From NCBI GenBank assembly GCA_977017575.1, contig CDRNVI010000049.1, positions 445,917-509,916 on the forward strand: 64,000 nt of DNA, in the 5' to 3' direction. This stretch comes from Paramoeba atlantica (Eukaryota; Protista; Discosea). The notes beneath the pieces are model-generated. The model was not told where the DNA came from. It saw nothing but the letters and a program-made list of their open reading frames with translations, and ran no database searches. Shown here in pieces: positions 1 through 64,000 of the stretch. Both the position numbers and the translations under genes were made by a program. Each line of letters begins with the position of its first letter. Position 1 is the stretch's first letter.

Positions 1-1
1 T

Positions 2-826
2 GACGTGAGAAGAAGAAGAAAGAAAAGGCAGAGGGAGGAGAGTACGGAGTGTGTCGCGACAGGAAGATAGAAGGGAGAAAAGACCCCCGGGACGTTGTGG
101 GGGTGTGGGGGTTGGAGTGGTGGGGATGAGGTTTGGTGGGGTGGTGGTGTCCACATGGGGCGTAGGCTCGCTGGTGGTTTCTGCAATTTCTCGGGTTTCG
201 GTTTCCGTGTGTGTATCTTCCTCGGTGACGGATTTTGTGATATTTTCCTTGCTACTTGACAAAGAAATTTCGGATAATTTCTCCTCCATTTTCCTTTCTT
301 CGGCTGTATTTTGGAACTCTCCGCCCGCTGCGACATTCGGTTGAGCGTCCGCCCCCACTTTCTCCTCCTTATCACTTTCTGTCGTCATGGCCTCATCTTT
401 TTTCTCCGCCGCACTCTTCTCAGCACCGCCGCACCTTTCCTGTACTCCATATTCCTCCTCACTCCTTGCCGGGGAGGGAGACGCAACCCTTTCCAATGTC
501 TTATTTTCCTTTGTGATATCTTCCTTTCCCGCTTTTTCTTCCCTTTCTTTCTCTTCCATCTCTTCACCCTCCTCGCCCTCACGGTAGCTCGTAAACGCAC
601 AAGTATGAGTTATGTTAAGCATTGCGGGACGACCCGGAGGCTTGTCTCGGGGCAGTTTCTTTTTTCGTCTAGAGGGGAGGTTTACAGGGCTTCGGTTCGC
701 CGGGGATCTCTCCTGTGATTCCGACAGTTCAAACCAAGAGGGCTCGGAAGGTTCACGGAGTAAGGGGGTGCGGACCTCGGCGTCGGTCCGGGAAGGGGTC
801 TCGGAGGGAGATAAGGTGTGGGTCAT
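2..826 (-). CDS. Hypothetical acidic/low-complexity protein, open at the window edge
   Basis: Manual translation from ATG at 826 (MTHTLSPSETPSRT...EEMEEKEREKAGKED...LCLFFLLLLTS) runs to the window start with no stop. It is absent from the ORF track because it has no stop codon. Same strand as the other host genes. Confidence 0.5.
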   Translation of the reverse strand, partial: MTHTLSPSETPSRTDAEVRTPLLREPSEPSWFELSESQERSPANRSPVNLPSRRKKKLPRDKPPGRPAMLNITHTCAFTSYREGEEGEEMEEKEREEKAGKEDITKENKTLERVASPSPARSEEEYGVQERCGGAEKSAAEKKDEAMTTESDKEEKVGADAQPNVAAGGEFQNTAEERKMEEKLSEISLSSSKENITKSVTEEDTHTETETREIAETTSEPTPHVDTTTPPNLIPTTPTPTPPQRPGGLFSLLSSCRDTLRTLLPLPFLSSSSHV

Positions 827-1183
827 GGGAAAATCACGCAGAAGAGGTGGTTGCTACACAGAGGACGGAATGCGGTGGTAGTGGACTCAGACTTGTGAAT
901 ATGGCGAAAAGGCGTAAGAAGTGTAGAAAAGTAGCTAAAAAAAGTGATGTGGGTTGTAGGTTACGTGGTCATTGGACCAGAATATTAAATTTTATGTAGT
1001 ATTTTCAGACAAAACAAAGGATGTCTTATTTTTAGATTAGCAGTGAGGAATGCAACATTGGTATGAAAATAATTGTGGAAGATTATGTTTCATTGAATTT
1101 GGAATACAAACAGTTCAAACTTATTTACTTCAATATGTTCTTTAATGATATTTCTAGCTCCATACTTCCAGCTTTGATCGCAC

Positions 1184-1500
1184 TTAGTCAAAGAGTCCCA
1201 GCCCCATGTCTTCGTCTTCCTCTTCCACGACTTCCTCTTTTTTCGCCTCGGCTGGGGCAGAGGTCCCAGAGGCAGCGGGAGCACTGCTGGGAGCAGCCGC
1301 ACCGGTCCCCAGCGTCTGCAACTTTGCACTCCCCTCCTCGATCAACTGCGCAATATCATTAGATCCTACCTCGTTAAACAAGTGCTCAATGCGGTCAGAA
1401 TCTGGCTCCACCCCTGCGGCACGTAAAATATCGGTTACGGTATCCTTAGTGGGTTTTTCTTCCCGAGAGAGGCAAGAGCGTATGCAGCTAGGTATTTCAT
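1184..1500 (-). CDS. RPLP2: 60S acidic ribosomal protein P2 (one apparent frameshift)
   Basis: ATG 1500 gives MKYLAAYALASLGK. The next frame gives KPTKDTVTDILRAAGVE...EEEDEDMGLGLFD, the P-protein C-terminus. One extra A in the A5 run near 1457-1461 joins the frames. Confidence 0.92.
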
Positions 1501-1646
1501 AGAAAGGGATAGTGAGAAGTGGGTTGTGTAAAAAAACGAAAAGTTGAAACTTTTTGAATAAATATATGAAAGTATTTGTACGGCACATCTGTCTACAAAG
1601 ATGATCAATTTCCCATTTCATTAAAGAGTTGAAAATGCCGTTCAAG

Positions 1647-1966
1647 TTACGACAAGAATTCGCTCAAATTATGTTGTTTTACGAATTCATGCAAACTAAT
1701 AAGCTTTATTCTAACGCCATCCATGATAGTACCCAAATCCCTACGCAGAGATACGGCACGACTGCGTAACGTGCATACCTCATAGAGGTCACAGTCCTCT
1801 CGTGGAAAACCGGCTCCATCTGTGAGCGAACCTTGCCGACCCGGTGCGGTAGCATCCAGCGTTATTTGAATCTCCTGAAGCTCAGCTTCCATAACGGACC
1901 GCTTTTCCGGATTTCCAATAATTCAGAGCGCATGGACAAGGCTTGGTTCAATATTTGATCGTCCAT
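1647..1966 (-). CDS. PSMD9: Nas2/PSMD9 N-terminal-domain protein (one apparent frameshift, no PDZ domain seen)
   Basis: Motif SLTDGAGFPREDCDLYEVCTLRSR matches Nas2_N (LvD.eGFPR.DiDv..vR..R). The upstream frame from ATG 1966 (MDDQILNQALSMRSELLEIRK) joins if one A is added in an A run near 1904-1907. Confidence 0.65.
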
Positions 1967-2580
1967 CTTAGCGTGGGAATACGGCTAAGTTTTCGGTGCG
2001 CTCTTCAGTAAATTTAGATCGTAACAAATAGTAATACTTCCTATAGAGAGAAATAGAAACGTAGCTCTTTCCAGTTCAATATCCAATACGTGGACATTGA
2101 GTAGTATAACAGTGGCCAAAAACAAAACAAAATGTAGTTTTGTACGACTTTTTATGTACATTTGTATTATCGGATCATACGCAAGTGGTGTGCCCTATGG
2201 TTCTTAACTAGAAATCGGCAAATACAGCAGAATTCTGTGCACAGTATAATGAACTACACTCTAAACTGTACGCACTCTAAACGTTATGCGACGCAAGTTT
2301 CATCAAAAACGAAGCCTTTACTCCACATAAATGATTAGCTTCGATAACTAACCTTCGAAAATTCACTGTACGTTCTACACTCTTTACTTCATCTCACCAT
2401 ATGCCTTGTATGCAGAACATGTGAAAAAAACATCTCTAGTGAAAGCAAGCAAAACGTTTCCGCTTCTTTTGACCCGTTTTCTACCCTTTCCTCTACCTTC
2501 CTTTGCAAATTTGCCTTTATCTGCGAACCCCATTCCCACCCCCTTCCCCCATTTCCCCTACGCAAACACCCTCCCCAGCG

Positions 2581-3690
2581 TCACCGCCACCACCGCCATC
2601 CCCACCACCCCCACCCCCAGGAGCCACAACTCCTCCTCCCCCCCACTCCCCTCCCCCTCCCCGACGCCCCCCCCGCCCCCCCCGCACCCCTCCATGTCCA
2701 TCTCCTCCTCCTCCTCCAGGTAGGCGTAGGAGTTGTGGCGGAAGGAGGGGGAGGGGGGAGGGGGGAGGGAGGGGAGGGAGTGAAGTGGGGGGAGAGCAGA
2801 GGGGGAGGGGACCCCGAGGGGGGGGATGACCTCACGTGTGCTGGGGGGGTCGGGGTGTCGGGGGGGGAGGGGGTGGGGGGGTTGTGGGAGTAGAGGGGGG
2901 TGGGGGAAGAGGAGGAGGAGGAGGAGGAGGGGAAGGGGGTAGTCCTGGAGGAACGGATGGTGTTAGAGGGGTGGGAGGAGGAGGAGGAAGAGGAAGAGGA
3001 AGGTGGGTGTGTGAAGATAGGAGGAGAAGGAGGAGGGGGAGGGGGGGTACGGTGTAGTGGGGGTGTAGGATGAGGACGGGAGGTGGGGGTGCTGGGAGTG
3101 GGAGTGGGCGTAGGGGGTTTAGGGGGTGAGGGATTTGTAGGGGGTGAAGGGTTTTGGGTGGGTGGAGGAGTTGGAGTGGGGAAGGGATTTGCCGTGGATA
3201 AACGTCGTGCGGGCTGTAAAGGCTCTTTAGTGGGCAAAGGATGTGTCGTGGGTGAATGCGTTTCAAGGGGTAACGGATTTTTCGTTGGCGAAGGATGTTT
3301 TGTGGGTGAAGGAGTTTCAGATGGTACACGATGGGTGCACGTGGGTAGATAGCTTCCAGTGGGCAGGTGGTCTCCACGCTCAGTGGAGAAATGACGTTCA
3401 GATGATAAAGGATTTTCAGTGGGTACATGTGAAGCGTCTAATGGCTGTACTTCATCACTTTTCAAAGTATCCGAAATTGGGAACGATGAGCTTGGCTTCG
3501 AGCTCGGTGTTGTTTCTACTTTTGCAATCCCGCGAGGTGTCGTTCGATTCGTTTCGGCTATTGCTTGATTCTCTGAAGTTTCTGTGCCATGGGGGTGTTC
3601 TTTGCGGCTAACGTCACTTTGAGAAACGCTTGGATCGAGGCGGCGTCTCCATTTTCCGGGTGACTTCCCCGACCTCTGATTTTCTCTCAT
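2581..3690 (-). CDS. Pro/Thr/Ser-rich low-complexity hypothetical protein
   Basis: 369-aa ORF on the gene strand. The 3' half is poly-C/poly-G low-complexity sequence, so frame and end are uncertain. Confidence 0.35.
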   Translation of the reverse strand: MRENQRSGKSPGKWRRRLDPSVSQSDVSRKEHPHGTETSENQAIAETNRTTPRGIAKVETTPSSKPSSSFPISDTLKSDEVQPLDASHVPTENPLSSERHFSTERGDHLPTGSYLPTCTHRVPSETPSPTKHPSPTKNPLPLETHSPTTHPLPTKEPLQPARRLSTANPFPTPTPPPTQNPSPPTNPSPPKPPTPTPTPSTPTSRPHPTPPLHRTPPPPPPSPPIFTHPPSSSSSSSSSHPSNTIRSSRTTPFPSSSSSSSSPTPLYSHNPPTPSPPDTPTPPAHVRSSPPSGSPPPLLSPHFTPSPPSPLPPPPPSATTPTPTWRRRRRWTWRGAGGAGGASGRGRGVGGRRSCGSWGWGWWGWRWWR

Positions 3691-4221
3691 GATAATTTAA
3701 ATCGGTATTGAGTAAAGCAAATTAAACTTTTGTTTGTGAACCAGCATGGCAAAAATAATGTGACCCTCATATTTATTTGTCACCACTTTTCGAGAAAAGG
3801 ACATTCAAGTAGCGGGGTTAGGCTATATTACACATGGGCTATAATATAGCCTATATTATGCATGGGCTGTAGAAGTCCCTGGTAGTCTGAAGCCAATAGT
3901 ACTTCACTACGATCTCTATCTTTAAAAAAATGCACTACTCGTTGGTTAATACGGAATAAAAAGATAGTGAGCAAAAAATTATGGTCTGAATGAAGGCAAG
4001 AAAAATGTAATAAAGGAAACATTATGCGCAAGATTTACTGCAAAACGAACATAACGTGCAAGATTTACATTATGAAAGTGACATCATAATACGTGCATTT
4101 ATCGGACGAAAATTATGACATAAACGTTTTAAAAAAAGCTTTTAAAAGCTTTTTTAAAAATGCAGTGGCTTTGACATAAAAACAATGGTTGTCTGTCTTG
4201 GGATCCCCTAGCGCTAGTGAG

Positions 4222-6204
4222 TCAATAGCTACCAAGACGTTGTGTTCTCCTGTTATACGAATAACTGTCTTTCTTCTTGAATTGGGCATTCCTGATCGGG
4301 TTTTGTGAAATGTACGGCCGTTTGCGCCAGCCATGTTTGAAATTAGTGAAATCACTGCGCGAGTCGTTTGCTTTCGCTTGGGGAGAATCCCTTTGCACGT
4401 CATTGGGTTGAGTCTTGGAATCCCCTGATAATTTTTCGTATTGATTGTCTTGGATTTCCATGCGATTCTGGGAACTTTTACTCGACTCTACAGGCTGAGA
4501 GTCTTCAGAGGAAGAAACAGATGGTAAAATTCGAACTGGTTTCAGTAGATCTGGCGATAAAGTCAGTGCAGGAGAATCTATTTTTCTATGATTTGAGAGC
4601 CTACGTTTGGACGAATAAGAAGTGGAGGTACGAAATTGGTTATATTTCAAGCCTTGTTCTTTCCTCTCAGGACCCATTGCAGGAGAGCTAGACAGAACAC
4701 GGACTGAAGCATCTGACCGGGACGTATGGGGCGCAGAACATGGTTGACAAGATCTACGATCTGAATCGAATACCGCTGTAGACGTAACTCGGGATAAAAC
4801 TTCACTACCACTATGCGTTAAAACTTTATTTTTGTTAAAATTGATGCTGCCTCTGATCTCTGTTTCCTCTTTCGCAAGCTTCGAATGCGATGATGCACGT
4901 GCAAATGCGGAGCTTGTATTTTCTGGGTAATTCTCACTTTGTGATATCTTACCAGTTTTAATTTTTAGGTCAGCGAATAAGGCAGAGTTTGGGGAGATTG
5001 CAACTGAAATTTTAGATACGGGCTTCAATTTCGCATCGTTCGTTTTTTCCGTGATTGAAGGAACAGCGTTAGTTTTCTGCACGTCACAAGCACGCAGCAA
5101 GGGTTTCTTCGCGCCATCCTGGCCCAAAGTAATCTTGGGGAGTTCTGGTGCTGAACTTTCACTACATGATTTCATCGCAGTCTTGTCTGAAGAACATTTT
5201 TCAGGCAATCTGTTTGATATCTCAGACTCCGTCTTCACACTTTCTTTTAAAGTCATCCTAGTCGAATTAGGCGCAGCACTTTCTTGAACAGAATAATTTT
5301 TGTTGTGAGAAGCATCTTCATCTCGATTTTTCCCTTTTTCTGTCTTCCAGGAACAACGTGAAGGCTCCACACACTCAGTTCTGTTTTGTAAAATGGGTGA
5401 AGGAATAGATGCTTCATCGTCCTGGCGCGACAACGTCTCAATCTTCGCAGAAGTATCGCTACATACTGGTGTAATGTCTTTTGATACTATACTATTTTGG
5501 AATCGGGTAGCACGTGCTTCAGAATGCTTCAATACCGTTGTTTCCAGGTAGATCGTTGCTTTTTTGAGGTTCGGTTGATGATCCTGAGGACCGTTTGACT
5601 TCACAAATGAACCGGTGCATGTGTAATCCGTTGCACACACTTCTTGTGGCTCCACTACTGCAGCATCCGACGATTTATTATTCAAGTTCGAAGATTTGCG
5701 CCTAAATTCGTTCCGATTTCCACAAGGTACTCTCAGTTTATTTTCAATTATTTGGACTAGAATTGCAAAACACTTCTTTAAGTTTGTATCAAATCTAGTA
5801 ATGAATGCTAACGTAAGAATAAAAGAATACCGCGTTATTCGCTGTACTAAATTCCAAATAAGAAAGGACGAAATTTTCTTTCGATAAACTTTGCCTTTCT
5901 TGGACCTACAGCACACGTTAACCTGCTTTCGCGGTGCGCTGGAATCATGATCTCGATGATCTTGGGAAGCTATTCGGTGTCTACTCCTTCTCGCTGAAAT
6001 CAACATCGCATCATTGTACATATCTAACTCATTTGTTAAAGTGTCTACCTGAGTTTTTCGCCCCGAGCCTTTTGAGACAGTTGTTTTCCAAGATGGTAGA
6101 CTACGGGAAGAAGACGAAGTGCTAAATTGCTGCAGTTTGGGAGAAGTGATGCGGCGTTGGAGATGTCCGCGGTATGCCGCACGAGCTTGCAATCTAGTGA
6201 GCAT
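4222..6204 (-). CDS. Hypothetical Ser/Lys-rich protein with an IQ-like N-terminal motif
   Basis: 660-aa ATG-started ORF. LQARAAYRGHLQRR resembles an IQ motif with a 2-aa insertion, and there is one hydrophobic segment. Confidence 0.6.
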   Translation of the reverse strand: MLTRLQARAAYRGHLQRRITSPKLQQFSTSSSSRSLPSWKTTVSKGSGRKTQVDTLTNELDMYNDAMLISARRSRHRIASQDHRDHDSSAPRKQVNVCCRSKKGKVYRKKISSFLIWNLVQRITRYSFILTLAFITRFDTNLKKCFAILVQIIENKLRVPCGNRNEFRRKSSNLNNKSSDAAVVEPQEVCATDYTCTGSFVKSNGPQDHQPNLKKATIYLETTVLKHSEARATRFQNSIVSKDITPVCSDTSAKIETLSRQDDEASIPSPILQNRTECVEPSRCSWKTEKGKNRDEDASHNKNYSVQESAAPNSTRMTLKESVKTESEISNRLPEKCSSDKTAMKSCSESSAPELPKITLGQDGAKKPLLRACDVQKTNAVPSITEKTNDAKLKPVSKISVAISPNSALFADLKIKTGKISQSENYPENTSSAFARASSHSKLAKEETEIRGSINFNKNKVLTHSGSEVLSRVTSTAVFDSDRRSCQPCSAPHTSRSDASVRVLSSSPAMGPERKEQGLKYNQFRTSTSYSSKRRLSNHRKIDSPALTLSPDLLKPVRILPSVSSSEDSQPVESSKSSQNRMEIQDNQYEKLSGDSKTQPNDVQRDSPQAKANDSRSDFTNFKHGWRKRPYISQNPIRNAQFKKKDSYSYNRRTQRLGSY

Positions 6205-6917
6205 TGGTGGGTTTTCCGCGGCTGTAATAAGACTTACGAGTCACAGCATTGGCCAAAATCGGGACTCTGTTCCGACACATGTTGTGTTTATATTTATGAA
6301 GTGTATTGTCATTGCACATTGTATTTGTGCATGTAGAGCGGTTATCCTTTTATACAAAACCGTCAAAAAGTAGTAGAACGAAAATTAAAAGGAATCATAC
6401 ACCAAAATTTGATTTCTGTCACTGTATGCACCAAAATTTGATTTCTGGCGCAAAATTCTACTAAGGAACACGGTTTGATGCGTTGAATAGCTGCGTTTTT
6501 TGGAGAATAGAGTTTAGAGAATAGAGTTTTTTGGAATAGAGTCAATCTCCATACTGTACTAAAGTGTAGAATTTTCATCCCAAGCATAGTGGGTGCACTA
6601 CGATTTCGACGAGAGAGTGTCGCACCAGCTTTGTATTCATGAGACCGTACAGTGCGAGTGCGTACATCAACAGCCACCCTTTTTGTATCTCACTCATTTC
6701 GGTGGATTCAAGAAGATGAACACCAGAATTGACGATTCCCACCATAATTGGATGAATACCAAAATATTAGCGGTGAGTAAGATGGGTGACAAAGGGATCG
6801 GAATACTTCCTATTTGTGTAAATGATGTGTTTCGTTACTTCACTAAGAAGTGGAGTTTTTATACGAGCGTAAAATGCAGATATGGACATTACCTAACCGC
6901 ACTAAATCAGAAATTCT

Positions 6918-7307
6918 TCAACCTTCCCCTTGCAGCAATTTTCTTACCTGGGCCTCGTCTCTGATTTGGTATAATGACGCTATAATCTCGTCTTGCTTGG
7001 TTTGGTACCATCTATCCGGGATTTCGATCTGTCCTTTTGCTCGGTTTGGTCGAAGTAACCCATAGAGCTCACGGGTGTCCTCCCTAAGCTGCGGGATTGT
7101 TCTATCCACCGCAAAACTGCGCATAGGCAAGGAACAGAAATAGAGCACCGAGCCAAAGGTAACACCAATCAGAATGTTCACCCTCATAGATCTCTGTTCA
7201 AGATAAATATCTAAGGAAGCTTTCCGATGGGCGTATCTCTGGTGATACCGTATGAGTGGATTTAGAACGTATTTTGCCAAAAAAGTCGCCCATCGAACAC
7301 GAGGCAT
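6918..7307 (-). CDS. Small hypothetical protein with one predicted TM segment
   Basis: ATG 7307 (MPRVRWATFLAKY), hydrophobic stretch VNILIGVTFGSVLYFCSL, on the gene strand. Confidence 0.5.
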   Translation of the reverse strand: MPRVRWATFLAKYVLNPLIRYHQRYAHRKASLDIYLEQRSMRVNILIGVTFGSVLYFCSLPMRSFAVDRTIPQLREDTRELYGLLRPNRAKGQIEIPDRWYQTKQDEIIASLYQIRDEAQVRKLLQGEG

Positions 7308-7337
7308 CACGTAATAGCAAATAATTCAGTAAAAAGA

Positions 7338-7465
7338 CTTCTCTTACCCTTGAATTTATTCTCATATAGTAAATACAATTGCCAAGGGAGGTGGGGAAAA
7401 AGCCTTCTCTTACCCTTGAATTTATTCTCATACAGTAAATACAATTGCTAAGGGAGGTGGGGAAA
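7338..7465. repeat. Tandem duplication, 66-bp unit x2
   Basis: CTTCTCTTACCCTTGAATTTATTCTCATA...AAGGGAGGTGGGGAAA starts at 7338 and again at 7404. Confidence 0.9.
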
Positions 7466-7729
7466 GGATTGGCTAGGGGGACCTTTGATGAGGCTTCATC
7501 GAAAGTGTTTTTGACCGCTTTTTGACTTTTTTTTGTTTTGTTTTTGAATGAATTCTTTCTTGGGGCGTTAAAAACGCGTTAGATGTAACATATTTTCATT
7601 CTGAATTGATTTATTTTTTTCTCTGAATTCTGACTTTCTGCTTTCTCACTCTCATTCTTCCTTAAAAAGGAAGCTTAAATTTTTATCTGTATACTTACTA
7701 CAAAAAAAGCAAATATAAAATAAGGTATA

Positions 7730-8343
7730 CAGGGGGGATAACCAATATCGGGACACCTCCCATTTTTGGGCCATGGGTCCGTTTCACCTGATTTCTGTTG
7801 CAAAAGAGAGATCTCGACGCGAATATGATCGGAACGACATTTTGCGCCTATTTAAACATACTTGTAAAAAATAGTATAAAAAAAATAAAAAACATCTTCA
7901 AAAAATATGCAAATTTATGTAAAAATTGTGCCAATCCCGTTAATATTGTCCACTAAAGGATACAATTCTCTTTTATTGCACCGGGTCATGGGCAAGCCCG
8001 TCGTGCGGGATTGCAAGCAGGCCCAAACATTATTGATTGGCCCTCACTATTGATTGGCCTTAAGTCACCTGACTTAAACTTGATAGAAAACTTGTGGTCA
8101 ATCATGGATGACTACATTCATAGTTCTTTGCGTCCGAAAAATACGCATGACTTGCGAGAGGCCATACCCAAGGCTATTGAATATCTCCTAACCGAAAAGC
8201 GGGATATCCTAGAGAAGACTCTGAAGAGCCTCCCAAAACGGTTAGAAGAGTTACGAAAGTGTAAAGGGGGTTATTTCATACTAAATAACTTTTTCAATGC
8301 TTTTTAATCCACATTTTAAGACATTTTATTCCACATTTTCAAA
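7730..8343 (+). mobile_element. Truncated Tc1/mariner derivative (same family as 45620-47008)
   Basis: TA followed by the CAGGGGGG left TIR, shared with 45620. Transposase C-terminal remnant KSPDLNLIENLWSIMD at 8011-8307. Right TIR missing. Confidence 0.8.
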
Positions 8344-8523
8344 TGTCCCCCCCCGTTTAAGCGCACCTCGTTTTCCGCGAAAAGTGCGCTTAAACGGGGA
8401 GGTCTGAATCACTCCGTAAAAAAACATTTGGCGCCGCTTCGCGGCGCCGGGATCTTTCCTTCAACTCTATGTGCGCTTAAACGGGGGGGTCTGATCGGGT
8501 GCGCTTAAGGAGAGGGGGGACAG
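8344..8523. mobile_element. MITE of the CTGY-CCCCCC family (second copy at 41418-41593)
   Basis: Near-identical ~177-bp body to 41418-41593, ending GGGGGGACAG + TA. Confidence 0.8.
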
Positions 8524-8575
8524 TAATAATAAAGTAATGTTATTTATGAATAATTACTCCCTATAAGATACCCGT

Positions 8576-9470
8576 TTGCCGCCATTGAAACGTGGCGACC
8601 GAAATGATCTGGACGTTGCCACGCTGTATGGCGATGCCAAAGGCCATTATAGCATTCGTTCCTGGGAAATCTCATACAGTATCCAGATTTTCAACCACCG
8701 AGAGTCTGGCTCTCGAAATGCCTGCAGAATTAAGAAAGGCAAGTTCGAGCCGTACATATCGATGCGCAGCCATCTGACTCCCAGCATTCTGCTACCTATC
8801 TGAACCGACATCGCGAATCAGACGTGCACCGGCCAGATTTGCCACAATAGATGGGTGGGTCGCAGAACTGTGCAGGAGGCGGACGCAGCCCTTGCTCAAG
8901 TGCAGATGGAACACTATGAATTTTACCGAATTCAGGTTGATGAAACCTTTATTATAACGGACCTATAAATTATAGTAAAATGTAAATATCAGCGGGAGAG
9001 GCGACAGCGCAAACTGGGGCGGTGGTTTGTGACAGTGACCGAGATCCGAGGTCAAGAAATGGGAAGAAACCATTGGAAGCTAGTGAACCGAAGAGATTCG
9101 GAAACTCTTCACAACTTTATTCTTCCGCACTTGACAAGTGCGAGGTCCGTGGTCAGGGACTGTTGGGGGGCGTACACTACTCTGGGTGAATCACAGAGTG
9201 GAGTTTGTGAACTCCCAAGGGTACCACACGAACACCGCTGAAGAGTCGCATCGCATCATCAAGGACCGGGTACGGAAGCAGCACTACAATCTTGGTGCCA
9301 CGCCCTTGGAATTCATGCGAAACGTGGCCCTTCAACTGGGGGACGTCCACAACGGGCGAGAGACCGCGTGGCAAGTTCGCACGGCAAACCTTTTCACGTG
9401 CTTCCGGGAGTATTACGGAAGTGACGTAGGAAGTGACGTTCGCTGCGCATGGAGCCCGTACCAGCTATGA
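8576..9470 (+). pseudogene. Merlin/IS1595 (ISXO2-like) transposase remnant
   Basis: IQVDETF, SVVRDCWGAY and VNHRVEFVNSQGYHTNTAE motifs, broken by stops and frameshifts. Confidence 0.8.
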
Positions 9471-9504
9471 AAAAGATATTTTCTATACAAAAGAATTTTT
9501 TATA

Positions 9505-10448
9505 AAGGGGGGGCTCGTCTATTGTTGGCAACTTTTTTGCCAAAAATAGCCGATTGCCAACAATAGATGATACAATACCCCCCTTAACCAACAATAGATG
9601 GAACGGCAATAAAATCATCTATTGTTGGCTATCAAGGCAACTTTTATCACTCATCTATCAACTACTTTTATCACTCATCTATCAACTACTTTTATCACTT
9701 ACACTACCGTCGCCCCCCCTCACATACACGAGTATACAATTACCTATCCTCGAAAAAGAGGAAATTTTCGAAAATTTACGAAAAAAGTGGAAATTTTGAC
9801 CTTCGCAGATTCCGTATGTATGACGGAGTTTATCCGTCATACATACAACCAACTGTATACAAGATACAGTTTCTGTACCTTGTTGGTACATTTTCCTTTA
9901 GTTCATCTTTTCTTTCCCCGGCAACGGGCATAGTCTTACTGTTTATATGCCCGTTGCCGGCTGGCACTAAGGCCGAAACTGTCCCTCTTTCTCGTCGAAG
10001 CAGGGGACGCGCTTCCACCCCATCACCCCTCCCCGGCTCACTCTTTGAGTGAGCTTACTTCCCTCCCCGGATTTCTTCCTTTCGCGCCCTTTCCTTCCCG
10101 GGGAGCCATGCACCATGTTTGCCTCCCTTGAGCACCACTGGGCGTGGCTCTGCCTCGTCTTATCGCGAGGCAGCGGTCGGTAGCAGTGCGCCCCTCCGGC
10201 TGCGTAAAGAGAGGGCGAGTTGCCTGGGCCCCCTCTACCGACAGAGTCCGTGCTAATCCCCTTGGTGCGACATCCGTCATTACAGATTGTGCCGATGATA
10301 TCGGCTGTCGTATCAAGGGCTGTATCTCTGCGCCAACGAGCGCATGAACATCGAACATGAGTCAAAAAAATCAAAATCAATTAAATCTCAACAATAACCG
10401 ATTACCAACAATGGGTGATTTTATAACAATAGATGTACCCCCCCCCTT
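9505..10448. mobile_element. MITE with AAGGGGGG termini and TA TSD, carrying an SL-headed repeat
   Basis: TA-AAGGGGGGGCTCGTCTATTGTT at left, AACAATAGATGTACCCCCCCCCTT-TA at right, with internal CCAACAATAGATG repeats. Confidence 0.75.
9861..10351 (+). repeat. SL-exon-headed GC-rich structured repeat, copy 1
   Basis: Begins AAGATACAGTTTCTGTACCTTGTTG|GTAC (kinetoplastid SL core plus donor). The body is near-identical to 16105-16680 on the opposite strand. Confidence 0.8.
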
Positions 10449-10549
10449 TAGTATAAAAAATCAGGTATTTCTGTTGGTGTTTCTCTGGGAATAGAATATT
10501 ATTTACGGAATATCTTTCCAGGAAACTTACAACAAAAATCGAACATTTC

Positions 10550-11227
10550 ATGTCCGAAGGTCAGACCCCTAACGCCACCCTCACCCAGCAGCTTTCTGAA
10601 AACACCTTGATGATGAAGAAAGTGGAGGAGCATTTAGACCGGGTACAAATCAACGAGGTGAGACTGGCGACCCTGGAAGGCGCGGTGGAGCGCGTGGCGG
10701 TTCAGACCACCGAAGCTATGAAGCTGGCGATGCGCCCGGTTTCGTCGGGTTCAGGGGGCGGCAGGGCGCCGGTTCGCCGGAGGTGTCAGAGGCAAGTTCC
10801 GCGCCCTTATGCGAAAACTCTGGTGCAGGTACCAGAGCTTCCTAGAGCTTCCGAAAGTTCACGGACACTCTCCTCAAGCTCTCCTCAAGTCGACCCCCCG
10901 TCTCCTCCAGTGTCTCCTCAAATCAGCCCTCCGTCTCCTCTGATGTCTCTTCAAGCCAACTCCCCAGCTTGTCGGGTGCAGAGCGGCTCGCCGAGATCAT
11001 CACCTCTCCGTGCCGAAAAAACTTCGTCACGTATTCAGGCTCACACGCAAAATCCACAAGCGTTGTTTCACGCCGAGGAAAATCAAACGCAGTCGCCACA
11101 AACCTACTCTGCACCTCACGTGTTCTCCATACTCCACAATACGGCGAACCTATTCACGTGCTTCCGGGAGTATTACGGAAGTGACGTAGATGATTTTAAT
11201 GACCGTGTCAGTTTGCGCAGCTGTTAG
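10550..11227 (+). CDS. TE-associated coiled-coil/Ser-Pro-rich ORF ending in the Merlin transposase C-terminal peptide
   Basis: 225-aa ATG ORF antisense to host genes. The end (TANLFTCFREYYGSDV) comes from a 49-bp repeat shared with 9381-9429. Confidence 0.4.
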   Translation: MSEGQTPNATLTQQLSENTLMMKKVEEHLDRVQINEVRLATLEGAVERVAVQTTEAMKLAMRPVSSGSGGGRAPVRRRCQRQVPRPYAKTLVQVPELPRASESSRTLSSSSPQVDPPSPPVSPQISPPSPLMSLQANSPACRVQSGSPRSSPLRAEKTSSRIQAHTQNPQALFHAEENQTQSPQTYSAPHVFSILHNTANLFTCFREYYGSDVDDFNDRVSLRSC

Positions 11228-11889
11228 CAGTAGCTGTTAAAACATTTTTTATAAAGTGAGTTCCTAAAAAACGTATCCATCCATTCACGAGTTGCGCGTG
11301 GAATTAGAACGATGTAGCATCCCGTCCATAGGAAAAGAAACGAAGAGAATCTAAGGGTAACAAAATGACAATGAAGAGAGGCCAGCACAGCTAAGTTCGT
11401 GATCTTCTAGCTACCAGCTTTCGTTGCGGAAAAATGTCTACATTTTTCTTTCACGAGCAACGAAACCAGTATCCTTATGCTGCCCCCACACGATCAGAGC
11501 AGTCAAAAAAAACAGAGCAGATGATTAATGAATTCTGTGACCAAAAGGTGCTATGATTCCTTCCAACAAGCTTGACATTCTTTGTCATACTACTTTTCCC
11601 AGTAAAGAGAACGTTCCTCCCGACTTCCATGCTATCTCCAAAAATAGGAGTACGTAAAGTTCAGTACATACTCCTAATTATGGTACGAGCGAAGTTTCCT
11701 TCTCAAGCTACTCGATTTTGAATTCGTGTGCCTGTCCTAGACTCATCACTACGTAACGTTCTGGTTCATGTACGGGGACATATTGCGGTGTAAGATAGTT
11801 TCATTGGACACGCCCCCCAAGTGTACAAGGACAACATAAGAAATTTGAAGAATCGACTATGTGAACTTCTAAATACAGACCCCACACTT

Positions 11890-12879
11890 TTACTCTGTAC
11901 GTCCTACGGAACACGCACGAACACTCCGTGGTGGGATCCACACAGAGCCGTCTTTTTCCTGGGACACAAGTTCAAACACCAACACCCCTCCATTCGAGAG
12001 CTTCCTCTCCGTCCAACACACCTTTCTCTGCTCCTTTAACGGAATAAACAAACGTAGCAACATTTTTAACCACGCGGAGTGTCCCGCAATGTAGACCACC
12101 TCACGGGGTTGGTCACACGAGAGCGCCCAATAGGCGAATCGACGGACCCGGGCCCACCCGGGTTCCGCTATTCCCTTATTCCCGGCGTGATACTTCATGT
12201 CCCACCCCCCCGCGTAGGAGAGAAAACCGAAAGGGTCGAACCCCAGCACTTTACGGTTCGTCGCGTGGGGTTGGGGTAAACGAAGTGTGGAGAAGGTGTC
12301 GATGTTTCGTGAGATTTCTTGTAAATCGGAGTGAATCCATATGGGCTGGTGATTCACTGGGTTCAGCGCGGTGAAACTGTACTGCGCGGTCTCCAGCGCC
12401 CGCTGTAGATTGGAGGAGAGAAGTAAATAGGAGTGGGAGTGGTGAAACCCGAGATGCTCGAGTTGGGCTCCCGCGGCTGTGGCTTGTTGTCGTCCGTGCG
12501 CACTCAGCGGGCTGTCTAAAAAGGCGCGAGGGATGACGGAGAGGATAATGCGTGCCGATTCTTGACAGGCGAATCGGAAGGCTCGAAATAAGGATACGGG
12601 ATGAATCCGGTCAAAGCAGCTGTTCCAGATCGATTCACCATGGCGTATGAAGACAATCGTTACCGTTCGGCGGCGGTTTCCTCGCGGCGACCGCTTGCGA
12701 AGTTTGATGTCTTCAATGGGGGCAAATTCACGACAGTTTGTAAAATAGTGTGCCGCGTAAAAGTAGTGAGGTAAATCACGAAGGAAGCATGATTTGTGGT
12801 AATAGCACAGAAGGAGGGCTAAAGCAACGGCAAAAAATGCGCACCACGACACATAGAGGAAGTTCGATTCACCAGTCAT
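11890..12879 (-). CDS. Histidine phosphatase / phosphoglycerate-mutase-family protein with N-terminal TM segment
   Basis: VFIRHGES catalytic motif, DSPLSAHGRQQA, LSSNLQRALETA and YIAGHS. Confidence 0.9.
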   Translation of the reverse strand: MTGESNFLYVSWCAFFAVALALLLCYYHKSCFLRDLPHYFYAAHYFTNCREFAPIEDIKLRKRSPRGNRRRTVTIVFIRHGESIWNSCFDRIHPVSLFRAFRFACQESARIILSVIPRAFLDSPLSAHGRQQATAAGAQLEHLGFHHSHSYLLLSSNLQRALETAQYSFTALNPVNHQPIWIHSDLQEISRNIDTFSTLRLPQPHATNRKVLGFDPFGFLSYAGGWDMKYHAGNKGIAEPGWARVRRFAYWALSCDQPREVVYIAGHSAWLKMLLRLFIPLKEQRKVCWTERKLSNGGVLVFELVSQEKDGSVWIPPRSVRACSVGRTE

Positions 12880-13068
12880 TAGATTTCGGAGCAGAATCCC
12901 ACAAGGGGCTCAAAAATACGGCTGCATCATAAGTTTCTGAACCTTGCTTTACAGTAGAATGGTAGGAAATATAAAGTCCAAAAGTTTTGCAAAAAATATT
13001 GTTTTGCAAAGCTCTCCATGTACGTAAATTCTTATTATTTTGATTTTCCCGGCGGGTGTAGATTCATT

Positions 13069-14781
13069 TCATAAAGTCAAGTTTAGAATGCGATTCGTCG
13101 CTGAACGTTCCAGGGTCTCCTTGTTCAATTTTTTCCGGTATAATACGCTATAATGCCCTGTTGACTCCTCAAATGGAAAAAAGGTATGAAACCAACGTCC
13201 AACCTCGACATATTTATTGTCGTGCAGAAAATCCATCATTTTCATGCTCAAATCATCATAAAGAAGTACAAAATCTGGAAACGTTGCGGTACGATTTTCT
13301 CTCAATCGGACCAATTGGAGCTGCTGTTGTATGTGTTCATCGTTTGAACTAATATTAGCGTAATTCCACAACAAGAACTCTCTTGGGTATTTCATAAATA
13401 TTGCGTGTGGGGTAGGAGGTTTCTCCTTCCCATTTTCCGAGAGATACAGCGGACACTGTATCGTATTCAACGTGTGGATCTTACCATGAAGATGGGAATA
13501 TCCCGGAGTTTGATGACATCCCATCCATATGTCAAGAGAAAGTCTCTCTTTGCCGTTTTGCGCCCCCCTCATGGTTTCAGGTAATCCTCGTAGGTATGTA
13601 AAGGCTGCAAGGTTTCCTCTCTGATGTAAATAACCCAGTGTAACAAAGAGTCCCAAGTTCAATATGACATAGAGGGGAAGAGCGCCTCGGTGAATACATT
13701 TCGGTATCCATGGTTTACCTTTTTCACCGCATTCCATAAGCGAGATGGAACAAAGACTAATAGCAATCGGAAGAATTGGGTACAGAAAGCGAACCTCCTT
13801 GTGAGGAAGCAAGGAATAGGCTAAGATCGTCCATAACACGGACAACGATAAAATCGCTTTCTTGGATTGCAACCGCTGTCCTTCTGATAAACCAACCACA
13901 ACACTTTGCAGTAAAATCGGATACAAGGGGCCCAGAAGTATAAACAGGCCGTGTGTGAGGTACCATGTAAAAGGGTGAGTGCCGAATATAGCCGATTGAC
14001 CTTGGAACACATTAAAAAGAAGAAATTGGAGGGGAGTGCACGTGAGCTCACCGTAAAACAGTGAGTCTAACACGGTGAGTACTGCGAGGCAAACAAGACC
14101 AATAACAAAGGTACGGATGGCACGAGCTTTGGAGGATAACGTACATAAGCAAATTACAGGGATCCAGTACAGGATACTCGTTACTCGGAGTGCAGTGGCA
14201 ATTCCTACGGTGACGATGAAATGAAGAAAAGCAGAGTCTTTCTGAATGTACATGGCACTTTTAATTGTATGCTGACGAACGTTGAAAGAAATTTTGGTAC
14301 AAAAAATTGCCGCCCAAGTGGTTAATAAGGCCTCTATGGAATTCACCAAAGTTCGGCAACCGTGAAATGGATGACTCCAAGTAAACAACAGTAACTTAAG
14401 AGCAAGAGTTTTTGCTACTTTAACTTTTTTCATTGAGTGAATGTGCTCTGCATCCCGGCATTCTACGCGTGCCAATTCAGATGTTAGTTTTATTACCGCA
14501 ACATCCAACAAAGCGCAAAATAAGCCTTGCAAAACGCGTGGCGAAAGAAACATTACCGTAGGTGTATCAATACCAAGCCCTCGAATCACATAAAATAACA
14601 GACTATAAATTTGGGCGTGCAAGCAGGATCGTAAGCCGGTCTTCCATTCCCAAGTAAGATCCCCTTTACCATATACTTCAAAGTAGGCAACTTCAATGGA
14701 TTGCCAGTACTCATCTGGTACGTAAGATGTTGCTATACTGCACGCAATGAAAACACGTAGTAATGCGAACAGAAGGAACAT
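13069..14781 (-). CDS. PIGB: GPI mannosyltransferase 3 (PIG-B/Gpi10)
   Basis: YVPDEYWQSIEVA, GDLTWEW...LRS, LPHKEVRFLYP and WMGCHQTPGYSHLH motifs, multiple TM segments, no introns. Confidence 0.95.
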   Translation of the reverse strand: MFLLFALLRVFIACSIATSYVPDEYWQSIEVAYFEVYGKGDLTWEWKTGLRSCLHAQIYSLLFYVIRGLGIDTPTVMFLSPRVLQGLFCALLDVAVIKLTSELARVECRDAEHIHSMKKVKVAKTLALKLLLFTWSHPFHGCRTLVNSIEALLTTWAAIFCTKISFNVRQHTIKSAMYIQKDSAFLHFIVTVGIATALRVTSILYWIPVICLCTLSSKARAIRTFVIGLVCLAVLTVLDSLFYGELTCTPLQFLLFNVFQGQSAIFGTHPFTWYLTHGLFILLGPLYPILLQSVVVGLSEGQRLQSKKAILSLSVLWTILAYSLLPHKEVRFLYPILPIAISLCSISLMECGEKGKPWIPKCIHRGALPLYVILNLGLFVTLGYLHQRGNLAAFTYLRGLPETMRGAQNGKERLSLDIWMGCHQTPGYSHLHGKIHTLNTIQCPLYLSENGKEKPPTPHAIFMKYPREFLLWNYANISSNDEHIQQQLQLVRLRENRTATFPDFVLLYDDLSMKMMDFLHDNKYVEVGRWFHTFFPFEESTGHYSVLYRKKLNKETLERSATNRILNLTL

Positions 14782-14992
14782 GATATAAGCTTGCCTTGGT
14801 CAGTTAATGTTGCTAGCTTGATTGGAACAAAATCTCTACTCGTTCACCAAAACATCTCAATCAATACTTGCGACTAAAATCCCTTGAGAGATTCTACTTA
14901 AACAGCTTCTACTTAAATAGCTTGTTACATTTGTAACAAATGATCGCAATGTAAATTTAATGAGCTTCACAAGATACAAAAGAGCTTAACGT

Positions 14993-14997
<5 letters not shown>

Positions 14998-15024
<27 letters not shown>
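14998..15024. repeat. (GA)n microsatellite
   Basis: Pure GA run flanked by a repeated AGAGCTTAACGTA. Confidence 0.9.
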
Positions 15025-15029
<5 letters not shown>

Positions 15030-15246
15030 ACGTATTCTTTTTTTAGATTTCAAAATTGAGACAGCCACATGCACTGGCTCGTTAATCTAAGCTATTTAAT
15101 TTAAGGAATCAAAAACCAAACTCGGAAAAAAGAAATTATAAAAAAAACTCGTAACTATTTAAGAAACAGTTCGCTAAAGAAACAAATTCACACTATTCTA
15201 GAATTTCTACACTACTAATTTATTTCTTTTAAATAAACATTTTTTT

Positions 15247-17130
15247 TCACACTACTATTTTATTATCAATCATTATTATATTGGTGCCTCCCACATAGGC
15301 TCTTAATGATTGAGGGTGAAGAGTCGTGTCGAATTCACCATACAAATCAGTATTACTATTTAAGTCAAGTCTACGCAGGTGTTTTGGAAGGAAATCAAAC
15401 AACACCAGACCACTAAATAGGTTTATCTGACATTCGAAGGCGTGGAGAGATGGGGGTAGGTGCTGTAAGTCAAGTGGTCCAGTGAAAAAGTTTTGCGCTA
15501 TATTTAGATTTTCCATTCTCCTCGGTAAGCGACTAAGGACAACCTCCCCAGAAAGCTCATTTGAATGAATATCTAAAAGTGTCAAAGTTGAAGGCAATTC
15601 GGAGAGATCCACGTTTTGAACGAATTTGTTACTGTTCAAAGGTTATGATCATACGCTCGTGGCGCAGAGATACGTCTCTCTGTGTGACGGCCGATACCAT
15701 CAGCGCATGACCCGCATACGACGGGTGTCACACAGAGAGTGGAGTGCGAGGTAGGAGACGAGTCGCCCATCGGTCATGCTACAGCACGTATAGCCATGGT
15801 TCATGCTGCAACACGGTCAAGCCGTGGGTTCATGCTGTCAGATGGTCTATCGTGGATCATGATGCATCATGGGGAGGTCCGTTACCGCCGCACTCGCTAC
15901 AGCATGTAGGGAGAGAGGGGTGCAAGTTCGCATCCCCTATACACGCATACAACGTGCCCTCCCGCTGTAGCACGCCCAGTGGTCCTCAAGGGAGGCCACC
16001 ATGGCGCATAGCTCCCGGGAGAAGAAAGCACGAGAAGTAGAGAGCCGGGGAGGGAAGAAAGCTCACTCGAAGAGAGCGAGCCGGGGAGGGGTGAAGAGTT
16101 TTGATGTTCATGCGCTCGTTGGCGCAGAGATACAGCCCTTGATGCGACAGCCGATATCATCGGCACAATCCGTATTGACGGATGTCGCACCAAGGGGGTT
16201 TAGCTCGGACTCTGTCGGTAGAGGGGGTCCAGGCAACTCGCCCTCTCTTTACGCAGCCGGAGGGGCGCACTGCAACCGACTCGGTCCCAGTCGGTAGAGG
16301 TGGTCCAGGCAACTCACCACCTCTTTGCGCAGCCGGAGGGGCGCACTGCAACCGACCGCTGCCTCGCGATAATGCGAGGCAGAGCCACGCCCAGTGGTCC
16401 TCAAGGGAGGCCACCATGGCGCATGGCTCCCCGGGAAGAAAAGGGCGCGAAGGGAAGAAAGCCGGGGAGGGAAGAAAACCCACTCAAGGAGTGAGCCGGG
16501 GAGGGGTGATGGGGTGGAAGCGCGTCCCCTACTTCGCCGAGAAAGAGGGACAGTTTCGGCCTTAGTGCCGGCCGGCAACGGGCATATAAAACAGTAAGAT
16601 TATGCCCGTTGCCGGGGAAAGAAAAGATGAACTAAAGGGAAAATGTACCAACAAGGTACAGAAACTGTATCTTTATTGCGAAGTGCCACCATTGCGTCAG
16701 GTAAATGCGATAAATTCATTTTTCCTGACAGTTCGTTGCTAGATATGTCAATTGCCTTCATCTCGGATGGCAATACATCGAGTGGTACACTTCCGGTAAG
16801 TTCGTTTCGCCATGCCCTAAATTCGCGTGTTGTGTCGCATAAATATTTCCATTGCAAGGATCCCCCAAGTTTCCTGTAACTCCAACGAATATACCTTACT
16901 TGTGAATTATAACAGCTCACGCCGGTCCAATCGCAAGCAGGTGTCGACGAAGTCCAGGATGGATCCCAATTTGAAATGTTCTCGACAAATCGTACAAGTT
17001 CATATTCCTGCGGTAAGTTCGCTCCCCGAACTTTACTCGGACGGTTCCCTACTGCATTGTGCTTATAGTCATCCGCTGCGTCGCAACACGAGGACAAAAG
17101 ACAGAGCGTCGAAAACATGACAGAAGACAT
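15247..17130 (-). pseudogene. Leucine-rich-repeat protein gene split by a ~1-kb insertion
   Basis: The 5' part (17130 to ~16681) has a signal-peptide-like start, a PACDWTGVSC cap and LRRs. The 3' part (15639-15247) continues the same LP.sL..l.i..N.lsG repeats. The insertion is 15645-16680. Confidence 0.85.
15645..16680 (-). repeat. SL-exon-headed GC-rich structured repeat, copy 2 (internally duplicated)
   Basis: Minus strand starts CGCAATAAAGATACAGTTTCTGTACCTTGTTG|GTAC (16680-16645). Two tandem sub-units (about 16105-16680 and 15645-16100) share terminal modules. Confidence 0.8.
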
Positions 17131-17346
17131 ATAAAAGACTACTAATAGGACGATCGTGTTTTTCCCTGTTGCATCAGCAACAGTAATGTTAAAATTCTTT
17201 TTTAGCCACTACGTTACACTCGGCGGTTGTCTTCAACTTAAAAGTCACTCATGCTGAGCATGGAGTAGCAAAAGTAGAAAACAAAAGTGTGGGCGGAGGG
17301 AAAAGTATAAACAGTGCCCACCACTGTATATAGCGTATATACACAT

Positions 17347-17415
17347 GAGGGGCTGCGGGTCGCGGGTTCGGCGCGGGTTCGGTGCGGGTTCGATGATGCA
17401 TACCCGCAGCCCCTC
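17347..17415. mobile_element. Mini TIR element, GAGGGGCTGCGGGT family
   Basis: Perfect 14-bp TIR, internal GCGGGTTCGG x3, ACAT on both flanks. Related ends at about 18936-18968 and 32613-32626. Confidence 0.65.
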
Positions 17416-17559
17416 ACATGTATAAAGCGTATTTATAATAATACATTAGAAAATACCTCCGTGATCATCCCAAAATTGAGATGAAAAAAGTCTAAAAAAA
17501 TTCCTACAGAAAAAAAAATAACGTAATTCTCGTAAAAAAAAAGGATTGACACCATTATT

Positions 17560-17800
17560 TCTAAGAATCCAGCGGGGCCTCTATTACCCACGAAGTATAC
17601 ATAGACACATGAAAACATGTTTACTTCCCCCGCAAAAAAATATTTCAAGATGGTGCCACCTCTCATATGGCCAAGGCCACCATAAATTACCTGAACAAAC
17701 GAAAAATTAATCTACTAAAAAATTGGCCCCAAATTCTCCCGATCTTTCTCCCATTGAAAACATATGGTCAAAGGTGCAACAAGACGTAAATGAAAAGCTA
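17560..17800 (+). pseudogene. Tc1-like transposase fragment (DD35E type, like 33171-34201)
   Basis: FQDGATSHMAKATINYLNKRKINLLKNWP / NSPDLSPIENIWSKVQQDV across one frameshift. Confidence 0.75.
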
Positions 17801-17829
17801 CCATCTACAGTGCATCTAGCTACCATCTA

Positions 17830-18141
17830 CAGTGCGTGGTGTTATTATGGGACGGGTTAATTACGGGACGGGTTAATGACGGGACGGGTATTTAAGGGAC
17901 AATATGGGGGTGGGGTCGTACCTTTGAAATGGGACAAGAGAAAGGACAAATCCTTTTAGGATTTTAGGTTCTAAAACGTATTTATAAGGTAAGATAATTA
18001 AAGGAAGATAATTGAAAGAAAAAGGTATAGTAGAGCCTCAGAAAAAAATGGAAAATTAAGGGACGGTTAAGTACGGGACACTTTGGCCTTGATGGGGCGG
18101 TGTCCCCTAATTAACCCGTCCCGTAATAAAGCCCCACACTG
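17830..18141. mobile_element. MITE with CAGTG termini and TA TSD
   Basis: TA-CAGTG...TTATTATGGGACGGGTTAA at left and TTAACCCGTCCCGTAATAAAG...CACTG-TA at right. Confidence 0.65.
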
Positions 18142-18982
18142 TACATCATATTACGGTATTCCTCCTTGTGTTTTAACTGTTTTTCTTCACTTATATTTCA
18201 ATAAGCAGGGGTAGAGCGGTAGTTATATTGTATGCCTACAATGTATGTAATATGACTACTGTATGTAATAATACAACCTAAATAACTGAATAATACAACC
18301 ACCGCAACTTCCCTATTTCGCACCCTGGATTCAATTGGTAGTATTTTCCTACATGACTAATTAGTGTAGTAAAAATTTTTTGGTCGTTTCGTTAAACGAC
18401 TTCTTTTCAAGCAGTCGCCGGTGCTGTGCAAGTGTAACAGTTTTCGTGCCCCCCCCCCAACTCCTTGTACATTTTTCATACAGGCTTGTGCTGCGACTTA
18501 TGCAAGTTCGTCAAAGAACAAATGAAAGTAGACTTTTTATTGCAATTTTACTTACCGTCACCCCCCCTCACCTGTCCTCCTAGGTGACATATCCTCTTTG
18601 TACAATCGATGAGAGGATATGTCACCTAGTACCAAGATACGAAAGCGAGGACAAGTCAGGGGCAATGACGATACAAAGATCACTATTTATTTAAGATTGA
18701 TTATTTACATTCATTTCATTACTCAAATTAAGTTAAACGGGGATCCAGTTTAGCATACTTGTGACCTCGTATCATACCGGGGGGGGTATGGTATCACACT
18801 CGAAGTCCGTACTATGTGACTTGTCCTCCTAGGCATAGCTACAATAATAATTTTTGTAATAATAATTATTAATAATTATTATTATTCAAAAAATCAAATT
18901 ATTAATATTATTAATAATTCAATATGCATTCACACGAGGGGCTGCGAGTGACACATGAGGAGCCCCTCGCATGTAGACATAT

Positions 18983-19038
18983 GGTCGGCGTCATTTGCAG
19001 CAGTATGATGGCAGCACCAGGGAAGACCGCGAGGAGAT
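18983..19038 (-). ncRNA. 5'-truncated HDV-like ribozyme copy
   Basis: AUC-UCCUCGC-GGU-CUUCCCU-GG...GACG-CCGACC matches the 3' two-thirds of the 19469-19541 copy. The P1 and P2 5' strands are absent. Confidence 0.55.
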
Positions 19039-19332
19039 CCAGAAAGCTCATTCTCGTTGCGACACATCATACAAATACAGAGTTTGGCATTTCCCGGCCC
19101 TCGATATCAGCACTCCACAAGGAGTTGTTGTTGGTACAGCACATTTACCTGCGTCAGGCGTAGGCTCCTACTTCCCGCGTAGGTTGAGGTGCATATAATG
19201 ATGCTCGAAGCATCAGCATCGACTCCATAAGGAGATCCCCATCAATGGTCCTTTTCGGCATGAAAATATTGTTTGACACAAAATTAAGGGCGAGAAATCT
19301 GAGTGTAAAAGCCCAATAATAATTTATTAATA

Positions 19333-19891
19333 CTGTGCCCCCCCCACTTATTTGTCACCCCTTTTTCGAAAAAAGGACAAATAAGTAGGGGGGATGGAGC
19401 TATCACAATTAAGTGGGGGGGTCACAGTTCTTGCATACTTCAAAAATATCTGCTTACGAATGTTCTTAGGTCAGCGTTAGTACCATCAGTAAGATAGCAG
19501 TGCCAGGGAAGACCACGAGGAGGTCCCGACCTTACTTCCCCATTTTGGGTTGCGCCCAGAAGCAAGCCCACTTTAATTTTGCAATAGTCAAAACTTTGCG
19601 ATAGAGAAAAAAGGTTATGGTAGTAGTATCATACATGAAGCGAGTACGGTACTCGTGTACTCACCCGAGTAAGCACAGCGAGTAATTACTCGGAGTACCG
19701 TACTCGCTGTACTCGCTTCCAGCAGGTATGCACTCGCTATACAAGTGAGTTTGGAACAAGTGACGTTATGTTAAGAAATTTCTGGTCGAGAAATTGCTGG
19801 TCGAGGAGGATGTGGGATGTGATAAGGGATGGAATGCGGCGCCGAATCCACTAGGCTTCGTCGAAAAGGACAAATAAGTGGGGGGGCACAG
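19333..19891. mobile_element. MITE (CTGTGCCCCCCCACTTATTTGTC TIR, TA TSD) containing an HDV-like ribozyme
   Basis: About 23-bp TIRs at 19333 and 19891, with TA on both sides. Confidence 0.85.
19469..19541 (-). ncRNA. HDV-like self-cleaving ribozyme fold
   Basis: P1 GGGGAAG/CUUCCCU with G1-U wobble, P2 GGUCGG/CUGACC, P3 ACC/GGU, L3 UCCUCGU, GG for P1.1, P4 UGCUAUC/GAUGGUA, J4/2 CUAA. Confidence 0.8.
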
Positions 19892-20025
19892 TAATTTATT
19901 AATAATTTATTAATAATCTATTAATAATAATTATTATTACCGAACTGAATTATTAATAATCCTGCAGCTATGCTCCTAGGTGACGTATCCGCTTTGGGCC
20001 GCTTTTTTCCACTTTTGCGAGGATA

Positions 20026-21471
20026 CAGGGGGGTAAATCAGATGCTGCGGGGGGTCTAAAAATTGCAAAACCCTTCAAATTTTGGAAAATGATAGCGCAT
20101 TCGAGAGCTCTCGCAGAGTTCTATGTTTTTGCGCTATTTTCACCCCAAAAGAAAGCAATTTTGTTTATGGCATTTTTTAAAAAGTTTTTTTGTCCCTCTA
20201 AAATTTGCAGTTTTTCCCAAATTTTCTCATTTTTTTCGTTTTTTCTCCATTTCGTCTCAGTTTTATGCCGCGAAAGCGATCCCGTTCTATGCAGAACAAA
20301 AGATTTCTCTCCGATAGGGCGTACTCCTCCCCTGGGCACACCAAATATTCACATAGGATGCTTCTTGTAAAAGATTACGAGAATACAAATTCCTATGGTG
20401 CCACTTGCCGAAGAGAAGGCGTCCACCACAGCACTGTCAAGTTGTGGGTGAAACGCTTTGAGGAAACCGGGGACGTTGAACGTTCCACACCCCCTCGCGA
20501 ACGCACTGTGGCGACACCCGGGCTTCTTGATGCGTGCCACGAGATTATTGACACGGCCAACACGTCAAGCACACGCGGTTGTCCCTCCTGGAATTTTATA
20601 CTTCGAGAGGTCAGGAAACGAGGTTTCACCTGCAGCAGGCCAACTGTAGTAAATTTTTTGAAGGACGCAGGGATAATCCAACGTTCTTTTTCGAAAGGCC
20701 TTTTTTTAACTGAATCTCATAAGGCCAAGCGACTAACCTTTGCATTGAAAATGCAGAAGTGGTCTGTCGCACAGCTTCGTCACATTATTTGGTGTGACGA
20801 AAAAAATTCACTTGCCAGCTTGGACAGGAAAGCCGCTCGTACATTTGCAGAGCAAGTGACCCCCCGAAACCACCTCTAAAAGCTTCGCAAAAGTGGTTTG
20901 GGGGGGATGGAGTAAACGTTTGGATGGGTTTCTTAAAGTTTCTTAAAGCGTCATAGCGGGGCCCGGGTTGCTATGGATAATGCTCCTTGCCACAATGGCA
21001 GTTTTAGAACCTTTAAAGAAAACGAAGTCGTTGTTTTGGACTTTCCCCCAAAATCCCCAGATCTTAACCCCATTGAAAACATTTGGGAAATTATGGATGC
21101 CTTTATTAAAAATGGTACAAACCCAGAAAATAGGACTGAACTCTTGTTTTCTATTGAAAGAGCGGTTGATTACATTAAAACAGATGGTCATGACATGCTC
21201 ATTAACACTTTAAAAAGCATGCCGCGGCGTTTCGACATAGTAGTAGAAAAAAAAGGAGAAAGTTGTAATTATTAGTCGTCTAAAACCTTTCTCATTTTTG
21301 CATTTTGACGTTTTTGGGCTTCTTGTCAGTTGAACACCCCCCTATACCCCGGGAAACTGCCTTTTCTAAAACATAGAACTCTTCGAGAGCTCTCGAATAC
21401 GCTATCATTTTCCAAAATTGGAAAGGTTTTGCAATTTTTAGACCCCCCGCAGCATCTGATTTACCCCCCTG
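20026..21471 (+). mobile_element. Tc1-like transposon (DD32E), internally deleted
   Basis: ~100-bp TIRs starting CAGGGG, TA TSD. Transposase runs from ATG 20265 to 21275 with WCDEK and DNAPCH...SPDLNPIE. About 100 bp is missing relative to the 48943-50490 relative. Confidence 0.92.
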
Positions 21472-21790
21472 TATGTGAGGGGGGGTGACAGTAGTCAATT
21501 CTAATCCATCGATCAATAGGGTTTAACCCGCTTACGACGTGCAAGAAAAACGGTAATCAAGAATCGTCTAAACAGCAAATTTCGGTAATCAAAGTGTTCC
21601 AAAAGGGCATACAAAGGACATATAAAAAGGCAAGATCTTTTACGTGATAACTCAGTTCATACTTTTGCTCTATGCACAGGATATGCTATGAATGGGGAGA
21701 GACCTGTAGATAGTACTTTTCCACTAAAACTTGCGCTTTGGATTCCCCGTTTTCATCATTTACAGCTGAAATATTACGAAAAGATTCTCT

Positions 21791-22228
21791 TCATGATTTC
21801 AAATCTGAATTTTGTTGGATACAGGAAAAACACGTATTCTCAAGCTTGAAGTATTGTTCTCTCTCAAAATTTTCTTGCCACTGTACGTGAGAGGCAAGCA
21901 TCTGTCCGACATATGAGTCATACGCAATGGAAAGGCAGTCGTTTTTCCCGTTTCGTTCTTTTCTTCCCCTTCCAGTACTACGCATTACCTCTTGTCTCAG
22001 ATATAGTTCCCTGTTTTCTCTGCTCAGTTGTTGTGCCGTTTTAATGCGCCTCTTCTTCAAAAGATATTGCACCTTCAAATCGTTTAGCGCAGTCTTGCAA
22101 TTCTTATCTAATAATTCAATGTCGTTTAAAGAACGCATGAGAGTGTTGTACAATTGTCTTCGTGGTTTTCGTCTGTTTGAGCTCATGACCTGTAAAAACT
22201 CATGTGAGAAGAAGTCTGAAGACAACAT
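21791..22228 (-). CDS. Hypothetical coiled-coil protein
   Basis: 145-aa ATG ORF on the gene strand with helical charged composition. Confidence 0.5.
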   Translation of the reverse strand: MLSSDFFSHEFLQVMSSNRRKPRRQLYNTLMRSLNDIELLDKNCKTALNDLKVQYLLKKRRIKTAQQLSRENRELYLRQEVMRSTGRGRKERNGKNDCLSIAYDSYVGQMLASHVQWQENFEREQYFKLENTCFSCIQQNSDLKS

Positions 22229-22726
22229 TTTTAATTAGTCGGGAGTGTATAATGGAATTAAAAAAATGAAATACGGTATTCACAAACTGGGCTAAATTAT
22301 TACTAACTACCTACCTAATTCGCCATAAATTCTGACGTAACGTAGATTTTAAGAGCTGCCCTTAAAATAATTTTTTCGCATTGACGAATGAGATCAAAAA
22401 GTGGTTAAGATCCTTTCCTGCGAACTTGTTACATGGAAATGTAGGCCTCCAGATTGTCAAGTCCATCTGTGGTTCTTTGAGAGGTAAAATAAACCTAGAG
22501 GATTGGAACTTTGATTGGTTCAACCGCGGTCAATGGAGGCTCATTGGCAAGCAAAATCAACTCTGGTTTCAAACTACCGTTTCAAAGTTGCTTTGAGGTT
22601 TCGCCTGACTACGTTCGTCGTAATCAACTGAAGGAGCAGATCTTGTTCTTTGCAGAGGTCGATCGTACAGTCGCACATGTCACTGCGCACGCCAGCGACG
22701 CAACTTTATTTCTCGTATTTCGCTCG

Positions 22727-23626
22727 TCAAACAGGATACAGGAGCCCGTGATGTTTTCTCTCATGGTACCTACGCATACGCTCACGAACAATTGAATGAT
22801 AATCCTCACTCGTTGGAAGAAGCGCTCTACGTAGTTCCGTTTGCAATTCTTCAATTTCCCTCTCCTTCATTCTTTGCTTATTGAATTGCGCTCTCACATT
22901 CAGCACGTCACTTACTTTTTCCTGCGCTTTCTGTCGTTGAGATTCCGCTTCTTTTTCCTTTTTCTCCAAATGATACACAAAATCATCATACGAATGGAGT
23001 AACAAATCCAACAACGCGGTTTGTTTCCAAATCGAATAGAGAGTAACGACAACGCCACATTGGACAAGCGCCAAAGCTATTTTATAGCTCTGCTCGCTGA
23101 GTTCCCATTTTTTATGGTTCACAATCAGCTGCCGTACTTTTTGTATGTTTTCAACAAAGGTACGGCCGGTGCCATACATGGCCGCATCCTGGTGAATGTC
23201 GAGATCACATAACAAGGGGTGATCGTGGGGGTAAAACCCAGTTGATTTATCACAGCGCTCGGAGGCAAAAGGATTGGTTCTCACCGAGTGGGTTTCAGGC
23301 CGAGCTCGCATTTCGGCCAATGCTTCGTAGTGTGCCGCTCGGAGTAAGGAATCTGATGTGGAAGGGGTAGTGAGGGAATTCGATTTTTCGTTGTTTCCGC
23401 TATTTGCTCGAGATGTGTCCAAAGGAATTCTATTCGACATTCGTCCTATTTCCTCCCCGAAGAGCGGTCGGGGTCGACCACGAATTGTGATCTCAGCGGT
23501 GGAAATGTCCTCGCTTGTGTTTTTCATTTGTTGTAAGTGAACCCATTTCGCGTCTCGCGTGGTTGTGGTTACAGAGCTCTTCCATCCAGGGACTCGTGGG
23601 CGAAGACGACACCCACAGGGTTTCAT
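22727..23626 (-). CDS. Hypothetical protein with one TM segment followed by a coiled coil
   Basis: 299-aa ATG ORF with IALALVQCGVVVTLYSIW followed by a long E/K/R/Q-rich helix. Confidence 0.65.
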   Translation of the reverse strand: MKPCGCRLRPRVPGWKSSVTTTTRDAKWVHLQQMKNTSEDISTAEITIRGRPRPLFGEEIGRMSNRIPLDTSRANSGNNEKSNSLTTPSTSDSLLRAAHYEALAEMRARPETHSVRTNPFASERCDKSTGFYPHDHPLLCDLDIHQDAAMYGTGRTFVENIQKVRQLIVNHKKWELSEQSYKIALALVQCGVVVTLYSIWKQTALLDLLLHSYDDFVYHLEKKEKEAESQRQKAQEKVSDVLNVRAQFNKQRMKEREIEELQTELRRALLPTSEDYHSIVRERMRRYHERKHHGLLYPV

Positions 23627-25108
23627 TGAATGGCTTTTCTATTTGTGTACTTCTGTTCTATGATATAGAATTTTTCTTCTATACTGAATAGGTGTCACGG
23701 TACCGTGGACGAAAAAAATGACATTTTTTCAAAGAAAACTACTAAAGAGGTCACAACTTCAGAATTCCATTACGCTCCAAAGCGGAAATAGTGAGAATTG
23801 AGTCGATGGTGAAACTGAAGCAAGTTTTTTCTACCAACTTCTTTAATGGTAGCAAATTCTACGGGCCCACAACAAAATTTCAAAACACGGGAAAGGTGAA
23901 AACCATAGAAATAGAACTACAAAGTGCCAAAAAAAGAGTCCTAGTATACCGATCTCAACCCCTTAAAATCTCGACCACATTACGAACACCGATCTCGATC
24001 ACCGTAAAATCAGTTACTGTCGAGGTCAGTAAGGAAGGCTTGAAAACCATACTTTTCTCGTTCAGAAATATCGTACAAGTGACCCTTCTATCAAACAAGC
24101 ATCTTGCCCATATATTGCCTCGCCTTGTTACGAAACTATTGAACAGGTAAAACGTGCTGAATACTCATGCCGATGCATGCAGGTACATGAAACGGAAAAG
24201 CGAGAAGCAGAAGAATAATGAAAAAACACATCATGATTGAAATTACAACCTCTTCCATTCAATCGAATATTTCCATACATGAATCCCCGAAAAGTTACTT
24301 TGCCTACGACTCCATCGAGAACGAGTTCCGCGAAGAGGCGTTGAACTACCACCAGTTCGGATACTGCAACCGATGGCTCCACCCACACGATGGATCCTTC
24401 GGAGAACACACCGCCAGGAAGTTATGTCCTTGTCGCGGTGCGACGAGAGGGTACTTCCTCAATGGGGCACGCAATAGTGTCTTACCATCGCAACAGGCAC
24501 GCACTCTACGGCAGCAACCCTGGGGACAGGCCATACAAGACCTAATATAGCGCCTAAATTCTTTCGTGATCGTTGCTTGGGTGCGGATACCCCCTTTAAT
24601 ACTGTAGGGCTATTTTGACAGGAATGGTCGTTTTTTGAGGGAGCGACTGGAAAGGTTTCAACCCTCTTAATGAGCAAATCAGGCCCTTACCGCAATTGGA
24701 AAGGGAAAAAAGGTCACACTTTACTAATAAATATTGCTGAACATTTAAAAACAATGTTCCTTAGCTTAGTCGAACACTAGTACTCTACTATACTGCCCTC
24801 CCTACTTCAAAGTCAGCCAATTTGGACTATTAAGTAGGGGGTTAATTTTTATCACCCCCTCATTTTTATAAAAACGAAATCAGACTAGGAAGGTGGGTTC
24901 TTTCCTTGGAGGAATGTAATGGAGCCTAGCAAGCGAAATCCTAAGACGGAGGACACGCCAATAATTGTACGAACTACATCTACTACCTGTATACAGAATA
25001 TCTACATGTACCTGTATACAGAATTATCATGGATATGGCTGGATATAGCTGGATGGATATAGCATCAGGAAGAGTTTAGTATGGAATTCCCTAGTACGAG
25101 AGAGTTTC

Positions 25109-25744
25109 TTAATTCATCAACACGCTATTGCTCCCGGAACTAAGATTCCGCATTTTTTTAAGTGTTGTGTCAATCCAGTGCATCAGCCGATTCATGGGAA
25201 ACACCACAAGCTCGAGATTTCCCTGCAGCATTTCCGACGTAACGTCTGTTGCTTTTCTTGCAAAAGATCCAACAAACGTGACAAAATCATTTATTAGCTT
25301 TTCCGCCTGTTGGACTGTTGCAGCGTATAGCGAACCAACTTCCTCTGTATGCGTGCCCTCCAAATTTAATGCCACACTCTCTAATTCGAGACACAACCCT
25401 AATGTCACATTTGACCTACTTGCCCCTTCTCCGACGTGACTACGTGGCATACGCAATACCTTTGATGGACAATTGTCAGATACAAAACCAACATAAGCAA
25501 AATCGATCGTTTTTGAGCCCGACCCTGGAAAAGAGTTCGCCAAGGAGAAATTTTCTGACATACAACTGTGCACATAAATCGTAAACACGTAGCCCTGCGG
25601 CAGGCAAGGCTCCCTTGTAAGGCAGCAGACAAGTTCACGTGCTCTTACGGATGGAAGACTATAGGTCCAACGATTCTCTCCCGATGGAGTACCAGAAGTG
25701 CAAGGAATGTGTCCGGGAACTATCACCTGGAAAGGAGGCTGCAT
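25109..25744 (-). CDS. Hikeshi/OPI10 (DUF775)-like protein
   Basis: FQVIVPG start, ELVCCLT...LPQGYVFTIYV, VGFVSDNCPSKV, LGLCLE, FVGSFA and VVFPMNRLMHW follow the DUF775 pattern. ATG at 25744. Confidence 0.7.
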   Translation of the reverse strand: MQPPFQVIVPGHIPCTSGTPSGENRWTYSLPSVRARELVCCLTREPCLPQGYVFTIYVHSCMSENFSLANSFPGSGSKTIDFAYVGFVSDNCPSKVLRMPRSHVGEGASRSNVTLGLCLELESVALNLEGTHTEEVGSLYAATVQQAEKLINDFVTFVGSFARKATDVTSEMLQGNLELVVFPMNRLMHWIDTTLKKMRNLSSGSNSVLMN

Positions 25745-26532
25745 TTGTTGTATAAATATACTCCCATTCCACACAAAATCTATCGCATCATACTAGATCA
25801 AATGGTGGTGCTTTACAAACGGCTTGTAACTCAAAATTACATACATGTACTTTTGTTGGGTGTTTCTACTTACGTAAACGCTTAGGGGTGCGTCAATATG
25901 TATCATGGTAACGGATCTACCCGTCCACTTGCAATATTATGGACTGATCAGTCACATACTTAAAAATCAGGTTGTTTGACAAAATCGACCATTAAGAAAA
26001 CGAAGACGTTCATTCCTCGAAAATATGAAAATCCGTGCCGGTGAAATGCATGACTTGCTTCGCAGGGCGGATGTTTGGTTCGCCAAAAAATATTAGGTTC
26101 CTTTAATGAGACTACCTCACAAGAATACATCCAATAGCTATAGTTCAAGAAAATTGCGTGAAACATAACACAGCCTGTCTACGATCTAATGCTCGAATCT
26201 CGGTTGATATTGGTATCGGTGCGGGTCGTACAAAAATGAGTTGCAGTTGAACTTCATGCGGAGCCAGTAGTTTTCTGCAAAATATAGGGTGAGTGCAAAC
26301 AGTCCTAGGCACCATGCAGGATCTTTCGCACATTGACTGAATGTCCGTGGAACGAAACCGCCAAGCATAAACGTTAACTCTTCAAATGCGTAGGATGAAT
26401 GAAAGAAATGCCAAAATAGGGTAAAAAGTGATCATTCGGTGAAATAATATGCGACCTACAATGTCATAACGTTAGGATTTCCATTTACAATCGAACGTTT
26501 CACACCTTCCCACTCAAACGTTCCCCACAACC

Positions 26533-27249
26533 CTACACGATCAACTCCCCTCTCACCTCCATCCCCCACACCTCCCTCACCGACGTCTCAAACTCCGGAT
26601 CATCACAAATCCCCGGTCGGAACGGTACTCTCCCCCCACCCCTTCCCCTCCCCCCTTTCTCCCCCCCCTCCCCCTCCCCTTTTCTCCTAAAATACACCAC
26701 CTCCACCACCCTCACCCCCACCACCTCCCCCACCACGACCCTACGACCCCCTTCCCCCCACCCCCCTTCCCTCCCCCCTCCGTCACTCGTGTCTCCCCCT
26801 CCCCCCTCCCCCCACCACCACCCTCGCGGCAGCCCCCCCCTCTTCACCACCATCCGCACCGGGGCCGTCTTCCCCCCCCCTCCCCCCGCCCACCCCCCGG
26901 GCACCAGCCTCAGCCCCCCCCCGGGGGACTGCCCCGCGACCACCCCCGAGAGCGCGGCCCCGGGGGCGGGGGCGAAGGCCGCGAGGAGGAACCGCACCGC
27001 CGTCCACGCCCCCCCGCCGGTGGGGGTCACGTGCGGGGGGCCGGCCCCGGTGACACGGGGCACCGCGAGCACGAGACCGAGGGAAGGAACGACGGTGCCG
27101 CAGTAGCGCCGGGTGAGGGCGTCCAGCAGGGCCGCGGTGGGGAGGGGGGAGGGGGCGTCAGGGGGGGAGGGGGCGTCAGGGGGGGAGGGGGGGGTGAAAT
27201 GGGGGGGGAGGGTACAGACGACGTCGCGCATGGGGTGGAGGAGGAACAT
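26533..27249 (-). CDS. POLR3H: RNA polymerase III subunit RPC25/RPC8 (RPB7 family)
   Basis: MFLLHPMRDVVCTLPPHF, RRYCGTVVPSLGLVLAV and GGAWTAVRFLLAAFAP..G..LSGVV align with the RPC25 N-terminal and S1 motifs. Confidence 0.75.
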   Translation of the reverse strand: MFLLHPMRDVVCTLPPHFTPPSPPDAPSPPDAPSPLPTAALLDALTRRYCGTVVPSLGLVLAVPRVTGAGPPHVTPTGGGAWTAVRFLLAAFAPAPGAALSGVVAGQSPGGGLRLVPGGWAGGGGGKTAPVRMVVKRGGLPRGWWWGEGGGGDTSDGGGREGGWGEGGRRVVVGEVVGVRVVEVVYFRRKGEGEGGEKGGRGRGGGRVPFRPGICDDPEFETSVREVWGMEVRGELIV

Positions 27250-28019
27250 TTTTTTGTGGCGTGTCGGGGGGGGGCGGTGTAATAAAAGGGGGTGGAAAAG
27301 GGTAAAAAGAGGGTTGTTAGTGGAGGGGAGAGGATGGAAAAGGAAAGCAAAGGATGAAGAGGAAGTGTGTAGATTGATAAAAATAGATTGAAATACCCTC
27401 GAAGGACTTACCGTTACCCCCGCTTACTTAGTCCCCACTTTTTGGGCCAAAACCCGTACTTTGTGGTGAAGTAAGGGGGGTGGTGAGGTAAGGGGGGTGA
27501 AGAAGTGATTCAAAGTTCGATCAAATTATAGTTCTCTCGGAAATCCTCAAATTATTGAAGTACACTATGCTATTGGCATTGAGCATAATTTCCTTTTCCT
27601 GAGTGTTGTAATACCTCGTGTTGCACATTCTATATTTTATGTCTCTTTTAGCTTGTCTACGATGTCCCATGCGTTTTTAACTTTCCCCTCATGAACATTT
27701 CTTACATCGTAAAATTTAAATGATGTCGCAGAACATAAACTATTGAACACTTATTTAAATTTTAGAACTACAAGAACTGTGGCGCAACTTTATGACCAAA
27801 GCGATGATGAAACTGACATGGAAGAAAACCGTTCTGAATTAGAAATGGGGAACGAATCTAAGAGGGGTGACTCCTGCCCGGGCGCTCCCAGGCGCTCCCA
27901 GTAAACTTCTACGGAGATCCGACTTGGTAAAATGATTTTTTCTCAAAGAGGTCCGGAATCCTCAATGTCCCTTGGATGGAACATGCTGGGCTAACATGAC
28001 AAAGAGTTAGAAAGGGAGA

Positions 28020-28370
28020 CTGGCGTTGGGCTGTCGTTGGTGATGGGGCGTGGCGACCCTAGCCTTCCGAAGTAAGGACTTCCAGCTAGCTGCAGGGATT
28101 TGTCTATTCCTATTCCGGTTTAACCCCTTCGGGGTTGCAAGACGGCGTGGCATGTCCATCTCCGGGAATACGTTGTTAGCACCACCTTTTCTCGCGTGCC
28201 AACCTTGTAACCTCGGTGGAGGTGGGACTGCACTCGTGCAAGCTGTGGTCGAATCCCACCCCATCTCCGGAGGAGTGGAGGCGCAAAAAACTTCGTTTCT
28301 CCAGCCAGGACCGTCCCGGACCAACAATCTGGGATAGTGGAGTTTTAGCGGGTGAGCTAGCAGAGTCGGC
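28020..28370. ncRNA. Unidentified GC-rich structured sequence, continuing at 30639-30700 beyond the IS30 insertion
   Basis: AACCCC-TTCG-GGGGTT hairpin (28122-28136) and GGTGGGA/TCCCACC stem. CGGGTGAG..CAGAGT (28349-28366) pairs with GCTCTGCTCATTCG (30667-30680) across the insertion. No credible ORF. Confidence 0.45.
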
Positions 28371-28720
28371 ACACGCACCCTTATAACGCATAAAACTCGC
28401 ACCCTTATAATGCATAATGTAACCTGATGACGCATATTGTACCCTTGATAACGCATATTGTGCCCTTGATAACGCATAAAACTCGCACCCTTATAATGCA
28501 TAGTAACTCGCACCCTTATAATGCATAATGTAACCTGATAATGCATAATGTAACCCGATAACGCATAATGTAACCTCATAACGCATAATGTAACCTGATA
28601 ACGCATAATGTAACCTGATAATGCATAATGTAACCCGATAACGCATAATGTAACCTCATAACGTATAATGTAACCTGATAACGCATAATGTAACCTGATA
28701 ATGCATAATGTAACCGGATA
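28371..28720 (+). repeat. Left subterminal array: 21-24-nt units then 10 x 20-nt units
   Basis: A(C/T)GCATAATGTAACC(T/C)(G/C)ATA x10 at 28521-28720 with an 80-nt higher-order period. Core ATAA(C/T)GCATA. Confidence 0.95.
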
Positions 28721-28745
28721 ATATTTTTTTTGTCTTTCTTGCACC

Positions 28746-29735
28746 ATGTGTCAAACATCTAGAAAACGTATTAATTCAGAAGATCGTAAACTTATTGAGG
28801 TTCTCCACAATCAAGAAAATTTTTCGCAAGCACAAATTGCCTCAAAACTGAAAGTAAATCAGTCGTCTCTTAGTCAAGAACTGGCACGTGGAGATCGGGA
28901 TGGTGTGTACAACGCGAAGCGGGCTGAACGAACACTCAACCAAGCAATGAGTAAACGGAAGTCCCGTGCAAGCAAAATTGAAGGAGACATCAAAGAGAGT
29001 GTCATATCTCTGTTACGTCGGCGCTTTAGCCCTCAACAGATATCTGTTACTTTGCGCAAAGAAGGTGTGAGCATTTCCCGGAAGGCAATTTATGGTTTTA
29101 TTAGTCGGAATAAGAGTCAAAACTTGGAGAGTTGCCTCCGCCGGGGGGGAATTCGTGGACAACGCCGTCGTCGTGGAACTAATCGTACCAGCATCCCTAA
29201 TCGTACAGATATTGATATGCGGCCCAGCATTGTTAACGATCGGGAACGATACAGTGATTGGGAGTGTGATCTAATAGAAGGTACACGCCACAGTGGATAC
29301 TTTCTTACCCTGGTTGAGCGCAAAAGTCGTTTCGGGATCCTGAAAAAGATATCATGCAAGAAATCGACTCTTGTAGCAGAGACTATCACCAGCGCCCTTC
29401 AAGGCTTTTTGGTACGGACACTCACATGTGATAATGGAACGGAATTCGCGAAGCACGAGAGCGTAAATCGTTCCCTTAATTGCTCGTCGTACTTTTGTAA
29501 ACCGTACGCGAGCTGGGAAAAGGGTGGTGTCGAAATTTTCAACGGCGTCGTCAGAGATTTCTACCCAAAGTCTCATCCTTTCAGTAATATATCCCAAGCA
29601 GACCTTGATTCCGTATCCAGCAATATCAATGCTCGACCGAAAGTGGTGCTCCAAGACCAGTCCCCATCTGAGTTTGTGCAAAAATTACGGAAAATTCGAC
29701 TGCAAATTATCTTGGACAGCTCGCAGGAATCTTAA
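28746..29735 (+). CDS. IS30-family DDE transposase, intact
   Basis: HTH start (SQAQIASKLKVNQSSLSQELAR), FSPQQIS, IPNRTDIDMRP, DWECDLIEG, LTLVERKSRF, TCDNGTEFAKH, YFCKPYASWEKGGVE (D-33-E) and NARPKVVL. Confidence 0.97.
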   Translation: MCQTSRKRINSEDRKLIEVLHNQENFSQAQIASKLKVNQSSLSQELARGDRDGVYNAKRAERTLNQAMSKRKSRASKIEGDIKESVISLLRRRFSPQQISVTLRKEGVSISRKAIYGFISRNKSQNLESCLRRGGIRGQRRRRGTNRTSIPNRTDIDMRPSIVNDRERYSDWECDLIEGTRHSGYFLTLVERKSRFGILKKISCKKSTLVAETITSALQGFLVRTLTCDNGTEFAKHESVNRSLNCSSYFCKPYASWEKGGVEIFNGVVRDFYPKSHPFSNISQADLDSVSSNINARPKVVLQDQSPSEFVQKLRKIRLQIILDSSQES

Positions 29736-29893
29736 ATCTCTTTTCGTGTGCGTGGGCTTCTTCCTTCAAATATTGTGTCATAAAACACTAATTTCCTATG
29801 AAACTGCGCGGGCCTTGTTTGCATTGGATATTTGCATTTCGTGTGCGTTCTTGCATTGAATGTCGTTTTCTTTACGTGTATGGGCTTCAAAAG

Positions 29894-30131
29894 GTCTTGG
29901 CTTTATTACGGGTTGGATATGGTGGAAAAGTTGGGCTCCGTCAGAAACGTTGGGCTTCAGTCGCCTTGGCTTTGTAAGGGATTGGGTATGATGGAAAAAT
30001 TGGGCTACGCAAATTGCTTCCCACTAACGACACACATTTTTGTCTTGCAGACGAGGTAAACAAAGTCTTGGCTTTTCTAGGGGTCGGGTATGATGGAACA
30101 GTTGGGCTTCGCAAATTGCTTCCCACTAACG
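29894..30131 (+). repeat. Three imperfect 47-67-nt direct repeats downstream of the IS30 ORF
   Basis: G(T/C)CTTGGCTTT...GG(G/A)TATG(A/G)TGGAA...TTGGGCT at 29894, 29963 and 30065. Copies 2 and 3 share GCAAATTGCTTCCCACTAACG. Confidence 0.85.
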
Positions 30132-30139
30132 TCAGACTC

Positions 30140-30315
30140 AGTGGCCCGGCCGGCCCCTCCGTGCGTTCGGCCTCTCATATTCCCCAAAACAACTACCACC
30201 TTCCCACCATTTATCAGGGGTCGCTCGCGCGACCCACGCTAAATAGGGGGGGGGGAGGTGGTAGTTGTGGGGTATGGAGGCCTCTCGCAACTCCGGGGCC
30301 TCACCGGGAGCAGGA
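30140..30315. ncRNA. Rod-like hairpin RNA inside the IS30 element
   Basis: Nested stems GGCCTC/GAGGCC, CCCC/GGGG, ACAACTACCACCT/AGGTGGTAGTTGT (13 bp) and apical GGGTCGC/GCGACCC. Confidence 0.55.
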
Positions 30316-30457
30316 ATGAAATACTAGAGCTCTTTAACTTGTTTCTCCCCTCCACTTTTTTTCTTTTTAACTTATTTCCCCCCCTCCACTTTTTTTTCAT
30401 GGGGTCGATTTCTTTTTCGAGGGGGGGTCACTTTTTTTTTGAGGGGCTCGCAAAAAA

Positions 30458-30635
30458 TATGCATTATAAAGGTGCGAGTTTTATGCGTTATAAGGGTGCG
30501 AGGTTTTATGCATTATCAGTGGGACAATATGCATTATCAGTGGGACAATATGCATTATCAGTGGGACAATATGCGTTATCAGGGTGCATTATGCATTATA
30601 AGGGTGCGAGTTTTATGCGTTATAAAGGTGCGAGT
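30458..30635 (-). repeat. Right subterminal array, inverted relative to the left array
   Basis: ATGCGTTATAAGGGTGCGAGTTTT units (reverse complement of the left units) plus ATGCATTATCAGTGGGACAAT x3. Confidence 0.95.
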
Positions 30636-31371
30636 GGCGTCCCTGACGCAGTACGATACTACAACGCTCTGCTCATTCGACCAAGAAAAGCCCACCGGTT
30701 GGACGGTGCTAACGTTAGGTGTATTGCAATGGTTGTTTAACTACCGCTGTACCCTCGATTATTAAAAAAAGTGAACAAATTTTCCACCCCCACGTGGGGG
30801 TGACCCCCCCTGGTATCCGCAGGATGGGTCCGCCAAGTTCGGAATTTTCACGAAAAAAAAGTTGGAAAAAATTCTAGGCGGGATCCTAGGCGCTCCCACC
30901 CAGAGTCACCCCTCTAAGCACAATGTATTATTAACGTGTATTACATGCCGAAACCCTCGTTTAAGTCCTGCAGAATAACAATTCCAGTAACATGATTTCT
31001 GTATCTTCCGATTGAAGCAAAAAATATTAAGAAGCTAAGGAAGAAAAAATTGACGAAAGATAAACTCCGGATTGCTCCGATGGGTCACTGGCAAGCCAGA
31101 CCCTTCACAGATAGATATGGAAGTTTCGAGGCCGAAGTCCTCTACCTGTTTTCGTTAGTACAAGGCGGCAACAACGTGCTACCACCAACCCGTTGCGTCG
31201 ACGAACCCAAGACAATCTTCAAACGTTATCATTCCTGCAGCTACGTAGTATTCCTGTAGCCGTTAACATTCCCCCCCGGAATGTTAAACCGGACTGTGGT
31301 TTAAAATCCCGGTATGACGGCGTCGTCTTCACCAAGAAAATTGCACCCAGAACCTTTGTGCATCGTTCTTT

Positions 31372-31492
31372 GTGCGCCATCTGTGTCCCCCCTTGAAGAC
31401 CACTGGGCGTGGCTCTGCCTCGCCTTACCCCGATGCAACGGTCGGTTGCAGTGCACCCCTCCGGCTGCATAAAGAGGTGGTAAGTTGCCTGG
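31372..31492 (+). repeat. Internal fragment of the SL-headed structured repeat
   Basis: CCACTGGGCGTGGCTCTGCCTCG...GGTCGGT.GCAGTGC.CCCCTCCGGCTGC.TAAAGAG matches about 10135-10230. Confidence 0.85.
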
Positions 31493-31513
31493 GGAATAAT
31501 CTGACCTCCCCTC

Positions 31514-32335
31514 TTACTTCACCACTCGTCCAGTGACTAAATGTGGTGAAGTAAGGGAGGAGGCGAAGTAAGGGGGGGTAACGGTATTAGCAATTGCGCG
31601 GTCTCGGTGCGGTCTCGGTGCGGCGTACGAACTTATCTCAGTGCAAGAACAGAAAGTGTGGAATGGGTGGGGGGTGGGGGCAGGGGAGTAGAAGGCGAAG
31701 GCGAGGCTACATGAATCCGGACATTGTTGGAGAGGAAATCTCAATGAAAAAACTAATCGAATCGAAAATGGGGGTGGTGGTGAGACTTCAGCCCCGCTGC
31801 TTGATTCATTTTGACGAGAAGCGGTCCGCTTGCGCTGACGCCACTGCTGGCAAACGCGAGACCGCTTCCCGGAAACACAGCGCCACACGCTGTCCACAAA
31901 GTCGCCCACTTCACCTTGGCGATGGGGGGAAAAGAGAGGGTCTTCTTGAAGGTACGCTTCAAGATCGGCGGTTGCCTCTCCAAGGAAGTACGCGCTCCGG
32001 GGGCGGACGCTCAGAAGCAGATGGCCCCGGCGGTCAGCCAAGTGGAACAGGACGCGAGTCACGATGCACGAGGTCAAGTCAATGCCACACACAGAGCGTG
32101 CAACATGTAGGAAGTTGTCCATCGTGCGTGACACGCGCCCTGCGATTTCATCCATTTTACTACTGAGCTCTGCATTGCTTATCTCCAAACGTGGCTTGGA
32201 GAAAACGTCGGGCCTCTTCGTAAAGACCCGGATCGTCGAAGCCTTGATGACATCGAAGAGTTTGTCTTCGGCACTTGTCTCAGGCTCAAGAGCAGTCAAT
32301 CGCTCTTGCAATGCGTCATTGCTCTCGATAGTCAT
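31514..32335 (-). CDS. Hypothetical protein, 3' end running into repeats
   Basis: 273-aa ATG ORF. The first ~165 aa look globular and the tail reads through GCGGTCTCGGT repeats and a TIR. Confidence 0.5.
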   Translation of the reverse strand: MTIESNDALQERLTALEPETSAEDKLFDVIKASTIRVFTKRPDVFSKPRLEISNAELSSKMDEIAGRVSRTMDNFLHVARSVCGIDLTSCIVTRVLFHLADRRGHLLLSVRPRSAYFLGEATADLEAYLQEDPLFSPHRQGEVGDFVDSVWRCVSGKRSRVCQQWRQRKRTASRQNESSSGAEVSPPPPFSIRLVFSLRFPLQQCPDSCSLAFAFYSPAPTPHPFHTFCSCTEISSYAAPRPHRDRAIANTVTPPYFASSLTSPHLVTGRVVK

Positions 32336-32527
32336 AAAAATTTAGGAGAAAAGTTTACGGGAAAAGAAAAACGCGCTGTTGTTAGTAAAAAGGATGAAAA
32401 TGATACAGAGAAAGAAACAAAGAAAAATATAGCTAGAAGCGTACACCGAATTCGAAATTCCACTTAAAAATAAAAACAAATGTAAACTTTTGGCTGTTTT
32501 TCTATCTCTCCCCACCGAAAATACGAA

Positions 32528-32626
32528 CCGCGGTCTCGGTGCGGTCTCGGTGCGGTCTCGGTGCGGTCTCGGTGCGGTCTCGGTGCGGTCTCGGTGCGGT
32601 CTCGGTCGAAGTACCCGCAGCCCCTC
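32528..32626. repeat. (GCGGTCTCGGT)n array ending in an ACCCGCAGCCCCTC TIR
   Basis: About seven 11-nt units. The same unit occurs twice at 31598-31623, and the TIR is identical to 17402-17415. Confidence 0.85.
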
Positions 32627-32974
32627 AACTAACTGCCGCTGGTTAAATCCAGCGAAGATTGCACACTTTCAAAAATCTTCAGAAAATACATACGTTGTGG
32701 TTCCGGGAACATACCTCTGTTCCGGGAACACAGGGAACAGAAGAGAGACACGGATATTTTATGAACTGCGGAATACAATTTCCAACTATGAACTAGAGAT
32801 TTCTCGCCTAACTAGCGATTTCGTGCCTTGGTTTGATAAATTCAACGGGTTTGCTTTGACGAGGCTCAGATACATGAATCTAAGCGCTTGGAAATATTAA
32901 ATACTACAACTATGCAAATTTAGACTTGCACTCAACACAATTACATGCATTTGTGTAATATTTTAAATATTATA

Positions 32975-34372
32975 CAGGGGGGATATTATACAGGGGGGAT
33001 TGTATATTAAATTATAAACCCCCGCTCACGAAAAGTGACCCCCCTCTTTTTTTTTCGTACAAATGTCCGTTTGAGCTGATTTTTGTTGCATTTTGCAGAT
33101 CTCAACACAAGGACTTTGCGCGTGAAAAAATGGGACAAAAAGAAACGAATACGCACAATTTAGAGAAGAATTACCATTTTGTCACTTTTTCGCCCTCCAA
33201 TCTTATACACTCCTTAAGTCGAGAATCAAAACTTAATACTGTTTTGTCGATCACTTTTTGCGTTAAAGAAGACCATGCTTTACGTACACATCGGATAAGT
33301 GAAGGTTTGTCCGATGGCGTTTGTTCGTCTACCGCTTCTTGGACCATAGACCAGACGTTTTCTATTGGGGAAAGGTCGGGCGAGTTGGGGGACCAGTTTC
33401 TTAAAACATCACTCATTCGATTCTCAATATACTCTTTGGAGGCACGGGCAGTATGTGCCGTTGCCCCATCCTGTTGAAATACACTATTAGGGGGGAAATC
33501 TACCTGTTTTAATGTTTCTATGTACGTCTCACTTGTAATAGATGTGTCATTTCGTAGAGTAACCAAATACCTCCAGCCCACTCCTACAGCACCCCAAACT
33601 TGGCATCTTGGTGCCCAACGTACTTTTTGACGCGGGGCTGCTTTTTGACCGCGCTTTACCCACATGTGTCTTCTGCTATCGTTGGTATCAAATATCTTTT
33701 CGTCCGTAAAAATAACACGGGCAGTATCCAATTTGTAATTCAAAGCAAATTGAACTATTCTTTGCTTTTGTCGTTCGGTAAGCCCTTGGCATACTGGCCG
33801 AGCGGCATAATTGTAATCCAGCGATGGTAGATCTCGCTTTACAGTGCTTTGCGAAACTTTTATACCTTTTTTACACATTTGGCCGTTTATACGCCTTGAA
33901 GAATTGAATTTTGGTACCCCAGCGGGGTCGAGAGGAGCCAATATCTTTTCAATTTTCTTTTTGCGAGATTCGATTTTTATTAATGGTCACAGGACTCAAA
34001 GTGTTCCCCACTACATTTTTTTTCGTTCAGATATTTTTTGGTTATCCTTCTAGAGACGTTAAAATCACGGGATAATTGTTTTATCGGAACACCTTCTCCC
34101 TGTCTCATCTTCAGAAGAACCTTGCCACTATCCGTAAGCTCCCCTTTTGGGAGCTGATATGGTGATTTGGTCATTTTTGGAAAAAAAAGTTGAAAAACCA
34201 ATTATTTTTTTTGACTAAATTTTAAAGTATTAAAATGAGCTGAAAACAGCGGGAACGTACAGATCTCGAAATTTTGAACGAAAAAGTGGTATGATAACCC
34301 ACCCACGCCCCCCTGTGCTAAAAATAAGGGGGAGTCACTTATTCGTGAGCGGGGGTTTATTTTAAATATACT
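32975..34372 (-). mobile_element. Tc1-like transposon (DD35E), frameshifted
   Basis: TA-CAGGGGGG left end and matching CCCCCGCTCACGAA.AAGTGAC subterminal IR. IFTDEK and QQDGATAH...NSPDLSPIE at 33171-33941, N-terminal HTH at 33980-34174. Confidence 0.88.
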
Positions 34373-34954
34373 GCAAATTAGGCCGTAAGAATAATTTCTT
34401 CGCAAACAAGTTTTAAATCCGAAAACACTCTCACCAAAGGAATACTTTTATGTCTTTGTAAGCTTCCGTTGCACTTCTCTGTTACAGCACGGAGGCGTTC
34501 CTGGAAGTACGTGTACTTTCGCGGTGGTCATGAAATACTGAAAAGCAGATGTGTATCAATAGACTTAGTCCCGAAGAAATGATGAAAAACCGTGAACAAA
34601 TCCGTATCCTGGCGTTCCTCTTTACTCTTTCAAACCACCAACGGATATTACTATGGGGTATGTCATCCTGTAACACCGTTTAAAGAGGAAAGAAAAAATA
34701 TAAAAGTATTAAAAGGACTTAACCTGTGGTCCAAAATCGAAAAAAAATGGGGGCTCTAGGAGGGGTCCATGGGGGGGGGGTTATGGGTGGAGGGCATACC
34801 GCACGACAAGATAGCCCTTTTTGGAGCCATGGCACGCCATTTCTTACTAAAAAATGCGAATTATCAAAAACTTTTCATTCCATCGTTACTCCTCCATGTC
34901 AGCTCGAGATTTTTTCCGTAATCTTTTTAATCTTGTCTTACTTTTTCCCTTCGT

Positions 34955-35000
34955 AGACAAAGAATTTCCCTTCGTAGACAAAGAATTTCCCTTCGTAGAC
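34955..35000. repeat. 21-bp tandem repeat
   Basis: TTCCCTTCGTAGACAAAGAAT x2 plus a partial third unit. Confidence 0.85.
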
Positions 35001-35469
35001 AAAAATATACTACACAGATGTATGTTTGTTTCTCATCACCCCTTATTGCGTTCATAAATAATGATAATGATAGTAATAATGATAATCTCAGAAAATTTAT
35101 TATTATCATTATCATTATTTATGAGAGGGGGTGTATGTCCACCCAAAAAACGGCTAGTTTTGGCTGGAATCCTTCCTGAACAATTTCTTTTTTTGTCACT
35201 TCGTCAAACGCGGAAGTAGTTTTCAACGGGAAGCGCGCAGCATGACTTCTATTTTGAAAACAACCACTGCGTTTAACGAACCCCCGGATGTTCAACTCCA
35301 GCGCACCACTTTTTTCACCATAGTCGATCATCGTTCCTTTTTTCTGCGCCTCACCATAGTCGAACATCGTTCCTTTTTCCTTTCACCATAAAAACTTACC
35401 CAGAGTATTTAAATAAAGCGTAGTACACGTGTAAGATTTGAGTAAGAAACTTTGTTAGACAAGAATTTA

Positions 35470-35890
35470 TTCACCTTTACAAAATGCTCTGTGGTTTGTC
35501 AAGCTCGACGAAGATGTTTCAGCAACAGAGGAATCCGAGTGCATTGGGAAAGCATTCCAGGGTCGAAGTGCGGCAGGGCGCGAGATTTCCCATTCAAATG
35601 TGTTCGTTGAAGTTTGTTGCGGTGTGCCTTTTCTGCGGTGTGGCAAATTATTTGGATTCGAACGCCGAAACTCCTTTTCTGCTCGTCTGCGGTTTGTCAA
35701 GTTTTGAAATGCTTTGTGCTCTCATCCCCTCATAGCGCTGACCCCTTCTTGCATTACGCGCCAACTCGCGACAAACAGTGCTGTGACTTTTGCCAATTAT
35801 GCGAGCTATGCTCCTCCGACTCTCGCCAGATGCGAAGAGTGATTGAATACGATTACGATCGTAAAGACTAAGTCTTGAATAAAGGCGCAT
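35470..35890 (-). pseudogene. Second, divergent IS30-family transposase remnant (N-terminal HTH)
   Basis: MRLYSRLSLYDRNRIQSLFASGESRRSIARIIGKSHSTVCRELARN..RY...RAQ is the IS30 N-terminal pattern. Downstream sequence is degenerate. Confidence 0.85.
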
Positions 35891-35895
35891 TTGTA

Positions 35896-36478
35896 AAGGG
35901 GGCTCGTTTATTGTTAACATTCGTTTATTGTTAACAATCAATAAATTCATTTATTGTTATCATTCGATTATTGTTAACAATGAATTAATTTCGGTTTTCT
36001 CGTGTGACTTTTGAATTTTTTGTTCCCTATGGTCATGTTTTATAGCGTTCATGATAAGGAAAATGATGCGCTTAACGAAATGCGAAACAATTTTATTGAA
36101 ACAACAGACTTTCAGTCGCCCGACGATGGCAGCATCCAGAGATAAAACGTTGAGAAGGCAAGTAAACGGTACCTCACCCGACATCGCACTTCGATTCCCA
36201 CAACTCAGTTTTAGATGAAACTGGGTGGCAATTGAAAACTGCGTAGTTCCCTAAAGAGGTGTCGTTGGAGACTCGTTAGTAGCTCCGGCGACTGCCAGTG
36301 ACCTTCAGCGACCTCCAGGGAGTGCCCAAATACCCCCCATTGTTAACAACATTCGAACTTTCATTGCAACTCGTATAATGTTAACATTGGAGGGTAAAAG
36401 TTCGATTATTGTTAACATTCGATTATTGTTAGCAAAAACTGCTCGAAAAAATTGTTAGCGATAAACGAGCCCCCCCTT
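35896..36478. mobile_element. MITE with AAGGGGGG termini and TA TSD
   Basis: TA-AAGGGGGGCTCGTTTAT and ATAAACGAGCCCCCCCTT-TA, with internal TTATTGTTAAC repeats. Confidence 0.85.
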
Positions 36479-37084
36479 TAGTATGAATTCGAAGGATATT
36501 ATAATATAGTACTTCTCTGAATATTTGATGGTACATTGGAAATGAGAATATAGTTTTTAGGAAAAAGTGGTGCACTGGAAATGACAAAAAAATTTCTTGT
36601 TTGAAAAAAAAGCGGTGCGTTGTTGTTGACAATCCGCCACCGACTAAAAACGCTATTCCACTTTTATTATTATTCCTCAAAAATAATAGCACCACGCACG
36701 ACCATTCGCTTGAAACACAAAAAGAAAAAATGCAAACTTCATTTTACATACCTTGGTGGTTCATGAACCAATGAACCACTTCATGAACCACTGTTTTCAT
36801 GAAATGGTTCATGAAACAGTACTAACGAGGGTGCTGACAGGAGTGATATCAAGGGTTGATGGTACGGCACGGTGACAAGGGGTGAAGACAAGGGGTGAGA
36901 ACAAGGAGTTCTTACTTAGTAAGAGTAAGTTAATACTACTTCTACTAGCATATCATGGTAACGGAATGTAATAAAATATAATACATATTAACTTAAATAT
37001 ATTTTAGATTATGTTTACATGTACATGTAATGCATAAGTTTATACACATATTGTATACACATTTAGTCACTAGCCCTCGATCCT

Positions 37085-37390
37085 GTATATTACATGTTCG
37101 CGACACTAGGGTAAACCACAGAAACGCTTAGATAAGATGGGAGGATAATTAAGTAAACAGAGCTGTGGATGTGTGCTCCAAAAATATTTTACAGGGTTGC
37201 TAATCCCTGGTCACTTACTACTACCGATAAACATTACATGTTCGCGACACCACGTCAAACGACAGAAACCCTTAGATACGATGAGAGGATAGAAACAAAC
37301 AGAGATTTTAATACTATTATTTTATAAACAGAGCTGTGGATGTGTGCTCTAAAAATACTATACAGGGTTGCTGATACCTGGCTGCTTAAT
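37085..37390. repeat. Imperfect ~150-bp tandem duplication
   Basis: ATTACATGTTCGCGACAC...AAACAGAGCTGTGGATGTGTGCTC...TACAGGGTTGCT occurs twice. Confidence 0.75.
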
Positions 37391-37399
37391 ACTAAAAAT

Positions 37400-40300
37400 G
37401 GCTATCCATGAGTTCCGCGACAGACTTGCTGTTGGCGTGAAGAAACATTTGCATTGAAACGTTTCCGGGTCATGGACGCTTGCCTAGAATTGTACTTGTG
37501 TGTCATCATTGAAAGCACAGAATCACAATATGTGACAACCGGCGGGACAAACAGATAATGTTGCGCAAGAGGGTAGACTTCCGGAAAATCGTAGCGCCCT
37601 ACTTTCTCCCACCATTCAATGTCCGTACAAGCTCCTCCAGGCCACTTTTAATTTTCGTGTGTCACATAAGTTTCCCATGCCGCCTCTGTGCAGTGAAACA
37701 TGGGCGCATTATTCTTTAGAAGATCGTTTGCTCGAGCACAAGTGATCGGCGCATAATTTTGCGTTCGTGTCGTCCATATGATGAATGTAGGGCTTAGCCA
37801 ACGAACGTCTTTCCAAAATGGAGTTGCGTGATTTTTGTTGAGACGACTCTCGTGGTGCTGGAGAGCAGCGGCGAGTGGAGGATTTGAAGGCCCTTCCTTA
37901 CGAAGCATACTAAGTGTGCTTTCAACACACGTCGCAATGGCGACGTTGTTCTCGTCAGAAAAGAGATTTGGGGAAGTACGCAGAGGTTCCAATCGCTTTA
38001 AAAAAGCCTTCCCCTCAGACATGATTGCGTCAACTGCGCCAGGAACTTTGAGAATGTCATAGCATGAGCATATGGACGCAGGAGGAATGGGTGTAGGTTT
38101 GCTAACTATGTGGGTTACAAATTTAGCAATTGTTGGCAATTCTGTTGATATATACTCAACCCACGTGAATTTATCCGCTATCCAGCGCGTGACACCACCA
38201 AGTTTAGGTGTCGTACGTACGCGTTCACGCTTAGCTTCCTCTTGCAATTTTTGTGCCATGGGGATAACTCTGGAAAGAGAAGTTAGGGCATTCCGCAAGG
38301 TCGCGAGTGCTTGTTCCTTTGAAGTCTCGTCCAATTGCTTTGATCCAAGTATTCCATACCACTGGAACAAGGTTTCTTCGGCGGACTGCGAAGTTTCGTC
38401 AAACTCAGTAAGTCGAACTTCAAGAGCAACACCAGCATACTCCGCTCGTCGAGTTCCTTGACCATGAAATGCTTGAGTGTAGTACTTTCGTAGCTGGACA
38501 AGAAGAATATCTTCATAATCCTTGGATGCGTCTTTCGCAACGTTGTTGAGAAGATGCCCAATGCACGGAATTAGGACAATGTGGGGATGTGAAGCCTGGA
38601 AATTTGTCACAAAGTCATTCCAATCTGCAGCTCCAAGAGGAACAATGCTCTCAAATACTTTTAGTAACACACCACTCGCTTCATAGCGAGACCAACATGG
38701 TTCACAGCTACATGGTTCACTGCGCATCCATCGACTATGAGATACGCCAGTTTGGATAGACGAGCTCCTTCCAGACAGTGTTGCAATTCACGTATAACAA
38801 TTTCGGCGGTATCCTTACCACTGAAAGCGCCATACTTCGGGTGATGCATCGGTGGCATGAGCCATTGATGATGTCCCACATAGAGAACCGCTACAAGAAC
38901 ATGTTCGCGGAGTACAGGGTCGATGTCTGCATCAATTGCTAGACCAAAAAATGCATACTCGTCAACAGTACGTCTTATTCGTCCCCAGAGTTGTTCCGCT
39001 AGGTATTGCACGTCTGCTTTGAGCACACGGGCGTCTTTCTGAAGAACTTGAATAGCTGTCTCAGTGGACATAACGGGTCGGTGCTGCTCATACAGGGGTG
39101 AAAACTTCCATCTGGGGGGGTCTAAAATTTGTAAAAACTTTTCAATTTTGTAAAATAATAGCGCATTCGAGAGCTCTCGCAGAGTTGTATGTCTTCGTAC
39201 TGGTAGCTTTTAACATATCAAAGTAGAACTACAAATGCCGAATAGGTCAAAAACTCGAATTGTCACTTGAAAAATGATACAAAAAAGTTGAAAAGTAACG
39301 TTTTCTCCCCCCAAAAAGATTGTTAGTAACCCCTGTTAGTATCCGCAATGTGCACCGTTCTTTTCTACAATGATTCTACAACGCTTTCTGAAGCTTTTTA
39401 GCGTATTCTCAAATTTGGATATTTGTTCCGTCTTAAGTTTATCATAGGAATCATGAATTGCGGAGAGTAATTGTTGTTGATTTTTGGGTTGAATTTGGTC
39501 CTTTGTCCCGTCCATTATTGACCAAAGATTTTCTATGGGGTTTAGATCAGGGGATCGTGCTGGCCATCGGAGCCAAGAATAACCCTTTTCTTGGGCCGCG
39601 GCACGAGCCTTATTATGTGCCGGGCAATTGTCCATCACTATTGTGGCCCGATGTCTCCTTAAATATTGGAACAGACCCCCCCCTTTTTTTCATGGCTTCA
39701 TAAAAAATTTGTCCCTTTACAGTTACTTTGTTTCCTTGAGAATCATGGGTAGGAAAGACGTGTAAATGAAACCCATGCTTTAAGCTCACCCCATCCAAAC
39801 CATAATACCTTCTCCACCATGATAGGGTTCTAATTCCCCTGTTTGTTCTTTGGGGGGGGTCAGATTTTCGGCAAAGGTACGTGGGTCGGGTGGATCTTTT
39901 GCACGTAAATTTTTTTTCGTCGCAGAAAATAATATTTCCCAGCGCAGCGTCGCTCCACTGTAGCATTTCAGTGGCAAATTGCACTCTGCGCTCCTTATGA
40001 TTATTAGATAAGAAAGGGGTCTTTAAAGCTGTTCTGAGCACAATTTTTTCTTTTGAGTTTTTCAACATGTTCCTTAGGGATGTTAGTGAACATATGAAGC
40101 CACGTCGCTTTACCTCTCTCCAGAGCTCGCTCCAAGTGGAGATACCATAAGGAAGGTCACGATAAGCGTCATCAATAAGCTTTAAAGATACTTTCATAAG
40201 ATCAGAGGTGGTGACCCTAGGTTGGCGCGTAGGGGATGGACTGGCCACGTCGCCAGTGCAATTAAATCTTTCCACCCAGAGTTTCACAGTTCCCTCGTGG

Positions 40301-40842
40301 ACACCAAAATTTTGGGCAGTCCGGGAATAAGACTCTGTTTTCTCAAAGTCCGCCACAAGAAGCATCCTGTGACTTTCCTTAATCTTCCCTGGTGAGGCAT
40401 AGGAGCGTGCTCTCAAAACACCACGGGAAGTCCATGAGCGAACTCGCTTTTGAGGCATAAAATGGGGAAAAACAAAAAATTGCCATACTTTCACAAGAAA
40501 AAAAAATTATTTTTTTGTCATTAGATTAAATCTTTCAAGTCGAGCGTTCCGAATACGCCAAAGACATACAACTCTGCGAGAGCTCTCCAAAGCGCTATTA
40601 TTTTACAAAATTGAGCAAATTTTACAAATTTTAGACCCCCCCAGATGGAAGTTTTCACCCCTGTATGTTTTGATAAATTTCAAGAACGAAGATACGGGGA
40701 AGGAAGTAGTTGAGAAAAGCAGAGGAAGTACCACATGTGCAAATATTTCCGGTGTCCCCGAATTAGTGTCCACTGTCCCAATGTTATTATCGAGAGGAGG
40801 TGGTGGTGGTGGTGGACGACACCACTTTTGATGATTGCTCAA
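37400..40842 (-). pseudogene. hAT-like transposase split by a Tc1 insertion
   Basis: Removing 39093-40663 and one TA restores FIKTYEQHRPVMSTE. Motifs LAIDAD, LIVDGCAVN, PCIGHLLNN, VTRW and EWWEKVGRYDFPEV (dimerisation-like domain, next frame). Confidence 0.75.
39093..40663 (-). mobile_element. Tc1-like transposon (DD32E)
   Basis: ~100-bp CAGGGG TIRs and TA TSD. IFCDEKKF and DNCPAH...WPARSPDLNPIE across a frameshift. Confidence 0.93.
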
Positions 40843-41417
40843 AGTGGACTGGACTTCATAAACTTTTTATGATTTTTTTGGCAAAAAGTATTTGACACAT
40901 TTTCAAAAAGTGACAGATAACTAGGGGGGGGGGGGGTAGTCGACGAAAAAAATTCGAAGCGCTAAAAAGTGACAAATAACTAGGGGGGTTACGTGTGACA
41001 GATAACTAGGGGGATTCCCTAGATAACCAGGGGGATATCCCCGAAATGTTTTGACCCCACTTCGGACAAGGGGCTTGGCTTTATTTTTCCCCGCAGCGCA
41101 TCGCTGATCAAGAAGAAATTCGTAGAAATAAGCGCATAATCACGTTTGTGGAGACGAAGGGACAGGAAGAATTTTCTCCTTAAAGCGCAGATCAGCCTTT
41201 TGTACCTTAGCCCTCCCTTCATTACTTTATAGGGGCTTAAGAAAATATTTATCGTTAACATCTCATTATTATCCTCTTTTACCTTACAGCAATCTATTTT
41301 ACCTTACCGCAATCTATCCTTACAGCGAAACTAATTGGTTCATCCTATCAGCTAAAGCGTTGTCCTCATTAATTTTTATAAATGTAAATATAAATATAAA
41401 TTTTCATTTTTGTCATA

Positions 41418-41593
41418 CTGCCCCCCCTGTTTAAGCGCACCTCGTTTTCCGCGAAAAGTGCGCTAAACGGGGGGGTCTGAATCACTACATTATGAAAAAA
41501 TTGGCGCCGCTTCGCGGCGCCGGGCTCTGTCCTTCAACTCTATGTGCGCTTAAACGGGGGGGTCTGACCGGGTGCGCTTAAATGGGGGGACAG
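41418..41593. mobile_element. MITE (copy of 8344-8523)
   Basis: TA-CTGCCCCCCC...GGGGGGACAG-TA. Confidence 0.85.
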
Positions 41594-42299
41594 TAATTTA
41601 TATTTATAAAAATTAATGAGAGGGGGAGTAGTGGGTTGGTGTCGTTGGGATCAATCAAAATAGAAGCATTTTTTGACCTGAAAATCAGAACAGAATCTCT
41701 TTGCAAGTTGAAGGTTGAGGTTCAAGTTGGGGGTTGATGAGGAGAGTGAGAGTGGGGTTGAGGGTTACACCCCCGCCAAAAAGTATTCTCCACAAAAATG
41801 ACCGACACAAAAAATAATGTATTTATTAGTATCGATCATTTTTTTGAGTTTTGACCAGGAACGCAGGAAATTGGGGCACGCAGGGAAGCCATTGAAAGAT
41901 CAGAAACTCGTCGTAAAGAAACACTTGGAATGTCGCGGACAGCTAAGGCAAGATTTGAGCAGGCTCGGAATGGTTCCTCTCTCACACTATTTTAGCGTTG
42001 GGTAATCAAAACAATTAAATTGCTAATTCCATGGTTTGATGTTTCCAAGAACTGACAGTGCTACACTTTTCCCTCGCACCACCAGTTATTTAGTTCTTGT
42101 GATAGTTACTTGGGTTCTTATGGTTCGACCTGTTTTTGTGCTTCAGTATACTTTACAGATCCGATATGATAAAGTGCAACTTTTTCGAGGCAAGTGGCAA
42201 CTCGTGGAAATCGACAAAAAGTATTGTATTTATTAGTATCGACCACGAATTTTTGGTCGATACTAATAAATTAAAATACTTTTTGGCGGGGGTGTAATG

Positions 42300-42368
42300 T
42301 GGCGTGGTGTGGAGGGGAAAGGTGGTGTGGAGGGGAAAGGTGGTGTGGACGGGAAAGGTGGTGTGGAA
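42300..42368. repeat. 18-bp tandem repeat (GGTGGTGTGGAGGGGAAA)
   Basis: About four imperfect units. Confidence 0.8.
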
Positions 42369-42428
42369 GATAGAGGGAGAAGATCGGGCAGTGATTGAAA
42401 TAATCTCTTTTCAATCGTCTCTCTGGGG

Positions 42429-42446
42429 TAAAGATACTGTTTCTGT
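42429..42446 (+). other. Degenerate SL-exon relic
   Basis: TAAAGATACTGTTTCTGT is 17/18 identical to the SL-like core at 16680 and 54959. Confidence 0.45.
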
Positions 42447-42684
42447 GTAACGGTATATCGGGTAAAATATTAAGAGCTCTCCAATGTGCTGTTACTTTCC
42501 AAAATTGAACAAGTTATACAAAATTTGGACTTCCCGACTCCGAAGGAGCCCACCCACGTATAAGCCCCCGTAAAGGTAGAAAGCATCAAACACAATCGGT
42601 ATACAAAATGTGAAAAAATGGTTTTTTTTGACTGTAACTAATCTTTAACCAAATAAGGAAGTGCTGCCGAATCGTTGAAAGTCA

Positions 42685-44082
42685 TTACATGGCTCCTCCA
42701 AAAATGTTCAATACTTCCTTCTCTTTGAATGACGCCATGTCAGATCTAAATTTCGAATGGTGTATACTACATTTCTCCAAATTTCCGACCGCGTCAACCA
42801 GAAAACGGGGTGGCAGCATCACCTCGTACAGAGCGTCCAGGTCGATCTGCTCAAAATCCTGACAATAATTTAAGAAAGACAACACGTGGGCGCCTCGACA
42901 AGCATCCTCCACCGACTGAGCGTGGTAAATAAGTCTCTCCTCAATCCGCAGAATGTTCAGTTTTTTGAACTCCTGCACTATGTCAGCGGTTGCCACATGC
43001 GGATCGAACACGCGAATATGACACCCACTTTCAAGCAATCTCCGGCCAATATGTAACGCTGGACTATTCGTACATTCCCCGCTCCCGGGTTTAAACCCGA
43101 TTCCCAGGACCGCGACGACACGAGGTACTGGGACGTTCTCTCTTAAAATGGCCTCCGTTACACGTCGGCGCGTAAATTCGTTGATCTCCAGCACCCCGGT
43201 CCAGTACCTCGCGAGCTCCCGCAGGTGCAGATTCTCACACAGGTAGACCAGCATGCGCAGGTCCTTCTCCAGGCACGGACCACCGAACCCGAGGCCGGAA
43301 CGAAGATACTGGGACCCCAGCCGCGGGTCCAGGGCCAGGGACTGGGTTACCTCATCAATATCTGCCCCTGTGGTGGCGCAGAGGGTGCGGATGGTGTTCA
43401 TCGTGGACACGCGCTGGGCAAGCATCGCGTTGGCCGCGAGTTTCCCCAGCTCACTGGACCACTGGTTGGTGAGCAACACCCGGGATTTATCCACCCATCG
43501 GAGGTACAGCTCACGGAGCTGCTCCCCAGCGACTCCGGCTTTTTCACCTCCCGCAGTGCCGATTAAGACACGCGTGGGGTGGGTGAGATCACGGATGGCG
43601 GATCCGAGGGAGAGGAACTCTGGGTTGGCGATCACGCTACAGTCGAGTGTGGGGTTTTGCTCCTCGAGTAGGCGACGTAGGTGGTCGCAACATCCCACCG
43701 GTACGGTGCTTCGTAGGACAATCGTACACGTTGTAGTACACAAGGCTGCTATGTCCTTGACACATTGCGTTAAATTGGACCAACCATCGTCCTCGACAAA
43801 CGAGGTCGTTTTTAGGGGTGTATCGACACAGAGAAATATCAAGTCCGCCCCCTCTAAGGCCTTCGGCAGGCACGTAGTAAAGAACAGATTTCGTCCCCGA
43901 CAGGACTCAATTATATTACATAATTCTGGCTCATGGACGGGAAAAGATGAACTATTCCAGGCTTCGATTTTTGAATGATCCTTATCATAAATATATACAT
44001 CTATTTCAGGCCAGTAACTTGCAAGAACTGCCATTGTAGATCCCCCTACGTGACCGGCACCAAAGCAAGCTATTTGACGCAT
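42685..44082 (-). CDS. UGDH: UDP-glucose 6-dehydrogenase
   Basis: IACFGAGHVG Rossmann motif, IFLCVDTP, RSTVPVG, NPEFLSLG, SELGKLAANAMLAQRVS, GFGGPCLEKD and LGIGFKP. Confidence 0.97.
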   Translation of the reverse strand: MRQIACFGAGHVGGSTMAVLASYWPEIDVYIYDKDHSKIEAWNSSSFPVHEPELCNIIESCRGRNLFFTTCLPKALEGADLIFLCVDTPLKTTSFVEDDGWSNLTQCVKDIAALCTTTCTIVLRSTVPVGCCDHLRRLLEEQNPTLDCSVIANPEFLSLGSAIRDLTHPTRVLIGTAGGEKAGVAGEQLRELYLRWVDKSRVLLTNQWSSELGKLAANAMLAQRVSTMNTIRTLCATTGADIDEVTQSLALDPRLGSQYLRSGLGFGGPCLEKDLRMLVYLCENLHLRELARYWTGVLEINEFTRRRVTEAILRENVPVPRVVAVLGIGFKPGSGECTNSPALHIGRRLLESGCHIRVFDPHVATADIVQEFKKLNILRIEERLIYHAQSVEDACRGAHVLSFLNYCQDFEQIDLDALYEVMLPPRFLVDAVGNLEKCSIHHSKFRSDMASFKEKEVLNIFGGAM

Positions 44083-45185
44083 ACTATACGGTGTAAAGAG
44101 CAGGAAAGAAGAGCATTACACAAAACATATTATCAGTTGTAAAGAAGTTTTTTTTGAGCGCGCAATAGTAAATAGCGGGGACAGTAACTCAAAGGTGAAA
44201 AGCATTTCGTGCATTGATACAATTAATTACAGTGCTCGTAAAAATTCGTGTCGTAAAATATCGAGTGGTAAAAATTAGTGCATTTTGTGTCACTTTTTTA
44301 ATAAATCACCATCCGGGTTATTATACCTAGGGACACCTATTGTACCTCCTAGGTATAATAAGTGTCCCTAGGGTCCTTGTTATACCCCCCCTACCGCATC
44401 AGAGGCAGGTGCAGAACTTACAGGAGCGTAAATTTGGACGTGGGAGGGGTCTAAAATTTGTAAAATTTGGCCCATTTTGGAAAGTTATAGCGCATTCGAG
44501 AGCTCTCAAACAGGGTTCATGAACGTGCAGGCACAGAATCTGCGTTATTTGATGCATTCTGCGTTATTTTCGAATGCACATAGAACAGCGTCTTTTGGAA
44601 GACAAAATCTTGCATTTTTCTCAATTTTTCTGATTTCCCCCCTGATTTATGCCACAAAGACGGGATTACGGACGATCACCCTAACATAAACACTCCGAAA
44701 GGGTTAATTCTTCGCCTGGACACGTAAAAGCATGCTGGTGCATGCTCTTTGTTGTCGACTACTAAGTAACACAATCTTTTCCCCTCACTACGCGTAAATT
44801 TCAATGTTGCGTTTGATGAGGAAAACTTACCAAGAAATCAGATTGACATTGTCAAGAGTTTTGACCAGTTGGGGTATAGTAACCACGAAAATACTGTCAC
44901 TCCCCCCTTTATACTTCCGCCGGTTGTATTCGTGGCATTTCATGTTATTTTACCCCTGAAGCCCCAGAAAATAATCTTCCCCCCACACTCGCGCACGTTT
45001 CCGCAGGCGCCAGAGGAAAACTTGTAAATGGATCATAACATGTTGTGGGCAATACGAAAAAGAACGCGCCGCGAAGCGGCGCGAAATTTTTGTTGTCGTT
45101 TTTGCAAAGCAATGTTATTATATCTAGGGACACTTATTATACCTCCTAAACGGGGGTACGACTTAATGTACCGGGTACCTTTTTA

Positions 45186-45614
45186 GAGGGCTGAAACCAG
45201 TAAAATGCAAACCCAGGCAAACCTAGGCAAACCCAGTCAGGTCCCAAGAGAAACCAATGGCAATGGTACTTGGAGTTTTTTCGGCTATATGTAACTTTTC
45301 AGATTAATATGTAACTTTGCAGAATCATAACCCCCCCCAATGAAAAGTGACCCACCCCTCAGTCACTCATGCTGCGCGCTTCGCGTTGAAAACTACCTTC
45401 GCATTTAACGAAAAGCCTAAAAAAGAAAAACCGCCAAAAGATCATGAATAATATATTTTTTTGGGTGAATCTAAGGAAAATAAGTTATTGCACGAAAAGA
45501 GCATTAAAGAATATACTGTGCTTTTCGCCAAGGAAGAAATTGAGTTGCCTAATACAATATTGAAAATTAGCAAACCCAGGCAAACCTAGGCAAACCCAGG
45601 TGGTTTCAGCCCTC
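45186..45614. mobile_element. MITE with GAGGGCTGAAACCA TIR and TTA TSD (PIF/Harbinger-like)
   Basis: Perfect 14-bp TIR, TTA on both flanks, GCAAACC(C/T)AG repeats in the same orientation at both ends. Confidence 0.85.
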
Positions 45615-45840
45615 TTATACAGGGGTGATCACCAATATCGGGACACCTCCCATTTTTGGGCCGTGCGTCCGTTTCACCTGATTTTTGTTGCAAAAGAGAG
45701 ATCTCGACGCGAATATGATCGGAACGACATTTTGCGCCGATTTAAACACACTTGTAAAAAATGGTATAAAAAAAATAGAAAGAATCTCCAAAAAATATGC
45801 AAATTTATGTAAAAATTGTGCAAAGCCCGTTAAAATTGTC

Positions 45841-46473
45841 GGGTAATGCCCACTTATATTGCACCCACTTTTCTATTTTTTGGGTCAAACTGTGCCACAG
45901 AGTTGAAGGGGACAGCACAACCTAAAAAGCAACTGGATCACACGCCCGGTCACACAACATAGGAACACAAGTACACAATCCTGCGGAAGGGACAAACGTT
46001 GGTTCTGAGAACGCGCCCCTACTCGCTTCAGTGTGCGGGGGCGCTAAAATATAATTCTGTCTCAGGGCTACACCCACAGTTGGGCTTTGCTCACAGACGT
46101 AGGCTACGCTCAAAGTTGGGCCTTACCTCCAGACAGGTAAACTAGGAGTCTTCTCTATATTTCCCACAGCCCTGACATGGGGCAGCATGGTCCAACATGG
46201 GACCTCCTAGCGGTCTTCCCCGCCACTGCCATGTGGCACTGACGCCATGCTTTCTTTTTGTGGCATTTTATCTGCCCGCAGGCATTTTATCTGTGCATGG
46301 GCATTTGACGTGTAAAGTGGCGAACTTTAAGCATACTGCAACATTTTTTTGACGTAAAGTAGGCGGAAGGAGGAAATGAGATAAAGTGTGTGAAGTTACT
46401 CTGCGCAAGAAAACATTTCAATGCATTCATATCATTATTTTGAAAGTGGGTGCAATATAAGTGGTCTGTACCC
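45841..46473. mobile_element. Merlin-type MITE containing an HDV-like ribozyme
   Basis: TIR GGGTA....CCACTTATATTGCACCCACTTT. Perfect 8-bp TSD AAATTGTC (45833-40, 46474-81). The empty site corresponds to about 7945 in the sister Tc1 copy. Confidence 0.88.
46179..46249 (+). ncRNA. HDV-like ribozyme fold, variant copy
   Basis: P1 GGGGCAG/CUUCCCC (one mismatch), P2 CAUGG/CCAUG, P3 ACC/GGU, L3 UCCUAGC, P4 UGCCA/UGGCA, J4/2 CUGAC. Confidence 0.65.
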
Positions 46474-47580
46474 AAATTGTCTATTAAAGGATACAAATCT
46501 CTTTTATTGCACCGGGTCATGAGCAAGCCCGTCATGCGGGATTGCTGCCCTCAAAGTCATCTGACTTAAACTTGATAGAAAACTTGTGGTCAATCATGGA
46601 TGACTACATTCATAGTTCTTTGCGTCCGAAAAATAGGCATGAATTGCGAGAGGTCATACCCAAGGCTATTGAATATCTCCTAACCGAAAGGCGAGATATC
46701 CTAGAGAAGGCTCTGAAGAGCCTCCCAAAACGGTTAGAAGAGTTACGAAAGTGTAACGGAGGGGTTATTTCATATTAAATAACTTTTTCAATGCTTTTTA
46801 AGGCATTTTTATCCACATTTTCAAATGTGCAAATTTAGAAAAAAATCGTTTTTGTCGTACACACCCTCCTTTTTAGGTGTGTTTCAATAGGCGCAAAATG
46901 TCGTTCCGATCATATTCGCGTCGAGATCTCTCTTTTGCAACAAAAATCAGGTGAAACGGACACATGGCACAAAAATGGCGGGTGTCCCGATATTGGTGAT
47001 CCCCCCTGTATACCGGGGGGGTATAATCGCTACCCAATATACCCCCCCCTGGGTACCGTGGAAAACACGGGGGTGGGGGGTATAAACGCTCAAAATAAAT
47101 AGAGCGTTTATACCCCCCACCCCCTTGTTTTCCACGGTGCCATCATGTATTGCCCCTTTTAACCTCTTTGGTTACCGCAAAAAAACAGGTCCTCTTTGGT
47201 TTACCGCAAAAAAACATTGGAGCTAATATACCCCCCACCACTCCGCATTATACCCCCCACCCGGTATAAACGGTGAGCGAATATACCCCCCCCTTAATAT
47301 ACAGGGTACGCTTTATTATACCCCCCCTGTACATTAAGTGGTACCCCCGTTTAGGTATAATAACCCGGACGGTGGTTTAGTTGAATATTCCCGGACATAA
47401 GAGCGACACTGTGGATAGAGGCCGTGGCTCAAACGACGGAAAATCCTCACAGTGAAAAAGAAATATCTCCTGAACAACGGAAATGGCTTTTTTAAAACTA
47501 TAAGGATCAATATAACCCGGGGAATGGTATATTACTTAATAACGCTATAATATTTAAATGACACTATATTAAATGATAAT

Positions 47581-47670
47581 ATATTATTTAAATTAACACT
47601 ATATTATTTAAATTAACACTATATTATTTAAATTAACACTATATTATTTAAATAACACTATACTATTTAA
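47581..47670. repeat. 20-bp AT-rich tandem repeat
   Basis: AATTAACACTATATTATTTA x~4. A related unit occurs at about 54970. Confidence 0.85.
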
Positions 47671-48198
47671 ATGGCAAAATTCTGCTCATTTTCCCACTAT
47701 GTCGGGCCTACTTGTCGAGACATTTCTTTAGAAATACCTAGAACTCTTTGGCAATAGCTAGACTAGTAGGCTAAAATTATCTTGACAAATTTTTACGTCA
47801 CTGCATGCTTACCATTAATTTCTTGGAACAATTTAAGGTGCACCTTCCTTAAAATTGCCTTTCGCTCTTTGTTAAAGCTTCTCTGGCGCTTTCTTCCTTT
47901 GAGGCTGCAATTGATGCGTGATTGATAAATCGACTCCTAAAACGTATAGTTTTAGGTAAAAAAACGCGCCTTTTCGACCACTCGAGACCCCCTTCTTTGG
48001 AAGCGATTTGCAAACCCCAATTTGCCACATATGCTTTTTTCAACTTGAGGTTTGGGATACGCAAGACCTTAGAGGAAGGAGGAGGCGCAATGCAAAAAGC
48101 AGAAGGCGAAGCCTTCTGACCTTTTGCCGCAGCGACGACGACTTCCTCGCGTGGAAAGCTGTAAGGAGTCCTAGGGAACATATTTTTTCCTATGTAAC

Positions 48199-48374
48199 CC
48201 AGGACAAAGTGGACAAGGGAGTACCAATAGTTTAGGTGCGGCAGTTTCCGCAGGAAAAACGGTATCTTCCTTATTGCATGAAGACAAGCGCCTAAAAAAG
48301 GTAGAGATTCCGTTTTTCCTGTGGAAACTGCCGCATCTAAACTATTGGTATCTCCCTCGTCCACTTTGCCCTGG
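48199..48374. repeat. Foldback inverted repeat, ~65-bp arms
   Basis: 48199-48262 is the near-perfect reverse complement of 48310-48374. Confidence 0.9.
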
Positions 48375-48942
48375 TTTTAGCAGCTTCGTTAAACGCGGAG
48401 GTAGTTTTCAACGCTAAGCGCGCAGCATGAGTGACTTCAAAGTTGAAAACAACCACTACGTTTAACTAAGCCACTCAATGTTAGAAATTTCCACCATGTT
48501 TACTGTACTTTTTAGACCAAAAAAATCAGTCATTTTTTTTCGAACATTTTTTTTTCAAAACGGCACTATAAGTGGGGGGGTACATACAAGTAGCGGGGTA
48601 CATAACCCCGCTCTGTCGCCAATCATGGATGGCTGAAGAGCTCATCATGGCGTTTCCTCTTTGCACCGCGACCCCTAGAGCCATAAGTGCGTGTTGGAGA
48701 AAACCTGCATGATCCTCCGTAAATCTCCCCCATCTGCGCAGGAACGACAAGGTCGTTAAAAAAATGAAAAAAATTCATACTGCGAGATGAAGCCATTTTT
48801 TCGTGCTGATTCACTTTTTGCTCTTCGGCCTTCTCAAGGGTGCTTCCTGGGAACTTCGCTTCCTTCTCCACATAAGAAGGAGCAAGAGGATTTACGACGG
48901 TGACATCTATCAAAGTCAGTTGGTCCCCTAGTTGAAAACATA

Positions 48943-50490
48943 CAGGGGTGCAAATCAGATGCTGGGGGGGGTCTAAAATTAGCAATGTTTGCGCAATTTT
49001 GGAAAATAATAGCGCATTCGAGAGCTCTCGCAGAGATCTATGTATTTGGATAGGCGGTTTCCCGGGGTGTAAGGGGGTGGTCAACTGAGGAGAAGCCCAA
49101 AAACGTCAAAATGCAAAAAATGAATGAAAATTTTTGTACGTTCAATAATTACAACTTTCCCCTTTTTTTTCTACTACTATGTCGAAACGCCGCGGCATGC
49201 TGTTTATAAAGTGTTTATGAGCACGTCATGACCATCTGTTTTAATGTAATCAACCGCCTTTTCAATAGAATACAAAAGTTCAGTCCTATTTTCTGGGTTT
49301 GTACCATCTTTAATAAAGGTGTCCATGATGTCCCAAATGTTTTCAATAGGGTTAAGATCTGGGGATTTTGGGGGAAGTCTAAAACAACGACTTGGTTTTC
49401 TCGAAAGGTTTTAAAGGTGCCATTGTGACAAGGAGCATTATCCATTGCAACTCTAGTACCGCTATGACGCTTCAAGAAACCCCCCCTTTTTGTCATAGCT
49501 GCTTTAAAAACATTTGAAGTAATCGTAACTTTCCCATTTCTGTCCCTGTCGGGAAAGACGTGATAAAAAACTCCATAAATAAGGCTTATCCCATCCAAAC
49601 GTTTATTCCATCCCCCCCAAACCATTTTTGCGCAGCTTTTAGGGGTGGCTTCGGGGGGTCACTCGCTCGGCAAATGTAAGAACGGCTTTCGCGCCCAAGT
49701 TGACAAGTGAACTTTTTTTCGTCACACCAAATAATGTGACGAAGCTGTGCGACGGACCACTTCTGCATTTTCAGTGCAAATGTTAGTCGCTTGGCCTTGT
49801 GAACTTCAGTTAAGAACAGGCCTTTAGAAAAAGATCGTTGGATCATCCCTTCGTCCTTCAAAAAATTTACTAGGGTCGGCCTGCTGCAGGAGAAACCCCT
49901 TTTCCTAACCTCACGAAGAATAAAACTCCACGAGGGACAACCTCGCGCACTTGTCGCGTTGGACGCGTCAATAATTTCACGGCATGCCTCAAGAAGCTCC
50001 GGCGTTGTCACTGCGTTCTCGAGGAGGCGTAGCACGTTCAACATCCCCGGTTTCCTCAAATCGCTTAACCCACAACTTAACAGTGCTGTCGTGGATGCCT
50101 TGTCTTTGGCAAGTGACACTGTAGGAGTTTGTATTCTCGTAATCTTTAACGAGAAGCATCCTGTGTGAATATTTTGTGTGCCCCGGGGGTTCATGTGATC
50201 TATCGGATAAGCTTTTACTGTTTTGCTTAGAGCGGGATCGCTTTTGCGGCATAATAGTGAGCTGAAAAACAAAAAAACACGGAAAAAACTGCAAAAATTG
50301 AAAAATCTGCAACTTTTAGGGGGGTAAAAAACCTTTAAAAAAAATATCTTTTTCAAATTTGTTTTCTTTTAACGTGGTAATGGCGCCAAAACATAGATCT
50401 CTGCGAGAGCTCTCGAATGCGCTATTATTTTCCAAAATTGCGCAAACATTGCTAATTTTAGACCCCCCCAGCATCTGATTTGCACCCCTG
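48943..50490 (-). mobile_element. Tc1-like transposon inserted in the RLE domain
   Basis: ~100-bp CAGGGG TIRs and TA TSD. Transposase from about 50253 to 49146 with frameshifts. Same family as 20026-21471. Confidence 0.93.
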
Positions 50491-52441
50491 TATGTCCGGT
50501 CCTCGGCCGTTGTTGATCCTTGAGGCGGCCTAAACCACCCATAAGAAGGGAAGCGCAGTTAATGATCGCTGAATCGACTTTGGCATTCGCTCTCTCCGTG
50601 ATCTCTGGATGATGACATCTGAGTATGTGATTCCACCGCGGCGCACCAGTGTCGCAGGACGGCCCAAGCGCATTGTTTGGAAAGAAGCGGAATCCTTGAC
50701 AGGAATTCTTCGAATTTTGGTACTTGGTTCAGAGTCCAATTAGTTTCACGAGTAGGTTCGCAAGCGACGTACGCATCCAACAATTTTTGACCAAAAAGGC
50801 TCTGTTGGACCCCCAAGGACTCCAAAAGTTGAAACTGGCACTGGTCTCGCGTGCTCACACAACACTTTGTGCGATTGATGAGCAAACCAAGGCGTCCGAA
50901 GCGCTCTTCGAGGATGACGTATGCCCGTTTTACGAGTGTAGGGGGGCCAAGGAACGCAACATCGTCAAGGTAAGCACACAAAATTATATCTGGACCAAGA
51001 TCTTCTACAGTTGAGCGCAGAGTTTCGTGTATCGCTAAAGAAAAAAGTAAGGGTCCCATGGGATCTCCCTGCTTGACTCCGCAAAAACTTTTCATTGGGA
51101 CATCGTTGAGCATAAGGCAGCTTGGGGTTCCGTAAGAGAACAGCGTAATACCCATCAGTTCCTCCAAATCGGGTGTTTTTCGCAGTCCCTCTATTATAAA
51201 TTTTCTCTGAAGTGAATTGAAAGCGTTTGTTATGTCCAAAGTTCCCAGTATGCTTTCCTTGTTACTTAGGAAAGATTGCCGAAGAGTCCAGATAATTCTT
51301 TCTCACCCATTCGGTGAGCCTGCACCGTGCTGAATATCGCCAAAAATAGCCGGAAGGGATGGCTGTACTCTACGGATGATGGTGATTCCAGCCAGCTTCA
51401 GAAACGCTTCTCCCATCGCAATGGGGCGACAGGCCGGGAGTTCTTCGGTAGGAGGAGATTTCTCCTCACGGATTAGCAAGAGTCGGGATGTTGCCAAAGC
51501 TTGTCGGAGATCTAGAAATAAATTGTTCTTCAGAATGCCTTCCAGGAGCCATTGTAACCATTCGGAGACTTCTGGGATGTCCAGGACTGGCAGAATCAGA
51601 TCACGGGTCCATCCCGAAGGACCGGGTGCGGCACCCCGTGCCATACGAAACACTCCGTCGCGGACCTCATTTTGGTTCAGCTTAATGTTTTTCGTGGGGC
51701 GAATAGCTGGGCTGGTAATAAAATACCCTTTTTTGTGGAGTTTTTCCGCAACCCGAAGTGTCCGGAGAGCAGTGTCCGGAGAGAGAGGAGGAGTGGGTGA
51801 TGCGTCCAGCGCTCGTGCTGTTCTACCTAGTGCTCCCGCTCTCGCCAAACGATCAGCTCTGACTGTGTTTGCTATTGGATTTTTCTTACACTTCTCTATT
51901 GGTTCGTAATACACATGTACGTCGGTTCAACCGAGGCGCTTCAATAACGTATTTCATGGGACATTGCTCTTTCACTCATGCGCTGTGGAGTAAGGAAAAG
52001 ATAACGCTTTACGGCCTCGAGCATTTTCCATACAATCTCAATTTTTCCGGCCTGGGTTCTTTCTTGGAAAGGTAGACATATTTTTCAACAGATCTCCTTC
52101 CATGGGGGTACCTGTGCATGGCGTACCGATCGCAGTGAAGGTCTGGGAAGAAGCTCACTCAGAGGGATCTGTTCTTTGGGTCCACTTGGCACCTGCAATT
52201 TGCTAACCTCTGTTGCTATTTGCTCAAGTACGGTGTTTGGCTCGGGGCTTCTCGAGAGGTTCTCGTCAATAGGAGGTTGATTTGATAAAGTTTTTGACTT
52301 TACAACAATGTTGACTTTGGAAGGCCGTTTGGGCACTCCGTCAACCTGAGTAGCGATTTGAGGGCCCTTCTGGATGTGATCAAGGTTCGGGGCCCCTCTA
52401 ACAATGGTCTTACTTCCCTTTGGTCGGCCTCGAGCCCGTTT

Positions 52442-52507
52442 TGGACCCGGGTTGGGTTCAATACCGGCGCGGACCAACAGAAGTGAGAGCTGTGCCTTCG
52501 AAAGTCT
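52442..52507 (-). other. 2A-like (StopGo) peptide motif
   Basis: RLSKAQLSLLLVRAGIEPNPGP, with G in place of the canonical D of D(V/I)ExNPGP. Confidence 0.6.
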
Positions 52508-52601
52508 GTTTTTCGAACCCATCTTCAGTGGCATGAGTGAAATCTTCTCCAAAGGGAGGTGTCGTAAGGGTACGTTGTTCACTTTTAAAGCAAGACATAC
52601 C

Positions 52602-52664
52602 TGCATTGGGGTTGCTTTCTATACCTCCCCGTATCAGAAATGTACGAACCTGGTCTTTGGACCA
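52602..52664 (-). other. Second, degenerate 2A-like motif
   Basis: WSKDQVRTFLIRGGIESNPNA aligns with the downstream motif but lacks GP. Confidence 0.45.
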
Positions 52665-53134
52665 GCCCGTTTCAGATGACAAAGTTTCCGGAGGTCTGAA
52701 ACACCACCACGAAACTCCTTGCGTATCACTAATCTGTTCCCATGCTTTTGACTGAGCAGGATCTATGCCTAAGAAATGGCATATCGCAACTTCTTCCTTC
52801 TTCCTTCTCCCTTCTTCCTTCTTCCTTCTTCCTTCGTGTATCACCTTTGTAGATTTTGACTGCTGTCCCGCCACCACTTGCGAATAAGGCAAACGCGGTG
52901 GAGGTAGAGTTTTCGCTTTTAGGTCCCTATTCACGAACCGAAGAATGGAAAAGGGGGATTTAACCTCGGGAGCATTAGGAGGGCGAATTTGGTGTTTCGA
53001 GGACCCGTTTTTCCCCTTAATGATTACGGGGTTTCCTACGCTGGGTCCTCTGTTATCAGTATTCCCATGCTTCTGAAGACCACGAATACGCTGGTCTCCC
53101 GGGGGAAGTTTCTGATAACTTTTTTCGGGTCAAA

Positions 53135-54694
53135 GGCAGTGAAAATGTAGTCAAAATTAACTTTTTTATCAAAACGGTTTGTTTGTATTTTAAGACTAAA
53201 AAAAAAAAATTTAGTCGGTGTTATAATATTGCAACGAGTAAAAGCAGTTGTATTACGGCGCATGTTGCAGTCTTGACAGGTCTAGTTGAGAAAATTCAGA
53301 GCACAGTAAAACGGCATCATCTTCGTCTGCATTCATTTCTTTCATCAGAAAAAAAAATATGTGTTTGCACCGATTTCCTCGACGGCCGTCAGGGCAGGAG
53401 CATCGCGCTCCATCCTTTCCAACATAAATTGTATACGTTCGTTCGGTGTCGCCTTCAACTTGATGCTTATATTCCCCCATTTCGGTTTTGCCATATCTTC
53501 TTTTGAGTTTAATGTGTTCGTGCATGGCACGGCCAAGTCTTGTACAAGGCGCCTCTTCATCACTGTCACCTGAATTGCTTCCATCGCCGTCGCTTACAGT
53601 TTCCGGATGACCGGTTGGGATGGTTTCGTCCTCATCCGTCGCTGTTGAGGCCATGTGCGTTGAGTTTCTATGCAGAACCTGCATTAAGTTTTGAAACATG
53701 TGTGCTCGAGGAGTCTTAAAAAATACCGTGCGCAGAAGCCGTGCACGACTTTCACATTTGGTCAACGAACGTCCCCACGTAGAGAAATATCGATGGCAAT
53801 GCTGTTTCAAAACTGCATGCGCCGATTCTGCATTGTGTGGAGCGTGAAATCGGGAGAGTACTCGCGAGCAAATCCATCAGCATGACAAATTGTATAGTGT
53901 CGACAAAAGGCGTCAGCAACTTTGTACGCGCGCCATTCATCAGTAATTACTACGGAATTTCGTCCCCGGATGACGGATTGAATAAATCCATGGCAAACTT
54001 CTTTCGTACGTCGCAGGGTTGCCTTCCAAAACGTTTGAATAGAATCCCCGCTTGACGGGTTCACTTCCGTTGCCGTCATGAACCAAAACTTTTGTTTTCG
54101 AACACGCCTTCCTCGATGATGAAGCCACTTCCCGATATACGTTTCATCCACCATTACAAAGTTCATGAGATATAGAAAACGTGTTCGATGTTGGAAAGAT
54201 CGTTCGTCACTGCACGCAAGGATCGACCAAGAAGTAAAGCGATAGCATTTGGTAAATTGCCCTGCGCTATCAGCATCCATGTACGAAAAGTGCTGGTTAG
54301 GTCTTTTACACGATGTAAAAAATGACCAAATTCTGGAATTTTCCTGCGACATTGAGTGCCATCCGACAGCCTCTTATAGCAAACCTTCCCGTGAGGTACT
54401 ACATTACATCGGGGGCAAGGCGTTTGTGAACCAAAAGCATGAGCACGAAGCCAATAAACGATATTTTCTTCCGTGACGCTTAATATCGATGTAACAACCA
54501 AAAGACACGAAAAAGTTGAGCAACCGGGACAATCCATCACGATGAAAATATGTAAAGTTTTATGTAAACAAAACACCATACTCAACTAAAGGGGCATCAA
54601 AAAGCTTAAAAAACAGAAATTTTTTCGTCCGCAGATAAAAAAAGGATTAATTTTTCAAACTCAAACAAAAAAATTTGACTACATTTTCACTGCC
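53135..54694 (-). mobile_element. Merlin/IS1595-like transposon with a SWIM-finger cargo ORF
   Basis: 21-bp perfect TIR GGCAGTGAAAATGTAGTCAAA. Frameshifted transposase 54585-53807 (CPRC..C, MVDETYIGK, VITDEWRAY, HYTICH, HTMQN). No TSD found. Confidence 0.85.
53253..53699 (-). CDS. SWIM zinc-finger protein
   Basis: TYTIYVG...RCSCPDGRRGNRCKHIFF (CxC-x8-CxH). First ATG at 53699. Confidence 0.8.
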   Translation of the reverse strand: MFQNLMQVLHRNSTHMASTATDEDETIPTGHPETVSDGDGSNSGDSDEEAPCTRLGRAMHEHIKLKRRYGKTEMGEYKHQVEGDTERTYTIYVGKDGARCSCPDGRRGNRCKHIFFFLMKEMNADEDDAVLLCSEFSQLDLSRLQHAP

Positions 54695-54926
54695 TTTATC
54701 CCCTTTTTTCTCTCCGGAAAGAGAAGAAATAAAGGAAGTAAAAAGATTAAATAATTCAGTTGTGCTCAGTCCTGTCACTGCTGGCTGCTTCGCGTTAAGA
54801 AAGCATTTTTGGAAAATTTTGTGGAAGCTTTTTGCGGGTTTGAAGAGGCGCTCGCATTCCCGACATTTACGTTTGGGAAATTCCCAAGACGATATGTGGT
54901 AGGGTGAGAGAACAATAATAAAAAAA

Positions 54927-54959
54927 CAACAAGGTACAGAAACTGTATCTTTATCGTTA
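54927..54959 (-). other. SL-exon relic without donor site
   Basis: TAACGATAAAGATACAGTTTCTGTACCTTGTTG followed by TTTTTTATT rather than GT. Confidence 0.8.
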
Positions 54960-55306
54960 AAGATCTTCTTACACTATATTATTTAAATAGCGATTTAAAT
55001 AATATACCGTTCCCCGGGTTATTATTCTTCCATACGTTTTTTTATTGGATTCATGAAGGAGTTGTTGGAAATATAAATTAGTTTCGTAAAATTTTGTGTC
55101 GTAAAAATTAGTGTGCTTTTAATTAGCGTCATTTTCTCGACCGACACCAATTGAAAATACACTAATTTTTACGAGCACTGTATGCCAATCCAATTGTTTG
55201 GTGGAATTAAAGCAATTTCCGATTTCTATAAAAGCAAAATAACCTCACGAATCATATTGTCATGAATTATCTTACTTTGCTGAAGTATTTTTTTGGCATT
55301 TTCTAA

Positions 55307-56523
55307 CAGGGTTCGCGGAAACTTTAATAAAGTAAAATTAAGTCTTTTTTTGCGAATAAAGTTACTATATAGTACTTTATTGACTTTATTTTACTATAAA
55401 ACTTTAAAAAACTTATTTTTCTTTTTTCAAAAAAAGCAACAGAATACGGCTGCCTAGTGGAACAGTGGGCTTTACTGACGGGTGGCGCGGCAAAAAATGT
55501 GGCGGGGCAATAATCTGGAGTGTAGAAGACTCCACGAAAGGTTTCGGGAAAGGCCTACTGAAACTTGGACAGGGTGAACAGATGTAGGCGATTCCGTTTT
55601 CTTCTGCAGTCATGATCAAGCCCTTCTTGATTCCTGCTCCGGCATCTGACACTAGGCGCGTAACAAAAATTCTCTCGGAACGAAGTTCCACTAAAACTTG
55701 TTCAAGTAAACTTTTGAAGGAGGGGGCATCAATGGAAGACATTGGCTTAATAGTCCAACACATTGATGTACCTTTGCACACTAGGGTCACGGCACACATT
55801 GTACGATGATGGATCGTTGAAGTATCCATACATACGCTCACATCTGAAAATTTGAAACCGAATTCGATGCATGTCTTTGTACGCGCTTGCCCCGCGTACT
55901 CTACAATTAGTTCGTCCATCTTTTCTCTTCGAGGTGGAGTGGAGCATAAACCTCGCATGATTTTATTTCGAAAAGGCGAATGCTCAAGAGCGGAGCTTGG
56001 GATCCCACACTGTGATTTCCAGATAATCATATCTTTATGATGTTCTGGTGAAGCAGCCTGTGGTGATATATTAATTGTTGGGTTTTCACGGCGGCGCTTT
56101 TCCTGTTGTTCCCTAGCCCAGACGTCGTAACTCTTATCATGTTTTAGCAGGTGTTTTTCTGGGGCCATATAGTCGGTCTGCATACCTCTGGCGATCAAAA
56201 AGCGTTTACGTCCACCTTCAGGACACAACTTACACTCTGCTACTTTCTGGTCTCCTTCAGCGCTCTTCATTTCAACGAAAAATTCCTTGCAGAACTTTGC
56301 TCGGGTGAGTTTATCCATAGGAAATGGAAAGTAGAAAGATGAATGAGACAGTAAATACAAGATTATGTACATAGGATGTGTACGTTCAAAAAGTAAATGT
56401 GCTAAAGAGCCGTCAGCCTCCTTAAAAAGTGAATGGGAAAAATAAAGTAAAATAAAGTTTTTTTAAAAAAATAAGTTACTATAAAGTACTTTATTTAAAG
56501 TTTTAAAGTTTCCGCGAACCCTG
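55307..56523 (-). mobile_element. hAT transposon, internally deleted
   Basis: TIR CAGGGTTCGCGGAAACTTTAA and perfect 8-bp TSD TTTTCTAA. The ORF from ATG 56318 has a BED finger (CKLC...HLLKH), VCMDTST and LVSDAGAG. Confidence 0.92.
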
Positions 56524-56748
56524 TTTTCTAATGCCCTGCGGGGGATGCTCGGTTTTCCTGACAAAAAAGAGCTCACTTTGAGCAAGGTTTCTGTGGACCG
56601 AGGAGGATTGTGTGCAGTGGCTGAAAAATCCAAAACTTCCTTGAAATCGTTCCCGATCGAACTTCTGGTATAATGGTCCCAAAGGTTAAGGAAGCAGTAG
56701 TTATTAAAGCCGCAAGGATTAAAGCTAAAAAAATGGGAAAGAATGCTA

Positions 56749-58924
56749 AAGGGGGGGTACACCCACTATTGGCAATCACTCACTCTTGGAAATCACCCAC
56801 TACTGGCAAACTCACCCACTATTGGTAATCACCCACTATTGGCAAATATTTAATTACCGCAAAATTTGTTAAGATGGAATTTCTAAATGTACATTAGTAG
56901 CAACTATTGGACACCTTAAAGGCTGCGGCCATAAAGGAATATTAAATTATGAATTAAGTGATAACTCGGGTGATATCGGTGTAGAAGTGTACTCTGACAT
57001 CGAAAGTGATTTTGCATGCGATTTCGAAGATGACAAGAAATGTCACAACGATTTTCCTCCTACCTTACACCCCACAGTAAGAGATCCTCCAGTGAGAGAG
57101 ATTTGGCTCGGGAGCCTCCACAGGAGGCGTATACATGGGGGGCCACGAAAACTGACAAGGTCCGCATTTTAGCGTCCTGAGGCCGTTTGAGCTGATTTTT
57201 GTTGCAAACGAGAGATCTCGTTCTGAATATCGTGTCTACGCTATTTGGAGCCCGTTTCTGCTAATCAAAAAAAAAATTTACCAAATTTTGAAATTTTGGG
57301 CAAAATATTTTGCAAAAAGTATCGAAAAACGTAAAAAAGGCTATTTTTTCTTCTTTTTACCTTACTATGGGCAAACGGAATAGACTAAACCGTCGCCAGC
57401 TATCACCAGAACAGTGTTCATATCCTGTGCGCATTGTCTGCGCACACGAAAGACACCGTGGGACATCTATTCCGGATACGGCACGTATGATGAACTGTTC
57501 AGAGAGCTCTGTCTCTCGGTACAAAGCGCGTTTCGATGAGTCAGGTGACGTGGCACGTGCACCCTACTCGCGCGATAACGGCGTTGATACGGAGGAGTTC
57601 CGAGCCATGCTCTGTGCTATTGTTGATGCTGAGCGAGACACACAATTCGGGTGTCCGGGGTTTAAATGGGAACATAAGAGAGTGGAAAAAGTACTTTATC
57701 CATGTAGTCTAAACACCGTGAAACGGAGTTTGAAAAAGATGGGATACGTGATTAAGACGATGTCGCACAAGTCTTTTTTAACAGCTGAGCACAAGGCTGC
57801 TAGACTACAACTTGCTGATTACTTTGAGGGATTCAGCCCAGATCAGCTGTCCCGTGTGGTATGGTGTGACGAGAAGATTTTCCGATGTGGTTCACATGGG
57901 AAAAAAATCACATATCTTGCAAAAATCACTGACCCCCCTAAGGAAACACCAGTAGAAATGGATAGGTGGTACGGGAGGAAGGGAGTGCATGTATTCATGG
58001 CAACCAGTCTGCGTTGGGAAGTGCCCGATGCGTGTTTCCACGAGTTTTCCTAGAATGAAACCGTAACAAACGAAGTTTTTCTGAGAACAATGAAGAAGCG
58101 AAATGGGGTTTTTAACTGGATGCATCGGCGGCCGGGGGCTGCTGTTGTCCTTGACAATGCGCCAGGGCACGGGGCAGCCCGGAGAATAGGTAAGCTGGAA
58201 GGAATTAAAATTATTGACTGGCCTTAGAAATCTCCTGATCTCAATTTGATTGAGAATTTGTGGAGTATGATGGATAAGTACATCCACACCCATCTTCGTC
58301 CGAAAAATCGAACGGAATTGCAAGCTGCTATTCCTAAGGCGAAGGACTACTTGTTGGCAGAGTGTCACGAGGCGTATGTGAACACGTTACAGAGTCTTCC
58401 CACACGCCTCGCTACTCTACGTGAGCGTGGAGGTGGGAATACTGGATATTAAGACTTAGTTTCTACCGCGAAAGGCCAAAAATTACTATTTTGCGCTCTT
58501 TTTTCAATTTGCAAAATCTCAAAAATTTCAGTTTTTCGACCCATGGGAAAGGCTTGCTTTCATCAGTTTTTGTATTCTAAATGAGCGTTTTTGTATTTTA
58601 AATAGCGTAGACACGATATTCAGAACGAGATCTCTCGTTTGCAACAAAAATCAGCTCAAACTGCCTCAGGACGCTAAAATGCGGACCTTGTCAGTTTTCG
58701 TGGCCCCCCCTGTATGGCGTAGGGGGTGGGTGTCCGCACGTCGGGGGCCTTCGGGGGTTTTCAGTACAAGAAATAGAACAATTTGTCGAAATCGTTGCGG
58801 TAAAAGAGGAATTTTGAATGCGTTTGTAAAACCCCTTTGTCCAAGAATGAGTGATCTGAATTAAAAATCACCCACTATTGGCAAAAACGTTTTTGCCAAT
58901 AGTGGGTGATTTTTACCCCCCCTT
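56749..58924. mobile_element. AAGGGGGG-type MITE with a nested Tc1
   Basis: TA-AAGGGGGGG..CACCCACTATTGGC and GCCAATAGTGGGTG...CCCCCCCTT-TA. Confidence 0.8.
57134..58712 (+). mobile_element. Tc1-like transposon (DD32E), frameshift plus in-frame stop
   Basis: ~115-bp TIRs and TA TSD. ATG 57367 to 58452, with VWCDEK and DNAPGH...SPDLNLIE. Confidence 0.92.
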
Positions 58925-59030
58925 TATAAAAATATACATAGTATATATGCATAGTATACATAGTATACATTATTGTATACATTATTGTATACATAGTATA
59001 CAATACAATACTATAGTATACAATACATAG

Positions 59031-60363
59031 TATACTATACGATAAGGATGACGCTTAAGCATCATGAAGGCTTTCTTTATTGCCTTCCGGAGCTGTGTTT
59101 CAGACTCTGGCTTCAGAATTTCTTTCACAATTCGGTCCATAATTGACCAAACATTCTCGATCGGATTGAGGTCAGGAGAGAGTGCTGGCCACTCCAATCG
59201 AGTAATTCCTTTTTCGAAAAGGACACGCTTCGTTTTGTTATGCGTGGCCGCATTGTCCATTTGCACAATCGCTTGTTCTCTATTTTCAACTAAATATTCA
59301 AAAATACCCCCCCTTTTTGAAAGACACTCAACGAGAATCGTTTCACCCTTCACGGAACTTACATCCCTAATTTTTTTACCTTGCGATTGGGATGAAAACA
59401 AATGCAAAAAAGGGCCGTGTTTCACACTGATTCCCATCCATACTATGACACCTTTACCACCAAACCATCGGTTGTTTCTCCCCATTTTAATTTTGGTACA
59501 TCCTTTCTTTCCGATAAAAAAGCGAGAGTAAGTCTTTGAACCACATGTAAATTTTTTTTCGTCCGTCCAAATTATAGAATCTAATTTTTCTTTGGGAAAG
59601 GACAATAAAGACTCTGCTAGACTTAAGCGGGCCTCTTTGTGATGTTGCTTTAACTCGCAGCTAGGTGCTTTTGCTTGTAGTAGGTAATTTAATGAACGTA
59701 GAGTTTTCTTAATTGTGCTTAGAGAGCAATGAAACCCCTTTTTAATCATTTCGTTATGTACCCAAGGAAAGGATGGGCAGCCATCGATTGTTTTGTTAGC
59801 ATCGTCAACAACTTTGACGAGTGCCGCCCTGAATGGCTTCGTAGACACAGAGAAACCAGGGCCTTGGTGGGGTTTGGGTTCTAGTGGACTTTTAGACTTC
59901 CACGTAGACAGAATTTCACGGACAGTCTTTCTGTCCCTGCCAAAACTTTTAGCTAAAGTATGAATCGAATTTCCTTTTCTATATTGGCGGACAATTTCAA
60001 GGCGCTCTGGGAGTGCACATCGCGAAGTTTTATGGGTAATAGGGGGTGTCTTGTTTTTCGGCGAGTTGGAGTACTGACCTTTAGTAGATTTAACGGGGGT
60101 ATCCCTCAAATTCATAGAATAAGAAACCATATTTGATAAAAAACTCCTAATTTTTTGAAATATTGGATTTTTTTTGTTAAAATTATGCTATTTTTTCGTG
60201 TGCTTTCAAAATTTTTTGTGACCCAGGGGGGGTGATGGGCAAAAAAACGACGGGAAACGCTCTACTTTATCGAGATCTGTTGAATGCCGAAGGAATTATG
60301 TCAAAAGCTCTTACGGTGTGCTCAGGAGCCTGGGGGGGGGGGGGGGAACCAGTACCTGGACTG
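59031..60363 (-). mobile_element. Tc1-like transposon (DD32E), near-complete ORF, 3' end truncated
   Basis: WTDEKKF and QMDNAATH...WPALSPDLNPIE in ORF 58982-60130. The TIR end ...TACCTGGACTG-TA is at 60363. The last codons read into a TATAG microsatellite. Confidence 0.92.
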
Positions 60364-60396
60364 TACAATAGGAAGGAGTATTCCATATGGTATATA

Positions 60397-61183
60397 CAGT
60401 CCAGGTACTGGTTTCCCCCCCCAGGCTCCAGAACACACTGTAAGAGCTTTTGACCTAATTCCTTCGGAATTCAAAAGACCTCGAAAAACTGGAGCGTTTC
60501 CCACCGTTTGTTTGCCTATCACCCCCTCCTGGGTCAAAATTATTTAGAAAAAATACGAAAAAATAGCACAATTTTACTAAAAAATCCCAATTTTTCAAAA
60601 ATTTGATTTTTTTATTTTCAAATATGGTTTCTCATTCTATGAATTTGAGGGATACTCCCGTGAAATCTACTAAAGACCAGTACTAAAGGACAGTACAACT
60701 CGCCGAAAAGCAAGATACCCCCTATTACCCATAAAACGTCACGATGTGCACTCCCAGAGCGCATTGACCAAATTGTTAAGGAAAATTTGAAACCAGAGCC
60801 TGAAAAACAGCTCCGGAAGGCGCTAAAGAAAGCCTTTATGATGCTTAAGCGTCATCCTTATGGACGCCAATTCTTAATTTGTATGAATTCAGTTCCTAAA
60901 CGCTTGCGAATTGTGCGGAGCGTTCAAGGAGACCATTGTAGGTATTAACATATAGGAATCTATACACATTTTTTTCTTTTTTCCCCCTCTCAAAAATATT
61001 TCTTTTTTTGAAATTTGCCAACTTTCACCACGCCCACTTAGGACCTAGGGGGGTGATAGGCAAAGCAACTGTGGGAAACGCACTAGTTTTTCGAGATCTG
61101 TCGAATGCCGAAGGAATTAGGCCAAAAGCTCTTGCGGCGCGCTCTGGAGCCTGGGGGGGGGGGGGGAACCAATACCTGGACTG
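60397..61183 (+). mobile_element. Internally deleted copy of the 59031-60363 element, head-to-head
   Basis: TA-CAGTCCAGGTA...TACCTGGACTG-TA. Retains the true C-terminus KRHPYGRQFLICMNSVPKRL. Confidence 0.9.
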
Positions 61184-61241
61184 TATATGGAAATTTAAAA
61201 AAAGCCTAAATTTGCTTGAATTTAACCAATTTTTTCTCGTA

Positions 61242-62063
61242 CTGTCCCCCCCACTTAAGCGCAACCAGGTTTTGGCCTAAAATTGCGCATAAGTAGTCGG
61301 GTCAAAAAGAAGGGGTGAAAAAAAAATTTCGCGGCGCGTGTTTAAATCATGAATTATAGACGCGGCGTGCCCTGGGGGCTGCTTTTTATATACCATCCCC
61401 CCTATCCTAGCGTGGCTGGGGTGGGATGAAATGCAACGCTAGGAGGGGGGCAAAAACTCGTGCCGAAGAATTGCTAAGCCGAAGATGTTGTGGGATTACT
61501 GAGGAACATTTTCAAAAAAATCGCTGTTCACGGTACATTTTTACCATAGCTTCGCGGTAAGAGACAGTCTAAAAAGCAACACTAATGAGGGGGGCTAACG
61601 AGGCAGCGCTAGGATAGGGGGGATAGTACTGTACCCCCCCCCCTAGTTATCTGTCACAACATTCCGTGGAAAGGTGACAGATAAATAAGGTGACAGATGT
61701 AAGTAGGGGGGGTAAGTTTAGTTTTAAGATTTTTTTTGGAAAACAATACCTAAGACAAAAGCGTACAGTACGTGGCAGCAGAGCTCCTCTGATGAACAGT
61801 ACAGTATAGTATGCAAAGACTCGCCGTACAGATCGGTGGAGGTCAGTGTGGATCAGAGGAGATCGCTGGAGATCGATGATCATTTTTGAACCTCCAAAGG
61901 GACTACCTGCAGACTCTCCATTTCAATAGCGGCGAAAATTGGTACTAAAATTCGTACCACAAAAAAAAATCGCGCCGCTTTGCGGCGCTGTTCTTCTGGA
62001 CGATGCGTCAAAATTGCGCTTAAGTGGCCGGGTCAAACGGTTGCGCATAAGTAGGGGGGACAG
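61242..62063. mobile_element. Composite CTGTCCCCCC-family MITE with nested small elements
   Basis: TA-CTGTCCCCCCCACTTAAGCGCA and TGCGCATAAGTAGGGGGGACAG-TA. Inner IR CCATCCCCCTATCCTAGCG at about 61393 and 61627. Confidence 0.7.
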
Positions 62064-62166
62064 TAACAGTTTCCGGCTGAGGTCAAAACGAGATCACGCG
62101 AGATCATGTCAGATCACAACTCATTAGGCGGTGTTAATTCCTTTCGTATTCAAGAAATGGAGGAAA

Positions 62167-63832
62167 TCACGGTACATGAAGAGTAAAGTCAGATATGTCA
62201 AGCAAAGATTGCTGAAGCACGCAGGAGTACACCCATTCCACGTCCACCAAAGGCATATTTACTTGAGAATATGCACTGACAATCCTTTTCGTCCTCTTAG
62301 AATATCTTTTGCCTTCTGTATCTGATTTCACTGCAGAACTTCCTTCATTAGTGTGAAGAGACATCAGATCTGAGAGTATAGATTTGTATTCTTTTTTTGT
62401 GCAGACAGCGCAGAATATATCCCTTCGGTTTAATTCGCTAATGTTTTGCGCAACGCGGGCTCCTCCGGATAAAAGAACCTGCTTAATGTCATTTCCTGGA
62501 TTCTGGTCCTGGGGAACAACTCTACAAGAAACAAATATTATTTTATCTGAAAATAATGTACGCGCAGAAGTTTGCAACGCGCGTGCAATCTGTACTTTTT
62601 TGGAAAGATTGAACTTCCATTTCCGTTCTAGGTCTGTATCTCGTAGCTCGTAGGGTACTAGGTTACTTATAAATCTACCCTGCTTAATGCAGTCCATAAT
62701 CCATTGCTTTCTTAAAATGTTTAATCCAAGGTTTATCGCGCAAAGAAACCTTATTGTACGCTTTGGTGGTTCGCACATCACCACATGAGAGACTCCAGAA
62801 AACCTCATCCAACAATGCATAGAAGGATTATAGTGCGTATTGTCTTCCCATTTTTCGTTAAATAGAAGGCTACATGCGTTTATTCCCCTCAATTTCTTTT
62901 CATCCGCCTTTGTTAAAACAAATCCACTGATTTGAACTATTGGTCTTCCTTCGGAAATATGTAAATGTGGGACATTCGATATCGAGGCCTCTTCGGTACC
63001 GAGACATCTCTCTAAGGTGCGATTTGGTTTCGATTGGTTGTCGAGAGGTGCTTTTCTACACCTCGTACAATGCGAAAAGAGTGTCACTCTATCGTTCAGA
63101 TCGGGCGCGCATGTACGCGGATGATTCTTGTTCGCCAAACTATCACAAGAGATGTCTTGACATGTTTTTAGTTTCTTTTCGTTCCTTGAAGAAACCAGGG
63201 GAGGCGTAATATCTACATCGTTCCTGCTTACATGCGTCCCGGTTGCTCGACAAGGTTTGTTACAAGTTGATTTACTACTCGCGTGCTCGCATTGCGTCGT
63301 CATAGACGTTTCATCGATATTTACATCTCCGCGTTCTTTAAGGTTTCGTAAATGAGACTCGCACTGCGGAATGGGGAATACACTAATAGGGGGCAATGTA
63401 ATACATGTCATTCTATTTGGTTTAGAAGGATAGTAGTCGTATGCATCACGGTGTATTGTTAGAAAAGATGGCTCCTTGTGTGCAAGCATGAAAGATACTT
63501 GCGCGTCTTTGTCCATCTTTGTTAAATGCAGTAAAGGATGGTGTGACTCGGATATCATTTTTTCTGGGCGAATTACTTCGTCAGCAAAGATTTCATGAGA
63601 TTGTCTTTTGCTCTCAGTGAGATAAGTTCGAGGAAGATCCGAGAATTTCCGACTTCCCGTCTTGGATACTTCTATCTGCTCGCTCGTCTCGTCGTCAGTT
63701 GGTTCTTCATTCTCAATAGCTTCCAAAGGAGCGTTCACCTGAGAGGGCCATTGAGTGAGAGGCGAAGCAAGTTTGACACTCGCATAGTATTCCTGAAGTA
63801 CGTTTTTTAATATGGTTGTGCACTTGAGACAT
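62167..63832 (-). CDS. Tandem C-terminal BRCT protein (MDC1/PAXIP1-like)
   Basis: SHVVMCEPPKRTIRFLCAI...ILRKQWIMDC...PYELRD..LERKWKFNL...LFSDKIIFV...VDVEWVYSCVLQQ. Probable ATG at 63832 joins if one A is removed from the A6 run near 63803-63808. Confidence 0.85.
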
Positions 63833-64000
63833 CAACTAGTCACACTGTCAAAAGAAAAATACATTTTAATGATTTTATTAACTTACTCCCTGTGTAATAA
63901 AGTCACGCACGCCTTTGTCCCCTTTACTTACAAGTCTACCGTACCGTTTGTCGTATTTTTCCGCTATAAACCTAGGGACACGAATAGCGTTACCCCCCTT

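Follow-up and report, generated by a model that had tools for sequence, protein, structure and literature searches.

A predicted HDV-like ribozyme conserved within non-autonomous TIR/TA DNA transposons of a kinetoplastid-type genome

The locus described here contains a non-coding element with terminal inverted repeats (TIRs) that carries a predicted HDV-like self-cleaving ribozyme. It lies in a 64-kb window, which is the whole stretch of DNA that was analyzed. The neighboring host genes on both sides are encoded on the minus strand, as is the ribozyme, and a Tc1-like transposon remnant adjoins the element. The 3' part of a kinetoplastid-type spliced leader occurs three times in the window. The features of the locus are as follows:

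13069-14781, minus strand: Alg9-type mannosyltransferase, flanking host gene
18983-19055, minus strand: decayed second ribozyme copy, with four of seven P1 pairs and the catalytic C now A
19333-19891, minus strand: non-coding TIR element of 559 bp (MITE, family A) with the ribozyme
19333-19356, plus strand: ribozyme-proximal TIR, CTGTG-C8-ACTTATTTGTC; on the ribozyme strand it is the fixed "right" end, common to nine of nine family-A copies
19376-19428, plus strand: two extra inverted copies of the TIR motif (fold-back), adjoining the ribozyme-proximal end
19469-19541, minus strand: predicted HDV-like self-cleaving ribozyme, 73 nt, 100.4 bits with covariance model R1
between U19542 and G19541, minus strand: predicted cut site
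19542-19575, minus strand: leader with the anti-P1 stretch CUUGCUUCU (family A), which can pair with the P1 5' strand; possible attenuator
19869-19891, plus strand: opposite TIR
20024-21476, plus strand: Tc1-like transposon remnant adjoining the MITE, with TIRs of about 40 nt at 20014-20058 and 21435-21476
20205-20879, plus strand: HTH_Tnp_Tc3_2 ORF of the Tc1-like remnant
20973-21275, plus strand: DDE_3 fragment of the Tc1-like remnant
22727-27249, minus strand: host ORFs on the other flank
46179-46250, plus strand: divergent third family member, 42.7 bits, with a re-registered P2 (CAUGG/CCAUG)

An earlier sequence-only reading of this DNA had assigned P1 with a G-U pair, P2, P3, L3, P1.1, P4, and J4/2 to the 73-nt segment. 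A base-by-base check of the minus strand located each of these elements where it had been placed, and every HDV element fits without strain into a complete nested double pseudoknot. The parts of the fold, all on the minus strand, are as follows:

19541-19535: P1 5' strand GGGGAAG, pairing with CUUCCCU at 19511-19505; seven of seven base pairs, the first being G1.U37
between P1 and P2: J1/2, UAA
19531-19526: P2 5' strand GGUCGG, pairing with CUGACC at 19474-19469; 6 bp
19524-19522 and 19514-19512: P3, ACC with GGU; 3 bp, enclosing L3
19521-19515: L3, UCCUCGU
19520-19519 with 19504-19503: P1.1, C22C23 with G38G39; two pairs
19499-19481: P4 hairpin, 7 bp, loop UUACU
19480-19475: J4/2, CUAACG, with the candidate catalytic cytosine C62 at 19480

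The Rfam HDV_ribozyme model aligns the P1-P3-L3-P1.1 core base for base. This model (RF00094) scores the window ribozyme at 20.5 bits, below its gathering score of 50, and no Rfam family reaches its gathering threshold in the window. Other Rfam matches at the E-value threshold, which were microRNA models on the TIR hairpin, were set aside as noise. Rfam HDV-type models describe HDV and a few animal ribozymes, and HDV-like ribozymes are usually found by structure descriptors. The home-made descriptor used here specified a P1 of 7 bp starting from G, a P3 of 3 bp, an L3 with CC, and GG after P1, followed by a P4 of at least 4 bp, C-N-R-A, and a P2 of at least 5 bp. It matched the window once on both strands, at 19469-19541, compared with 0.06 matches per dinucleotide-shuffled window (6 of 100 shuffles with one match). 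Plain minimum free energy (MFE) folding of the 73-mer gives P1 and P4, with an unremarkable z-score of -0.25, as is expected because the fold is pseudoknotted. By all sequence criteria tested, the segment is a canonical HDV-like ribozyme, and catalysis is predicted for it.

A genome scan had been proposed as a check, and the search of the 45.7-Mb genome with a covariance model trained on 15 copies returned at least 150 matches, the weakest of those listed having an E-value of 1e-4. The 21-nt core with up to two mismatches occurs 135 times in the genome, and its reversed control does not occur at all. A metagenome scan with a 21-nt core pattern gave no ribozyme and five GC-rich chance matches. 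In the window, the covariance model gives three matches, namely the ribozyme at 19541-19469, the member at 46179-46250, and the decayed copy at 19055-18983, which has a C/H-type TIR about 430 nt downstream (18553-18577). The sequence context was read for about 45-50 of the copies, and about 100 are known by their coordinates and core sequence alone. Two recently amplified groups, with L3 sequences UACUCGC and UUCUCGU, are found among the latter.

The proposed structure was examined across 28 distinct copies. Of all cells in the 25 proposed pairs, 93.9% are standard pairs, compared with at most 55% when the partners are slid. P1.1 is intact in 26-27 of the 28 copies and the J4/2 cytosine is present in 22, its losses being in copies that are old or damaged elsewhere. 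Fifteen copies retain the full set of 25 pairs together with the J4/2 cytosine, and the others carry lesions such as C-to-A/U changes or a broken P1. P1, P3, and L3 are near-invariant. Several pairs of P2, P3, and P4 vary between GC and GU or between CG and UG, and a two-sided compensatory change was found in one pair only, in P4 (CG/UA/UG). Pair-count measures of covariation did not exceed their shuffle controls; this covariation is weak because the copies are closely similar. RNAalifold independently recovered P1 and P4.

The element around the ribozyme had been described as a TA-flanked MITE with TIRs, and the coordinates confirm both the repeats and the TA flanks. TA lies outside both ends, at 19331-19332 and 19892-19893. 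The two TIRs (19331-19356 and 19869-19893) are 24-26 nt long and share the motif CTGTG-C7/8-ACTTATTTGTC, with the length of the C run as their sole difference. No ORF of 90 aa or more was found within 19333-19891. Nothing RT-like was found within 5 kb of the ribozyme, in agreement with the earlier claim that no RT adjoins it. The left end of the element (the TIR with the adjoining motif TTTTCGACGAAGCCT) has its homologue in the left end of family B. The left TIR is absent from seven of the eight sister family-A copies, and both TIRs are seen only in the window copy among the nine members of the family. A 9-bp AT-rich repeat, ATTTATTAA, flanks the element and suggested a TSD of 8-9 bp (Merlin, hAT, or Mutator type). 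This was rejected because independent family-C copies have only TA in common, and families C and H lack an 8-9-bp TSD. The low-depth contig X1 skips 19311-19899 and was considered as a possible empty allele, but it is not a clean empty site because a 24-bp AT-rich repeat unit is also missing from it. In four DNA-like contig sets, no contig ends at the predicted cut site.

Fifty loci around the best matches sort into families with unrelated flanks. Between families, BLAST homology is confined to the ribozyme itself (about -3 to +74/79, counted from the cut). Within families, homology stops at a shared, sharply defined end 210-260 nt beyond the cut, and the upstream borders are variable, with family-specific homology reaching 84 to more than 460 nt upstream. 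The ribozyme lies 210-260 nt from one end and points outward in at least four TIR/TA families that are related to each other (A, B, C, and H). The sequence directly before the terminal TA is GGGGCACAG in nine of nine family-A copies, GGACTCTTAAGTAGGGGGGGACAG in family B, and GGACAAGTGAGGGGGGGGGTGACGG in families C and H. At three independent loci of family C, whose flanks differ, the TIRs are perfect over 27 nt and bordered by TA at both ends. This family equals family H with a 476-bp MITE inserted just behind the ribozyme, and the comparison of the two families shows both the empty site and the TA duplicated by the nested MITE. A nested insertion at TA also explains the variable upstream border of at least one locus (L067). 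Directly after the ribozyme, family B has an A-rich stretch.

When assessed by coordinates, a same-strand ribozyme lies 170-310 nt upstream of 20 of 44 B-type right ends, about half of these ends being without one, and 8-9 of about 10 C/H TIR pairs enclose a ribozyme. At least about 42 of the 150 listed matches, A-like copies included, were verified at the same place in TIR/TA elements. Several loci share both ends in family C and partly in family B, and family A shares the ribozyme-proximal end. For families D, E, F, and G, either no matching TIR was found within 1.5 kb or one end only. ARAGORN found no tRNA in loci L010 and L059. The proposal that DNA transposons have spread the ribozyme is supported for the window copy and for at least four TIR/TA families.

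Tc1-like transposases are frequent in this genome, with at least 122 matches. In the window, the decayed transposase next to the MITE begins about 310 bp from it on the strand opposite to the ribozyme, and five further Tc1-like ORFs (six in total) and one RT fragment are found elsewhere. No autonomous partner with matching TIRs was found among the Tc1-like elements read, and the similarity of their ends to the MITE TIRs is limited to the C/G run. The TIR of the Tc1-like element at L054 begins with TA followed by TAAACCCCGCG, compared with TA followed by CTGTG-C8-ACTTATTTGTC in the MITE, and the window element at 20024-21476 begins with TA followed by CAGGGGGGTAAATC, which is unlike the MITE TIR. 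An autonomous Tc1-like master carrying the ribozyme was considered and rejected. The compact Tc1-like elements of 1.3-1.45 kb carry no ribozyme, and locus L044 (with its 99% copy L052), where an intact transposase lies between two ribozymes, is nested, the upstream ribozyme being part of an inserted family-C MITE and the second lying about 500 nt behind the transposase stop. For these reasons, no autonomous ribozyme-bearing master was identified.

The ribozyme changes more slowly than the rest of the element. Ribozymes are 82-91% identical across families whose flanks are unalignable, and within families the ribozyme is more conserved than the adjoining element in all three comparisons (98.6 vs. 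93.4%, 95.8 vs. 91.1%, and 97.0 vs. 91.4%). Old or truncated copies have broken folds with P1 or the catalytic C lost, as in the window copy at 18983-19055, families D and E, and L005. The ribozyme had been placed on the transcribed strand, and this is correct for the window locus, where the flanking host genes, like the ribozyme, are read from the minus strand. It does not hold generally, as the orientation relative to neighboring genes at the sampled loci is mixed (about nine on the same strand and about six on the opposite strand). The slower change of the ribozyme, its decay in old copies, and the mixed orientation suggest that conservation acts on propagating element lineages rather than on the host upkeep of each insertion.

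Together, these data make it likely that the 73-nt segment belongs to a large family of HDV-like ribozymes that are conserved as a module inside non-autonomous TIR DNA transposons, which target TA and are MITE-like and of Tc1/mariner style. The ribozyme has a fixed position and orientation relative to one transposon end. In the proposed mechanism, RNA polymerase would read through the element on the ribozyme strand, and the transcript would adopt the nested double pseudoknot. With Mg2+, C62 of J4/2 (19480) would then catalyze transesterification 5' of G19541. The upstream RNA would be left with a 2',3'-cyclic phosphate and the downstream RNA with a 5'-OH; the latter would start with the ribozyme and leave the transposon at its end, about 210 nt downstream. 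Our best guess for the benefit is that cutting of read-through or polycistronic RNA makes insertions tolerable, or that it processes the RNA of the element. A cut-and-paste DNA transposon has no RNA intermediate and no obvious need for a ribozyme, which counts against this reading.

The sequence upstream of the cut may modulate such activity. In families A, C/H, E, and F, a stretch complementary to the P1 5' strand of the same element lies 15-35 nt upstream of the cut. It reads ACUUCCUC in C/H, CUUUCUU (against P1 AGGAAAG) in family E, and GCUUCCC (against P1 GGGAAGC) in family F. When a 60-nt leader was included in a nested MFE model, this stretch paired with P1 in families A and C, so activity could be attenuated there; in family B, the leader made its own hairpin and P1 formed. 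The anti-P1 leader may thus attenuate cleavage or make it dependent on co-transcriptional folding. HDV-type ribozymes, L1TcRz among them, are known to suffer interference with P1 from upstream sequence (PMC3185411).

An alternative origin of the module is a retroposon. A Pr77-like head of an ingi/L1Tc/SIDER- or CRE-type retroposon may have landed in an ancestral TIR element and been copied passively thereafter, and retroposons headed by other copies may still exist in the genome. In trypanosomatids, ribozymes of the HDV-like type are found at the head of L1Tc, NARTc, ingi, and RIME (PMC3185411, PMC12278014), the present genome is rich in RT elements (1851 candidates), the homology between families is exactly ribozyme-sized, and the A-rich stretch of family B would fit such an origin. 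The sequence-only reading held that the link to DNA transposons would fall if most copies headed retroposon bodies, and none of the loci read has an RT or poly(A) body. No RT ORF or poly(A)-terminated body was found downstream of the ribozyme in the 50-odd loci, and poly(A), TSD, and RT body are all absent behind the ribozyme in families A, C, and H. At 21 loci with 5 kb of downstream sequence, host-gene ORFs follow (for example, V-ATPase AC39, GT4 glycosyltransferase, ribosomal L27A, and DUF229), with the exception of L044, where the downstream ORF is the intact Tc1-like transposase. In a comparison of the 150 listed ribozyme matches with the best 150 RVT_1 matches, no ribozyme had an RVT_1 match in the 5 kb downstream of it. 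The placement of Pr77/L1TcRz at +1 to 77 of a non-LTR retroposon was not found here, as family homology continues upstream of the ribozyme and a TIR follows downstream. In addition, four families agree in where the ribozyme lies and how it is oriented relative to the TIR end, which points to common descent of whole elements rather than repeated capture, and a dead passenger would not be expected to change more slowly than the remaining MITE. A retroposon-derived passenger is therefore considered unlikely.

The conserved 73 bp may instead serve the DNA, either as a transposition site bound by transposase or host factors or as an internal promoter, with an inactive or incidental HDV-like fold. 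Selection in MITE propagation acts on DNA and not on RNA, Pr77 doubles as a promoter (PMC3185411), and the near-invariance of P1, P3, and L3 would also be compatible with conservation of the primary sequence. Against this, all structural requirements of HDV are satisfied, including P1.1 and the J4/2 cytosine. The changes in P4 and P2 preserve pairing (CG/UA/UG and GC/GU), and in the variant at 46179, P2 pairs with another 3' strand. A purely non-catalytic role is thus judged quite improbable. Least probable is a host-domesticated processing signal, in which insertions kept by the host would combine the ribozyme with the downstream pyrimidine-rich TIR copies into an intergenic RNA-processing cassette of polycistrons: C-run or pyrimidine tracts followed by AG do lie about 120-190 nt downstream of the cut on the ribozyme strand, and the window copy is on the strand of its flanking host genes, but old copies decay, with loss of P1 or the catalytic C at 18983-19055, in families D and E, and in L005, and orientation relative to neighboring genes is mixed (about nine vs. 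six).

The transposon-module reading can be extended further. The ribozyme would then be a selected, integral part of a cut-and-paste superfamily; acting with the pyrimidine-rich fold-back copies of the TIR downstream, it would turn these MITEs into portable cassettes for RNA processing (a cut and possibly a spliced-leader acceptor) in an all-polycistronic organism. This extension is speculative and rather unlikely as it stands. If true, no earlier ribozyme function would have been linked to class II elements, and these transposons might have donated the Pr77 ribozyme to trypanosomatid retroposons or received it from them.

Until now, genomic HDV-like ribozymes have been linked to retrotransposons, in which they trim the RNA template for reverse transcription, and also to a few host genes. 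Their conservation in DNA transposons raises the question of what a cut-and-paste element or its host gains from self-cleavage. In kinetoplastid-type organisms, each intergenic insertion is transcribed within a polycistron, which sharpens this question. Searches of full-text literature outside subscription journals returned no report of an HDV-like or other self-cleaving ribozyme in a class II element, and against that literature the DNA-transposon vehicle is new for a ribozyme class so far known from retrotransposons. The DNA transposons reported there from kinetoplastids are a few Merlin relics only (PMC8101967), and trypanosomatids are described as being without them (PMC12278014). The present finding adds to the evidence for rich DNA-transposon populations in free-living relatives of trypanosomes.

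The closest known system is L1TcRz/Pr77 (Sanchez-Luque et al. 2011, PMC3185411), which belongs to the same ribozyme class and is likewise found in mobile DNA of a kinetoplastid-type host with polycistronic transcription. Both ribozymes have the same architecture and a J4/2 that begins with CUAA, the L1Tc sequence being inferred from printed primers from which only the 3' two thirds of Pr77 could be rebuilt, and upstream sequence may interfere with P1 in both. L1TcRz makes up the first 77 nt (+1 to 77) of a non-LTR retroposon that has TSDs and ends in poly(A), whereas the present ribozyme is internal to a TIR/TA element, with conserved upstream sequence, a transposon end about 210 nt downstream, and no RT nearby. 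The HDV antigenomic ribozyme (RF00094) shares the nested double pseudoknot, the P3-L3 core ACCUCCUCG(U/C)GGU, the CC/GG pairing of P1.1, and CUAA in J4/2. The present ribozyme differs from it in its short P4 (7 bp) and unrelated P1 and P2 sequences, and it is genomic and repeated rather than viral.

HDV-like ribozymes also head R2 and other non-LTR elements in animals (PMC3774820, PMC3414825), where, as proposed here, the fold processes the read-through co-transcript of a promoterless mobile element. In those elements, however, the ribozyme defines the 5' end of an RNA transposition intermediate, which a cut-and-paste MITE does not have. Retrozymes (PMC4918200, PMC7229834) resemble the present families in that a small ribozyme is a conserved module of a non-autonomous repeat family, but their ribozymes are of the hammerhead class and the elements are retroelements that propagate via circular RNA, whereas here one HDV-like ribozyme is found per TIR element. 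Stowaway-type MITEs, which are derived from Tc1/mariner elements, are similarly short and non-coding, with TIRs, TA target duplication, and nested insertions, and Tc1-like transposases are present in the genome studied here. The present elements differ from them in carrying a structured module of predicted catalytic RNA and in having TIRs with a C7-9 run and extra fold-back copies.

Transposition with TA duplication has taken place in this genome, and the evidence for it is direct. It was obtained at L044, one of the genomic loci read around the ribozyme copies, where the following element was found:

L044:4522-4997 (contig C3 of genome G000), MITE of 476 bp with perfect 30-nt TIRs (AAGGGGGGGCTCGTTTATTGTTAAC...)

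Comparison with L027/L028/L034 showed that this MITE sits in a TA directly behind the ribozyme. Its empty site, cctaaTAagttcg, is seen in the sister family H (families are ribozyme copies grouped by their flanks), and it is this empty site, set against the filled L044, that provides the direct evidence.

In the 64-kb window, Tc1/mariner-type transposases are represented by six genes or remnants, with the domains HTH_Tnp_Tc3_2 and/or DDE_3:

20024-21476, gene or remnant
33171-33977, gene or remnant
39613-40494, gene or remnant
49586-50356, gene or remnant
57310-58053, gene or remnant
58982-60130, ORF of 382 aa with both HTH_Tnp_Tc3_2 and DDE_3

Across the genome, at least 122 matches to such transposases were found, part of which are stop-free. 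DNA transposons of kinetoplastids are represented in the searchable literature by Merlin relics only. Many further short elements in the window have TA|CTG(T/G)...C7-15... inverted ends (8339-8527, 41413-41597, 61238-62067 and 60318-60430). Homopolymer runs of C/G close to the end appear to be characteristic of this genome's TIR elements.

At the family-A MITE around the window ribozyme, position 19310 is directly followed by 19900 in one low-depth contig of X1 (a DNA-like contig set from a public run labelled as the same species). This contig skips 19311-19899, so it lacks the MITE together with a 24-bp AT-rich repeat unit. The difference from the window may be a presence/absence polymorphism of the MITE, the AT-rich flank being ambiguous. 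Two features were recorded inside and beside family-A copies:

19639-19708, perfect hairpin with 16-nt arms (AGCGAGTACGGTACTC ... GAGTACCGTACTCGCT) inside the MITE
L061-L064, minisatellite of ~45 bp (ttttttaccgtatgctttaatttctatttagtttctagttacactg) on the upstream side of family-A copies, at roughly -330 to -510 relative to the cut

On the ribozyme strand, the hairpin precedes the ribozyme by 100-170 nt, and it is kept in every family-A copy long enough to include that region. Copies without the left TIR run on into the minisatellite, so the greater part of family A belongs to a larger composite repeat.

Variant and tandem ribozymes were found at other loci:

L020/L021/L022 (G000 contig C54), 1467-1539 and 1355-1430, minus strand, two tandem units
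L012:1416-1539, minus strand, also L023, variant with a ~50-nt insertion in P4 and P1 AGGAAAG

The tandem units are spaced by 36 nt; a palindromic repeat of the GGGTAAGTG type comes after the second unit, which is degenerate, and the whole block is present three times on C54. A 482-bp MITE with Tc1-like TIRs (TA|CTCCCCTGGCCAAAAATAAAGG) lies immediately upstream of the L012/L023 variant.

The 3' part of a kinetoplastid-like spliced leader with its splice donor (CAGTTTCTGTACCTTGTTG|GT) occurs three times in the window, each time outside any SL gene array:

9867-9887, plus strand
16647-16667, minus strand
54925-54945, minus strand

The 5' strand of P1 has a complementary stretch (anti-P1) 15-35 nt upstream of the predicted cut:

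window 19542-19575, minus strand
L044:5074-5110, minus strand
L012 and L020, upstream of their ribozymes

This stretch and P1 co-vary between families, as in CUUUCUU with P1 AGGAAAG, and in some families a small hairpin holds the anti-P1 stretch itself. The whole looks like an attenuator/anti-attenuator arrangement.
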